A stretch of DNA of 64,000 nucleotides. Source: Leidyana gryllorum EB-2025a. Taxonomy: Eukaryota; Protista; Apicomplexa. The notes under the pieces were generated by a model. That model was given only the letters and a program-made list of their open reading frames with translations. It ran no database searches and had not been told where the DNA came from. How positions within the stretch are numbered: the stretch's first letter is position 1; every line of letters starts with the position of its first letter. Position numbers and translations under genes: made by a program. This document shows positions 1-64,000 of the stretch, in pieces. The DNA lies in the NCBI GenBank assembly GCA_048772705.1, contig JBLWGC010000035.1, forward strand, positions 186,001 to 250,000. The letters are read 5' to 3'.

Positions 1-2
1 TA

Positions 3-173
3 TCCGCGCCTCGGGGCGAAGAAGGGACGTCAATAGACAGTCAGTGGTACCACTTTAGTGATGATCAGGTGTGGAAGGCTGATCCCCATCATCAGCATCC
101 GGACGGTGCAGCGATATATCTCATCTGGTTCAAGCGCGTTAATGCATGGGGAAGAAACAATCTTTACATCTGA
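3..173 (+). CDS. C-terminal end of a ubiquitin-specific protease (USP/C19 family), partial at window edge
   Basis: Frame 3 translates to ...SQWYHFSDDQVWK...AAIYLIWFKRV...*, matching the USP terminal W.xFxDxxV...AYxLFYxR pattern; not in the ORF track. Confidence 0.6.
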   Translation, partial: SAPRGEEGTSIDSQWYHFSDDQVWKADPHHQHPDGAAIYLIWFKRVNAWGRNNLYI

Positions 174-284
174 GAACAAACACACGAGCTCACTGTCGTT
201 CATTTACTTACACACAGACATACACGAATGTGCTGGGAAGCGAGTGAGTAAAGGAAGTGAGCAAGCGAAGAGCAGACATGCACA

Positions 285-683
285 TCATTCGAAGTCCACA
301 AGGTCATTTGTGCGTTGTGTTCTAGGCCCTCCACTGCTGATCTTTTTATCGATTAATGCTCCCATAACAGCTTCATCCCCGGCTTCAACAGTCTTCATGG
401 CTTCAGCGACTAGTTTGCGGACGACCTTCCAGTCTGTGTGGCCGGTAGCATGGGATGGCTTCTGTTGGATCTCCTCCAGTTCCTTTTGACGTTTAGCAGC
501 TTGCTTCTCGAGTTCCTCAACCTGGTCCTTCATGGCATTGTAGAATCGTTCCAGATCGGCTTTGGCTTCTTTCCGGATCTCCTCCCGTCGTCTGACTTCT
601 TCCTCGTCTCTCTGTCGCAGGAGAGCTTCATGTTGAGACGATGATGCCGCCACTGTATTCCATTCGGTCGAAGCAGCCGCCAT
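285..683 (-). CDS. Clathrin light chain-like protein (132 aa), in frame with the 3' end of the DPH6 ORF
   Basis: RQRDEEEVRRREEIRKEAKADLERFY...coiled coil...TDWKVVRKLV resembles the CLC central helix and C-terminal W..V..L motif; ATG at 683 preceded by a T7 tract. Confidence 0.6.
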   Translation of the reverse strand: MAAASTEWNTVAASSSQHEALLRQRDEEEVRRREEIRKEAKADLERFYNAMKDQVEELEKQAAKRQKELEEIQQKPSHATGHTDWKVVRKLVAEAMKTVEAGDEAVMGALIDKKISSGGPRTQRTNDLVDFE

Positions 684-2570
684 TTCACTACGCCCAAAAA
701 AACCCTCCACTCTAACGAAACAATGTGGAGGCTCAATGGATTTCACTTCCACTTCCACTTCAACCCCACTCCCCTCGAAACAGTCAACAAAGTCAGCGGA
801 CACAGCTGACGACCAATGGGATTCACCATCAGATGAGTTGACGGTCGCTCCCAGTAACCCACACTCTGTCCATCGTTGTCTATCCAAAGTGCTTTCGGGA
901 CTCCATTCCCCATTGGCAGCCACGAAGGCACCGCTATTTCTCTGCACCCAGTCAATTACCACTTGTTCCATCACATTTAAACCCAACAACCTCAACAACT
1001 CCTGATTGATTACCACCCGGACCTTCGTCAAAGTCTTCTTGTGGACTGCCAAAGTGTTTCGAGCGCTCACCAGCGCCTGTAACAACTCGGCCGCCAGAGC
1101 GGTGAATACATTGCCTCGGGTCCACATGGCGGTCTGGGGTCCAGCTGAGGTGGAGTTGGGTCTGGAAGGTACTATTGTCGCCAAAGGGGTGATCAACCCA
1201 TCTCGGAAAGGTATGAAGCCATAGCAATCAGACCAGTACACCTCGTCTGTGCCTTGGCATTCCATACTGCCAATGTCTGCGAAGGGGTGGAGGCCCCCCA
1301 GAATGGACAACGAGTGAAGGTGCTGAACATTTTGCGCTCCCTCCAGTGTCACCGTCTTCTTCTCGCCCCCAACGAACAGAGTGTTCTTCTGCACAGTCTT
1401 CCTGAAGCTTTGAAACTTGGAGACAGTTCTTGCAAAGAGCTCTGCCCCGGCTGGTGTCCAGGTTGATGGTACCTCGGCTTCTAATTGAGTGCTCAGCCCT
1501 TCAACCGAAATTCCCGCCATCACAGACAAGAAGCGATAGTGCGACAGAAAGAGATCTCGGAGCTCATCACATTTGCGACTCATCCTCATTCTGTCGGCGA
1601 AAGTAGGAACGTTTGCCTTCTCCCCATTGACAGACGGTACCACGTCTGTCAGAACAGCGTAGCACACGGGATCGAACGTGTTGCCATCGTCACGGCTATC
1701 CCAATGTACACTGTAATCGTCGATGAACGAGATCAACGGATCATCCCACTTACACATCCAGTGCCTTGGCATATCCGGGGGCATCGAGTACAAATGATTC
1801 GAATTCTCCCCCCTCACCACAGACGTTAATTTGGTATTTGGTATTGAGTTTAAGCAGATCCTCTCGGCAGTCTGCCAGAGACATCATTAAATGACGCTTA
1901 TTAAGTCCGATAGTGGCCGTTTTGATTAATCTGACGTCAAACTCCTGAGAACCCCAGAATGAGGTGAGGTGATCGAGCAGATATATCTGAGGCCATCGCC
2001 ACAAAGGCGCAATAGAAATGAGATTCAATCGGTCACATCTGCAGAAAAATAGTAACCGTGAGCGTCTCGATGCGAAGAGTCAGTCTTACATAGACTCTAC
2101 GCGACGCTTTTGGTAAGTACTGAAAATCGCTCCTGTACAAACCGCGTCAACTTGGAGGTCTGCTTTTACTTGAGACAGCAGCATATACAAATCCTCGACT
2201 TCATCGCCCTCTACAGGGCTGACGTACTCGTTACTTTGCGTTTGAACCGGCGAACCTGTGTGTGCGCGCATTTTAAAACACGGTGGACCCGCCACTCACC
2301 TTGAATCTCGCGTTCGAAGTAAGGCACGTCCGGGAACGCGGACACAGCTAATTGTTTGAGAGCGGTGGAGCCCACCGATTGATACATGTAACTGTCCGTT
2401 TCATCTGTTAGGCAAATGAATACTTTAAGAAGCGCTTCCGCCAGGTGCTCACCTAACCCCCCCCGCGGTTTCAGGTGAGCCAAGGCCACCACTTCATGTC
2501 CCAGTATGTGGGCTAAGTGCAGGGCCAGTATACTGTCTTTGCCACCCGAAATCAATGCTACGACCCGCAT
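684..2570 (-). CDS. DPH6: Diphthine--ammonia ligase with long C-terminal extension (possible degenerate RidA/YjgF domains); 4 short introns; 3' end uncertain
   Basis: MRVVALISGGKDS, DSYMYQSVG, EGDEVEDLY, GAIFSTYQKRRVE, NVCGEGGEFESFVLDAP; intron GTAAGT..TTACAG near 1710-1753 joins the domain to the 285..1820 ORF. Confidence 0.9.
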
Positions 2571-2608
2571 GGTGCCACAGGGGTGCAACCCTTTTTTTGG
2601 TACTGACA
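2571..2608. promoter_or_regulatory. Putative minimal bidirectional promoter with T7GG
   Basis: 38 bp between divergent ATGs containing ctttttttgg. Confidence 0.4.
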
Positions 2609-3508
2609 ATGCCTTCTTCTCGGAGCACATGGCCTCACAAACTCAGAGAACAGACTGGTGCTGACCACGCGTTCATTGACGAGCTCAGTCGACTCAGGAA
2701 GAAATGTAGAGAACTCACAGAAACACTCAGCAGCAGTTTTCACAATGACCAAGAAGACAACGATGATGAAGCTATAGCTTCCTCCGAAGACTCTTCTGAA
2801 TCATCCACACATTCCCACCACCACCATCATCATCATCAGCCTCCTCCTCCTCCTCCCATACTATGGGGTTTTGAGAGCCCCTCCACGTTCCGTGAGATAG
2901 ACCACACTGGGAAAGTCGCGCTGCCAATCTTCGGGTATCCACCAGCACCGGCACCACCATCCCAGCCACCAGAACAGCCTCCACAATGCAAAACTAAGTG
3001 CCGAGCTCACCACAAGAAGAAACGAGCTTCTTCTCCGAGGGTTGTGGATGGGCCGCCAGTTGACGCTCCCCATTCTCCGCCACAAGCTGCGTACCCGCCG
3101 TCTCCGCAATCCTTCGAGCCTCCCCGGGTGTACGAGCCACCGCGATTCTATGCCCCGTCTTTCTATCCTCCCACTCCGACCCCCGAGCCGCCCCCTTTCA
3201 CCTATTACGCTTCACCGCCAGGAATTATGGAGGTGCCGCCTCATCATCGCCCACATCCGCCTCCGCCTTCACCGCACCAGATAGTTCCTTGGGCTTTTGC
3301 CGCCGATCCCTACGCTTCTACATTCCCCACTATCTTCCCGTGGGGCACAGCAGCGGCCGCGGCAGCAGCTTATGCACATCACCGTCCGCCACTGCCACAT
3401 TATGCATACCCTACTCGGCTGCGTCACCCAGCGCGACGCCCGCGAAAACGCAGATCCGGAGGCTGTGTAGAGTGTATTGAGGCGTGGCTTCTAGAGGATG
3501 ACGACTGA
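2609..3508 (+). CDS. Pro/His-rich low-complexity hypothetical protein (~299 aa)
   Basis: Open ORF, N-terminal coiled coil, poly-His/poly-Pro, basic RRPRKRR and GGCVEC near the C-terminus; ATG 2609 follows a T7GG motif. Confidence 0.6.
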   Translation: MPSSRSTWPHKLREQTGADHAFIDELSRLRKKCRELTETLSSSFHNDQEDNDDEAIASSEDSSESSTHSHHHHHHHQPPPPPPILWGFESPSTFREIDHTGKVALPIFGYPPAPAPPSQPPEQPPQCKTKCRAHHKKKRASSPRVVDGPPVDAPHSPPQAAYPPSPQSFEPPRVYEPPRFYAPSFYPPTPTPEPPPFTYYASPPGIMEVPPHHRPHPPPPSPHQIVPWAFAADPYASTFPTIFPWGTAAAAAAAYAHHRPPLPHYAYPTRLRHPARRPRKRRSGGCVECIEAWLLEDDD

Positions 3509-3596
3509 TCACCGTCATTGCCAGCCCAATGTGCTGCTGAGTGTTATGCAGCTGACCGAGCTATGCAGCTTGCACGCTCATGTGTTCCGTCTCTTC

Positions 3597-6500
3597 TCAC
3601 AGCACACATCGGCACAGTGGGCACTTGGTATTGTGGGAGGTTTCGTACCACCTATGCCACAGATAATTGGAGGAGAAGGACACAAAACATGAATACTTAC
3701 TGTTGGAGACAATGGGCGTGGAAGTGGTTTCCGCAGCTGCCACACTGCCTTTTCGGCAGCTGTTTGGTAGTTCTGTGGAGCACCGAATAACAGATCAAAC
3801 ACTCTTGAGTGTCCGCGAAGACGTGTGTGAACTTGTCGGCGATTTGGGCGATGGCATACATGAAATTGTATGCACCTCCGGCCAGCCAAGGCAACTCGGA
3901 AGCATCATTCGTCGCTCGGAACTGTGCCCCCCGCAAAATTCTCATTACACACACCGTCCAGGCGCGGAGCGTCAGAGGTGATATAGCTGTGTTCTGCTTG
4001 CCTCCATCGGCCAGCGAGAACTCTGGAAACTTGAGAGGGTATCGTTTGGGCTGAACACCCAGCCGTGCCTTTAGTCGGATCTCTCGCGACTCATCCCAAA
4101 CAGTACACAACCATTGGGTGCCATCATAGGTCACGGCAATATCTCCCCGGAACAGAGTGCCCAGAGCATCCGCTTGAGCAGCAAAGTGCTGACGCCACCC
4201 TTGTGCCACGTGCTCATTATCTTGTATACGTGCTAGCAAATGCCTTCCATCTTTTGTCAGATCTTCTTCGTAGACTTCGCGGAATGTGTCAGGATACGTC
4301 AAGCAGCATGTAGTAACCAGCTCGACCGCTCGGCTGAGATTAGTGCTCTGGGGAACCAAATGTTGGGTAGCAACACCCAGTAGAATAGCCACGGGGGAAC
4401 GAGCAGCGTTTGCGGGTCGCCACGAAGTGTACCAGCCTTCCAACCGCGATGGGGTCAAACCCGTCTGTAAGCTCGCGACCGCATTGAAAGCGCTCATTCG
4501 AGAGGGTAATCGACTGCGAGGCCGAATGAGCAGCGATTGCAATGCCAATTCTGGACGGTCCAAAAACTCGTATACTTTCCGCAGGAACGGCGTCAAAGAA
4601 ATCTCTTCGACGGTGCTGGGTTGACGAGCTGGAGACTCCAACAAGTTGACCACAGTGGCAGCCAGCACCACTTGCTGTACGTCAAAGTTGACTCCAACTT
4701 GTTCATCCTCAACGTTAATATCCTGCATCACCGCGCTGGTGAACTCCTTTGAAATAGATTGCACGAACGTTTTGGCCACATGGCGACCAAATATCAAAGC
4801 CAACCAGAACGTTAAGGAATCTTCAGTTCGTACATCCAATAATGTCGGGTCCTCTCCTGATGAGGCTGGCAGAATACACTTTGATATTGCAGAATGTACC
4901 GCTTGGGGACCAGTCAGCCCGCCACCACTCCCAACAGCTGCGTCGCTTTCCATTCCCGACCCATCCGCCGCCGGGGGAGAATCAATTTTGCGGGGCTTCG
5001 CCAAGTAATCCAGCAGTGGCAGGGACGTCCAGGGGTACTTCCGCAATGCCTCATACACAGTCGCGTGCAAATCAGGGCAATTATGAAAAGTTGTAGTGGA
5101 GGTCAAAAGCTGCGTTAGAAGCAGTATGTGACGTCGGGTCTCCCGCATACAATCAATCTCATCAGTGTTCGTCTGAATGGCTTCTTTGAGAGCACCAAGC
5201 CGCTCCACCAAACGACCATACGCCTCCACCATGTTGGCTGCGCCCTCGTCCCAGAGCTCACAGTCCGCTGCAGGATCATAATCCTCGACTTCTTCAACCG
5301 AGGGAGCCGCGCTGCTCAGCGCCTTTGCGGGTGAGCTGGCGATCGACTCTCCTCCACTGGGCGTCAGTACTTTTCCGCACAACCCTTTCTTCAGCCGCTG
5401 AGTCAACAATAGTAGCTGTGTGATCGGTATGAGCATAGCGCTGGTAGATTCCACGCTGATCAATATAGTGTTTGGCTCCAACTCGGCTTCTGCCTCTTCC
5501 AACTTGGATACAAACCACGGGAAGATCTCCGTGTCCAGGAAACTTCCCATGTTGGCAATTATCTCGAGGTCGTGCCCTTCCGTTACGTATGCCTCGAACT
5601 TTGCCGCCCAGAGACCACACAGATCATTCGGTACAGTGACAGTCCAAAGGTTGTCGCGGTGAATCAGCAACAGCGAGGCCGCCAAAATGGCGGATCCTTC
5701 AGCCGCCTCCATATCCAACTGAAACAAAGTCTCCACGATCCTAGCAGGCCTTCTCTTGTCTTCGTCTTGAGACTGAACGGAAGCAAACCAGTCGGAGCCT
5801 TCCTTCAGCCTGGCCAGGAGAACACATAGCCATGCTGTTCGAGCCGCTTTCGAATCCAATCCAAGCCACACATGTTCCCAGTGATTGAGATCATTGAGTT
5901 GGAGAGTGAGCATCACCAGTGGTTCTGGGGCGCCCTCTGGCAGCCATCCCACAAAGGAGAATGCTCTTCCGAGAAGCGCTTGACAGACTTTCCATACATG
6001 TTTGCTGTCGCTCCAGACTTCTGCTGGCCAGAGGTTCTGGAGGTCGAACAGAGCTATGTCAGCGAACGCATAGGTTCCGAGCTGCAGGTCAGCCGCCGTG
6101 AACGGCTCGTGGGCCCCCAATGCTGCTGTCAGGGCAATGGTCATGTAAGTATCAGAGATCTGGGCCAAAATTGGGCGGATCATCTTGCTGCCGACCAAAT
6201 ACACCAACAGACGATGTAAAGGAGCAGGGAAAGGGTTCAGTCCCCCCTGCAATAGTCTTGGTCCCAGCCAGGACCAATAAGAAGGCAGTGACTCCAGCAA
6301 GTGTCCCAAATTCTTGTCTTCAATCGCTCGGGGAGACTGCAACAGTTTGTAGGTCAGGGATCTGACCCCGCGTGCCGGAGCTTTGACTGTTGTGCAGCCG
6401 AAGTATTTAGCCAAAGCCATTACTTCAGCGACATCATCAGGAATGTCGTCTTCCACAGTAATGCTCTTGACTTTCAGCCCAGTCATGATAATGTCGGCCA

Positions 6501-8821
6501 GAACAGATTGAAAAAACGTGTCAGTCCCCGGAGAGATGTTGCTCGTGAGTAGTGAATCGATGAGTGATTGGGCAGTCTGGGGATCGAGATTAGAAGAATC
6601 GGTCAATTTATGGCATAAACTCGTGACCACAGCCGGATTTTGGGCATGTTGAGCACAGAGTTCCTGCAGCAGGGGGATAAGACTTTCCGACGATGGCCTC
6701 GGACACTTTTTCTGAGACACCATCACAGCTTGGTAGATGGCATCTGTCAAGGCCGCTTCGAGAGAAGGGTCCTCGCATCTGGCAATCAAAGGAGTCAACT
6801 TTGCTACTTTGATGTCCAGCGGCATGGATGAACGAATGATGAGAGCAATGAGTCGACGTTGGTCTGCCAGTTCAGCTCCGCAGTGCCAGGTGATGTAGGT
6901 GAGAAGTCGGGCCAAATCCCGATCAACATCCGGTTGATCCAGGCAACGGTGATATCGCTCGATTATCATGTTGCGGGTCTCGTTCGGTGGAGAATTGTCG
7001 GATATTATCAGCAAGGTCCTCAACATTACCAGTTGGTTCTTGGTGCTCACTTGCTGGCCGTCTTGTAGCAGGTGCTTCTCCAAGGCTGCGGTGAAATCCG
7101 AGGTGAGAATGCCACGTACTTCCTCTGGCAACCCCCGTGCTATCATTTGAAGGTACTTTTCGAAGTCGCCTAATAATTCTTTCCACATATCCAGCACCGG
7201 AACTGGAAGATAGGAATGATCCAAATCCGGGTTCAATTCGTTCGTCACGCTCTCTAGCCACAGTCGGGCCAACCAGCACTGTTCATCCGCAGGATAGTGT
7301 GTCATTTGGGCTGTCTGCAGCGCTGGAAGCAGATTCAACACCCGTTGCAAGTCCTCAACCTCCAAAATGTCCCGTGGAGGACGCCCAAGGTCGTCTGGCA
7401 GCGTGAAACGATTCCTGTCCGGAACCAACTTCAGCTTGGTCATATCCCATCCTCGGAACATCGACAGAATCAGTCCTCGCAAGAACACCAATGACATCGG
7501 TGCTTCCAGTGGAGGGGCCTGAGGCATCACAGCCGTTATATCCATACTCTTCCGAGTTTCAGTCGCCGGCAACAAGTTGAATAACTCCAACATTGATGGC
7601 AGCAACGCTGTGCTCCGACTAAGTCCCATCTTGGACACTATCACGCAAATGCGCTTGACAAGACTGTCCCGAAGCTGTCATGAAGAGGCGAGTTTAAAGA
7701 GCCCAACATCTCTGTGAGATCACCTACCTTCTTGTCACCGAAGACCTGAGGAGCGTTGAATTGTATGCATTGGCTGATCAGTATGATCCTCGCGGTCTGC
7801 AGAATGGGAGACAAAATGAGTGTCCGACAAATCACCACAGCAAAGCTCCTCACCAGATTTGACGGCGTTTCACCTTCTGGAAGTTTAGCGCATAATCGGA
7901 TCAGAACAGGCGGCAACACATTCCCGTCAGTGGCGTCGCTGCCGATGGCGCGGGCAGCTTCAACATACGCAGTCAAAAGCCGCAACCCCGCCAGCCTTAA
8001 CAATCCGGTGTGCTCAGGACGGATGAATACAGAGGGGCCAAAACGCTCGTGATTCACCAGCGTAGCTAGATCTACAAGATAAGCTTCCTTTCCTTCATTG
8101 TCTATCTCCCGCACAATTTCGCGCAGGGCATCGTACGAAGCAGCCAAAACATTCTGAATGTCCTCGGCTTCGTCAGTACGAGCGTCCAATACAGTGTTGG
8201 ACACACGTTCGATGCGGTCGAACATTGGTGATCTGTGGCCAAGGAGGTACCTGAGAGCCCAATCAAGGCCGCTCACCTGAGTTTGCGGTACAGCTTCGAT
8301 CGCTTGTCAATGTTGCTAGGGGGGAAAAATCTTGTAAAGATGGCGTTCGCGAGCTTGGCCGCTTCCCTCATCGACGAGGCGGCGTAGGCCAGAATGGGTG
8401 GAAAAATGTCGCCAGCCTTGGCCAAAGCACGGTGTGGCGCTCGTGTCATCAAAATCTCTGCCATTGTCAACATGTTACAGCTGACAGCGGCTGAAGTTTC
8501 CGCTTGTTCACTCGCAGTTCTCAGTGCGAAGGCGAAGCTGGGCAAAAGGATAGCTAGAAGGGGCTCATCTTCTTGGGGAGTTGCCGTAGTTTCCGAGGGC
8601 CGACTGTTGACATAATTCTCAACGATATCCCGGGCCGCTTTGGAACCTTTCTGTCGTGTGACTATAGAACGTTTCATCACCCCATCGAGTGCCGTATTGA
8701 AGGCATCGACGGTTTTCTGGTCTTCGGGGCTCAGGTTGAGCGCATGTGTCGGTTGAGTGTCATTGCTTCTTTCGAAGGCTGCGAATACCGACGCCAGAGC
8801 TGCTGATCCTTCTTTGACCAT
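3597..8821 (-). CDS. LTN1: E3 ubiquitin ligase listerin (ribosome quality control), multi-exon
   Basis: N-terminal KRSIVTRQK (KKD..TK.K-like); RWD-like RYPL; RING ECLICYSVLH..QLPKRQCGSCGNHFHAHCLQQ, intron 3652-3700, then WYETSHNTKCPLCR; further introns near 7676-7728 and 8233-8276. Confidence 0.9.
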
Positions 8822-8839
8822 CCAAAAAAACCAGTTCTG
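8822..8839. promoter_or_regulatory. Putative minimal bidirectional promoter with T7GG (minus strand)
   Basis: 18 bp between LTN1 and DPH2 ATGs: ccaaaaaaaccagttctg. Confidence 0.4.
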
Positions 8840-10531
8840 ATGGAGAAGCTTGTCAAGTTCTTGGCCACCCATACTCCTAGACGGATAGGCGTCCAGTTAC
8901 CTAATAGTCAGCTTTCTTTAGCTGGGCAGGTCAGTGAGGCCATAAAATGGGCGGCTCAACACGCCGATATGGCCTCGTCAGAAGTAGTAATCCTGGCAAC
9001 GACTGACCCAGAGAGGGTGTGCACTGACTACCGTCACGCCCGCCACTACGCCACCAGTGAGATACATTTGCCCCTTTCAGCAATATAACTAATCTCTCTC
9101 TCATAGATGTGCTGATCCAAGTAGGCCAAGCTTGCCGCTGTGGCACGCCGGGTGGGCCAAAAGATCCCCCGGTACTCTACCTTACGTTCGAAGACCTCAA
9201 GATACGTTCGACCAGCTCTCATGCGGATGAAAATATTGTCTTGCCTCCCGCAAGCTCCATACCCGGCCTCCTGGGTGGCAAAGCTGTTGCCTGGTTGGTG
9301 GTCGAAAACGCCGATGCTCTCCAGTTGTTGACTGATGAATGGATCAAAGGTTTTGATGGAGTGATATCATATCAATCACAGGCGTATGAGCTCGAAACGA
9401 CTCATCTGCCGTCCACATTCCCCGCGGTTGATTGGGAAACTTTCGTTACCCATTCCTCCGACGGCGCATGTCCATCAACTCCCATGACCTTATTCTACCT
9501 GGGAGACCAAAGTCACCCGTTTTTTGAGGTCATTCAGCAACGTTATCACAGCTGTATATCATCGGATGTCTACCTATTCCCTTCAATGACGACGGTAAAG
9601 AAGAGCGCCAGCTGGGCCCTCGCGCGGTACAGTTGGATTGAGGAACTCAAAAATGCCGATCGCTTAGCTCTCATCATCACCGATCGTCTGTCAGATGAGG
9701 AGGAAGCTTGTCGAGCCCGCGTGAAGAAGGCCTTAAGGTGCGATGGTATCTTACTCTTCTCTCAAATTCACCTTTGGTTTCTGCAGAGAGGCGGGAAAGC
9801 TCGTCACCCAAATTTCGGTTGATCCTATCACCCTCCCTAAACTGGAAAACTTTGCTGACTGCGATGGCTTTTGCTTCATTGGGTGCCCAACCCGCGCACG
9901 GCGGTTGATTGGACAGTCCAAAGACTTCCGGCGTAAAGTCTTTATGCCTCACGAAGTACTGGTAAGGTTTGCCGGTGTCCGTGTGTCTGTGCAGCTGGTC
10001 TCACCACCTGTTACGTTGCTTGCAAGTATTGATTCGGCCGATGACGTATATTTATCTGTTTTTCTGTCATAGATTGCGTATGGAAATCGCGAGTGGACTA
10101 CGCATTTCGAACTCAACCCAAAAGCTATTTCGGAAGACATCACGATCGCGGAGGAAGACAAGAATGATTCTCTAATCTCTGTTGATGAAGAGTGCAGAGC
10201 TCTGCAAATACTTGAAGGAAAACAGTTGGCAGTGACTGCTGGGCAGGGATTGGTTCCAGTGACTGCCAGGACGTACCAAGGCATCACAGAGGACGGCTGG
10301 GTGAGTGTGGGCGAGAACGAAGACGAAGAGGAAGAGCAGTGCCCCGATGAGCGGTACTGCACGATGCCAATCAGACGTCCCCGGCGTATTTATGTATACC
10401 AAGGAATGGAAGGCATTGCCTCATATTACGAGGGCGAATCTTCAAGATCTCTGTTCGGTGGTTCAGAGGCTTTCCTCGACCGAGCGAAAGAAGCTCATTG
10501 TTGCCATCCTCCTTCTTACCGGCCCTGCTGA
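8840..10531 (+). CDS. DPH2: Diphthamide biosynthesis protein 2-like, multi-exon
   Basis: RRIGVQLP, VCTDYRHARHY, DVLIQVGQAC, PKLENFADCDGFCFIGCP, KDFRRKVFMPHE, C-terminal RTYQGI...GIASYYEGE. Confidence 0.8.
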
Positions 10532-11550
10532 GCATTGGCTTGTTGCTTGCGTATCAAGTCCGCTCGCGCTCGATCTAGTAACATGTCGGCATATATAAAG
10601 ACACCTTCTTCCCGGGTTGCTTTCTGCTGCCTTTGTTGCGGTGAGTAGAAGATTTGGTCTCCCGCCGTTGCAACTTGACTGCCTGCGATCAACTGATAGC
10701 TTCTCGCAATGAAATAAGGAAGCAACACGTGTAATGTGTTGCTCCCCCTTCGGGTCGCTGGAGTCGCCGTCTTCGGGGACTGCCCTGTCAAAACCCCCAG
10801 TCTATTCAGTTGTACCATCTGATAATACGCTTGATCGAGGTCTCCCTGGACTAGCGCGATATAAAGGTGACCGAGACACTTCATCACTGGCTCAGTCTCG
10901 CGTGGCTGATGACTAGTGAAAGTCTCAAAGAAATCCTTGAACTCCATATGACTCTTGGTCGCTGTAGACATCTCCACCATCTTCTTGAGCGCTGACATGT
11001 TACGGAATAAAGGGTCAAACACACTCAACAATGTCCAGCGTGTGAAATTCTTCTGCAACTTTGCCTTGGAGAATGCCCCATCAACGCCACCAAAGTAGAC
11101 CGGCTCTACTTTCTCCTCCTTTGCATCGTCTTTGCCCCACTCTTTCTCAACCATTTGTCGCAAATCGTTGGGCAAGTCTTTCACTGCTATTTCACCCTCG
11201 GGGTCCAAAAGAGCCATCATGGCCAAAGGATCCAACTGCCCGTCCGCATCCATTAAAAGAGCCATATCGTCGCTCTGCAACCCAGTCGCCAAACTGGGAG
11301 GCAACCCAAGACCGTTCAACGGAGTCGAGACGCCCAACCCCAACTCCATCAAAGCGGAGAGATCCGATCCTCCCATGAGTCCGCCTAGTGGACCGTCATT
11401 ATTAGGGATTTGGCCAAGAAGATTCGGGTCGAGTCCCATAGTTTGAGTGCCCGGCAAGGACCATGCCAACATCATAGGGACCAAGGTGTTGTTCTGGCTG
11501 CCATCAAGCTTTTTAAACCCTCCATGCCTGCTCTGATTCACAGGTGGCAT
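10516..11550 (-). CDS. Hypothetical protein (Gly/Leu/Met-rich N-terminus, helical C-terminus)
   Basis: Single ~344 aa ORF; no family recognised. Confidence 0.6.
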   Translation of the reverse strand: MPPVNQSRHGGFKKLDGSQNNTLVPMMLAWSLPGTQTMGLDPNLLGQIPNNDGPLGGLMGGSDLSALMELGLGVSTPLNGLGLPPSLATGLQSDDMALLMDADGQLDPLAMMALLDPEGEIAVKDLPNDLRQMVEKEWGKDDAKEEKVEPVYFGGVDGAFSKAKLQKNFTRWTLLSVFDPLFRNMSALKKMVEMSTATKSHMEFKDFFETFTSHQPRETEPVMKCLGHLYIALVQGDLDQAYYQMVQLNRLGVLTGQSPKTATPATRRGSNTLHVLLPYFIARSYQLIAGSQVATAGDQIFYSPQQRQQKATREEGVFIYADMLLDRARADLIRKQQANAQQGR

Positions 11551-11670
11551 TTCGGCAGATATAAATTTATTTTGCACTCCGGCTGCTTCTCAAATGGCGA
11601 AGGCGCTACTGCTGCCACCTTGTTTTGCGATCGTTTACAAACGCGTGTGTGTGGTGTGTTATGCAACTCC

Positions 11671-13325
11671 ATGATCACGAGTCTTGGCTTCCTGACCCTC
11701 CAGGTGCTTTCAGCAGCAGCCAAGATAGGCGTCAAAGTTACACCTGATGAAGTGGAAAATAGACCGTTTGCCGTCCGCCCACTTTTTGAACCAGTACATG
11801 AAGATTTGCAAGCCCGTAGTGGCCACCAGCATCACACCTTGAATGTCACCGCCCTGGACATTGCCGGACATACAATCCCTCTGAGGGAAGTGTCTAACTC
11901 CTTTTTGCAGGACAAAGGACCGCTCCCCATCTTGACTTTCAACATGACCAACCCATCTCCTATAACCCTTCCGCTGCGTGACATAGTCGACAATGTGCTG
12001 TTTGGAGGTGAAAACGTGTTACCAACCTTCGTACCAAACCAGGTGAGCACAGCAGAGCAACGCATAGAAATCAACCGCTCATTCAGAAAGAAGCACTTCC
12101 TTTCGTAGATCTGCCAAGAAGGCCGATGCAAGCGTATTGCCAATATCAGGAATGTACCACAGCCGGTGCCGTCAGTCGAAACATTGGCAAACAAATGATT
12201 AGGATGTTTCAAACCTCAGTGCCCGGAATCTTTATGGAGAAATCACAGGCTTACATACACGCTATGGAGTACGCTTCCAAAAGAGGTATCGTCACGCCGA
12301 ATTTGCGAACGACTCGAGCTGGTAACCCAACGGTGGATGTTGCTGGGCGGATACAGAAGGACATCTTGAACAACGCATTGGTTCCCGATCTGGATCGAAG
12401 TTTGGCCACCATGGCTCAAAAAGCTACTCGTCTCTTGGTCTGGAATAATCTGGAGCTCATAGATCCTCCCGATCAACGGCGGCGGGCTCAATTGATGGCA
12501 CGAATGAAGGCACGGAACGCATTGGCGTGCAGACTCAGTGCTGGACTTTTGCCGACCTGTCAAAACCCGATGGACGACGACAGCATCGTAGTGATGCCAC
12601 CATCTAATGAGACTGCAATGATCGTGGACGATCTGGAGGAATCCCGATTGGGTCGCAACTCCACGGTGCTCCCTAATGACGAAGCCTTCATAGGGACACA
12701 AGGTTTTCGTTTGTCAGGGGTGGCTGCTTCATGCGCCCTTCAAGGTGGGTGCCGGGTCAATCATGACATCCCTCCGGCGCTGTTCGAAGGAGAGTATTTG
12801 GGCGAGATCGAGAAGGAAGAGCTGTTTTTTCGTTTTCTGCCCAAATTGAAGCATGCCTCAGTTAAAGAATTATTCCTGATCCCTGATGTTCGCACAAAAA
12901 TCAAGGAGCGGGCAGGATGGAGGCCTGAAGCAGTGGATGCGACTTTTGCGGCCTTAGTTCTACCCAATTATCGCGATCTCAACGCAGTCCTTGCAGCCAA
13001 ATTACCGTTCCTGTACCTAGAGGCACCTCAATTGGACGACTATCGCGAGAAAGAGGAGGACGATCGCGAGACGCTCGACGACGAAGAATGGTTGGAGGAT
13101 TTATCAGCCGACGAGTTGAGTGAACAGATTAGTATAGAGCAGAATCGGCATCGGAGGGCCAAAGACACTGTCAGCATTTTCGACCCCGTGAACTGGGGTC
13201 GACCATGGATGGACTGGAGGCTGGCCCAGCCATGCTTCAATGCTCAGACATGCCTAGGAATATTCGACATCAAACGGAAACTATGTGTGGTGCCAGTTGT
13301 GATCCAGCTTCAACCTTTTCCTTAG
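11671..13325 (+). CDS. Hypothetical, probably secreted protein (two exons)
   Basis: Signal-peptide-like MITSLGFLTLQVLSAAA; 44 nt intron 12043-12086 (GTGAGC..TTCAG) joins the 11410 and 12126 ORFs in frame. Confidence 0.6.
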
Positions 13326-13509
13326 TGGGCCTCTTGGGACGACGACGCTGTCTCCGGCGAGTGTTTAGCAAGCGAGAATTCTAGAAGAGGCAGCAGTGAT
13401 CCGAAGAGAAGCAGTCACCTTTAAAGACTGACGCTTACATTACTACTACTCACTCCTTCTTCCACTTGAACTTGCTACCTCGTCTACACTGACTGAATAC
13501 ATTTGAACA

Positions 13510-14112
13510 ATGGTCAAGAAGGCTACGACAGCTTCGTCCTCCATGTCGGAAGCCCGCCCGAGCTCTTCGTCAAAGAAGACGATTACTGAGGAGCAGCTGG
13601 AGGCTATGAGAGTGGGCCGAATGAAGGCTCACAAGAACGGACGTTTGAGTACTCGCTTGGGACTGGATCTACCGCCTCAGCAAGTCCATCGATTCCTGCG
13701 TCGTGGTCGCTACACCAAGAGCGTGAATCGGAGCTGTGGCGTTTTTATGGCAGCAGCTATGCAGTGGCTGATGGGAGAGATCATTGACTCGATGGTTCTT
13801 GACGCTGAGAGAAGCCACAGCAAGATGTTGACCCCAAAGCACATCAGTGGAGCGATCGCTTCTGACGAAGAGTTGTCTCAACTCTTAGGCAGTGCTGTGA
13901 TCGTTCGGGGCGGAGTAAGACTATCGTACAGCGAGAGTCGTGGAACTCTGCCTTCGTCGAAGAAGAACAAGCCGCACGCAGCCAAAGCTACAGACGAAGA
14001 CGATGATGAGGAGGAAGACGAGGAGGTTGAGGAGAATGGTCCAGTCACGGGTGCTTCTGACGACGATGATGAGGGCGATGAGGACGACGACGAAGGAGAG
14101 GATGACGAGTAG
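13510..14112 (+). CDS. Highly divergent histone H2A variant with long acidic C-terminal tail
   Basis: STRLGLDLPPQQVHRFLRRGRY...VFMAAAMQWLMGEII...LTPKHISGAIASDEELSQLLGSAVIVRGGV aligns with the H2A fold. Confidence 0.85.
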   Translation: MVKKATTASSSMSEARPSSSSKKTITEEQLEAMRVGRMKAHKNGRLSTRLGLDLPPQQVHRFLRRGRYTKSVNRSCGVFMAAAMQWLMGEIIDSMVLDAERSHSKMLTPKHISGAIASDEELSQLLGSAVIVRGGVRLSYSESRGTLPSSKKNKPHAAKATDEDDDEEEDEEVEENGPVTGASDDDDEGDEDDDEGEDDE

Positions 14113-14364
14113 ATTATGAAGGGGGCAAACACGAGCCCTGACAGCCAAGAAAGCGAGTCAGATTGGCTGTGAATGTGTTGGAATATGATATGAATGAGTG
14201 CAGGCGACAACTTAGTGATGGTTGTTAATGGTCTGGTGGGCCTCACGAGCTGGCTGATTGTTAGGTTGGTTGGTTTATTGTTTGCCGTGAACTGACTGAG
14301 CACTCAATTACCAAAGATTTCTGATAGATAGCTTCAAGATTTGAGAAGTTGGTGGTGGTGGTGC

Positions 14365-14448
14365 GTCTTAGGCAGAGCGGATTGGGCAATAGCAAATTGT
14401 CTTGTGTCTTAGGCAGAGCGGGTTGGGCAATAGCAAATTGTCTTGTGT
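14365..14448. repeat. 41 bp tandem duplication (2 copies, 1 mismatch)
   Basis: gtcttaggcagagcggRttgggcaatagcaaattgtcttgt at 14365 and 14406. Confidence 0.9.
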
Positions 14449-14937
14449 ATTTGCAATTTGTTTGCGGCGGCACATGCAATTGTTGGAGGATATTGGGTGG
14501 GGGTGTAGGAGTAGTGTGGGCGGATGATGTGAAGGCGTAGGTGTATAAACTTCTCGCTTGCTATTACGCCCCGGTACACTGAGCAAGTCATTTATACACA
14601 TGCAGAGGATGACGAGGACGACAACAACGATGCAACGAAGAATTGGTGTTACGAGTATTTGTTCTTGTTCTTCTTCTTCTCATAGTTATCAGCTGTGTTA
14701 TCAACTGCTTCTTCTGTCATTGGCACTAGAAATCTGTGGTGGTGTGTGTGTGCTCTGTGTAGCCCATGCTGGGAGCGTGTTGAGTGCTGGCAGCCAACGA
14801 TCAGTCGTCCTCCAAAACGGCGGTCGCAATATCAAATGGGAAGGGGATTGCGTCTCGCTGTGACGAAAGAGGGGTTGTGCTGCAGCAGGCAGAGTTATAT
14901 ACCCCAGCATGGCTGAGCACATATGATAGAAGTAGTG

Positions 14938-16005
14938 CTAACTAGAGCCGCCATCGTCGAGGGGGGCAGAGACTGCAAGCGTAGGAGGTCTTGGGGGCAC
15001 CGCAGAGTAACAGTCTTCGTCCCAGTCAGATCGAGGCGGCTCGTGCTCGACTTGGAAGAGGATAGCAGGGTTGATTAGCCAAATGGCGCGGCCAACAACG
15101 TTGGTGGAAGGACGGTATTTGGCAGCGTTCTCGTTAGCCAGGAAGGGCTTGGCATCCTTATCCTCCTCGGAGTCTTTAGCCGGCCAGCTGAATCCGATAC
15201 AGGTGGAATTGGAGCCAATCACAATGTTCAAGTCGTCCCTAGGCAACATAGCCTCAAGAGGCGATTGTGGAGGTCTCAAAGTTGGCGGTCGGCGGCCGAG
15301 CATTTCGAAGCAGAAGGACTGTTGGCGATACCTATTATCGAATGACATCGTCGCACCATCCCATTCGGTCTCGTCCTCCATCCACGAAGTTGACATTCGC
15401 GTATTCGAACTCCCGGCTCGAGACCGGAATACATCCAAGCGATCAGTCTCTGCCACGTAGTCATGCCTATTAGGGCCGCCAGCCGCGAAACTTAGGTGGC
15501 GGGCCGCTTTCTCGATTCTCTGCAGTGAGGAATCGCGGGGAGCTCGAATCTTGCTTTGGAGTAAATTGCTGCTGCTGTTGTGATTGCTTGTCGGCGTAAT
15601 CATCTCATCCTCTGGGTCGACCGCCATCTCGGGGGCTGAGCGCGCTGGCGACGTGGGCCGAATTATCGGATCAGCGGCAGGAAGGAAAGGCTTGATGGAA
15701 GGCGACGGAGACGGAGGAGGACAAGGTGCAGGAGGAGGAAGGCTCATCTCATTGAGGTTGGTCGGGGGAGAAGTACCTGACGGCTCGCTTAGCAGTGTAT
15801 CAAGACACGAGGTTATGATGTCCTGGAAGGTTTCGAGCGGGACCCGCTTGGGCATCGAATGCGTCGTCGGCTGCTGCAGCAGCTGCGAGGACTGGTGCTT
15901 CTTGGGAGGCCGCCACAAAGGCGGCTGCTGCGGCAAGCGTAACAACCCATCGCCTGGACGCGCAGCAGCCGCTTCATCGGGTGCCACTGGACCTAAATCC
16001 GCCAT
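14938..16005 (-). CDS. Pro/Ser-rich, largely disordered hypothetical protein (~355 aa)
   Basis: Long ORF, first ATG MADLGP at 16005; no family recognised. Confidence 0.55.
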   Translation of the reverse strand: MADLGPVAPDEAAAARPGDGLLRLPQQPPLWRPPKKHQSSQLLQQPTTHSMPKRVPLETFQDIITSCLDTLLSEPSGTSPPTNLNEMSLPPPAPCPPPSPSPSIKPFLPAADPIIRPTSPARSAPEMAVDPEDEMITPTSNHNSSSNLLQSKIRAPRDSSLQRIEKAARHLSFAAGGPNRHDYVAETDRLDVFRSRAGSSNTRMSTSWMEDETEWDGATMSFDNRYRQQSFCFEMLGRRPPTLRPPQSPLEAMLPRDDLNIVIGSNSTCIGFSWPAKDSEEDKDAKPFLANENAAKYRPSTNVVGRAIWLINPAILFQVEHEPPRSDWDEDCYSAVPPRPPTLAVSAPLDDGGSS

Positions 16006-16759
16006 CTTACGGACACCAAATCCAACCGAGGTTTCCAAATCACCCCCTTTCAGGGACTGGGGAGGTTGACGGTGTGTGGTGCTGCCGCCCTGCGGACACT
16101 GCCGCTCCTTATGTCCAGCATTACCGCAACTTCTGCATGACAGATTCTTCGTGCACTCAAATGTCTTGTGCCCGAGCTCGCGACAATTGTAGCTGTAGCA
16201 AGAGAGTGCGGATGAGTGAAAAGCACTCCGAAATCACGAACAAAACACGGGGACGTCGATAACGCGCGACGGAGTGCGGCAATCCACCCAACGTTCGGGC
16301 ATCCGCTCAACGCCCAATAGACTGCGAGAGGGCGGCGCGGCGATCGAGCGGGGGGGCGCAACTCCCGCTGTTGCGGGTGAGCCAAAAACCGAGTTGGGTC
16401 GGTTTTGTCCGTGAAGGGCGATGGAGCGATTCTGGCCGGATTTGCACCGCGCAACGCGGATAGGTCGATCATTCGCAGCATTACGAGCAGTTTGGTACCG
16501 CTACTTACCATAGAAGCATTTGGGGTTGGGGGCACTCGGTCGAAAAGTGGCCCAAACTATGGCTGCAGCGGGATGATGGACAATCGGGCGGGAATAGCTC
16601 ACCAATTAAAGCATCGAGAATTCTCTTTCTCGGAGGAAGTGCGCCCTGCGCCCGTCTGACGTTGAGTGGTGGTTCTGGGTTCCATTTCAATTAGCGAGCT
16701 TCGTCAAACCTCATACAGAGCGGGATCTCATACTATTTTTTGGTGCCACCCATAACGCA

Positions 16760-19700
16760 ATGCCCCCCAAACCCAAAGCTACTCCCAAGCATCTCGGCCG
16801 CATCTCTTCGGAAGTGCAAGCCGTGACTGCTTCTGGGGCTGTCATTCGTGTAAGCCGACTGCCTGCCTTCGCCACCCCCCCCTCTGGCATTTTCTCTCTC
16901 TCCCTCTCTCAATGGATGGACCGCTTACCGGACGTTGGTATCTGCTGCTGTACGTCCTCCTCGGCTCCGTGTTGGTCCTCTCTCTGGGCTGCATTGGGCG
17001 CTTTGGCCTCGTAAAGTCTCAAAAGGACTCTCATTTTGTGTGATCTAACTTTGCCGTTTCACTCACCACTCACCACTCACCACCACCCCCCCACCAAATC
17101 GCTTCCATTGACTCGTATGTGTCCAGAATTTGTGTGTATATACTGAGTTGGCTCCAAGCGTCAAGGCCCAGCCTGACCTCGTCTTCGCCAAGTGCCAAGT
17201 TCTTCCAGGCTCAACGAGCAAGACACTTAAGCTCAAACAGATAGACCCTCCTGGATACGAGGAGCATGTCTTCGACGCCCCAGTCGCCCGGTGCCACAAT
17301 GCGAACGATGACACCACCAACGACCCGTTGGCCCTGCGTGACATTGGCCTGCTGCAACATCAGAACACGGCTGCTGTACTCGACTTCCTGAAGGCTCGAT
17401 TCATGGGCAACAACATATACGTAGGTCACTTTTCATTCCCCGAGATCGCGCTCCCCAGACCACCGCCGACCCGTTGCTGGTGGCTATCAACCCGTTCCGA
17501 GATGTCGGACTCTGCTCCGAGCAGTACGTAACTCAGTATCGTGACGCGCGTACTCTCACCCATCTGCCACCCCATGTCTTCGCTGTGGCGCGCCAAGCCC
17601 AGGACAACTTGCTGGGAATCGGGAAGTCCCAAACCATCATCGTTACGGGAGAGTCCGGAGCCGGAAAGACTGAGGCCACCAAACACTGTATGCTCTTCTT
17701 TGCGTCTGCCAAATCGGGGATTGATACCAAGATCCAAAAGGCGGTCATGGCCGCCAACCCCGTCTTGGAGGCCTTCGGGAACGCCAAGACAATTCGTAAC
17801 AACAATTCCTCCCGGTTTGGCCGCTTTATGCGACTCTATCTGGGACAGCGAGGCGGTATCGTCAATGGGCAGGTCCAAAGTTTCCTCTTGGAGAAAGTTC
17901 GAGTTGTGTCACAAGTGAGTGCCTGAGGGGAGGGACAGCGTTATATTATTCTCGTCGCGTCGTTCAGCAACCCAATGAACGTTCATATCACATCTTCTAC
18001 CAATTCCTAAAAGGGGCTACCCGCCAAGAACGGGAGAAATATCGTCTCGAGTCGCTCCAGTCCTACAAGAATCTGAACGAGCGCTCGGGAGGCTGCTATG
18101 ATGCCGATAACATCGTAAGCAGATCGTCAGCGACTGAATTTGCTGCAATTCTCGACACAGGATGATCTGGAAGAGTTCCAGGAAGTGCGCGACTCTTTGC
18201 GTAATATGCAACTTAATGATACGGAGATTGATACAATATTTTCCGTCGTATCGGGTGTCCTCAAGTTGGGAAATGTCTCGTTCCAAGGCAAGAATATTGA
18301 CGGGCAAGACAATGCCGCTGAAATCGATGCCGGCTCTCGCGCGACCTTGAAGTCAGCTTGCGACTTGCTCTTCTTGCAGGATCATGATAAGGTGGCAGAG
18401 GCGTTGGTCAGTACCGTCAAACAGATCGGACGTGAAGAAGTCACTGTCCGTGTCCAAAAGCCAGAGGCCGCATCTCTAGTCGCTTCACTGGGCAAAGCTA
18501 TGTATGACGAACTCTTCAAGTGGATTATCCGCAGATTGAATGTTACTATTGAGCCCAATCCACAGCCACCCGCCTTCATGGGCATGCTCGATATCTTCGG
18601 CTTTGAGATTTTCGAAGACAATTCGCTCGAACAACTGCTTATCAACATCACCAATGAGTTCCTCCAGAAGAACTTTGTGGATATTGTCTTCGAACGCGTG
18701 AGTCTCACATACATCTCCCTGCTCCCCCTCTCTCCCCTACTCACACACACACACACTTCCAAGTACCAGTGGCACCTTTCGCCGTCTCCGTCTCCGTCTC
18801 CATGTGTGTGTGTGCTGCAAGTTTGGGTGGTTCTTTGTTTGTGTGGAAGTGGTTTTGGGGGAGATTGAATATATGTTGTTTTGCAGGAATCACGACTGTA
18901 TCGTGAGGAAGGGGTGTCAACAACTGAGCTGGTGTTCACAGACAACCGCGAGGTCATTGAGTGTCTGATCGGACGGCGCGGGTCTGTGTTTGCTCAGCTG
19001 GAAGATACCTGTGTGCAAAAGGGTAGTGACGTCAAGTTCCATCAGGCGATGTCGGGTCAAATGAGCTCGCATCGTTGTTTCTCGGTTCCTCCTGGTGGGG
19101 ATCGCGGGCTGAAGTTTGTGATCTCTCATACAATTGCCGATATTACATACTCCGCTGTGGACTTTACGTCCAAGAACATGGACATACTGAAGGCTGAGTT
19201 GACAGAAGTTGCCCAGGCGTCATCGAATCCCATCGTGCGCGAGATGTTTGGCGAGATTAAGGTTGAGCGGGGTAAATTAGCAAAGGGTCAATTGATCGCG
19301 AGCAAGTTCCTGGGCCAATTAGACGAAATGATGAAGATTATTGTGGTGAGTGAGCCGTTGTTTGTCTCCGGTGATGTTGTTGGGTACTTTCAGACGACTG
19401 AGCCGCACTTCATCCGTTGCGTGAAGCCGAACGAGAGCAAGAAACCATTGGATTGGGTGAACGAGAAGGTGTTGAACCAGTTGTTCTCACTTTCTATCCT
19501 GGAAGCTCTTCAACTGAAGAAGTTGGGTTTCTCGTGGCGCCGGCCGTTCCGTGACTTTGTGCGCTGCTACCGCTACTTGAATCTCGGGCTGACAGATGAG
19601 ATGGAGCGCACGCCAGCCGAGGATCTTGAAGCCGAGCGCGCCATCGCCGAGAAGATGTTGGCTCATACTGCCAAGTGTTTCGCTGCGCAGAATCTGCCCT

Positions 19701-20005
19701 TCCAGGAGGGCAAACACTGGCAGATGGGTAAATCGATGGTGTTCTTGAAGCCGGAGGTGTCCCAATCGATGATGCTGATGATGCATCAAGCAATGGAAGA
19801 CTTTGTTCCAGCAGTGGCGTTGTTCGAGGCCTTGTGGCAACGCAAACAACTCAAGGAAGACTTGGCTTGGAGACATGGCAGCATGATCCGCGCACAAGCG
19901 CACATTCGCAAGCTGCTGGTCATAAAAGGACACTCTGTGTCCAGTGTGTGTGCAGCCCCTCCAATGGTCAGGCCCACCGCCTCGATCACTCCATATTATG
20001 CATAG
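16760..20005 (+). CDS. MyoA: Class XIV myosin, myosin A-like (gliding motor), multi-exon
   Basis: GESGAGKT, LEAFGNAKTIRNNNSSRFGRF, LDIFGFE, PHFIRCVKPNE; N-terminus (SSEVQAV..SG..; LAPSVK..PDL.FAKC) and short tail RAQAHIRK closely resemble Toxoplasma/Plasmodium MyoA. Confidence 0.93.
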
Positions 20006-20060
20006 CTGTCTGTTTGTCGGAGTTGATAGGTAGTTTCTTTTTGCTGTCGGCTACTTGAAC

Positions 20061-20360
20061 TCAATGGCATGTAGATAGCTCAATATGCAGCATTCGCATA
20101 TCAGTCACGGCTGCCCTCCGCTGCAAAGTTGGGGACTTGGATAGTAAGTCAGCGGACGAAGCTGACGCCAGCATGGCGTGGAGCGATGTTCGCCGAACCG
20201 GGCGCGGCGAACCCACAGAGTTTACTCGTGATCGATGGTGACCTGATCGTTGGCTAAGAATCTCTTTGTGTTGTGGCACCTTCGCGTACTCTTCCGACTC
20301 GACTCTTTCATCGTCAAAATGGGGAGGGTACAGTTCTACGAACTTGTGAGGGTCAATCAT
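20061..20360 (-). CDS. Possible small hypothetical protein (99 aa)
   Basis: ATG-initiated ORF convergent with myosin; no homology recognised. Confidence 0.3.
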   Translation of the reverse strand: MIDPHKFVELYPPHFDDERVESEEYAKVPQHKEILSQRSGHHRSRVNSVGSPRPVRRTSLHAMLASASSADLLSKSPTLQRRAAVTDMRMLHIELSTCH

Positions 20361-22764
20361 TGCTCTGATTCCCGATGTCGATAATCAAATCACACTGTGT
20401 CAACGCACTCTTTTAACAGCTCAGCCACTTTTCAGTTCGGTCGTGTGCGAATCAATGCCTACGTCTCGCTGCTCTCATGAATGGACGGATGGAGGGACGC
20501 TTATTAAGCCGTCGACAGAGAGAGAAAACCAAAAATGCACTTCAGACATGTCCGCCGAACCCCTTCTCTACACGACTTTCGTGTGCGAAACTGTCTGGAC
20601 CTGAGACAGAGTCGCACTGAGCACCGCCTTTCATGTCCGACCACCTGGGCTTCTTCCTTAACCACATTTCTTGACGTACGAAGATACCTCCGATAAGATC
20701 AGTATCGCGCAAGAAAAGAAAAGCGCGCAACACACGTGCGCGACTCGGCTGCGTCTCCACTGATACCCTCATGACTCGGTGGTCACGTCGGCTCATGGCT
20801 CTGACAGCGACTCTTAAGGGGTTTCTAACCGTCAATTCGGATTAGGTAAGAAACTCCATCAGCTGCCGAGCCCAAGCTGCGTCGCTGGAATGATGTGACA
20901 CGAAGAGAGGAGACGGCGTCTCCTCCGAGATCGTCACGAAGCGCTGGCAGCCAGCGGAGACGCTCGTCGTTGAGTGAGGATGGTGACAGTTTGATACCTG
21001 TTAATGATCTTTCGTGTTGCTATGGGGGCTGTGACGTTTGGCAAGCGGTCTCAGTGTAGATATGTAGTTGCTCGCTAGAAACTTCATGTCTCCAGAGACC
21101 AACCCTTTGGGGGAGACGCTGTATCCTTGCCAGCTGAGGCTTTGGAGGCCTACGATTCGCTCCTAAACCGGTTAACTCTGAGAGAATCCACGTCTGATGG
21201 AGAGGGGGTACACTGTTTCGGGCTTTTGAGGGATGGGTGGATGAATGAAGGAGAGCTGGAGAGAGTTCAGATTTCTGTCAAGCGGCAGATCGTGATGATT
21301 CGTTTCCGTTTCGGATGGCAAATAGATATGGTATGAAAAGAAGGCTGAGGAAATAGCGGGTGCTCTAGGAATCTGAGCATCCCATCACTGAGTCCTTGTC
21401 CAGTCTTCCAACCCTTGTAGAGACGCCGAATGCCCAAAAATGCAGATGAAGTTGGTGACTTCATAGTCCGAGAGTAGCCAGCCAGACTCAATTGGCTGTG
21501 TGTCAGACGACTATGGTGATTGATGCACTGCGCGATGTATACTTTGAAGTATGGCTCTCCTCTTGAGGTCGAGGTTAAGGACGGTGAGGTTAGGCTTGTG
21601 TACGTTGGGGTTCAGCCTGTGTAAGTGGTGGGTTGGCGAGATGTGAGTTTTGTGTTTGCCGTTTAAGTTCGGAAGACGACGGAGGTATCACGATACGACT
21701 TGTGTGGACAGATAAGAGAATTGTAGAAAAGACGGGTCTTTTCTGCATATGGTATGAAGGAGATGGTCATTTTTCGCTCTTGAGTGCAGTACACCTGAAT
21801 CCTTGGCGGCGGACCGAGCAGCCACCAGGTTAAGGGGACTCGTTATCATACTAACGCGCCGAGGTGGTGATCAAGTATACGTCTCGTAGAGCAAATCAAT
21901 TGGGAAGTGCATTCCCAACTCGCCAGATAACCAGTCAAAGTCATAATCGCCCGTCGAGTCGGGTATTTCAACATCGACGTACAGGACACTTAGTTGCAGA
22001 TTCGCAGTCGAATCCGAACTCTAACAACAGAGAGAACAACAAGTCCGTATATGTTGAACAATCAATTCGCCGATGTTCTTCCCATAGCACACAATGAACG
22101 TGTGCTTTGGGAAGTGAGGAAGATTAAGTCACTTCCACGATGGTGAAACTTGAGAATCTTTTTCGCGCAGACAAAGGCTGCCACAGAAGCAAGTGCTGCC
22201 AATAGATCATAAGGTCAGTCTAAAGGCAGATGCGGCCTGTTTCAGGACAACCCTCCTCATCAGACTCGAAAGTCTGAGAATCGCCGATAAAGGGATATAG
22301 AGAATGAAACATAAACTGGAAAGAATTAGTTGGGGTGGGTAAGGGTCGTCGATCAATCGATGCTCCATAGGCTTCAGAAGGAGCTTGTGAGACCGATTGA
22401 TGTGTTGGGCACATTTGATGCGATAAATGATGATGATGTAGGTTGCGGGGATGATGTCGGTCACTTGTTGTTGAGTTCGAGCATCGCACTTCTCACCACT
22501 TGTCGTTGGAGTCATCAGATTGGTTGGGAAAAACCTCGCGGGCGCTTCCACTCCTCTCACATAATGAGACTCTCTCCAATAATAAGACCACTCCACACTC
22601 AACACCCGCTACCACCCACTACGGGAGCAGTGGAAGCGGGGAAGTGGCAAGCGAGGAGGTAGAGACACATATATGAGGAAAGAGTCGATACGTATGGTCA
22701 GCCAACCACACTAACACTGCGGAACTGCGCGAAATACACAGACCGGCAGTTGCTGTGTGAGTGA

Positions 22765-22800
22765 CTGTGTGTGTGTGTGTGTGTGTGTGCCTGTGCGTGT
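22765..22800. repeat. (GT)n microsatellite
   Basis: Run of gt repeats downstream of the SLC35F6-like gene. Confidence 0.85.
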
Positions 22801-22978
22801 AGGGCGGCTGCTTGCGTGATCCGAAAAAGATCAGCGATGTATTGTGTGAGAGGAAGCGGCGAGTTGGTGTTGGAGGCGGTAGTGACTCGGGGTTGCGAAG
22901 TGTATGAGTGGTAAAATAAAACTTGAGTGAGGTCTCCTTCCGAGGTGATGGGTGCGATGCATATCCAGCTGAGAGTAT

Positions 22979-24243
22979 TCAAACGCTGTTCTCCGCCTTG
23001 GCGGCAGCCTCGTCCTCGTCAGCCTTCGCGGGATCAACGTAATCGTCGTCCAGTTCAGGACGCGTGCAGCACCACTGAGGCGCGGTCAAGGCCCAAGCAT
23101 CCAACCTCTCTCCAGCGCTGCCGCAGATGACATAGCGCCAGGGGATCATGTTGGTGAAGATGGCGAAACCGATGGCGAAGACGAAGACCGCGGCGAGATT
23201 GTAGTGGTCATAATCGATCCAGCCCAGGCCGAGATCGAAGAACCAGACAATCGGGGCGCGCACGGCGAAGATAACACCTCTGAGAAGGCCAGTCGCCAAT
23301 TTTGTGCAACAGAGACCGGAGGCGTTAAAGAGCGCAGCAGTGCAAATGTATGCGATCGACACACCCAAAATGGATCCATTGTTAACCCATTGATGGAAGG
23401 AGTCCCACACAGGGTCGAAGTCTGTGTACTCACAAGCAGGCATCATGATGGCGCTGGTGATGATCAAACCACCAACACCCTCAATGCCAACTGCCTTGAG
23501 GGGCGAAATACGACCCTTATGTCTAAACAAGAAGTCCTCGAAAATCAACTGAAGGGCTTGGATCGAAGTACCCAGCAGGGAGAACAAAACACCCAGACCG
23601 GGGTTCGAATCCACCACAGATGATTCGTCGGGGTTCATAATCGCCGGAATTGCCGCTAAGAACATAGCAGCAGTAATGAATACTACGCCAAAGTACTCAT
23701 GGATCCTTAGCGCTTTACGCACCAACACCAATTGGAGGATGGCTCCAATAACCACCATGAAGTTACGGAGCATTTGGACGGTAGATGCGTAAGTAATCGT
23801 GTAAGCAACATTCAATAATGTCGTCGCCACGCAGTCGAGGAAAGATGGCAGGATCCACCATGCCCAGTGGCTCTTCTTGCCATCCAAATCGCTGTGGGTT
23901 TTCACGAAGTCGAAGAGAGGATAGGCTTCCTGTTTCTTCGATATCATTCTGTCCACATACCACATCACGAAACAGAGACTCTCTCCAATAAACATAAGGA
24001 AAGACTGGAGGACAGCGCCGGTGAAGCCTTCGACCTTGCCACTCCGTATCGGCGAGTCCATACGATTCATAATCTGCTCCCAACTCTTAATCAGCCGCCG
24101 AACACCACACTCACCTTGAAGGCCATAGAGCTAAAGACGCCAGACGCCAAGCAAGCCGCTGCGCAAACCCATACAAACCATGGGGGAGTTGAACGCAAAC
24201 TGGGCAAACCCGACGTGGAAGCTTGCTTTTCATCTGAATACAT
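22979..24243 (-). CDS. SLC35F6-like / DMT-superfamily transporter (two exons)
   Basis: LQSFLMFIGESLC, ILPSFLDCVATTL, ASTVQMLRNFMVV, KAVGIEGVGG; ~10 TM segments; exon 1 MYSDEK...SMAFK then GTGAGT intron. Confidence 0.8.
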
Positions 24244-24290
24244 CTTGGACTTCTGAGTTTGATGAAAAATATCCTTAGATCTCCGCCGTA

Positions 24291-25947
24291 TCACCGTGTG
24301 CGATTCCGATCGTTTGTGTCTCCCTCTACAACTTTTGAGCCCGTACAAAACAGGCCACAGCGATCCAAGCTGCCAGCCCCGACAACCTTATACCCTCGTT
24401 TTGAGTCACTCCTCCCACTGACTTTGCAATACACACTGCCGACAATCCAAAAATATGTGAAAATGTAGGTGCAGTCTAACCTGGAACCAAGGGGCCCAGC
24501 ATCCATGTAGTTTGATATATCAGTTGGTACAGTGAAATCGCGTCCTTCCGCAGTGTTTCTGATCGCCAACACTGCTGAAGGAACAGATCTAGTCTCACTC
24601 ACTTGGAACCGCATATCCGTATGTTGCCTGAGCCAACGGCAAAACACAAGATCCAAAGTACACTGACATAGTCAGTAGAACACCAGTGGTTATAGTGTCG
24701 GAGATGAAGCACACACACGTGTTACACAGTGCACTCAGACCTATGAGACGGCCAAAGGACATCCAAAAGTATCGCTCGATAGCTCTCACCCGTGCAGAAC
24801 GCGAAGCCACGGAGAAGGGCTGGTGTCAGTCGGTAATGATCTATAGCCGCAGCTTCTCGAACTACTCTATTAGGAGGATAGTTCATTCCCAGACCAGCCC
24901 CTCCCACGAGAATGATAGCTGTCCAGAGAACAGCAGCTCTTTCTGTGAGTTGGTGAGTCTCTTTCAAAAAGGCTAGCAACCAGAACGACATGCCATTGGC
25001 CACAATCATCACGATGAAGATTGCGCACGAAGTCCACTGCAAGCCCGGGTACTGACACGGGCCAACGATCCACCTGAAGACCGAGACGCAGGTCGTTGTT
25101 ATCGGGACGGCTCTGAGTACTGACTGAACTCACGATGGGATGATACATTCGCACTGCGTGTGCGAGATTAGCGTTTCCTCCTCTGATACTCTATAGTCCA
25201 TGAGTTCGAATGACGGCAGTGCGGAGCCGGTCTGTGTTTCAGGTATTTGAAAGACCAATGGGGGTACAAAGAAGATCAACAAGACTGCGTATAGGGCTGT
25301 AAAGACGGCTGCATAGAGGAAGGCTTGGCGAAAGTCTTGGTACCGAAAGACACAATGGATCCAAGAGTCGGGACCTTGGTGGGTGATATTGGTGACGAGA
25401 TCGTGAATAAAAGGAGTAGCTGGAACTGTCAAGTAGCCCACCAGAGCTCCCGCAATCCCAAGAGTAAAGTAGCGAGCAGTTGCTCTGTGCCTCATCTCGG
25501 CCTGAGTATGTCCATGCAGCCACTCGGGTACATAGACCACCAGGTACCCTGCGAAAGCACCCGCCCCATACCGCCAGAGATGAAGGAGCCACGGCAAGGG
25601 GCCCTTGTTAATCTGAGTGACCCATGTTCCAAGAAATGTGAGTGCGAGACCCCAAAGGGACAACTGAACCGTGACGATAGAGTGTTGTACTTTCAAACCA
25701 CGAGCTAAGGAGAAGACAGGCGTTCTTTTGGATCGGTTCAGGGCACCGAAGACTCACTGGCCGCGATACCGGTCAATATGCCGAGCACAGCCGCACCTTG
25801 CAGGAGTGCTTCCGAGATGGGTTGAGAACCGACGGTAGCCTCAATGTCTGGGATGGCAGCGGGAATGATACCGTGGTCAACATTGAGGATGAAGGCTAAG
25901 CCGCAGAGCCACACAGCATACTTCCACGTTTCGTCAACAGTAGCCAT
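24291..25947 (-). CDS. MFS transporter, spinster-like, multi-exon (3' end uncertain)
   Basis: LAFILNVDHGIIPAAIPDIE motif; successive hydrophobic exons. Confidence 0.65.
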
Positions 25948-26014
25948 TCAGCTCACATACTCACCCCCGAGTAGCTTGGTGCAGAGTGCGGAGGTGGGGC
26001 AATTTTTTACGCCA

Positions 26015-29000
26015 ATGGCTTTGGGCAGCCAGGCTGTCCATTCCTACTTCCTACGAGAGCTATGGGGTAGCGAAACTGCAAAAGAGCCGCGAACAGCAAC
26101 AAAGGAAGCAGGCAGAGCGTTGAATATCATAGCTGAAGTCCTTTTGACATCAAATGCTTTAGCCCGACTAGGAGATGCCTGTGGATGTGAAGAGGAAGTT
26201 TCAGCATGGGCCAGGAACACGGGGCACGCCTTCCGACGGCTCGAGCTCGGGGCCGAGCTGCCTGTGTTTCGTTCAAAGGGAACAGCTTCGAGTACCACTG
26301 TCATAGCGAATGCGATATATGATCGCTACCTACGGCTCATCGAGGCACTTTCACGTCTCAATGTCGGAGATGGTTGTGTCTTTCTCAGCCAAATCGCTCA
26401 CACCGAAGACTCGCATCCGCGGTTGATTGCGGTCGCGATAAACGTTGCACAAGATGCCACGCGCATCATAATCGTTGACCCCTCTGTCGAGAGTGAAGAG
26501 TATCGAGATCGTCTGATGCCTTCCTCTGGCACTCAAAAGAGACTGTCTACGGAGATAGCCTGTTTGAGTCCCTATACTCGTTGGAAAGTTCGTAGCAGAG
26601 ACTTTCTGGAGCAGTCTTCCTTCTGGATTCTCTTCCTGCTGTTGGGTGCACTCCCGCACAGCCGTAACACACATACTTTATATACGGCGCTTCTTCCAGG
26701 TATCGCTCAACGCGAGTATCTCGAACAATGCAACGACTTACATGCTCCCGCCTTGGCTTTGTATGTGCCACGTTGCGGAGGATGGCAATTAGCTATGACA
26801 ACTTTGTCTGCCCTGAGTAATCTACACCCTAATCCAGCTATCAAGTTTATGGCCTCAATGGCTATCTTCCGATTCCTCCAGACCGATCTTTCCAAAGTCG
26901 TCGACTCTATCAAGACCACTTCCCTTGCTCTGACGGATCTGCGTCATGCTGCAGCAGTTGTCGTCACGTAGGTTTACCAACAATTGTCAGCGACATCCTC
27001 ACACTCTCTTCGCCACTGACAGGACGGTGTCTCGAGCTTACTGTGTCAGCTTGGAGACTCACGCAGAATCGCTCAAGTCATTGAAACTCTGGGACGAAGC
27101 TCTTGGATTGGCCACAGACTTTGTCAAACTCAAAGATGTGATCGAAGGAATTGATTCCACGCCCCTGTCGGCCCCTCCAACTCCCGCGAAGAAACCGACC
27201 TGGTCTTGGCTCTCACACGTCGGCTTTCCTTTGTTTGGTATGCTTCAGTCATCGCGATTCCCGTTCATTCGAGATGTACCGTCTATGAGCGCCTTTGAAC
27301 TGCTGGTCAGACCCGACTTGACAAGTGTGACAGACTGTAAGGTTGAGACGGCTGCCGATCTCTGTGTCGGATTCACCAAACTGGTCTCCACCCTCTTGGC
27401 TGTCGAGCATGCGCGCGGGTTCATCAAACATCACGCTTGGCTAAGCTACAGTCTCATCACAGAGTTTGTTTTTCGAGTCGTTCCGAGTAGTTGTGTCAGT
27501 GGCCATTGGGATCTCGGCACCACAACCCACGGGACTCAACTATTGACTGCAAAGTGAGTCTATCCTTATCGGTCATAGAAAGATGACGCGTCGTTTGACA
27601 GTGCTGTCATGGAGACTTTGAGATTACTCAACCTGGCGGCCGCACGAATATTCAGCTATACCGACCGGACGGAGCTCGGAGGTGTCCCAGCGTCTCTGAC
27701 TATGACAGGGGCAGCTCTCTTACTCGTCTTGGACACTGTTGTGCGCACATGTGCCGTTGATACGGCTTCGCCCTTCACTCTCGCCTACAATGCCGCCGAT
27801 GAGGGTGCCCCTTATTTCTTTGATCTGCACGGACTGGCAGACTTGACCGCGCTGCTGCCGATAGCTGACCCGCGGCTGCTATGGCTGCGAATGTTGGTGA
27901 GTCATATGAGATGCGGTGGTGGTGATCATCTCAACTCCCTTAAATGGGGGGACGCAGATTTTGGACAGATTGGCAACCAAACGGCAAGATTCTATGCCCG
28001 AACGCGAGATCTTTGCCTTTGAGCTCTCCGGATGCGCTATGGGTCGGAACGAGGATATGCTGATGGTGAAGGCCGCCAATCTGGTCGGAGCCTTTGGTTC
28101 CAAATCAATGGAGGAGAAGCGTGTGTTGTGCCACACTGTGCTGGCATCCGAGGAGAACCACTTGTTCCAAGTGTTCCCAGAGTGGAAGTTGCTGCGAGAT
28201 GCTGTATTCATGGGAAAGGTGGGCATTTGTAAAGATGAATTCCCGCAACCGCGTCTCGTCTCTCGCAGCATTTGATCGGTTTGGCGGCAAAGTGTCCCCT
28301 CGGAAGTCAGCGATCATTGAATCTTAATGAAGCACTACCGAGATGGAAAGTCGGCAAAGACACTGGTGACATTTTGACCTTTCGAGTTACCTTTTTGGGT
28401 CGGGGTGGACGAAGTGTGACTAACATTTTGTCCACCACATACACAGACGATGCCATCAATGCTTTGACACCTCCGTGTACTATGCACCATACACTGGGTA
28501 AGCGTGGATCGCCGATCGAGAGACTGACTGTATGATGGATGGGTCGCAGAGGTGGCAGAGATCAGTGATGTTAAGACTTCTCTTGACAAGTATCGAGCAG
28601 CCATGTCTCCCTCAGTGAGCCGCCCTCACGACGGAGCTTCCTCAGCTGCCGCGACTGTTGCTGCCACAGCCTATGGGTGGGTCAACAAGCTGGCGGGTGG
28701 GCTCTTCGAGACTGCTCAAGAGACCACAGTTCCAGCCCGCACGGCACTGACACCGGGCAGCATCTTGGGGGAGACAGGTCCTCTACGAGTGGATCCGTCT
28801 TTGGGACCCTCCACTGATCAAACGGGCGCCGAGGCGCCATGGGTGCCTCTACAAATCAAAAGCGGTGCGGAAATGGTGTCGGAAGGTGAGTGACACTTCT
28901 GAGTGGTCTGCGATGATCGGACATCAGAGGATGTTCTTTGTCTCAAGAGAATTCCAACAATCGACAAGAACATTGGCCTGTGGGACACAGAGCTCTTTCT

Positions 29001-32000
29001 CCAGATTCTGTCGGCTCCATATGTTCGCATTCCCGCACTATTTGCGTTTTTCAATCAAGGAGACCGCATTTTGGCTCTGGCATCACCGTACATCCAGGAG
29101 ATCGTGTGGACGGCCATATTCGAGCCAGGCGTGTGGAAGAATCGATCGGTAGGTCCCCAAAACGGGAGTTGGAGCCATCTATCCTCGGTAGACGCACGAT
29201 GAAGAACAGCATCGATTGGTATTGGCCGCGGATTTGGGCGCTGCAGATGAGATTGACAGACGTTTCGTTCTGGGCACCCGATTGGGTGTGTTGATGAACG
29301 AGATTCTGCACAATGGGGACAACATTGCTGCCAATGTAATAGATCTCATACGCCACGCCAGCGATAAAGAAAATGGCAAACTCGATCTCAACGACAATAA
29401 GGCGTTGTTGGCACTCAATTTCTGTGCCACCATTGCCCGACACTTGATGAAATTCTCAGAGTTCATTCTGGAGGTTCCAGAAACTCAGCGTAAGTACTGA
29501 CTGTGTGAGAGCGTAAACTATCTCCATGATCACCATGCCGTGCAGTCTCTCGCGATTGGCTGGGGACGTTGCCAAATGGAGCCTTGCGGAAACGTCTCCG
29601 GACTGATATCGAGGCTTTGCGCGTTTGTCTCCTGACCGAAATTGCCCCTTTCTTCACCCATCTGGCGCAAAAGGCAACCGAAACCAAAAGGATGAGCACA
29701 GCTGTATTCTGCCGGGCCCAATTGGCTCAAATTGCTGCTCTCTTCATCACCTCTTCCGCGGATACCCAATATGGACCGCACTTGGAACATTTGATCAACG
29801 CCTCAAAGAATCTCTTCTTCACCTTCGCCCATAGACCATTCTCACACGCTAGTAAGTCTTCAAGTCGCCATGTGGAGAACATACACACACACTCTCTCTT
29901 GAATCACTTTCTCAGATCAAACGTTCCAGAGTGACGACGCGAAGAGCGCTCGAGGGCCGGATGACGTGGACAGCGAGTCTGAGGACGGGGCAACGGCTCA
30001 CGCCAGTGCCACGGCTTCTGAAGATGCTGTCTCCAACGCGACCGCTCAGGGAGTGTCAGTAACGGAAATATTCAGTCTCCTAACCCACCTTCGCCCATAC
30101 CTTGTGAAGGCGTGTGAGATACCCATGAGTCCATGGCTTCCACACAGCGTCCCAATGGTATCGGTTGGTACTCCGGCTCGAGATCAATTGTGTGATGACA
30201 TCCTGCGTCTCGTCGTGGGTGGATCGGAGATGGCCGATGAGTACGAGGAGGCAGGGCGGTGGAGATCCTCGTTCGCGGCTGGTCGTCCCCTGCCGGTACA
30301 GGGGTTAGACAGGTTCTATATGGGTCGTTACTCCCGTCACTCCTTGGACAGCGCTGGAGAGACGGGAGCCGGTGTAGAGATTGACTTTCAGTTTGGGGAA
30401 GTCAGTTTCCTGCGGCAGGGATTTCAATTAGTCGGGGAGTGGGCCTGGAAGCATCCGTTGTTCTGCGAGGTGGTCTGTCCGAATACAGGAAACTCCAAGA
30501 AGAGTATGCTGCATTGCGCAACTCTTGTTAACTCGCCAACATTGACACACATCAGACTAATTGGACTTCAAGACTACGACATCATACGTTTTGCGCCGTC
30601 TTCCAGCGCCATAATTGATCAACAAGCTTTCGATCTGCGAGTTTGTGAGCGCGAAGTCAATCGCTTAGATTTGGAGAAACAAATCGCGGACATCAAAAGC
30701 CAATTGGAGAAGAGCGGTTCCAAGAAATCGAGCACCGATACCGCTTTAAAGAAATCTTTGAAAGCTAAGGTCGCTCAGTTGGAGTCCATCAGCAGCGTCC
30801 CAGTCTTCTCGGATGCGCTCGCAGGGTTTGTTTGGACACCACAAAGCCTTTTGCCTCACCTCTGGGATACTAACGACCCCGCGGCACTTCACCGGTGGAA
30901 AGTCAACTCGTGCTATTCGGCGCTACCATTCTTCTACTGTGGGGCCGGCATACCGGATAGTCCTGAGTCTTCGTCTTCGTCTCCGCCAACTAATCGGATC
31001 TTTCGGTTTCTCTGCTTCGTTGACTTTGTCAGCAGCAGCTCGAATGACAGTTTCCGACCGCTGAATGTCAATTCGTATGTGCGGCCGCAAAACGTACGCG
31101 AGATTGTCTACTATCCTGTCACAAACAGTGTGGAAGTGTACCGATGGCAATGTATTGGCAGACGTCTGAGTCGAAGTTGTATCTACTCTGATGACGTCCG
31201 ATTGAGTCTATCGGCTCTGCGAAGTGAGACGTGGCGCAAAGATCTGCAGAGCGCGGGAGCGGCAATGGCAGATAGTTCCAACTTGTTTGCGAACGTCACC
31301 TCAGCCATTCCCAAGTTGATCTCTGTGTGGGGAGACGCTTTGGGTGGCAACGCTGGAGATACCCCGGAAACTATTTGGCTGACGAAACCCGATGCCCGTG
31401 TGGATTCGCTGTTAGCTGAGTTGGCGGACGATCGGACACTCACTTGGCACGGGGAACTCAACTCTCGGCATTCATCAACAGGGGGAATGGCAGCTGTGTT
31501 GGTCCAAGTTGCCCACTGGTTAGCCGAACGTCGCCAACCAATGTCATTATGCGTCGATCCTAAGAATCTGGAAGGTTTACTGCCCGCTAATCTGCTCCTA
31601 TCTCGGCATTGGTGGCAAGCTATACCCTCGATTGTGCTGAGTTTGGAAGTCATAAGCAGTGAATTGGAGACAAAGACCCTTAGCGGCGTTCGTCGCGAGC
31701 TGATCCATCCAGTCCTACGTCATCTGAGTCAGTCCCGACTATTCTGTCACTTATTCGCCTTGCTGGATAATCCTCTGTCTGTGATACGATCGACTCCCTT
31801 GGACTTGAAGAGAGCCGCCGAGGAGAATGCGACTGTGTGGGTGATACCCACTGAGATCGCCGGTCATGCTGCACAGTGTAAATGGCCGCACGAAGCCCGA
31901 CCACCCACAACTTTCATGACTCAGTCAACTCTGCTGAGTTGCATTGACGTTCGGAATCTTCTGGCGGAGTCTCAAGACGCGGTTGCTATCGTACAGCGTA

Positions 32001-35000
32001 AACTCGGAGACTCGGGTGAGTGATACCATATGTGCGTACAATTATTGAGAGATCTTCCGCCTCATTCGCAGCTTCGCTCACGCTCCTGGAACCCCGCAGT
32101 TTAATGAAGAACCCGGAAACTGTCGGTACTTTGGAGGCTTTGCTCAAGTTGGACGACGCCGCTGCTATAAGAATATGGTCCTTGGGGCCTCCACCAATGA
32201 CCACAGTGTGGGAGGAGGTGGTTCGAAAGGTTAAACATCGACTGAGCGTTGCTTTGCTCGCAGAGAGTGGCGGGGGAGAAAACTCCCCGCAGGCGAGCGA
32301 CAAGTCCGTTGTGACTTGTCGAATCTGTGAAGCAGCCGAGCTGTTGCTGAGTTGGTGCCGAGAGTGTACACTGGCAGCTTTGGAAGAGAGTAATGACCAT
32401 TTAGTCATTGATTTGGTCGAGCTGCCTCGATTGGGACTCACATTCCGGAGCGAAAGACTCATTGCGTTGAGTAACTCGCGCCAATTGGATCGTTCAGTCA
32501 CGAATGCAGAGAGCAAACTGTTGTGTGATCAACATGATGGGTTCTTCCTGTCAAAGCGGCGCATCCCTCACACCACAATCACTGGCAAACTACTGGGACG
32601 CCTCGAAGCCTTTTCGGTGCTCCTCGAATGCCATTCAGGAGAGTTTCAACTCTTGGTGTCGAGTCGGAGACTACCCTGGGCTGTGGAGAGCCCCCCACCA
32701 CTTATGCCGTCGGGGCCATCGACACTGCCTATGAGCCGAGTCCCGGAATGGAATGAGTTCCCGGGGGACGTCGTATCGCCCCATTTCGTGTATAAAATCC
32801 ACTCCTCTCGTTGCTTCTTGTACAGTCCCAACGGTCGATCGCTGCTTACCCTGTTCCTTCTTCGGCTGGCTGTCGGCGAGTACGCAGAAGCCGCTCTGCT
32901 GCTGAACAGTGGGAGTCTCTTGCAGTATGCCCGAAAGAGTCTGACTGCTGAAAGCGATGTGCCCTTATGGAACGCTCTGAACGAGATGGAAGCCAAACAA
33001 GACGGACAAAATCCCGATGGCATAGGGTGTAGACTGAAGGCCTTAGTCACTCTCGGAGCTTTCGGAAGACCGAAACAGACGACCACGATGCTCTCCAAGT
33101 TGACCAGTGAGCTCCGGAATACGTTGCTGGCTGCTGCCGGAGCTGTTCCTGACGCAGTGACTACTAAGGTTGGGTGTCTGGCCAAGCTGCCGAAATGGAA
33201 AGGGGTCGCGCTTTACGAACAGTACTGCTATGTGGTTGATCTGGTTGCCGAGGCGTGCAGACTGACGGAAGAGGAGGAAGGCATAATCATTGATAGCCTT
33301 GAAGGAGCTTCGGTGAACGTCTCTCGCTTGGTCGGACTGCGTACCCGGCTTATCCGGGCCCATCAGACACCAGTGAGCCCACAGCTCAAGTTGCAGCTGT
33401 TGGCCCACCCACTAAAACCACCGGTATGCGCATTCGATGCCATTGCCGAGAATTCCGCTGTCGAAGACTCTTTGACGAGCCGTCTTTTTGACCACGCTCA
33501 GAAGCTACAGGGGTTCTTTTTGTCGTACCGAAGGCCTCAAGGCCCTCTTGGTGGGGCTATGGCGGTTGACTATATCATCAAGCTCTTTTTGGCAAAGCAC
33601 ACCACTTGGACAGGACCAACACCCGCTGAGATGACATTGTCGCTCGCAAGAGATTGGCTTTTACTCTATGATCTGTTGACTGAAGGACTCCAACTAAAAG
33701 TCAGAGACGAAGACTCGCCGCATTTCTTGGGCTCGCTACTCTGCCGAATGATCGCACCCAATGATCTGACCATAAGCAGCAAAATGTCAGGGTTGCTCAA
33801 GCTTTTGAGCTCGAACAAGAACTTCGCTATGACCATCGCGCCCAAATATGATCCCGATGGCAGCCCAGAGTTGGAAGCGGCAGCGAGCACAAGCAACGTG
33901 GGTAAGAAGGACAAAAGTGGAAGCGGCAGCGCTGCTCTCAAGTCAATGAACTCCGTCACCTCGAAACTCGGAGTTACGTTGCGAACTGACCCGCCCTTCC
34001 AGAAACTGCTGGAGAAATTGGAGTCCACATTGTCCACCCTTTCGTCCACAGACTTGGGTCGGGGAACAGCTGCCCACATATGCAGCGAAATGCCCGCGAA
34101 GTCGAAAGTCACTGATGTCATTCTCTCCGTCAACAATGTACCGGCGATACTGAAATGGTCTGCCAAGCACCTGCGAGCTGCTGGAACGGTCAACAGACGT
34201 CGTCAACTTGCCACCAATACAGAGCCTCCGGCTCAGGATGCGGAGTGTGAATGGGCCAAACCACTCGCATGGGTCAAAGCTTGCGTGGAAGTCCCTCGCC
34301 CGCCACGTCGAGTCATAGAGGCCCCCGTCTTCCATGACACCACGGCGTTCCCCATCCTCCATCTTGAGAAAGATATCCAGTATCATCTTGCCGATGGCCA
34401 ACAGAAAGAGACCGTAACAAAGCTACTCTTCTTGACAGAAGATGTGGAGTCCATCATGGCCGACACGGAGAAACGTACAAAGCTCAGCAGTGTTCTCGAG
34501 TCCTTCAGAGCTGTTCTGGCCAAACGCTTCTTACAAGACGGACGTGACATTGACACCGGTACTCGATGGGTTCTGAGTGCTGTTAACGACAGCGGCGATG
34601 CGTTCCAGAAGGTGCTGCGACGCTGTGGAGCCAGTATGACACTCAACATCGAGACACTGGTCGAGCTCTTACTAGCCGACAAGGGAGCTGAATGGGTTAC
34701 CACTTTCCTCGGGTCTGACAAGCCTGAAGTTGGAAGAACGGTGTTGGACTCCATGGCCAAACTCATGTTCCTCGTCAATCGTCGGTGTCACACAGCCCAC
34801 TGCCTGGAGTGTTTGGTCAACATTGGTAATCTAATCCGATGGCGGGCAGGAGACGAGCAAGTGGCCGCACGCGTTCGGTATCATGTGGACGAGCTCGTAG
34901 CAAGTCTGCAGTCCACACGGTACTATGTACACCGCGTAGGAGCAGATCCGAGCTGCTCATGTCACTCGCAGGCGTCGAACGCCGTGACCGAAGGCGGCCA

Positions 35001-38000
35001 ATATCGTATCTGTTATGATGCCCATTTCCTGGTTTTCGAGTTTGCTAATGGGATTAGACTCCGTCAAAATCAAGTGAAGACAGTCACACGTATAGTGGAC
35101 AGTCTCTATTCACATCAGCCCTTGTGTCTGCAGTTGATGATGGGTCAAGGCAAGACGACAGTGATTTGCCCGTTACTGGCCACCGTGCTGGCGAGCAATG
35201 ACAAGATTGTCGTGCAAGTCGTTCCGAACAATCTGGTTCATTTCACGGTCAAATCTTTAGAGCTGCGATATGCCGCGGTGCTCCGGCGTCCTGTATATAT
35301 TTTAGACTTCACGCGATATTCGAGCGCTCGTCCAGAGTTGATAGATGAGCTCATGAACATCCGCGAGGCTAAAGGAGTGGTCGTCTGCTCGCCGACAAGC
35401 TTAAAGTCCATTCTGCTCAAGTTCTTCTTGTTGCTGGCGATACTGTGGGATGAGCCGTTCATGAAGGTGATGGATGGAGCGTCGGCGTGGCAGCTGAAAC
35501 GGCAGCGGGCCTTGAAAGTCATGTCGGATTTTCGTTCGGCCGTCGAGTCGAGTACCAAGAAGGCCATCTCTTCGATTCAGGCCCCAGTTGGTGTTGCAGC
35601 AGATCAGTTCAAAGCGTTTCTGGCAGCGAGACGCGCGCAGAAAGCTGAGGGTAAAGCGCGGACGTTATTTGGAGACATCAAATCTGTAATGGGGAAGGTG
35701 GGGAAACTGCGAATGCCCACCCCGAATGCAACACGACCCGAGTCATCCAAGTCCCGTAAGCGGTCCCTCAAAGGGCCGATGACAGAGCGGGACTTGAGAC
35801 ACCATCCGGGAGCCTTGCGTTCGGAGTTTCTCGTATGCCATCAAGTGATTGAGTTGTTTGCAAACGGATATCTCATCATGGACGAAGTGGATACAGTTTT
35901 ACACCCTCAGAAATCTGAGCTGCGTTGGCCTGTTGGTAATCCTCAGCCGGTTGATTTGTCAGGCGCGGTGCCATTGCCGTTGGCGTCACGGAGCGAGAAC
36001 GAAGGAGGCTCTGGCGATCTGTTGAGTCTTTTCGATGGTGTTCAGAGGCTGGAGGGGCTTCGTTGGCGGTTGGCGTGGCACTTCCTGGAGTTGTTATTTC
36101 AAGGTCCTTCCGGCAGCAATGAGGATATACCGTGTCACTGTATGGATATGAAGACCACATCGGTTGCATTGGCTAACGAAGCTAAGCAAACCGCTAATCG
36201 CTTCAGAAATCTAATGCTCACAGGATTCAAAGAAAAACAGTGCTTGTCGGTTCCACACTTTGTAGTATTGAAGCCTTCGTTCTACCATTCGAGCCTCCGA
36301 TCGTGTTTCGCCCGCTGGACAGCGCTGCTATTGATCAGTTGGGGACTGCCAGGATTCTCTCTCCAGGAATTGACGGCATATCTTCAGGATCCAAAGTCAC
36401 ATCTTCAGCAAGGCACAACAAGAATCACACGACCTGACGCTGCCCAAGTACTGAACTTGGCTGTGAGTTGGGTGCAGCGCTTAGGCTCACATGTATTGGC
36501 CAAGATTCACCGCGTTCAGTAAGCTGCACCCTATGACATTTGTATACGTTGCTTTTAGCTATGGCTTGATCTCTCCTGCACGGCCCGAAGACTTGAGTAA
36601 GCGCGGAGAGGCAGCAGCCAGTCGTGCGCTCTTGGCTGTGCCCTTCGTGGGCAAAGACACGCCGTCCGAGAGTAGTGAGTTTGCCAACGCCGATGTGTTG
36701 ATCGGCTTCACGATTATGGCCTACCGGCTTGAGGGTATGCGTCACACGGACATCGCTTTGGCGGTTGAGAACTTGAGAGCTCAATTGAAACTGGAGCAAT
36801 CTAAGCTGGCTGGAGCCGAAGACAAAACATGGCCATCGGCCGCTCACTATCGCGAGTGGATTGAGGCCTCAGGTGGTAGGGTCAAGGGTACTCGTCGCAC
36901 GGAGAATGCAACTAAAGGTATGTTAAGCCGTCCAGGAAGCAACGTAAAACACAATTTCTCTCTCTTCGGGCCAGCTCCGGGACTACCCACCACCGCCAGT
37001 CTGTGTGTGATGCCATTGGACGCATTGGACATCAATGACCCGTCTCACTTTGAGCCGGTACTGTCCCTACTACAGCGCTCGGCTAAAGCAACACGATACT
37101 ATCTTTTCAATATGGCTTTTCCCCTGACTCTGAAGAGCTCCCCGTATCAACTGGTCACGAGCGGTCAGCATCTTGGTAGCAAGGCAGTATTTGATCTGAA
37201 GGTTGGATTTTCCGGCACCCCATCCTCGCTTCTGCCTCCTGAGTTTGGAGAATGCCAGTTTGAGCGTGGGACGGATGGGCAGATGTTCGCAATGTTGACC
37301 AGTCCCGATGTCGCCACTGTGGAAGAACTACCAACGGACTGGGCTCCTCGGACTGTATTGACACTGTCATGCGGAACCGTTCGCAGATTCCACGCACTCA
37401 TTGATGTGGGCGCTCTGGTGACGGGAATGTCCAACGAAGTGGCCGCTACCACCATTGGTGATCTTCTGGACCCTCATTTTGTCGGAGTAGCCTATTTTGG
37501 GGCTGAAGATCGCCGATTGTTCCTGAACAAGAACCTGTTTGGGACGAGATCGATCGTGCCGTTGGAGTCGGCCGAGGTTTTGCCAGAGAAACGCTTTACA
37601 TTTTATGACCAGACGTACGTATCATGTTCACATTGATCTCCTCATTACTCTTTTTCCGCTGTCCAGACACACGTTCGGACAAGATGTGTCTCAAGATCCG
37701 ATGGCCGTGGCAGTTCTGACCATTGGCAAAGACACAACCTTCCGAGATCTGGCCCAAGGGGCCTGGCGTCTGCGTCAGTTGGGTGTTGGACAACGGGTGC
37801 ACATTTTAGTTCCACCCGAAATCGCTGGAGATGCACGCCGCCGAAAACTGATGTGGAATAATCCGACGGGAAAGGAGGCATCGATGGCAGAACGTATTGT
37901 CAATTGGACACTGCTGAATTCTGCCAAACAATACGGACGACTGGCAGCGCTCGCTCGGAAGCAGTCTTGCGAACACTTGGTGGCATCAATCTTCATCAAA

Positions 38001-40057
38001 TCTTTAGTCAAGAGCGATGCGGCAAATCTGGTGAACGGTCCCTTACCGATATATGTTGGTAAATGTGAGAAGTTGTTAGTTGAAGGATCTCGAAACGAGG
38101 TGAGTATCTTTAGATTTAAAATCCAATCTCTGCAGATTCCAACGAGGCTGGATGCCGCCAAAGAGTCATGGGTAACGAGTGTCCGGCGTTTCGTGCAGTC
38201 CAACGCTGACTTGACAACCAGTACCGTCATCAAGAATCAATTGGGCTCGACTGTATTGGACTCCAAGACACGAATATTAGGTGATGAACTCCAACAATTG
38301 GAGAGCCGGCAACTGAATAAGAAGATGCGTCAAAATGCTAATGCTCTGGGAACCTCGCGCCAGAATTCTTCGAGAATCAACCCGCTGTCTCTGGTCTTTG
38401 GAACCAATGGCGAGGATGGATCCGATTCTGATCTTTCTGTGTCAGACTTCGACGATTGCGAGAACGAGATTGAGGCTGAGGCTGAAGAGGAGATAGAGGA
38501 AGAAGAGGAACAGGAAGAAGAGGTGGAACAGGAAGAGGAGGTTGAGGTGGTGAAGAATGACACCACACCGGTTGTCAATGTCAAATACGTGCGAAGCGTA
38601 AGTACTCCCTCCCAACACAGAGGTTTGAAACCTCTTGAATGCAGAAAGAGAATGACACACCATGGAATGTGGACGGTTTGAAGCGGGCATTGGGGGGACA
38701 GAACGCCGACATCGACACAAGCTGCGTGAGGCCTCTGAGACGCTGCGCTCTTTCCACCAAGTTCGGACCCTTACGAGCAGACTTCCCCCCACAGATGTGG
38801 TCCACCGCCAATTACCATCCTGCTGGATGGGACAATACCATCCGACGCGTCCGAAACATTATCTACATTCTCGAGATTGAGATCCTGGACAAATCAAAAG
38901 AAGCTTTCGCCCAACGCCTGGTCAGCGCCCAGATGCTCTTCAATGTCATGAAACCCGAGAACAAATCGGAGATTGATGATACCACCGTGTGGCATCTGCT
39001 GAATCTGCTCAACGTGACCGAAGTCAGCAACGCCACGGGCCTTGTTGGTCCGAACTCGGGTGGCATCGACGAGGCTTCAACTCGTGCATTGCAACGGATC
39101 GCCATGAGCGTACAGCCCCAAGGTGAGCACCTCAACGATTGTGTGCCATTTCTACTTTCAGATGGAGTTATGCCGTGGAATTGGGAAAACATTGCTCGTT
39201 TCCTGTTCGCCGAGTACGCCAACACTCTGTTAGTTGAAGATGAGGGTGGGGACGCCATTTTCCGGGCTGACGCCATGCCCCACGCCAGTGTATATAATCA
39301 ATCCTCCGGTTGCCATTATGTGGCACTCACCCTCCGAGAAGCGGAGATGGTTCGAAACATGATGCACCGTATATTACAAGGCGGGAGGAACACAGCCGAG
39401 CTCTTTGGAGTACGCTTGGCCCTCAGATTAGGTCTTGCGGACTTCAGACCCATTGACTGCCGTCTCACCGTCCTCGAACAGAAACTGTCGGCCCAGCGAG
39501 CTGAAGCTTTCGCTGCCTTCAAGTTCCTTGCTGGCCAAACCACGTTTAGGCCCAGTGAGGAAAAGTACCTCAGCGAGTTTCTGAGTCGCCTGCCGGAGGA
39601 GCTTCTGGTCGCCTACATGCAAGAAAATGCTTTCAGACGGCGACGTCTGCGGATACCCACAGCACTGACAGCTCTACTCAAGGAGAGATTGTCAGATGTC
39701 AGTACATTGGATTCTCCCTCGTCGGGTGAGACTGCTCAGCAAACACGCGCGCTGCAGGGCTTGTTGAAACGCATAATGAGGCAACGGTCTCTTGATGCTC
39801 CAGCATTGCTGCGCGAGCTGGGCCTGCTGCAGAGTGAAAGTACCCCGCCACTACGAGCTTCGGACACGACACTCCTCTCCCAGCCCCTCGACGATCTTCT
39901 ACCTCCTGAGATCACTGTAGGCACATTGCTAGTGTGGTTGGTGCGTGCTGGGCTACGTTTGTCGCCCCACAAGGCACAGAATTTGTCGTTTGTTTTGATC
40001 ACTGCATTCGATGGAAGAATTGTTACACTGCCAGCCCTCCAACGGGTGACTGACTGA
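26015..40057 (+). CDS. Giant (>4,000 aa) DUF3638/DUF3645 family protein with SF2/SecA-like ATPase motifs; many short introns
   Basis: QLMMGQGKTTVICPLLA (Walker A), IMDEVD (Walker B), LAVPFVGKDTPSESSEFANADVLIGFT (DUF3645), GFSGT, ALIDVGAL, FYDQ.HTFGQD, AQGAWRLRQLG; consecutive + ORFs linked by GTRAG introns. Confidence 0.8.
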
Positions 40058-40117
40058 TTGCCACAGCCCCAGAAACCCACGTCCCTGGACACAAATTTTG
40101 TGTGAAAATCCTACCAA

Positions 40118-40668
40118 ATGCTTCTGGCCAAATCCTATTTGATGTGAGTGAGTGATATTTGTCGTATCGGCGACGATTTGATTCAATCAGATTAGCTCGC
40201 TACGGCTCCCTGGCCGCATTGACCGCTACTCGCCATTGGGCAGTGGGGAGCATCAATACTTTGTATCAGAGTAGGCACGAGGTTTGCTCTAATTTGATAC
40301 TGCCAGCAATCCGCAGCACTCTTGGCTCAAGTGAAGTCCGCGACTTTAGAGCTGCAGACTACCCGAGGCAGTGGCCGAACTCAGAATGGCAATCAACTCA
40401 TGTCGCAAAGTTTGTTTCCAAGACGTTTAACCAAAACTGAGGCGCTCAAGATATTGGGTTTTGAGGAACCTACGCAGTCTATCTCTCGGGACCAACTGCA
40501 GGAAGTAAGTATCGGTCTTCTCCACTTCAAATGACAGATGATCAGCGTTACGAGACTCTAATGATCCAAAATCAACCAAACCCCAGACGAGGGTATGGGG
40601 GATCTCCATATATCCAGACCAGAGTTCATCAGTCTTGGCGACTCCTCAAACGTCAACTTAAAAATTGA
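40118..40668 (+). CDS. PAM16: Mitochondrial import motor subunit PAM16/TIM16-like (J-like domain without HPD), 4 exons
   Basis: Spliced product ...LTKTEALKILGF...LQE/RYETLMIQNQP...GGSPYIQTRVHQSWRLL; introns 40144-40190, 40271-40316 and ~40505-40545. Confidence 0.7.
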
Positions 40669-40685
40669 GCCGGGAAGTTTTAAAC

Positions 40686-41980
40686 TCACTCTTCCCGGGT
40701 CTGTCGTCGTCCGCCAACTCGACCCAAGTCAACGGGCTCCGCCTCATCCATCTGCTGCAGGGCCGCGGCCTCTTCCGCCATCTGCTCCGACTCTTTCACC
40801 AATTTCCCCTCTTCTTGCTCGAAATCCTCCAACTGACGGACTAGATCTGGCTTGAAGTCCTCCAAGATTGCTTTGCGTTCCGGGGAAGCGGTTGGCAGCT
40901 CAGCTTCGATGAGTGCAACAGCGAACTGCAGCCAGAGACTCTAAGAAACACTTCTATTCGTCCAACTTACGCGGAAAAGAATAATTGCCCGCACATCGCC
41001 AAGACCGACGAAGGAGTGCGCCAATGGCACAGCTACCTGGAGCCCCTCACTGTATGGGAGCCCATATGTTGCACAAGTTTGTAGTGCGTTGGTGAATTCC
41101 TGTGACACGAATACGCGATTTCACGCTCTTTTTACTCCTTACCATCACTGCTTCTTCGTGTTTCATGTGCACTTGACAGAAGTCTCCAAGACGCAAGCGA
41201 GTAAAGACACAATTCTTGAGTGTCTTCAATATCTCAGGACTGTGGTCCTGGACCTGCCAAAGCTGCAAGACCGCGAGTGTTACTGACTTGGAATCTTTCG
41301 ACTCGTCCATATCCTCAATTTGGAGAGCCAAGGCCCCCGAAATGTCTTGACAGTCGCCTTTCTTCAAGGTTCCTGTGCTCTCGAGTTCTTCAATCTTCTT
41401 CTGATAGCACACCCGGGCAACATCCAAAGATTCCCAAGCAATCTACAAAAGAACGAGAGCACCCTTTCAGGTTCAAAGTGAGTGTCTGAACAATTTACCT
41501 TGAGATTGTCATCACCGTGATCATCGGGACCCCCACTGAAGAGCCCAGCTGTACTCTCCTCCACCTTGAGGAGCATGTTGCCGTACGCTAGCCAATAATC
41601 CGCAATCGCAGATGACACTTCAGGGTTGCCTCCAGCCACGCTGGAACAAATGTTATGTAACTGATAGATGTGGCTCACTATTTCTGTATCGCAGCTTGGA
41701 AACACAGAATTGCCCGATCGTGATTACCCTCCTTCTCCGCCGTATTGCCAAGTTCGAAGATAGAACCATGGTCCATACCACTCAGCTCCTCATCCATCTC
41801 CATCGAAGCACTTTCCGATGATGTAGAACTTGCGTCGGACACCTCAGAACCGCTTTCCCCTTCTACACCATCATCCACCTTGGTAATTCCCTCAGTAGTT
41901 TCCGTGATCTCTTCCTTCCCAACAGCCACCTCCATCTCCTGACGCTGCACCTGCTCATTGCTGATTTTCTGTCGCGCCAT
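40686..41980 (-). CDS. NASP: NASP/Hif1/Sim3-type histone chaperone (SHNi-TPR), multi-exon
   Basis: YWLAYGNMLL, AWESLDVARVCY, RLRLGDF, C-terminal PVDLGRVGG; acidic N-terminus. Confidence 0.75.
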
Positions 41981-42029
41981 GATGGAAGGATTACTAACTC
42001 CACAGTGCAGTGTTTTTTTTTCTTTGCCA
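41981..42029. promoter_or_regulatory. Putative minimal bidirectional promoter with T9 tract
   Basis: 49 bp between NASP and U1A/U2B'' ATGs. Confidence 0.4.
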
Positions 42030-42431
42030 ATGGACGTGACCCCAGCCCCCACACTATACTGTCGCAACCTCGACGACAGGGTACACGTCAATGACTTGAA
42101 AGCTAATTTATTTGAATTCTTCATTCCCCATGGAGAAATCATTGCTATCGAAGCTCGAGTCACCAAAAAGATGCGGGGGCAAGCATTTGTGGTCTTCCGT
42201 GACGTCAATGCTGCAATAGCAGCCCTTCGAAAACAACAAGGGAAGACCTTCATGGGGAAGCCCATCGTTATAGAGTTTGCGCGAAATAAGTCGGATGCCA
42301 CCGCTCATCTGGACGGTACTTACCGACCCAGAAAGCGGAATATAGAGCAAACTGGAGAAGCTGGTGACAGGAATATGACCGGGGGCTCTAACAAGGTATT
42401 GAAACAAGATGAAATAGCAACGGGCTCTTGA
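42030..42431 (+). CDS. U1A/U2B'' snRNP protein (single RRM)
   Basis: TLYCRNLDD, KMRGQAFVVF, FMGKPIVIEFARNKSD. Confidence 0.88.
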   Translation: MDVTPAPTLYCRNLDDRVHVNDLKANLFEFFIPHGEIIAIEARVTKKMRGQAFVVFRDVNAAIAALRKQQGKTFMGKPIVIEFARNKSDATAHLDGTYRPRKRNIEQTGEAGDRNMTGGSNKVLKQDEIATGS

Positions 42432-42498
42432 GCAATAATGCCGGCCGGAAACACGTGCGGAGACACGCAATCGAACACACACCAGCACAACTCACTGA

Positions 42499-44134
42499 AT
42501 GAAGAATCTTATTTGTGTTTATGCTGCTGGTGCGGTGGCACTAGCTGGTGGGGCTGTGTCAGGCGCTATGGATACTGGTCGGTTCCACGATAACAACTCA
42601 ATTGCATGTCACTTTTCTTCCTGCAGTACCACCGATAGCAACTTGCAACAAAGGATACTCTGACAATGGGTCTGCTTGCATGATCGTGGAATTTGCCGAA
42701 CCACAAACCTTGTGCCCCAAAGGAGCAACTTTTGAGCATGGACAATGCATAGTTCTGAACAAATCAGCAGCGGAATACGTGTGTCCCGATGGGGCCATGT
42801 CAAAAGGCAAGAAATGCGAGGTCCTCGAGACTGCCGCTCCCACCTTGGAATGCGCCAAGGGCTTCACGGCTGCGAATGGCTCCTGTACGAGGACTGATTA
42901 CTATCCTGCGGAAAGAACGTGTCCGAAAGGATATAAACTGGACAAAGATGGTGGCTGCATCAGACATGTCAAGTGCGATGAGAAGGATTACGGTAAGTCA
43001 AGCATGTCGTTTAAATTGGTACCATTTTTGTGATCAGTTTGCCCCCCTGGCCTGGTCCAATCAGGCAAGCAATGTCTATTCTACGAGACTGTTCCTCCTG
43101 TGTTCACGTGCCCACATAACCACATCCTCCAAGGCGATCTGTGTGTGAAAGGAGAGAAAGGGGAGCCCAAGATTGTGTGTCCAAAGGGCTACAAGGTCGA
43201 AGGCAACATGTGCTCAATCGTTTCCAAGGTTGAGGCTGAGGTTTCCTGTCCCCAGGGTGTTCCAGCTGGTCACAAATGGTGCGAAGTGGAGGTGACCTCA
43301 GCTCCGACTATCACCTGTCCCAAAGGTATGGATTTGGTGGGCGCGCAATGTCAACGCCTCGAAACGGCGACTCCCCAGATCCATTGCGACAAAGGATTCA
43401 GCCATGTCAATGGCCGTTGCGTCAGTAGCGAGAAGATCCCAGCAGTGTATGGCTGTCCTGATGGGATCTTGGCTGATGGCAAGCATTGCATGATCAAAGA
43501 GCTTGTTCCTCCAACCAGAACTTGTCACGACGGATATGAGTACTCCAATGATGGGTGCCACAAGCAACACACCAAACCTGTCTCGATGGAATGCCCGAAA
43601 GGCTACAAAGTGGAAGGAAATACCTGTGTTGGATTCGTTAAAGAAAAAGCTGCTCAAGCAACCTGTCCTCACAGTACCGAGATCATTCCAGCTGAATTAT
43701 ACTGCAAGAAAGGAACCTTGGATCAGAATGGCATGTGTGTTTTGCTGTCTGGTACCGAGCCCGATGCTCGTTGCCCTAAAGACTACAAGTTCGACGGACT
43801 AGGTGGCTGTGTGCGAAAGGTGGGAGTACCAGCCCGTGCCGTGTGTCCTTCCGGCCGCGTCGAGAAACACGGATACTGTGAGGATCTGCTCGTTTCCTCT
43901 CCAGAGATCAGTTGCCCCAAGGGGTACATCCTCGGGTTGGATGGACAATGTTCTCGGAGTCAAGTCAAGCCTTATGTTCTTGCGTGCCCAGACGGCTACA
44001 AGCTTCACAACGGAGCTTGCATGCCGAAAGTTCACACATACTTCCTACAAGCCGGACCCCCCGTTGCTGCCACCAACGTGATAGCTGGGCCAATGATGGA
44101 TGGTGGGAAGCATGGAGGACATCATGGATACTAA
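42499..44134 (+). CDS. Oocyst wall protein (COWP/OWP-like Cys-repeat protein), signal peptide, 2 introns
   Basis: MKNLICVYAAGAVALA; repeated CPKGY....G..C units with Cys every 10-12 aa; His/Gly tail KHGGHHGY. Confidence 0.85.
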
Positions 44135-45000
44135 GGTGGAATAATGCTACAGGTTAATGCTTTTTACCCTGTGATTTTTCTGTGTCACTGGTGGAGAGGT
44201 GAAGAACTCAAGTTTGGTATCATGTCTTGGTAATGCTGTGAATAGCCCGACGGACTTAAGCTACTATATGTTAATCCAGCCAAACCCCGAAGCGTTTGGC
44301 AGGTTTCTCCAGCAAGTTTCTGAAGCTTTGTCGCCCAGGGCACAGTCCACAGGGGATACAGCTTATCCGTGTCCACGCTTCGCTGAAGGGTGATTAGGCA
44401 TCACAACCGGGGCAGTGTTTGCTTTAGCCATTTTGGTTTTGTTTGGAAGCTGTGCTCACGGCTGCTCCTGAGTGAGCGATGATGGTTGACTCAAAAAGTA
44501 CGAGCCTCTGTCCATCTCGGCATTCTTTCAACCAGTTTATCCGAGGTTCGTGGATGACATCCTCAATATCGTGCGCGGGGGCATGGATTTCCCTGGGCTC
44601 TTGCTCGTGAAACCCCCAGACTTGAACAAGCACATGCATCACGGCAGGGAGAATCTCTTGGAAAGCCCGTCAGCTCATAAATGAAAGCTGGTACCATGGT
44701 TCTTGGACTCTTGTCATCGCCGACCTTCTGGCAGTGTACTCTATGTATTGAGAAGTTTCCTCGCTCTGGTGAAGGGAGAACTCTGGGGGCGAAGACGGGG
44801 ATGCTCTCACCGGACTCCCGAGGTTTGTCGACGGAATGAATTGACATCAAGATCGCCGATCATGCAGAGGCTTGCATTTCAAGCAGGTGGTCTTCGCCCG
44901 CGTCGGTCCAGGTCCTACAGAGCTGCGAAGATGCAAGGCAAAGCTTCACGATCGACTTGAAGAACAGCACTAGTAGTATCGGGTGGAGTGGCATATTGGA

Positions 45001-45430
45001 CTGCGGTCGAATTGAGTTCTTTTCACCCAACCTCTTGGGCTCAGGTGTTCGGCTTTCTCCGAATCGGTGAAGTCTGTAAAGTGAGATGGATCTCCAAGCA
45101 GACGTTAGCCCGCAGTGTGGGATATTCTGCGGAAAGCGCTGGATGACGAGTAAAACTCGCGAGAGAGCCGTATCGGAGCGAGAAACTAAAGCTGTTCAAT
45201 GTGTGGTGGACATTTGTGATCTCACCGCAGGATACTCTGCGGCGCCCCGTGAAAAGCTTCAAATCCCTCAAAGGACCCGTCGGGTGGTTCAGTCTCTATG
45301 ACATGGGGTATTTGGAGCGGATGTTGGAAGAGAGTCGTGGAAGATTTGGACGAACACGGCCCTCTGCGTTTATGCCACAAATGCCGTCTTCTGGCGAAAA
45401 CTCCAGAAATTGGTGCCGTCCGAGGGCTGA
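45001..45430 (+). pseudogene. Internally deleted F-box-array copy (no ATG, ~1.5 kb deletion)
   Basis: Promoter-like gcggtcgaattgagtt, then the 5' coding part to cagacgttagcc, joined directly to 3' coding cgcagtgtggga... Confidence 0.85.
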
Positions 45431-46069
45431 AAAGTTGAGAGCATTTCCGACAATGGGACAACAGGTGATCCCACCCAGCCGAAAGGCGGTCGAGGAGCTC
45501 GGCGTTGGAGTAGTGTCATTGGCGGCGCTGTCACCCTGGAATCAGTTTGGGTCTCAATCAAAGATATCGAGCGATTCTGAACGAACAGAGTTGTCGGTAT
45601 TCGAAGGCGGGCTCGCCGGAGTCGATTGATTTGTTACCGCGTCCAGTGTCGATAGCTTGGATCAGGACTGTGTGACAGGTGAGGTGATTCGGCGCTGCGA
45701 CAAGACTTGATCTGAAAACTCGTCCGTAGTGGGATGACGACTTGTAGGCGTAGTCCATTCGCCCTGTGTGAATCGTCCCCATCTAGCGGTATCACTAGTG
45801 GATTTTTAGTTCCCTTTTTGACCATCGTCTAATTCAATTAACGTAGAGCACACACGTGTCTGTGTCTCCTATGGACTGGCAGGGGACATACTGCCTAAGT
45901 GAGCTTAACTGGGGTGGTGAACGGGGGGCCCAACATCCAGATCGAGTAGCTAATCCCAATAGATCAAGACTGAAGGACTCTGGCATCCGAGCGAGATTGC
46001 TAACGGGGTCGGGTCGGGTCCAGTAGAATTTTAGATTGCGGTCGGATTGAGTTTTTTTGACCCTCAACA

Positions 46070-48046
46070 ATGCCCGACCTCCGCCCAATCTTTTGGGCTC
46101 AGGTTTTCGACTTTCTGCGAATCGGTGAAGTCTGTAAAGTGAGACGGGTCTCCAAGCAGACGTTAGCCGCTTTGAGGGATATATTCACATCCCGTCATTT
46201 AGTGATCGAAGTGAAAAGGGTTTATTTATTGCCGGGATTGGGTGACAGAGCTGTGAGAGAGAAAAAGAGATATCTATGTTCGCTGCCTCCGCGGCCCTGG
46301 AGCCTGGACCACCGAGATTGGGAAAGGTACACTTGGGACGACTTTGTTGACTCCGGTCCCTTTCCACTCACGAAGTGTCCCACAATTGCCGATGCCGATC
46401 AGTATGCGATCGACGAATGGAGACTCGATCCCGAGGGAGGCTTCGATCAGTGGTTGGAGAGAACGGGTCGGAAACCGGACACACTGAAGACGATAAGAAT
46501 CGTCGGACTTTCAGCAGCCGTGGAAGAGATTCTGAGCACTTTGAGCGAACGCCAATGTGAAGCCGTTGGAGACTTCTGTTCTGACCCCTTGAGAACTACG
46601 CCGATCACTTTGTTGACAAATACCGTGGAAGAGGGCGCGATGTGGTTCCCTTATTGTACTGTACCGTTCTTGTGCAATCCTGGGGAATGTTGGGTCGGCC
46701 CTCAATCGAAGGCGAGTTCACCGGGGTTGTTGAGTCCCGAGTTCCAGCGTCTACGCTCACATTGGGAAAGCACCGAAGGGGTTGGGGGAGTCGGCGATAT
46801 CGAAAATTTTGCTTCGCTGGCGTTCTCGCAGTTCTGTTACTCCACCGCCTTCTCTCCACAGAATCTTTTGAAACTTTGTCGATACTGTCGTGAGAGAGCC
46901 GGGACGGAAGCGTGTGAGATTGACCATTTGCGTTCTTCACAGGCGGGGGGTTATGTCTACACTCACACCCCGTGGCACCGCCTGAAGCCCTTCGACAAGT
47001 TGCCTCCTTGGCTCGGATGGGTCCCTGCGGTTAGAGCGGGACTGCTGGACGCCGAACCTTCCGAGGGCCCCCAGAAAGAGTTCAGATCGACGGATAGCGA
47101 CATCACTTCAGACTCCGACACCAATGACAAACGACATTCTCGGCACTGTAAGGGGACGTCACCGAGTTCGAAGCGGAGACGATTGTCTTTAGCCGAAATG
47201 GCGGAAACTCGATATTTCGTTGTGAAAACGCTGACGCCCGAAGAGCGCTGGCGACTTCAAAGCTACCTGAGATCGGCGGAAAATCTCGAATATCTCGAAG
47301 CCCGTTTCTGTGACTGGGCGATCATCGACCCGCAGGACTCCGCACTGTTACCCGAGAAATGCGTCCGAAGCTGTCGCATGAAGCATCTGCCCTCCAATAT
47401 GGAGAAGGCATTGCGGCTTAAGGAGGTAATCATAAAACACCAAATCTCTCAGATTGTGACGGATTTGGTGACACATCCGAGAGACATATTGTGGACTTAT
47501 TTGGTCCTCCACGAAGTCCAACTCCTCACCGGACGTTCTGTGAGATTGGGATTGCACGGAATAGCCTTCCTGGAGGAGCCCTGGACGACAGTTCTGCTGG
47601 AATTGGTGTCTGGACAGTGCCATCGGGAGACATTATACAAAGTGTTGCAGCACATCGGGGCGCCCATCAGCAACGATCTCTGGAAGTTGGAGGTGAAAAC
47701 TGCCGCAGTGTGGGAGACTCTGCGGGAAGCGGTGGATGAACAGTTACACCCGGGAGAGATAGTCGGCCGTATCGAGGGCGAGAAACTACAGCGGTTCAAT
47801 GAGTGGTGGACATCTTTGATCTCAGCGCAGGACACTCTGAGGCGCCCCGTGAAAAGCTTCAAATCCCTCAAAGGACCCGTCGGGTGGTTCAGTCTCTATG
47901 ATATGTGGTATTTGGAGCGGGTGTTGGCAGGTGACCACGACACATTGAAGTCGTGGAAGATTTGGACGGATACGCCCGTCTCCATTTATGCCACAACTGC
48001 CGTCTTCTGGCGAAGACTGCAGAAATTAGTGCCGTTCGAGGGCTGA
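46070..48046 (+). CDS. F-box-like family protein, copy A (658 aa)
   Basis: N-terminal MPDLRPIFWAQVFDFL..GEVCKVRRVSKQ fits the F-box pattern (LP...IF.FL...L.....VSK); NLS-like KRRR; intronless. Confidence 0.75.
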   Translation: MPDLRPIFWAQVFDFLRIGEVCKVRRVSKQTLAALRDIFTSRHLVIEVKRVYLLPGLGDRAVREKKRYLCSLPPRPWSLDHRDWERYTWDDFVDSGPFPLTKCPTIADADQYAIDEWRLDPEGGFDQWLERTGRKPDTLKTIRIVGLSAAVEEILSTLSERQCEAVGDFCSDPLRTTPITLLTNTVEEGAMWFPYCTVPFLCNPGECWVGPQSKASSPGLLSPEFQRLRSHWESTEGVGGVGDIENFASLAFSQFCYSTAFSPQNLLKLCRYCRERAGTEACEIDHLRSSQAGGYVYTHTPWHRLKPFDKLPPWLGWVPAVRAGLLDAEPSEGPQKEFRSTDSDITSDSDTNDKRHSRHCKGTSPSSKRRRLSLAEMAETRYFVVKTLTPEERWRLQSYLRSAENLEYLEARFCDWAIIDPQDSALLPEKCVRSCRMKHLPSNMEKALRLKEVIIKHQISQIVTDLVTHPRDILWTYLVLHEVQLLTGRSVRLGLHGIAFLEEPWTTVLLELVSGQCHRETLYKVLQHIGAPISNDLWKLEVKTAAVWETLREAVDEQLHPGEIVGRIEGEKLQRFNEWWTSLISAQDTLRRPVKSFKSLKGPVGWFSLYDMWYLERVLAGDHDTLKSWKIWTDTPVSIYATTAVFWRRLQKLVPFEG

Positions 48047-48512
48047 GGAGCTGAGAGCGGGTTTGACTGTACATAAACCAAACCCACAGTGAGTGAGAAG
48101 AGGTGTTGAGTGGTCCATATTGCAAGACATGGCACTCCCGGGCAGTTTTGGCGAGAACAGTGGTGTGCAGCGTTGCTGCTAACCGGAGATCGGCGGAAAA
48201 TCTGAGGGATATCCGAGTTGTTTCCGTGATGAAGTGAAGGTGAACTCGAGACATTGCGTAGACTTTCGCTCGCCTACCGAGTCCAAGTGCATTGAACCCT
48301 CGCTGAGCTCTTCGAAGTGGTACGTCACTTTGAGACATACAAAGATGGGCAACTCAAGGTGGAGTTGGGCTACCGTTTGGGCATCTACACACAAAAGGTG
48401 GTGATAAGTTACCTCAAGTTGCACCGTTGGTTTGATTACATCTTTCTTTTATTCGTTATACGGCGGTTTGCTATTGAATTTAGTTTGAGGAGACAATAAA
48501 CACGAACACATA

Positions 48513-49927
48513 TCAAGTTTTGATTGATTCTGGCTCACGATGTCTGGCTTGAGCTACCGCTTCCAACCAGCTATGATCGAAGTGCGGCACCAGTCCGAGA
48601 TGCAGCATCGTATGAGGATGGTTTTGCAAAGCCCTGACGAAGTTTTCTTTCAGATCCGAGTCCTCCGAGGGGGGAGGCAACTCGACTAGCCTGGCTTTCT
48701 TGGCGCTCAATTGAGAGGCACTCCGGGCTGGCTTTTTAGTACGTCCGTCCACGAACTCGCGCAAGTCCAACATCCGGCTGCGAAATGGATCGGATACGTG
48801 CAGGAAGAAGTTAGTGACTCTCGGGATAGGGAAAGTCAATTTGCCATCGCTGGTGGGATCAGCTGTGCTCAACTCATCCATTATCTCATACGCTGGCCCC
48901 GGTCGACCCTCAATCCGCATCCTGTCGAACAGCATGGCACCCTTGGCGAGATCCTCTTCAGAACAATATATGAGTTCAACGAGCGATTCCATCTCTGTTT
49001 TGATAATATTCTCCAGAGAGCGATTTCCAACGAGGAATCGCCCGGACAGAATAATGTGCTCGATCGGCCCCTGTGAATATTCTCGCAGCTGTGCCAGCAA
49101 CTTTCTTAGAAGATCTTCGAGCTTCGCGAACGCATCGTCAAGCCTGACTTTCCTGACTGCTCGGTCGCCGTCGCGAAGTACCAAGATTTTCGTCTCAGAA
49201 CCAAGACATGGCAAAATGTCACTTTCTGACGCTGAGGACACCGAGGATGGTAAAACTCGGTACCATCCAGGGTAAGCGTCCCGATCAATTTTCGTGGTGT
49301 CCCGGACCTGAAAACCGCCCGAATGCGCTTCGGCGATGACGGCGTCGCAGAAGTCACCTGTCCATCGAATGACACACGTAGTCGTCTTTTCGGCGAGTTG
49401 CGATAGATAGATCGAGTTCAACGTCACCCCGTCGTCTTCGTAGGCGGCGCCGCGGACGTCTGGTGTACTAGAGAAACCAGAGGCGCGCCTGTGAGATGCC
49501 CGATCTCCTGCGCTTTTTGCCTTTCTTCGAAGGTCAAAACTCGAGGGATGGTGAGAACAAGGCTCTCCCCGAAAGTCACGAGGAATGAGTTTCGACCGAA
49601 TTCAGTGGGCGGAAAGTCTCCTGGTTCCTGCGAGCAATTTTCGAGTGGGGCGCATCCTTGTGTTTGAGCGATAATGTTGGTTAACCGCAGAGCTGATAGC
49701 TCTCTGTCATTGTAGAGACAATCACCGTCTTGGTGGTGGAAGGCGAGTAAAGCAAAGCTCATTGGCTTCTCCACAGAGGCGGACGGAAAAGCGAAAGTCT
49801 GAGTGCTCAATTTGGGGGGTGATTTTGGCAATGAGGAGCGTGATTTGACGGTCAGCACTCGTTCGTATGTTGCAGTAATATTGGCAGCGTCAATCACTGC
49901 GGCCATAGTGCTCATCTCGTACGGCAT
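48513..49927 (-). pseudogene. Highly divergent HSP70-like (actin-fold) gene with one frameshift near 49448
   Basis: LVLTIPRVLTFEERQKAQEIGHLTGAPLVSLVHQTSAA ~ [46 protein letters not shown] and EEDLAKGAML ~ VVLVGG and DEAVAYGAA. Confidence 0.65.
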
Positions 49928-50189
49928 TGTTGTAAGATCTTCTTTGAAGTACTGTGCAGTAATGAACAGCGAAAGGTGCGCTTTTAATGTGTTAAGCTGG
50001 ATTGGCCGTGAAACAAAGGAAAACTCGCGCCCTCGTCCGCGAGTGTCCTCCACCTTGCGTGCGTCAGATCGTGCGATCCTCAGTCGCGTCGGTCACCAAG
50101 TGTGAATCACAATTGCCCGACCGCTCGTCGGCAACGAGCCGCGGGCTCTGGATCTATCACTGAGCGTTGCAATTCACCTCTGTTCGCTT

Positions 50190-50880
50190 CCGTGCTTTTC
50201 AACTGTGAACGGAGACGCTCCCGCTCGCTGACGAATACTTCCGGTGATCTTGCCTGCGATTGAGGTCAGCCCCAATTCCCAGGGATTGCGCAAGAGCGCT
50301 TCACTGCGATTGAAATACCACACAGCGCTCTCGCTCCCATTGTTTGCCATCACAGTGGTCCGCGGCGCACAACTCTACCCGTCATTGAAAGGAACGTCTC
50401 TAATGGCTTCACAATGGCGCTGATTTAGCGTTCTCAAGATCTCTCAAATGGCGATCTTCAGTGCAGTGTGTCAGATTTCTGAGGCGTTCTCTCCAACCAC
50501 TGATCGAAGCCTCCCTCGGGATCGAGTCTCCATTCGTCGATCGCATACTGATCGGCATCGGCAATTGTGGGACACTTCCTGAGTGGAAGGGGACCGGAGT
50601 CAACAAAGTCGTCCCAAGTGTACCTGTCCCAATCTTGGCGGTCCAGGCTGCAGGGCCGCGGAGGCAGCGAACATAGATATCTCTTTTTCTCTCTCACAGC
50701 TCTGTCACCCAATCCCGGCAATAAATAAACCCTTTTTACTTCGATCACCAAATGACGGGATGTGAATACATCCCTCAAAGCGGCTAACGTCTGCTTGGAG
50801 ACCCGTCTCACTTTACAGACTTCACCGATTCGCAGAAAGTCGAAAACCTGAGCCCATAAAATTGGGCGGAGGTCGGGCAT
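50190..50880 (-). pseudogene. 3'-truncated, decayed F-box-array copy
   Basis: First 140 codons nearly identical to copy A; degraded homology with stops continues to ~50190. Confidence 0.85.
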
Positions 50881-51513
50881 TGTTGAGGGCCAAAAAAATC
50901 CAATCCGACCCCAATCTAAAATTCTACTCGACCCGACCCGACCCCGTTAGCCTCGGATGCCAGAGTCCTTCAGTCTTGATCTATCAGGATTAGCTAGTCG
51001 ATCTGGATGTTGGGCCCCCCGTTCATCACCCCAGTTAAGCTCAGGTAGGCAGTATGTCTCCTGCCAGTGCATAGGAGACAGACACAGACACGTGTGTGCT
51101 CTACGTAAATTGAATTAGACGATGGTCAAAAAGGGAACTAAAAATCCACTACTGATACCGTTAGATGAGGAACATTCACACAGGGCGAATGACTACGCCT
51201 ACAAGTCGTCATCCCACTATGGACGAGTTTTCAGATCAAGTCTTGTCGCAGCGCCGAATCACCTCACCGCTAATTTCCTGATCGAAGGTATCGACACTGG
51301 ACGCGGCAACAGATCAATTGCCCTCCGGCGAACCCGCCTTGGAATACCGACAACTCTGTTCGTTCAGAATCGCTCGATATCTTTGATTAAAATCCAGACT
51401 GATTTGAGGGTGAGCGCTCCGGCAATGACACGACTCCAAAGCCGAGCTTTCCAACCGCCTTCCGGCTGGGTGGCATCACCTGTTGTTCCATCTTTGGAAA
51501 TGTTCTCAGCTTT

Positions 51514-53511
51514 TCAGCCCTCGAACGGCACTAATTTCTGCAGTCTTCGCCAGAAGACGGCAGTTGTGGCATAAATGGAGACGGGCGTATCCGTCCAAAT
51601 CTTCCACGACTTCAATGTGTCGTGGTCACCTGCCAACACCCGCTCCAAATACCACATATCATAGAGACTGAACCACCCGACGGGTCCTTTGAGGGATTTG
51701 AAGCTTTTCACGGGGCGCCTCAGAGTATCCTGCGCTGAGATCAGAGATGTCCACCACTCATTGAACCGCTGTAGTTTCTCGCCCTCGATACGGCCGACTA
51801 TCTCTCCCGAGTGTAACTGTTCATCCACTGCTTCCCGCAGAGTCTCCCACACTGCGGCAGTTTCCGCTTCCAAATTCCAGAGATCGTTGCTGATGGGCGC
51901 CCCGATGTGCTGCAACACTTTGTATAATGTCTCCCGATGGCACTGTCCAGACACCAATTCCAGCAGAACTGTCGTCCAGGGCTCCTCCAGGAAGGCTATT
52001 CCGTGCAATCCCAATCTCACAGAACGTCCGGTGAGGAGTTGGACTTCGTGGAGGACCAAATAAGTCCACAATATGTCTCTCGGATGTGTCACCAAATCCG
52101 TCACAATCTGAGAGATTTGGTGTTTTATGATTACCTCCTTAAGCCGCAATGCCGTCTCCATATTGGAGGGCAGATGCTTCATGCGACAGCTTCGGACGCA
52201 TTTCTCGGGTAACAGTGCGGAGTCCTGCGGGTCGATGATCGCCCAGTGACGGAAACGGGCTTCGAGATGTTCGAGATTTTCCGCCGATCTCAGGTAGCTT
52301 TGAAGTCGCCAGCGCTCTTTGGGCGTCAGCGTTTTCACCACAAAATATCGAGTTTCCGCCATTTCGGCTAAAGACAATCGTCTCCTCTTCGAAATCGTCG
52401 AAGTTCTCTTACAGTGCCCAAAATGTCGTTTGTCATCGGTTTCTGAGGCTGAAGTGCTGTCGCTATCCGTTGACATTGTTTTACTTCTGAACTCTTTCTG
52501 GGGGCCCTCGGAAGGTTCAGCGTCCAGCAGTCCCGCTCTAACCGCAGGGACCCATCCGAGCCAAGGAGGCAACTTGTCGAAGGGCTTCAGGCGGTGCCAC
52601 GGGGTGTGAGTGTAGACATAACCCCCCGCCTGTGAAGAACACAAATGGTCAATCTCACACGCTTCTGTCCCGGCTCTCTCACGACAGTATTGACAAAGTT
52701 TCAACAGATTCTGTGGAGAGAAGGCAGTGGAGTAACAGAACTGCGAGAACGCCAGCGAAGCAAAATTTTCGATATCGCCGACTCCCCCAACCCCTTCGGT
52801 ACTTTTCCAATGTGAGCGGAGACGCCGGAACTCGTCACTCAACAACCCCGGTGAACTCGCCTGCGATTGAGGGCCGTTCCAGAATTCCCCAGGATTGCGC
52901 AAGAACGGTACACTGCGATGGAAATACCACACAGCCCTCTCGCTCACTTTGTTTGCCCTCAAAGCGGTGTGAGGCGCACAATTCAAGACGTCAGGAGAAG
53001 GAGGAATGGTCTTAACGGCTTCACATTGGCGTTCGCTCAAAGTTCTCAGAATCTCTTCTACGGCCGCTGAAAGTCCGACGATTGTTATCGTCTTCAGTGT
53101 GTCCGGTTTCCGACTCGTTCTCTCCAACCACTGATCGAAGCCTCCCTCGGGATCGAGTCTCCATTCGTCGATCGCATACTGATCGGCATCGGCAATCGCG
53201 GGACACTTCCTGAGTGGAACGGGACGGTGCCAAACGAGGTCGTCCCAAGTGTACTTTTCCCATGCTTGGGGGATTAGGCTGCGGGGCCGCTGAGGCAGCG
53301 AACGTCTATAAATCTCCCTCTCTCTCACAGCTCTGTCACCCAATCCCGGCAATAAATCAACCCTTTTCACTTCGATCACCAAATGACGGGATGTGAATAT
53401 ATCCCTCAAAGCGGCTAACGTCTGCTTGGAGACCCGTCTCACTTTACAGACTTCACCGATTCGCAGAAAGTCGAAAACCTGAGCCCAAAAGATTGGGCGG
53501 AGGTCGGGCAT
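51514..53511 (-). CDS. F-box-like family protein, copy B (665 aa)
   Basis: Paralog of copy A. Confidence 0.75.
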   Translation of the reverse strand: MPDLRPIFWAQVFDFLRIGEVCKVRRVSKQTLAALRDIFTSRHLVIEVKRVDLLPGLGDRAVREREIYRRSLPQRPRSLIPQAWEKYTWDDLVWHRPVPLRKCPAIADADQYAIDEWRLDPEGGFDQWLERTSRKPDTLKTITIVGLSAAVEEILRTLSERQCEAVKTIPPSPDVLNCAPHTALRANKVSERAVWYFHRSVPFLRNPGEFWNGPQSQASSPGLLSDEFRRLRSHWKSTEGVGGVGDIENFASLAFSQFCYSTAFSPQNLLKLCQYCRERAGTEACEIDHLCSSQAGGYVYTHTPWHRLKPFDKLPPWLGWVPAVRAGLLDAEPSEGPQKEFRSKTMSTDSDSTSASETDDKRHFGHCKRTSTISKRRRLSLAEMAETRYFVVKTLTPKERWRLQSYLRSAENLEHLEARFRHWAIIDPQDSALLPEKCVRSCRMKHLPSNMETALRLKEVIIKHQISQIVTDLVTHPRDILWTYLVLHEVQLLTGRSVRLGLHGIAFLEEPWTTVLLELVSGQCHRETLYKVLQHIGAPISNDLWNLEAETAAVWETLREAVDEQLHSGEIVGRIEGEKLQRFNEWWTSLISAQDTLRRPVKSFKSLKGPVGWFSLYDMWYLERVLAGDHDTLKSWKIWTDTPVSIYATTAVFWRRLQKLVPFEG

Positions 53512-54158
53512 TGTTGAGGGTCAAAAAAACTCAATGCGACCGTAATCTAAAATTCTACTCAACCCGACCCCGTCACCGACCCCGTCAGCAATCTCACTCG
53601 GATGCCAGAGTCCTTCAGTCTTGATCTATCAGGATTAGCTACTCGATCTGGATGTTGGGCCCCCCGTTCACCCCCCCCCAGTTAAGCTCAGTTAAGCTGT
53701 ATGTCTCCTGCCGGTCCGTAGGAGACAGACAGACACGTGTGTGCTCTACGTAAATTGAATTAGACGATGGTCAAAAAGGAACTAAAAATCCACTACTGAT
53801 ACCGTTAGATGGGGAACATTCACACAGGGCGAATTGACTACGCCTACCAGTCGTCATCCCACTATGGATGAGTTTCCAGATCAAGTCTTGTCGCAGTGCC
53901 GAACCACCTCACCGCTAATTTCCTGATCGAAGGTATCGACACTGGACGCGGCAACAGATCAATTGCCCTCCGGCGAACCCGCCTTGGAATACCGACAACT
54001 CTGTTCGTTCAGAATCGCTCGATATCTTTGATTAAAATCCAGACTGATTTGAGGGTGAGCGCTCCGGCAATGACACGACTCCAAAGCCGAGCTTTCCAAC
54101 CGCCTTCCGGCTGGGTGGCATCACCTGTTGTTCCATGTTTGGAAATGTTCTCAGCTTT

Positions 54159-56150
54159 TCAGCCCTCGAACGGCACTAATTTCTGCAGTCTTCGCCAGAA
54201 GACGGCAGTTGTGGCATAAATGGAGACGGGCGTATCCGTCCAAATCTTCCACGACTTCAATGTGTCGTGGTCACCTGCCAACACCCGCTCCAAATACCAC
54301 ATATCATAGAGACTGAACCACCCGACGGGTCCTTTGAGGGATTTGAAGCTTTTCACGGGGCGCCTCAGAGTATCCTGCGCTGAGATCAAAGATGTCCACC
54401 ACTCATTGAACCGCTGTAGTTTCTCGCCCTCGATACGGCCGACTATCTCTCCCGGGTGTAACTGTTCATCCACTGCTTCCCGCAGAGTCTCCCACACTGC
54501 GGCAGTTTCCGCTTCCAAATTCCAGAGATCGTTGCTGATGGGCGCCCCGATGTGCTGCAACACTTTGTATAATGTCTCCCGATGGCACTGTCCAGACACC
54601 AATTCCAGCAGAACTGTCGTCCAGGGCTCCTCCAGGAAGGCTATTCCGTGCAATCCCAATCTCACAGAGCGTCCGGTGAGGAGTTGGACTTCGTGGAGGA
54701 CCAAATAAGTCCACAATATGTCTCTCGGATGTGTCACCAAATCCGTCACAATCTGAGAGATTTGGTGTTTTATGATTACCTCCTTAAGCCGCAATGCCGT
54801 CTCCATATTGGAGGGCAGATGCTTCATGCGACAGCTTCGGACGCATTTCTCGGGTAACAGTGCGGAGTCCTGCGGGTCGATGATCGCCCAGTGACGGAAA
54901 CGGGCTTCGAGATGTTCGAGATTTTCCGCCGATCTCAGGTAGCTTTGAAGTCGCCAGCGCTCTTTGGGCGTCAGCGTTTTCACAACAAAATATCGAGTTT
55001 CCGCCATTTCGGCTAAAGACAATCGTCTCCTCTTCGAAATCGTCGAAGTTCTCTTACAGTGCCCAAAATGTCGTTTGTCATCGGTTTCTGAGGCTGAAGT
55101 GCTGTCGCTATCCGTTGACATTGTTTTACTTCTGAACTCTTTCTGGGGGCCCTCGGAAGGTTCGGCGTCCAGCAGTCCCGCTCTAACCGCAGGGACCCAT
55201 CCGAGCCAAGGAGGCAACTTGTCGAAGGGCTTCAGGCGGTGCCACGGGGTGTGAGTGTAAACATAACCCCCCGCCTGTGAAGAACACAAATGGTCAATCT
55301 CACACGCTTCCGTCCCGGCTCTCTCACGACAGTATTGACAAAGTTTCAACAGATTCTGTGGAGAGAAGGCAGTGGAGTAACAGAACCGCGAGAACGGCCG
55401 CGAAGCAAAAACTTCAAGATCGCCGACTCCCCCAACCCCTTCGGTACTTTTCCAATGTGAGCGGAGACGCCGGAACTCGTCACTCAACAACCCCGGTGAA
55501 CTCGCCTGCGATTGAGGGCCGTTCCAGAATTCCCCAGGATTGCGCAAGAACGGTACAGTACAATGAGAAAACCACATAGCGTTCTCTCTCACGGTATTTG
55601 TCAACAAAGTGATCGGCGGCGCATTTCTGAAGCTGGCAGGAGGAATGCTTCTAACGGCTTCACATTGGCGTTCGCTCAAAGTTCTCAGAATCTCTTCTAC
55701 GGCCGCTGAAAGTCCGACGATTGTTATCGTCTTCAGTGTGTCCGGTTTCCGACTCGTTCTCTCCAACCACTGATTGAAGCCTCCCTCGGGATCGAGTCTC
55801 CATTCGTCGATCGCATACTGATCGGCATCGGCAATCGCGGGACACTTCCTGAGTGGAACGGGACGGTGCCAAACGAGGTCGTCCCAAGTGTACTTTTCCC
55901 ATACTTGGGGGATTAGGCTGCGGGGCCGCTGAGGCAGCGAACGTCTATAAATCTCCCTCTCTCTCACAGCTCTGTCACCCAATGCCGGCAATAAATGAAC
56001 CCTTTTCACTTCGATCACTAAATGTCGGGATGTGAATATATCCCTCAAAGCGGCTAACGTCTGCTTGGAGACCCGTCTCACTTTACAGACTTCACCGATT
56101 CGCAGAAAGTCGAAAACCTGAGCCCAAAAGATTGGGCGGAGGTCGGGCAT
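54159..56150 (-). CDS. F-box-like family protein, copy C (663 aa)
   Basis: Paralog; ATG at 56150 by homology. Confidence 0.75.
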   Translation of the reverse strand: MPDLRPIFWAQVFDFLRIGEVCKVRRVSKQTLAALRDIFTSRHLVIEVKRVHLLPALGDRAVREREIYRRSLPQRPRSLIPQVWEKYTWDDLVWHRPVPLRKCPAIADADQYAIDEWRLDPEGGFNQWLERTSRKPDTLKTITIVGLSAAVEEILRTLSERQCEAVRSIPPASFRNAPPITLLTNTVRENAMWFSHCTVPFLRNPGEFWNGPQSQASSPGLLSDEFRRLRSHWKSTEGVGGVGDLEVFASRPFSRFCYSTAFSPQNLLKLCQYCRERAGTEACEIDHLCSSQAGGYVYTHTPWHRLKPFDKLPPWLGWVPAVRAGLLDAEPSEGPQKEFRSKTMSTDSDSTSASETDDKRHFGHCKRTSTISKRRRLSLAEMAETRYFVVKTLTPKERWRLQSYLRSAENLEHLEARFRHWAIIDPQDSALLPEKCVRSCRMKHLPSNMETALRLKEVIIKHQISQIVTDLVTHPRDILWTYLVLHEVQLLTGRSVRLGLHGIAFLEEPWTTVLLELVSGQCHRETLYKVLQHIGAPISNDLWNLEAETAAVWETLREAVDEQLHPGEIVGRIEGEKLQRFNEWWTSLISAQDTLRRPVKSFKSLKGPVGWFSLYDMWYLERVLAGDHDTLKSWKIWTDTPVSIYATTAVFWRRLQKLVPFEG

Positions 56151-56783
56151 TGTTGAGGGCCAAAAAATCCAATCCGACCGCAATCTAAAATTCTACTCGA
56201 CCCGACCCCGTCAGCAATATCACTCGGATGCCAGAGTCCTTCAGTCTTGATCTATCAGGATTAGCTACTCGATCTGGATGTTGGGCCCCCCGTTCACCCC
56301 CCAGTTAAGCTCAGTTAAGCTGTATGTCTCCTGCCGGTCCGTAGGAGACAGACACAGACACGTGTGTGCTCTACGTAAATTGAATTAGACGATGGTCAAA
56401 AAGGAACTAAAAATCCACTACTGATACCGTTAGATGAGGAACATTCACACAGGGCGAATTGACTACGCCTACAACTCGTCATCCCACTATGGACGAGTTT
56501 TCAGAGCAAGTTTTGTCGCAGTGCCGAACCACCTCACCTCCCACGTCCTGATCGAAGGCATCGACACTGGACGCGGCAACAGATCAATTGCCCTCCGGCG
56601 AACCCGCCTTGGAATACCGACAACTCTGTTCGTTCAGAATCGCTCGATATCTTTGATTAAAATCCAGACTGATTTGAGGGTGAGCGCTCCGGCAATGACA
56701 CGACTCCAAAGCCGAGCTTTCCAACCGCCTTCCGGCTGGGTGGCATCACCTGTTGTTCCATCTTTGGAAATGTTCTCAGCTTT

Positions 56784-58781
56784 TCAGCCCTCGAACGGCA
56801 CTAATTTCTGCAGTCTTCGCCAGAAGACGGCAGTTGTGGCATAAATGGAGACGGGCGTATCCGTCCAAATCTTCCACGACTTCAATGTGTCGTGGTCACC
56901 TGCCAACACCCGCTCCAAATACCACATATCATAGAGACTGAACCACCCGACGGGTCCTTTGAGGGATTTGAAGCTTTTCACGGGGCGCCTCAGAGTATCC
57001 TGCGCTGAGATCAAAGATGTCCACCACTCATTGAACAGCTGTAGTTTCTCGCCCTCGATACGGCCGACTATCTCTCCCGAGTGTAACTGTTCATCCACCG
57101 CTTCCCGCAGAGTCTCCCACACTGCGGCAGTTTCCGCTTCCAAATTCCAGAGATCGTTGCTGATTGGCGCCCCAATGTGCTGCAGCACTTTGGATAATGT
57201 CTCCCGATGGCACTGTCCAGACACCAATTCCAGCAGAACTGTCGTCCAGGGCTCCTCCAGGAAGGCTATTCCGTGCAATCCCAATCTCACAGAACGTCCG
57301 GTGAGGAGTTGGACTTCGTGGAGGACCAAATAAGTCCACAATATGTCTCTCGGATGTGTCACCAAATCCGTCACAATCTGAGAGATTTGGTGTTTTATGA
57401 TTACCTCCTTAAGCCGCAATGCCGTCTCCATGTTGGAGGGCAGATGCTTCATGCGACAGCTTCGGACGCATTTCTCGGGTAACAGTGCGGAGTCCTGCGG
57501 GTCGATGATCGCCCAGTGACGGAAACGGGCTTCGAGGTATTCGACATTTTCCGCCGATCTCAGGTAGCTTTGAAGTCGCCAGCGCTCTTTGGGCGTCAGC
57601 GTCTTCACAACAAAATATCGAGTTTCCGCCATTTCGGCTAAAGACAATCGTCTCCTCTTCGAAATCGTCGAAGTTCTCTTACAGCGCCCAAAATGTCGTT
57701 TGTCATCGGTTTCTGAGGCTGAAGTGATGTCGCTATCCGTTGACATTGTTTTACTTCTGAACTCTTTCTGGGGGCCCTCGGAAGGTTCAGCGTCCAGCAG
57801 TCCCGCTCTAACCGCAGGGACCCATCCGAGCCAAGGAGGCAACTTGTCGAAGGGCTTCAGGCGGTGCCACGGGGTGTGAGTGTAAACATAACCCCCCGCC
57901 TGTGAAGAACACAAATGGTCAATCTCACACGCTTCCGTCCCGGCTCTCTCACGACAGTATTGACAAAGTTTCAACAGATTCTGTGGAGAGAAGGCAGTGG
58001 AGTAACAGAACCGCGAGAACGGCCGCGAAGCAAAAACTTCAAGATCGCCGACTCCCCCAACCCCTTCGGTACTTTTCCAATGTGAGCGGAGACGCCGGAA
58101 CTCGTCACTCAACAACCCCGGTGAACTCGCCTGCGATTGAGGGCCGTTCCAGAATTCCCCAGGATTGCGCAAGAACGGTACACTGCGATGGAAATACCAC
58201 ACAGCGCTCTCGCTCACTTTGTTTGCCCTCAAAGCGGTGTGCGGCGCACAATTCAAGACGTCAGGAGAAGGAGGAATGCTTCTAACGGCTTCACATTGGC
58301 GTTCGCTCAAAGTTCTCAGAATCTCTTCTACGGCCGCTGAAAGTCCGACGATTGTTATCGTCTTCAGTGTGTCCGGTTTCCGACTCGTTCTCTCCAACCA
58401 CTGATCGAAGCCTCCCTCGGGATCGAGTCTCCATTCGTCGATCGCATACTGATCGGCATCGGCAATCGCGGGACACTTCCTGAGTGGAACGGGACGGTGC
58501 CAAACGAGGTCGTCCCAAGTGTACTTTTCCCATGCTTGGGGGATTAGGCTGCGGGGCCGCTGAGGCAGCGAACGTCTATAAATCTCCCTCTCTCTCACAG
58601 CTCTGTCACCCAATCCCGGCAATAAATCAACCCTTTTCACTTCGATCACCAAATGACGGGATGTGAATATATCCCTCAAAGCGGCTAACGTCTGCTTGGA
58701 GACCCGTCTCACTTTACAGACTTCACCGATTCGCAGAAAGTCGAAAACCTGAGCCCAAAAGATTGGGCGGAGGTCGGGCAT
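56784..58781 (-). CDS. F-box-like family protein, copy D (665 aa)
   Basis: Paralog. Confidence 0.75.
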   Translation of the reverse strand: MPDLRPIFWAQVFDFLRIGEVCKVRRVSKQTLAALRDIFTSRHLVIEVKRVDLLPGLGDRAVREREIYRRSLPQRPRSLIPQAWEKYTWDDLVWHRPVPLRKCPAIADADQYAIDEWRLDPEGGFDQWLERTSRKPDTLKTITIVGLSAAVEEILRTLSERQCEAVRSIPPSPDVLNCAPHTALRANKVSESAVWYFHRSVPFLRNPGEFWNGPQSQASSPGLLSDEFRRLRSHWKSTEGVGGVGDLEVFASRPFSRFCYSTAFSPQNLLKLCQYCRERAGTEACEIDHLCSSQAGGYVYTHTPWHRLKPFDKLPPWLGWVPAVRAGLLDAEPSEGPQKEFRSKTMSTDSDITSASETDDKRHFGRCKRTSTISKRRRLSLAEMAETRYFVVKTLTPKERWRLQSYLRSAENVEYLEARFRHWAIIDPQDSALLPEKCVRSCRMKHLPSNMETALRLKEVIIKHQISQIVTDLVTHPRDILWTYLVLHEVQLLTGRSVRLGLHGIAFLEEPWTTVLLELVSGQCHRETLSKVLQHIGAPISNDLWNLEAETAAVWETLREAVDEQLHSGEIVGRIEGEKLQLFNEWWTSLISAQDTLRRPVKSFKSLKGPVGWFSLYDMWYLERVLAGDHDTLKSWKIWTDTPVSIYATTAVFWRRLQKLVPFEG

Positions 58782-59431
58782 TGTTGAGGGTCAAAAAAAC
58801 TCAATGCGACCGTAATCTAAAATTCTACTCGACCCGACCCCGTCACCGACCCCGTCAGCAATCTCACTCGGATGCCAGAGTCCTTCAGTCTTGATCTATC
58901 AGGATTAGCTACTCGATCTGGATGTTGGGCCCCCCGTTCACCCCCCCCCAGTTAAGCTCAGTTAAGCTGTATGTCTCCTGCCGGTCCGTAGGAGACAGAC
59001 ACAGACACGTGTGTGCTCTACGTAAATTGAATTAGACGATGGTCAAAAAGGGAACTAAAAATCCACTACTGATACCGTTAGATGAGGAACATTCACACAG
59101 GGCGAATTGAATACGCCTACCAGTCGTCATCCCACTATGGATGAGTTTTCAGATCAAGTCTTGTCGCAGTGCCGAACCACCTCACCTCCCACGTCCTGAT
59201 CGAAGGCATCGACACTGGACGCGGCAACAGATCAATTGCCCTCCGGCGAGCCCGCCTTCGAATACCGACAACTCTGTTCGTTCAGAATCGCTCGATATCT
59301 TTGATTAAAATGCAGACTGATTTGAGGGTGAGCGCTCCGGCAATGACACGACTCCAAAGCCGAGCTTTCCAACCGCCTTCCGGCTGGGTGGCATCACCTG
59401 TTGTTCCATCTTTGGAAATGTTCTCAGCTCC

Positions 59432-60162
59432 TCAGCCCTCGAACGCCACTAATTTCTGCAGTCTTCGCCAGAAGACGGCAGTTGTGGCATAAATGGAGAC
59501 GGGCGTATCCGTCCAAATCTTCCACGACTCTAACGTGTCGTGGTCACCTGCCAACACCCGCTCCAAATACCACATATCATAGAGACTGAACCACCCGACG
59601 GGTCCTTTAAGGGATTTGAAGCTTTTCACGGGGCGCCTCAGAGTATCCTGCGCTGAGATCAAAGATGTCCACCACTCATTGAACCGCTGTAGTTTCTCGC
59701 CCTCGATACGGCCGACTATCTCTCCCGGGTGTAACCGTTCATCCACCGCTTCCCGCAGAGTCTCCCACACTGCGGCAGTTTTCGCTTCCAAATTCCAGAG
59801 ATCGTTGCTGATGGGCGCCCCGATGTGCTGCAACACTTTGTATAATGTCTCCCGATGGCACTGTCCAGACACCAATTCCAGCAGAACTGTCGTCCAGGGC
59901 TCCTCCAGGAAGGCTATTCCGTGCAATCCCAATCTCACAGAACGTCCGGTGAGGAGTTGGACTTCGTGGAGGACCAAATAAGTCCACAATATGTCTCTCG
60001 GATGTGTCACCAAATCCGTCACAATCTGAGAGATTTGGTGTTTTATGATTACTTCCTTAAATCGCAATGCCGTCTCCATGTTGGAGGGCAGATGCTTCAT
60101 GCGACAGCTTCGGACGCATTTCTCGGGTAACAGTGCGGAGTCCTGCGGGTCGATGATCGCCC
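59432..60162 (-). pseudogene. F-box-array copy E, 3' portion only, interrupted by retrotransposon
   Basis: Identity to copies B-D stops abruptly at ...gatgatcgccc|tgagcc. Confidence 0.9.
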
Positions 60163-60341
60163 TGAGCCGTGTGAATGGCTCACGTTAACCTCCGAGGCTG
60201 CGGGGGTTCCTATAGGCTTACTCAACATAGGCGTGTCGCTCATTAGTTATCAACTAGCTCTGATCTATTTACAAAAGACTAAAAGGATGTCGGCGACATA
60301 ACATTGCCTTCGCGTTTTGCCTCACTGCGCCTGACCGCTCA
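60163..60341 (-). repeat. 3' LTR (179 bp), termini TGAGC...GCTCA
   Basis: TG..CA ends with 5 bp inverted repeat; bounded by the PPT on one side and the host-gene junction on the other. Confidence 0.8.
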
Positions 60342-60342
60342 G

Positions 60343-60352
60343 CTCCCCTCCC
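60343..60352 (-). other. Polypurine tract GGGAGGGGAG
   Basis: Between the pol stop (60363) and the LTR start. Confidence 0.8.
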
Positions 60353-60362
60353 GCCGCGTCCC

Positions 60363-63300
60363 TCAATCGATTACCACTCTAGAGGGCGCGCGGCGCTTCT
60401 TAGCGGGCGGGCCGTCCGCCGTGGGTCGTAGCGGATCTTCCACCCGCGCTCGCCCCTGCAAGACGACATCCTCCACAGTAACGTCCTTGGGCCAGCCCCG
60501 ATTCAAAGGCCTCTCTCGTAGCCACTGCCCTTCGTTCTTCTCCACGTGGTCGACGGTAAGTTGGAAGAGTGACCCGGGGATAGCAGCGGGCAGTGGGGTA
60601 AGCTTCCGGAGCGCTACTGTACGCAGCTCCTCGGCCCGGCCCAGGTGCGCCACTGTGGCACTACCGTCCCGGACTCGCACCACGCGACACGGCAGGGAGT
60701 GGCGGAAGCTAGACGACGTGGGGCCGTGGAGATCTGCTTGCAGCATAGCGTCTCGGGCTTCCTTGGACGCCTCGGTCAGGACCCAGTCACCTACTGTTAT
60801 CGCCTTGGCGGGTTGCGCCTCCAGCGCCCGCGTTCGCTGCGCCAGCACCCACCCTACGTACCCTTGCAACCGGTGGGCGCGCTGTTGCGCGACTCTAGCC
60901 TCGTTGTTGTCTTGTCGCAGCGCCTGCCAACCGGCGATCGCCGGCTCGAACCCCATCAACATGTAGAACGGCGACCGCGCCGTAGCTACATGGGGCGTGG
61001 CGTTATAGGCCATCACTAGCGACGCGACCAGAGTCTCCAGCGGCTCCGCGGTGCCCTCGGCTACCAGAGCGTCAACGCCCCGCTTGAGAAACTCGTGCGA
61101 GGCCTCGTTGATCCCGTTGCCTTGCGGGTAATGAGCCGTGGTGAAGTAGTGGGTACACCCCATTTCGATGTCCACAAGCTCGCGAAAGGCAGCCCCCTGG
61201 AACACCGATCCTCTGTCGGTAAGTATCGCGGTAGGGACCTGGAAGGTATAGAGCCACTTCTCCCGGAGGGCCTTGGCCACGCTCTTGGCCGTTGGGGGCT
61301 CCCACAGTACCTCCACTACCATGAATCGCGAGTAATGATCCACGATCACCACCCACCAGTAAGCTTCCCCTTTCCATCGTCTCGGCCCGACGAGGTCGAT
61401 ACTGACTATCTCGCACGGCCACGGCTTAGTCAACATGCCCACGAGGGCCCGCTTCGTCGGCTTACGGAGTCGCTGACACACGATGCACGCCCTGACATAC
61501 TCTGCGGCCTGCTCGGACATCCCTGGCCAGTAGACCCACTGCCGCATAAGCCTCAGCATCCGGTTTACCGCCACGTGCATCCCGGCCTTCCCGCAGTGGA
61601 ACCAGTATAAGAGGGTCTCTCGCCAGTCTGGTGGAATCCACAGCTTCGTACTCCCTATTTTGTAATACAGGCCTTCCGGCCCTTTTCTTATCAGATTCTC
61701 CTCTCCCGGAGGGATCGATTTAGACGCCTCTCGTAACTGAGGGATCGACGGGAGCAACGGGGGTGGCCAGATCTGCGCGACTGCCTCAGCCTCGAAGAGC
61801 GGCACGCAATACTCTTCCATATCTATCCCGCCTTCGTCATCTGCTGGGTGCCGCGACAAGTAATCGGCCACGACGTTGTCCTCCCCTTCTAGGTAGATGA
61901 ACTCCAAGTCGTACTGCTGTAAGAACAGCGACCAGCGCAGGAACTTGCCATCCTGCATCGCGTTGAAATACTTCAGCGCGGCATGGTCCGTAATTACGAA
62001 GGTCTTGCGGGTGCGGATGTAGTCGTGGAACTTCTTTACAGCCCACACCACTGCGAATGCTTCCTGTTCCGACGTGCTCCACCTGGTCTCCGCGTCAGTC
62101 AACTTCTTACTAGCATATTCCAGGGTCACCAGCGTCCCCTCTTGGGCTTGCATCAGCACCGCCCCGACCCCTTTCTTACAGGCATCCGTGTTAATCACGA
62201 ACAGCCCAGGGCCCTTAGGATAGGCCAGTAAGGCCGCTTCGGCGATTCCCTTCTTAACTAGCGCGAACGCTCGTTGCTGCTCGGGACCCCACTCGAAGGG
62301 GTGACTCTGCTTGGTGAGAGACGTCAGTGGCTCCGCGATCGTGCTGTAATCCTGCACGAACTTTCTCAAGTAGCTACTCATCCCCAAGAACTCCCGTAGC
62401 TCTCTCAAATTCGTGGGTGCAGGTGCGTTTACGATCCCCTGCACCTTCTTCGGACTCGGCCTGATGCCTTCCCGACTTACTCTAAACCCTAGCATGTTGA
62501 CCTCTCGCCTGTACAGCTCCGTCTTCTTGAGCTTGAAGAAGAACCCTGCTTCCCTCGCCGCCGCCAGTACCTCTCGCAGCGTCGCGTCGTGTTCCTCCTT
62601 CGTGTCACCCCAAATGGTGATATCGTCAATGTACCTCGTCGCGCAACGGACGGAACCGAAGGCTAGATCTAACGCGCGTTGACACTCGCTCGGAGAATTA
62701 CGCACTCCGAACGGGAGCACCGTGTACTCGTAAGTGCCAGCGTGGGTGATCATCGCGGTGTACGGCATACTCCCCTCCTCTAGCCTTACGTTCCAGAAAC
62801 CGTTGGCGCAATCTAGAGCCGAGTACCACTCGTGCCCGGCTGCCAATTGGCACAGGTCCCACACGTGAGGCAGGGGGTACGCGTCCGGTACCATCTGCGC
62901 GTTGAGAGGGCGGTAATCTACTACAATCCGCCACTCCCCAGTCTTCTTCTTTACAAATAAGGGGCTTGCACCCCACGGGCTCTTACTCGGCCTGATTACA
63001 CCAGCCTTGAGCATACTCTGGAGTTGCTTATCCAACTCCTCCTTCAACTCCGCGGTCAGCGGTCTCAACCTTGCCCTATACGGCTTCCCGTAAACCTCGA
63101 AGCTGGCGGTGCTGACCTTAACTCGCCCCGGCACCGGGTCCAGCCAGGCATCTTTATACTCCCACCAGATGTCCCACAGCTCAGAGACCCTCTCCGGACT
63201 CAAGTGACTCGTGATCGCATGAAACGTAGCTCGAGCCTCGGCTTTCTTTTCTTCGTCGGTAGCCCCTATCTCGTAGCCTGTAACGACGTCTTTAGCCGCA

Positions 63301-63995
63301 TTGGCTCGCTTCTCTTCCTCCGTAAGCTCAACCATCAGCGCCTCGACCCTCCTAGGCAGTAACTGGCCCTCGAGAGGGTCCAGCAACAGCCCGCTGGTCT
63401 TCAACGCGTCCATACCTACTAGTAACTGGTCATGATGCGTCTCGACTACCCAAAACGATTGCTCAAAGCCAACCCCTCCAATCTCCAACTTTACAGGTTC
63501 GAGCTTCCGGCCCCTCGCGGTACCCAGCCCGGCGAAGTTTACCGTATCACCGGTAGCCCTTAACCCGAACTTCTTACGCAACGAAGGCCCGCAGACACTG
63601 AAAGCCGCTCCTGTGTCGACTATCGCCTCGAACTCTACTCCGTTGATCTTTACGGGCATCCGGAAAGCCTTTCCGAACCCGTTCGGCGAGCAGCGATACA
63701 CCTCTCTCTCGCCAAGGTAATCTTTGAGCAGGCGGCAGGTCTCCTCGAGGACTCCTTCATCGTCGGTCTCGCTCGACGAGTCCTCGGCCTCGCACACCTT
63801 GGCGTCCGCTTTCTCCTCTTCCGCTGCTTTCTTCTTGGCGGCCTCCTTGAGCTCTCGGTAATGCTTCGCTTTACGCTCTCTAACTTTCGCTGCTCGACTT
63901 CGCAAGATCTCCAACAGCTCTTCCGCGCTTACGATCTTCTCTTCGGCTGAATACGGCTCCTTAGACTGAAGCACGTGACCTGCCCGGGTCTCCAT
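60363..63995 (-). CDS. pol: Gypsy Pol polyprotein (may extend upstream of the window)
   Basis: IVDTGA protease; LPFG and YIDD RT; TDAC RNase H; H..H..CIVC and D-D-E integrase; C-terminal PPAKKRR. Confidence 0.95.
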   Translation of the reverse strand: METRAGHVLQSKEPYSAEEKIVSAEELLEILRSRAAKVRERKAKHYRELKEAAKKKAAEEEKADAKVCEAEDSSSETDDEGVLEETCRLLKDYLGEREVYRCSPNGFGKAFRMPVKINGVEFEAIVDTGAAFSVCGPSLRKKFGLRATGDTVNFAGLGTARGRKLEPVKLEIGGVGFEQSFWVVETHHDQLLVGMDALKTSGLLLDPLEGQLLPRRVEALMVELTEEEKRANAAKDVVTGYEIGATDEEKKAEARATFHAITSHLSPERVSELWDIWWEYKDAWLDPVPGRVKVSTASFEVYGKPYRARLRPLTAELKEELDKQLQSMLKAGVIRPSKSPWGASPLFVKKKTGEWRIVVDYRPLNAQMVPDAYPLPHVWDLCQLAAGHEWYSALDCANGFWNVRLEEGSMPYTAMITHAGTYEYTVLPFGVRNSPSECQRALDLAFGSVRCATRYIDDITIWGDTKEEHDATLREVLAAAREAGFFFKLKKTELYRREVNMLGFRVSREGIRPSPKKVQGIVNAPAPTNLRELREFLGMSSYLRKFVQDYSTIAEPLTSLTKQSHPFEWGPEQQRAFALVKKGIAEAALLAYPKGPGLFVINTDACKKGVGAVLMQAQEGTLVTLEYASKKLTDAETRWSTSEQEAFAVVWAVKKFHDYIRTRKTFVITDHAALKYFNAMQDGKFLRWSLFLQQYDLEFIYLEGEDNVVADYLSRHPADDEGGIDMEEYCVPLFEAEAVAQIWPPPLLPSIPQLREASKSIPPGEENLIRKGPEGLYYKIGSTKLWIPPDWRETLLYWFHCGKAGMHVAVNRMLRLMRQWVYWPGMSEQAAEYVRACIVCQRLRKPTKRALVGMLTKPWPCEIVSIDLVGPRRWKGEAYWWVVIVDHYSRFMVVEVLWEPPTAKSVAKALREKWLYTFQVPTAILTDRGSVFQGAAFRELVDIEMGCTHYFTTAHYPQGNGINEASHEFLKRGVDALVAEGTAEPLETLVASLVMAYNATPHVATARSPFYMLMGFEPAIAGWQALRQDNNEARVAQQRAHRLQGYVGWVLAQRTRALEAQPAKAITVGDWVLTEASKEARDAMLQADLHGPTSSSFRHSLPCRVVRVRDGSATVAHLGRAEELRTVALRKLTPLPAAIPGSLFQLTVDHVEKNEGQWLRERPLNRGWPKDVTVEDVVLQGRARVEDPLRPTADGPPAKKRRAPSRVVID

Positions 63996-64000
63996 TACAC

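Follow-up and report, generated by a model that had tools for sequence, protein, structure and literature searches.

Seven copies of one gene were located in the window (the whole 64,000-nucleotide stretch that was analysed), in the places and on the strands reported by the first-pass annotation, and full open reading frames were confirmed for copies A, B, C and D (Table 1). When the array was followed beyond the window, the total rose to nine, comprising five intact copies, three fragments and the split copy E. Four of the nine are broken, the innermost and the outermost copies both among them. Among the intact copies, A has diverged most (89% identical to B at the protein level). Copy T carries the A allele at nucleotides 151-300 (97% identity to A versus 81% to B/C), and a tract of approximately 70 nucleotides is common to copy C, on the minus arm, and copy A, on the other arm.

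Table 1. Features of the array. Nucleotide positions are those of the window except where contig C35 is named; aa, residues of the copy B protein.
Feature	Position	Strand	Description
Dead copy	45026..45430	+	F-box start fused to 3' end; ~1.5 kb internal deletion; frameshifts; lacks ATG
Spacer upstream of A	45431..46069	+	89-91% identical to minus arm spacers
Copy A	46070..48046	+	Intact ORF, 658 aa
Centre gene	48513..49927	-	Degenerate, probably Hsp70-NBD-derived; ~470 codons; two frames, break near 49446
Copy T, pseudogene	50187..50880	-	5' ~720 nt only; stop after codon 140
Spacer B/T	50881..51513	-	
Copy B	51514..53511	-	Intact ORF, 665 aa
F-box of copy B	aa 4-43		
Variable blocks of copy B	aa ~52-100 and ~165-260		
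Low-complexity stretch of copy B	aa ~335-378		Contains KRRR
Conserved beta/alpha domain of copy B	aa ~385-640		
Possible intron	52711..52791	-	81 nt, GT..AG, in frame and stop-free; family intron position; weak GT donor; putative
Spacer C/B	53512..54158	-	
Copy C	54159..56150	-	Intact ORF, 663 aa from ATG
Spacer D/C	56151..56783	-	
Copy D	56784..58781	-	Intact ORF, 665 aa
Spacer E/D	58782..59431	-	
Copy E, 3' part	59432..60162	-	731 nt; gene split by retroelement
Ty3/gypsy LTR retrotransposon	60163..64000, on to C35:251092	-	Inserted in copy E
LTR of the insert	60163-60341		
Copy E, 5' part	C35:251093-252364		1272 nt; outside window, past retroelement
Copy F and fragment G	Beyond window		F intact

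Copy E is not truncated; it was found to be split by a very recent Ty3/gypsy insertion, and its 5' part was recovered beyond the window. The insert has identical 179-bp LTRs, TG..CA ends and a 5-bp target duplication, and conforms to the Ty3/gypsy definition, including the PR-RT-RH-IN order. The element is not part of the repeat unit.

The unique 2.1 kb centre and the spacer common to both arms (600-650 bp) were as first described. Spacers of the minus arm are 94-99% identical to one another. No ncRNA was found in the spacer, which gave no Rfam match and whose predicted structure is not unusual (z 1.14). Identity between the arms is 85-91%, and the arms are of unequal length (plus, ~3 kb; minus, ~20 kb). 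Symmetric pairing is confined to approximately 1.67 kb at 85% identity, flanking a 3.4 kb unpaired stretch. The near-identical symmetric arms of a palindrome, as first proposed, were not found; the arms form an old, unequal and imperfect inverted duplication.

The gene at the centre is frameshifted and, on sequence comparison, probably derived from Hsp70. Compared with the Hsp70/DnaK nucleotide-binding domain (PF00012), its nucleotide-binding and catalytic motifs are eroded, and no substrate-binding domain was recognised. Searches against PF00012, other Pfam profiles and the PDB returned no match, the HHalign probability was 0.3%, and the Atlas lead stood at rank 10 with a score of 0.88. For comparison with DnaK, the gene was read through the frame break with an X; the alignment was collinear at a shuffle z of 2.6, against 3.9 for a sister gene of 470 aa that starts approximately 200 bp past the other end of the array. 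In both genes, the weak collinear similarity lies around the lobe IA, phosphate-2 and adenosine regions of Hsp70. The earlier HSP70-like label draws on this weak similarity, and found no backing in the Pfam and PDB searches. Within the genome, each of these two genes has the other as its sole clear relative (z ~9-10). Two separate Hsp70 fragments at the centre were considered and rejected, both frames being collinear with the sister, and no convincing intron was found to bridge the frame break. Word-index searches with the full F-box protein and with the centre ORF were blank, a result that says nothing about longer or shorter kin.

An F-box-like motif had been proposed at the N-terminus of the repeated gene. 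F-box profiles were PF00646 and PF12937. The window copy scored 13.2 bits against PF12937 (E 0.077), below the Pfam cut-off (24.3), and the F-box of the window copies lacks the usual Pro and Trp. Dozens of family loci passed the Pfam F-box cut-off (for example L020, 21.1 bits versus 20.5), and a family profile, built with the window sequences included, matched the window N-termini at E ~1e-20. In the structure model, residues 1-43 have a pLDDT of 79-93 and form three helices (6-13, 18-24 and 29-37), which overlay on the F-boxes of Skp2 (41/41 residues, rmsd 2.2) and Fbl10 (39/40 residues, rmsd 2.1). The structures overlaid, over the full length of the F-box, were 1fs1_C and 6bva_E (rmsd 2.1-2.2); Z was only 2.2, the motif being small. 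Codons 1-48 show zero amino-acid changes among five copies. Judged by the profile matches of paralogues and by the model, the N-terminus of the window genes is an F-box, and the family is one of predicted F-box (SCF) adaptors. The genome has one Skp1 gene (C230:901.5 kb).

Downstream of the F-box, two blocks are divergent and shuffled among copies and between arms. Across codons 49-265, pN reaches 0.14-0.15 between arms, and silent and replacement divergence climb together (pS 0.17 and pN 0.14 for the A-B variable blocks). Clear positive selection was not seen; pN/pS is ~0.7-1.4 in the variable part, so neutral drift is compatible with these values. Each of the four indels in coding sequence is frame-preserving; in the spacers, this is true of 5 of 15. 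Incompatible pairs made up 368 of the 780 informative site pairs and were clustered in tracts (p=5e-5). The structure of the variable region was modelled with poor confidence. Among paralogues, PF24758 (LRR_At5g56370) matched 5 of 18 aligned members (best E 0.003); all such LRR-like matches are below cut-off, and the recognisable stretch has been lost from the window subfamily and is absent in the window copies. The KRRR motif noted previously was confirmed at residue 375.

The genes had also been called intronless. The reading frames are full; absence of an intron is unproven, since a phase-2 GT donor occurs at the same homologous position in all 16 split-ORF paralogues examined, and the window genes have an in-frame, stop-free GT..AG stretch of 81 nt there. 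Stop-codon read-through in the paralogues was rejected; the stop lies inside the splice donor, and removing introns of 38, 55 and 67 nt puts the ORFs back in frame. For alignment, searching and folding, the exons of spliced models were each handled separately. The intron is of spliceosomal type, is conserved across the family and is kept in members from other datasets, which counts against the repeat unit being a transposon or viral gene.

The C-terminal ~280 residues were modelled with confidence as alternating strands and helices, and the C-terminus is homogenised among copies. The first-pass description of this domain as unrecognised was borne out by fold and profile searches, no known fold being matched among the Pfam, PDB, BFVD and Atlas matches. 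It gave no match to FBD or to any solved LRR structure. A TIM-barrel or radical-SAM assignment was considered and rejected, since the likeness is one that beta/alpha folds share in general (best Z 6.2, TM <=0.38, no E <0.001). No transposase, integrase or viral domain was found in the unit, and BFVD gave no match with E below 0.001.

Counted genome-wide, the family comprises approximately 100 loci in approximately 36 clusters on 24 contigs of the 15.5-Mb gregarine genome. Relatives are present in three other datasets and interleave in the tree with members from this genome; in annotated apicomplexans, no homologue was found. These data support the earlier view of a lineage-restricted, fast-evolving family; its suggested part in defence, incompatibility or drive is putative. 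The window subfamily sits on a very long branch of a tree made by a quick method, whose long branches leave its deep nodes unreliable. Most clusters are head-to-tail, and at most of the 36 no Hsp70-like partner was detected. Given this arrangement, the unequal arms, and the broken inner and outer copies and centre gene, the data do not support a single special locus, or a system whose defining trait is convergence on an HSP70-like gene, as had been proposed. The locus is one young, recently multiplied cluster of an older family, and its supposed palindrome with an HSP70 gene at the centre looks like an accident of local duplication.

We consider it likely that the locus reflects a young tandem amplification within an old, gregarine-restricted F-box family of birth-and-death SCF substrate adaptors, probably serving intracellular surveillance. 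Residues 4-43 would most likely engage the parasite's own single Skp1, and the variable middle and beta/alpha C-terminal domain would bring substrates to the SCF ubiquitin ligase inside the parasite cell. As the sequence shows, an inverted duplication set copies on either side of an Hsp70-derived gene that was already in place, and unequal crossing-over then lengthened the minus arm. Recombination or gene conversion homogenises the F-box and C-terminus and shuffles the divergent middle blocks, and copies are lost through deletions, frameshifts and the insertion of retrotransposons. If nematodes and plants are a guide, the likeliest driver would be the need to survey foreign or selfish proteins that change fast (viruses, active Ty3/gypsy elements), together with drift. 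The convergent layout and centre gene would be by-products, and convergent geometry by itself adds little.

A mostly non-adaptive origin, in which a real F-box gene has gained copies and variable blocks through drift and relaxed constraint and the extra copies are redundant or silent, appears unlikely. The broken copies, the joint rise of silent and replacement divergence and the poorly modelled variable region are consistent with it; against it, five full ORFs survive despite blocks that are 20-30% divergent, indels all preserve the frame, the F-box does not vary, and several species have retained and expanded the family. Less probable again is a bolder reading, in which gregarines of this lineage possess an intracellular immune or self/non-self system: ~100 F-box adaptors, with a new fold for substrate binding and with diversity generated by shuffled variable blocks, would act together with catalytically dead Hsp70-like proteins, expanded to an equal degree, as co-receptors or decoys. 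If true, the locus, with a dead Hsp70-like gene and its relative on either side, would be one immune module.

It is improbable that the F-box and degenerate Hsp70-like genes cooperate as a linked system (as adaptor with co-factor, target or decoy, or as a poison-antidote or incompatibility pair) in which the layout matters. The centre gene does have its only clear relative just past the other end of the array, another Hsp70-like gene on contig C92 is head-to-head with a family member, and Caenorhabditis has a known F-box gene involved in speciation (PMC12951971). However, the relative orientation is not constant, the centre gene carries a frameshift, and most clusters lack a detected partner. 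Of approximately 15 separate Hsp70 sites found with Pfam, only 2 are 15 kb or less from a family member, as is ~7% of the genome. This is no clear excess, although the test is weak because the most eroded genes escape Pfam.

Secreted effectors acting on the ubiquitin system of the invertebrate host, like chlamydial and Legionella F-box proteins (PMC4209131), are very improbable, even in a parasite genome with a large family and many members near contig ends. As the first-pass annotation had noted, there is no signal peptide: the F-box begins as early as residue 4, B and D have a stop immediately upstream with no splice acceptor near by, the highest 19-residue hydropathy is 1.12 and 0.86 at the N-terminus, and no export route that bypasses a signal peptide is evident. 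Least probable is a layout that supplies dsRNA to silence the family or is kept for arm-to-arm repair, since the arms are only 85-91% identical around a 2-3 kb loop and the spacers are structurally ordinary, despite at least two Piwi-domain genes in the genome and tracts common to both arms.

The favoured amplification of predicted adaptors resembles the Caenorhabditis expansions in its constrained N-terminal F-box, tandem duplication, gene loss and variable substrate-side regions (PMC8665587; PMC12951971); those expansions, including fbxn and Cni-neib-1 (PMC12951971), also have many uncharacterised C-terminal domains. Here, in contrast, the organism is apicomplexan, the proteins vary in their middle part and are conserved at the far C-terminus, positive selection is not clear (pN/pS ~1), and the C-terminal domain has no sequence or fold link to any library family. 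Plant F-box/LRR/FBD proteins (PF24758) and FBXL proteins (Skp2, FBXL2) likewise have an F-box followed by LRR-like repeats, as in the paralogues; unlike them, the LRR matches here are sub-cut-off, and the stretch is lost in the window subfamily. Toxoplasma gondii has 18 predicted F-box proteins, four of them common to Plasmodium, and these too are apicomplexan SCF adaptors, many with unrecognised C-terminal domains (PMC6685633). Whereas apicomplexans are known for few F-box genes, the present genome has approximately five times as many, of one family and in tandem arrays, which suggests that conflict-type F-box expansions of the nematode and plant kind also arose in Apicomplexa. Within the family, this cluster offers the most useful natural experiment: its near-identical copies differ mainly in two blocks, which point to where specificity would lie.

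Self-comparison of the window bore out the repeats described in the first-pass annotation (see table). A 600-650 bp spacer precedes each of the intact copies A to D of the F-box-like gene. The array had been given an end at 60162; instead, it continues along the contig with the rest of E, a further intact copy (F) and a fragment (G), bringing the total to nine copies. Copy E is interrupted by a Ty3/gypsy insertion, and its remaining 5' 1272 nt lie beyond the window.

Positions of the array copies, the inserted element and the two putative Hsp70-derived genes (window coordinates unless stated)
Feature	State	Position	Strand
Unlettered copy	approximately 1.5 kb internal loss	45026-45430	
Copy A	intact ORF	46070-48046	+
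Centre gene	two ORFs	49927-48513	
Copy T	5' fragment, stop after codon 140	50187-50880	
Copy B	intact ORF	51514-53511	-
Copy C	intact ORF	54159-56150	-
Copy D	intact ORF	56784-58781	-
Ty3/gypsy insert in copy E	portion inside window	60163-64000	
Sister gene	intact, 470 aa	L032 (piece of the same contig, C35):400-1812; C35:256400-257812	

The proposal of a palindromic system was not supported. Symmetric pairing joined 45110-46778 with 51857-50187 at 85% identity and left 3.4 kb unpaired, and the arms are unequal in length (+ arm approximately 3 kb, - arm approximately 20 kb). Spacers are 89-91% identical between arms and 94-99% identical within the - arm. These identities and the unequal arms fit an older inversion or inverted duplication, after which one arm would have grown in tandem. 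Other contigs likewise carry family copies in opposed orientation, such as a convergent pair on C51.

The two central ORFs were read as one gene of approximately 470 codons with a break near 49446. Its sister starts approximately 200 bp beyond fragment G, head-to-head with the far end of the array. The two are collinear (z about 10), and neither has another clear relative in this genome. The earlier HSP70-like label was retained in weakened form: both genes align weakly but collinearly with the nucleotide-binding domain of DnaK (z 2.6 for the centre gene, 3.9 for its sister) and on this basis are likely, rather than established, Hsp70 derivatives, but neither gave a Pfam or PDB match and catalytic motifs are eroded in both. 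Approximately 30 Hsp70 loci were found, many of them degenerate and in tandem arrays (contigs C104, C2, C230, C92 and others). Of approximately 15 separate Hsp70 sites, two have a family member within 15 kb, a distance that takes in approximately 7% of the genome; enrichment is not clear, and the test is blind to genes eroded like the centre gene and its sister.

In 16 paralogues, the N-terminal ORF runs into a stop that is part of a phase-2 splice donor, at a position homologous in all of them; most return to frame once an intron of 38-67 nt is removed. The same donor was present in three loci from other datasets. The window genes had been called intronless; their frame is indeed open across this position, but a stop-free 81-nt GT..AG stretch with a weak donor and a one-base shift lies there as a candidate intron. 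Spliced models were treated one exon at a time.

Residues 1-43 gave a confident model that overlays the whole length of the Skp2 and Fbl10 F-boxes, and dozens of loci in the family exceed the Pfam F-box cut-off, although the window copy scores below it. PF00646 was matched in 13 of 18 aligned family members, at E up to 1. Foldseek with the model missed this resemblance of residues 1-43. In paralogues the F-box is followed by LRR-like repeats; in the window subfamily most of this stretch is replaced by poorly modelling sequence. The second half of the protein was modelled as alternating strands and helices (pTM 0.74, core pLDDT approximately 90), the model being slightly larger than the limit beyond which a single domain may escape detection. 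As first annotated, this half was unrecognised: it had no Pfam match, the best structure-search hits were to barrels (Z 6.2, no clear match), Foldseek against PDB and BFVD returned nothing with E below 0.001, and Atlas matches reached TM 0.38 or less. A missing structural match falls short of proof of a new fold. Neither a signal peptide, in agreement with the annotation, nor a membrane segment was found in the window protein. The genome contains one copy of Skp1, which the window proteins would be expected to bind, and the family would act inside the parasite.

The assembly (15.5 Mb, 237 contigs), in which the window is C35:186001-250000, yielded approximately 55 distant paralogues in a single-sequence search and 106 and 108 matches in exon-profile searches. 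These were counted as 98 second-exon loci, which form 36 clusters spread over 24 contigs. When 1.84 billion representatives were searched with a profile, only 14 proteins were returned. All ten of these that were looked up were from Logan assemblies, and traced outside members come from ERR10900103, ERR10900105 and SRR28734874. Because SRR28734874 also contains the closest homologue (77%) of the window-neighbouring transporter and one outside contig bears an apparent alveolin fragment, the source organisms are probably related gregarines. Outside members interleave with those of this genome in a quick tree, which indicates a family older than these species; the window subfamily stands alone on a long branch. 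The neighbouring myosin is nearest to apicomplexan myosin A, and the nearest named relatives of the transporter are from Gregarina niphandrodes and Gregarina sp. (approximately 42% identity); the source of the window is accordingly taken as a gregarine. We conclude that this is a real, lineage-specific family with an unrecognised domain. No account of F-box expansion in gregarines turned up in a literature search; in contrast to this expansion, 18 F-box genes are predicted in Toxoplasma (PMC6685633). Two outside loci (L042:1628-4261 and L043:70-4440) have long low-complexity N-terminal extensions ahead of the F-box. Two clear Piwi-domain genes (C121:41751-42719 and C121:208175-209125) and a weak one (C43, approximately 451 kb) were also seen, one of the three approximately 1.5 kb from a family member.

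Divergence was compared among the five intact copies (A, B, C, D and F). No replacement change occurs in codons 1-48, and from codon 400 to the end the between-arm values (A-B pS 0.022, pN 0.013) are far below spacer divergence. Codons 49-265 are divergent (A-B pS 0.17, pN 0.14; B-C pS 0.061, pN 0.073); pN/pS near 1 falls short of proving positive selection. Indels preserve the frame in 4/4 coding cases versus 5/15 in spacers. C and A share a 70-nt tract though on opposite arms, the first variable block of A also occurs in T, and 368 of 780 pairs of informative sites are incompatible and clustered in tracts (p=5e-5). On these sequence patterns, recombination homogenises both gene ends and shuffles the divergent middle blocks. 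Conserved ends with a shuffled middle are what one would expect in a family of recognition proteins. Substrates would be recognised by the variable middle together with the C-terminal domain, and the family would have a surveillance role, working in the manner of the tandemly expanded F-box genes of Caenorhabditis (PMC8665587, PMC12951971).

The Ty3/gypsy insert in copy E has 179-bp LTRs identical to each other and a 5-bp target duplication. The same LTR (100%) occurs in at least seven full-length elements (contigs including C230, C220, C202, C47, C2 and C7), so this element family is recently active. One copy on C47 lies approximately 0.7 kb upstream of another F-box family array. The full-length window-subfamily spacer had no second occurrence in the genome outside this array. 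Its middle (50975-51240) matches C98:19047-19278 and C43:159757-159982 at 71-79%, and 41 nt also match C230, 200 bp from an LTR; this middle part gave no Rfam match or unusual fold, and is possibly an old dispersed element.

The cysteine-rich repeat protein encoded at 42548-44134 begins with a hydrophobic stretch and has a His/Gly-rich end; a Pfam search gave no significant match, and we take it to resemble oocyst wall proteins.
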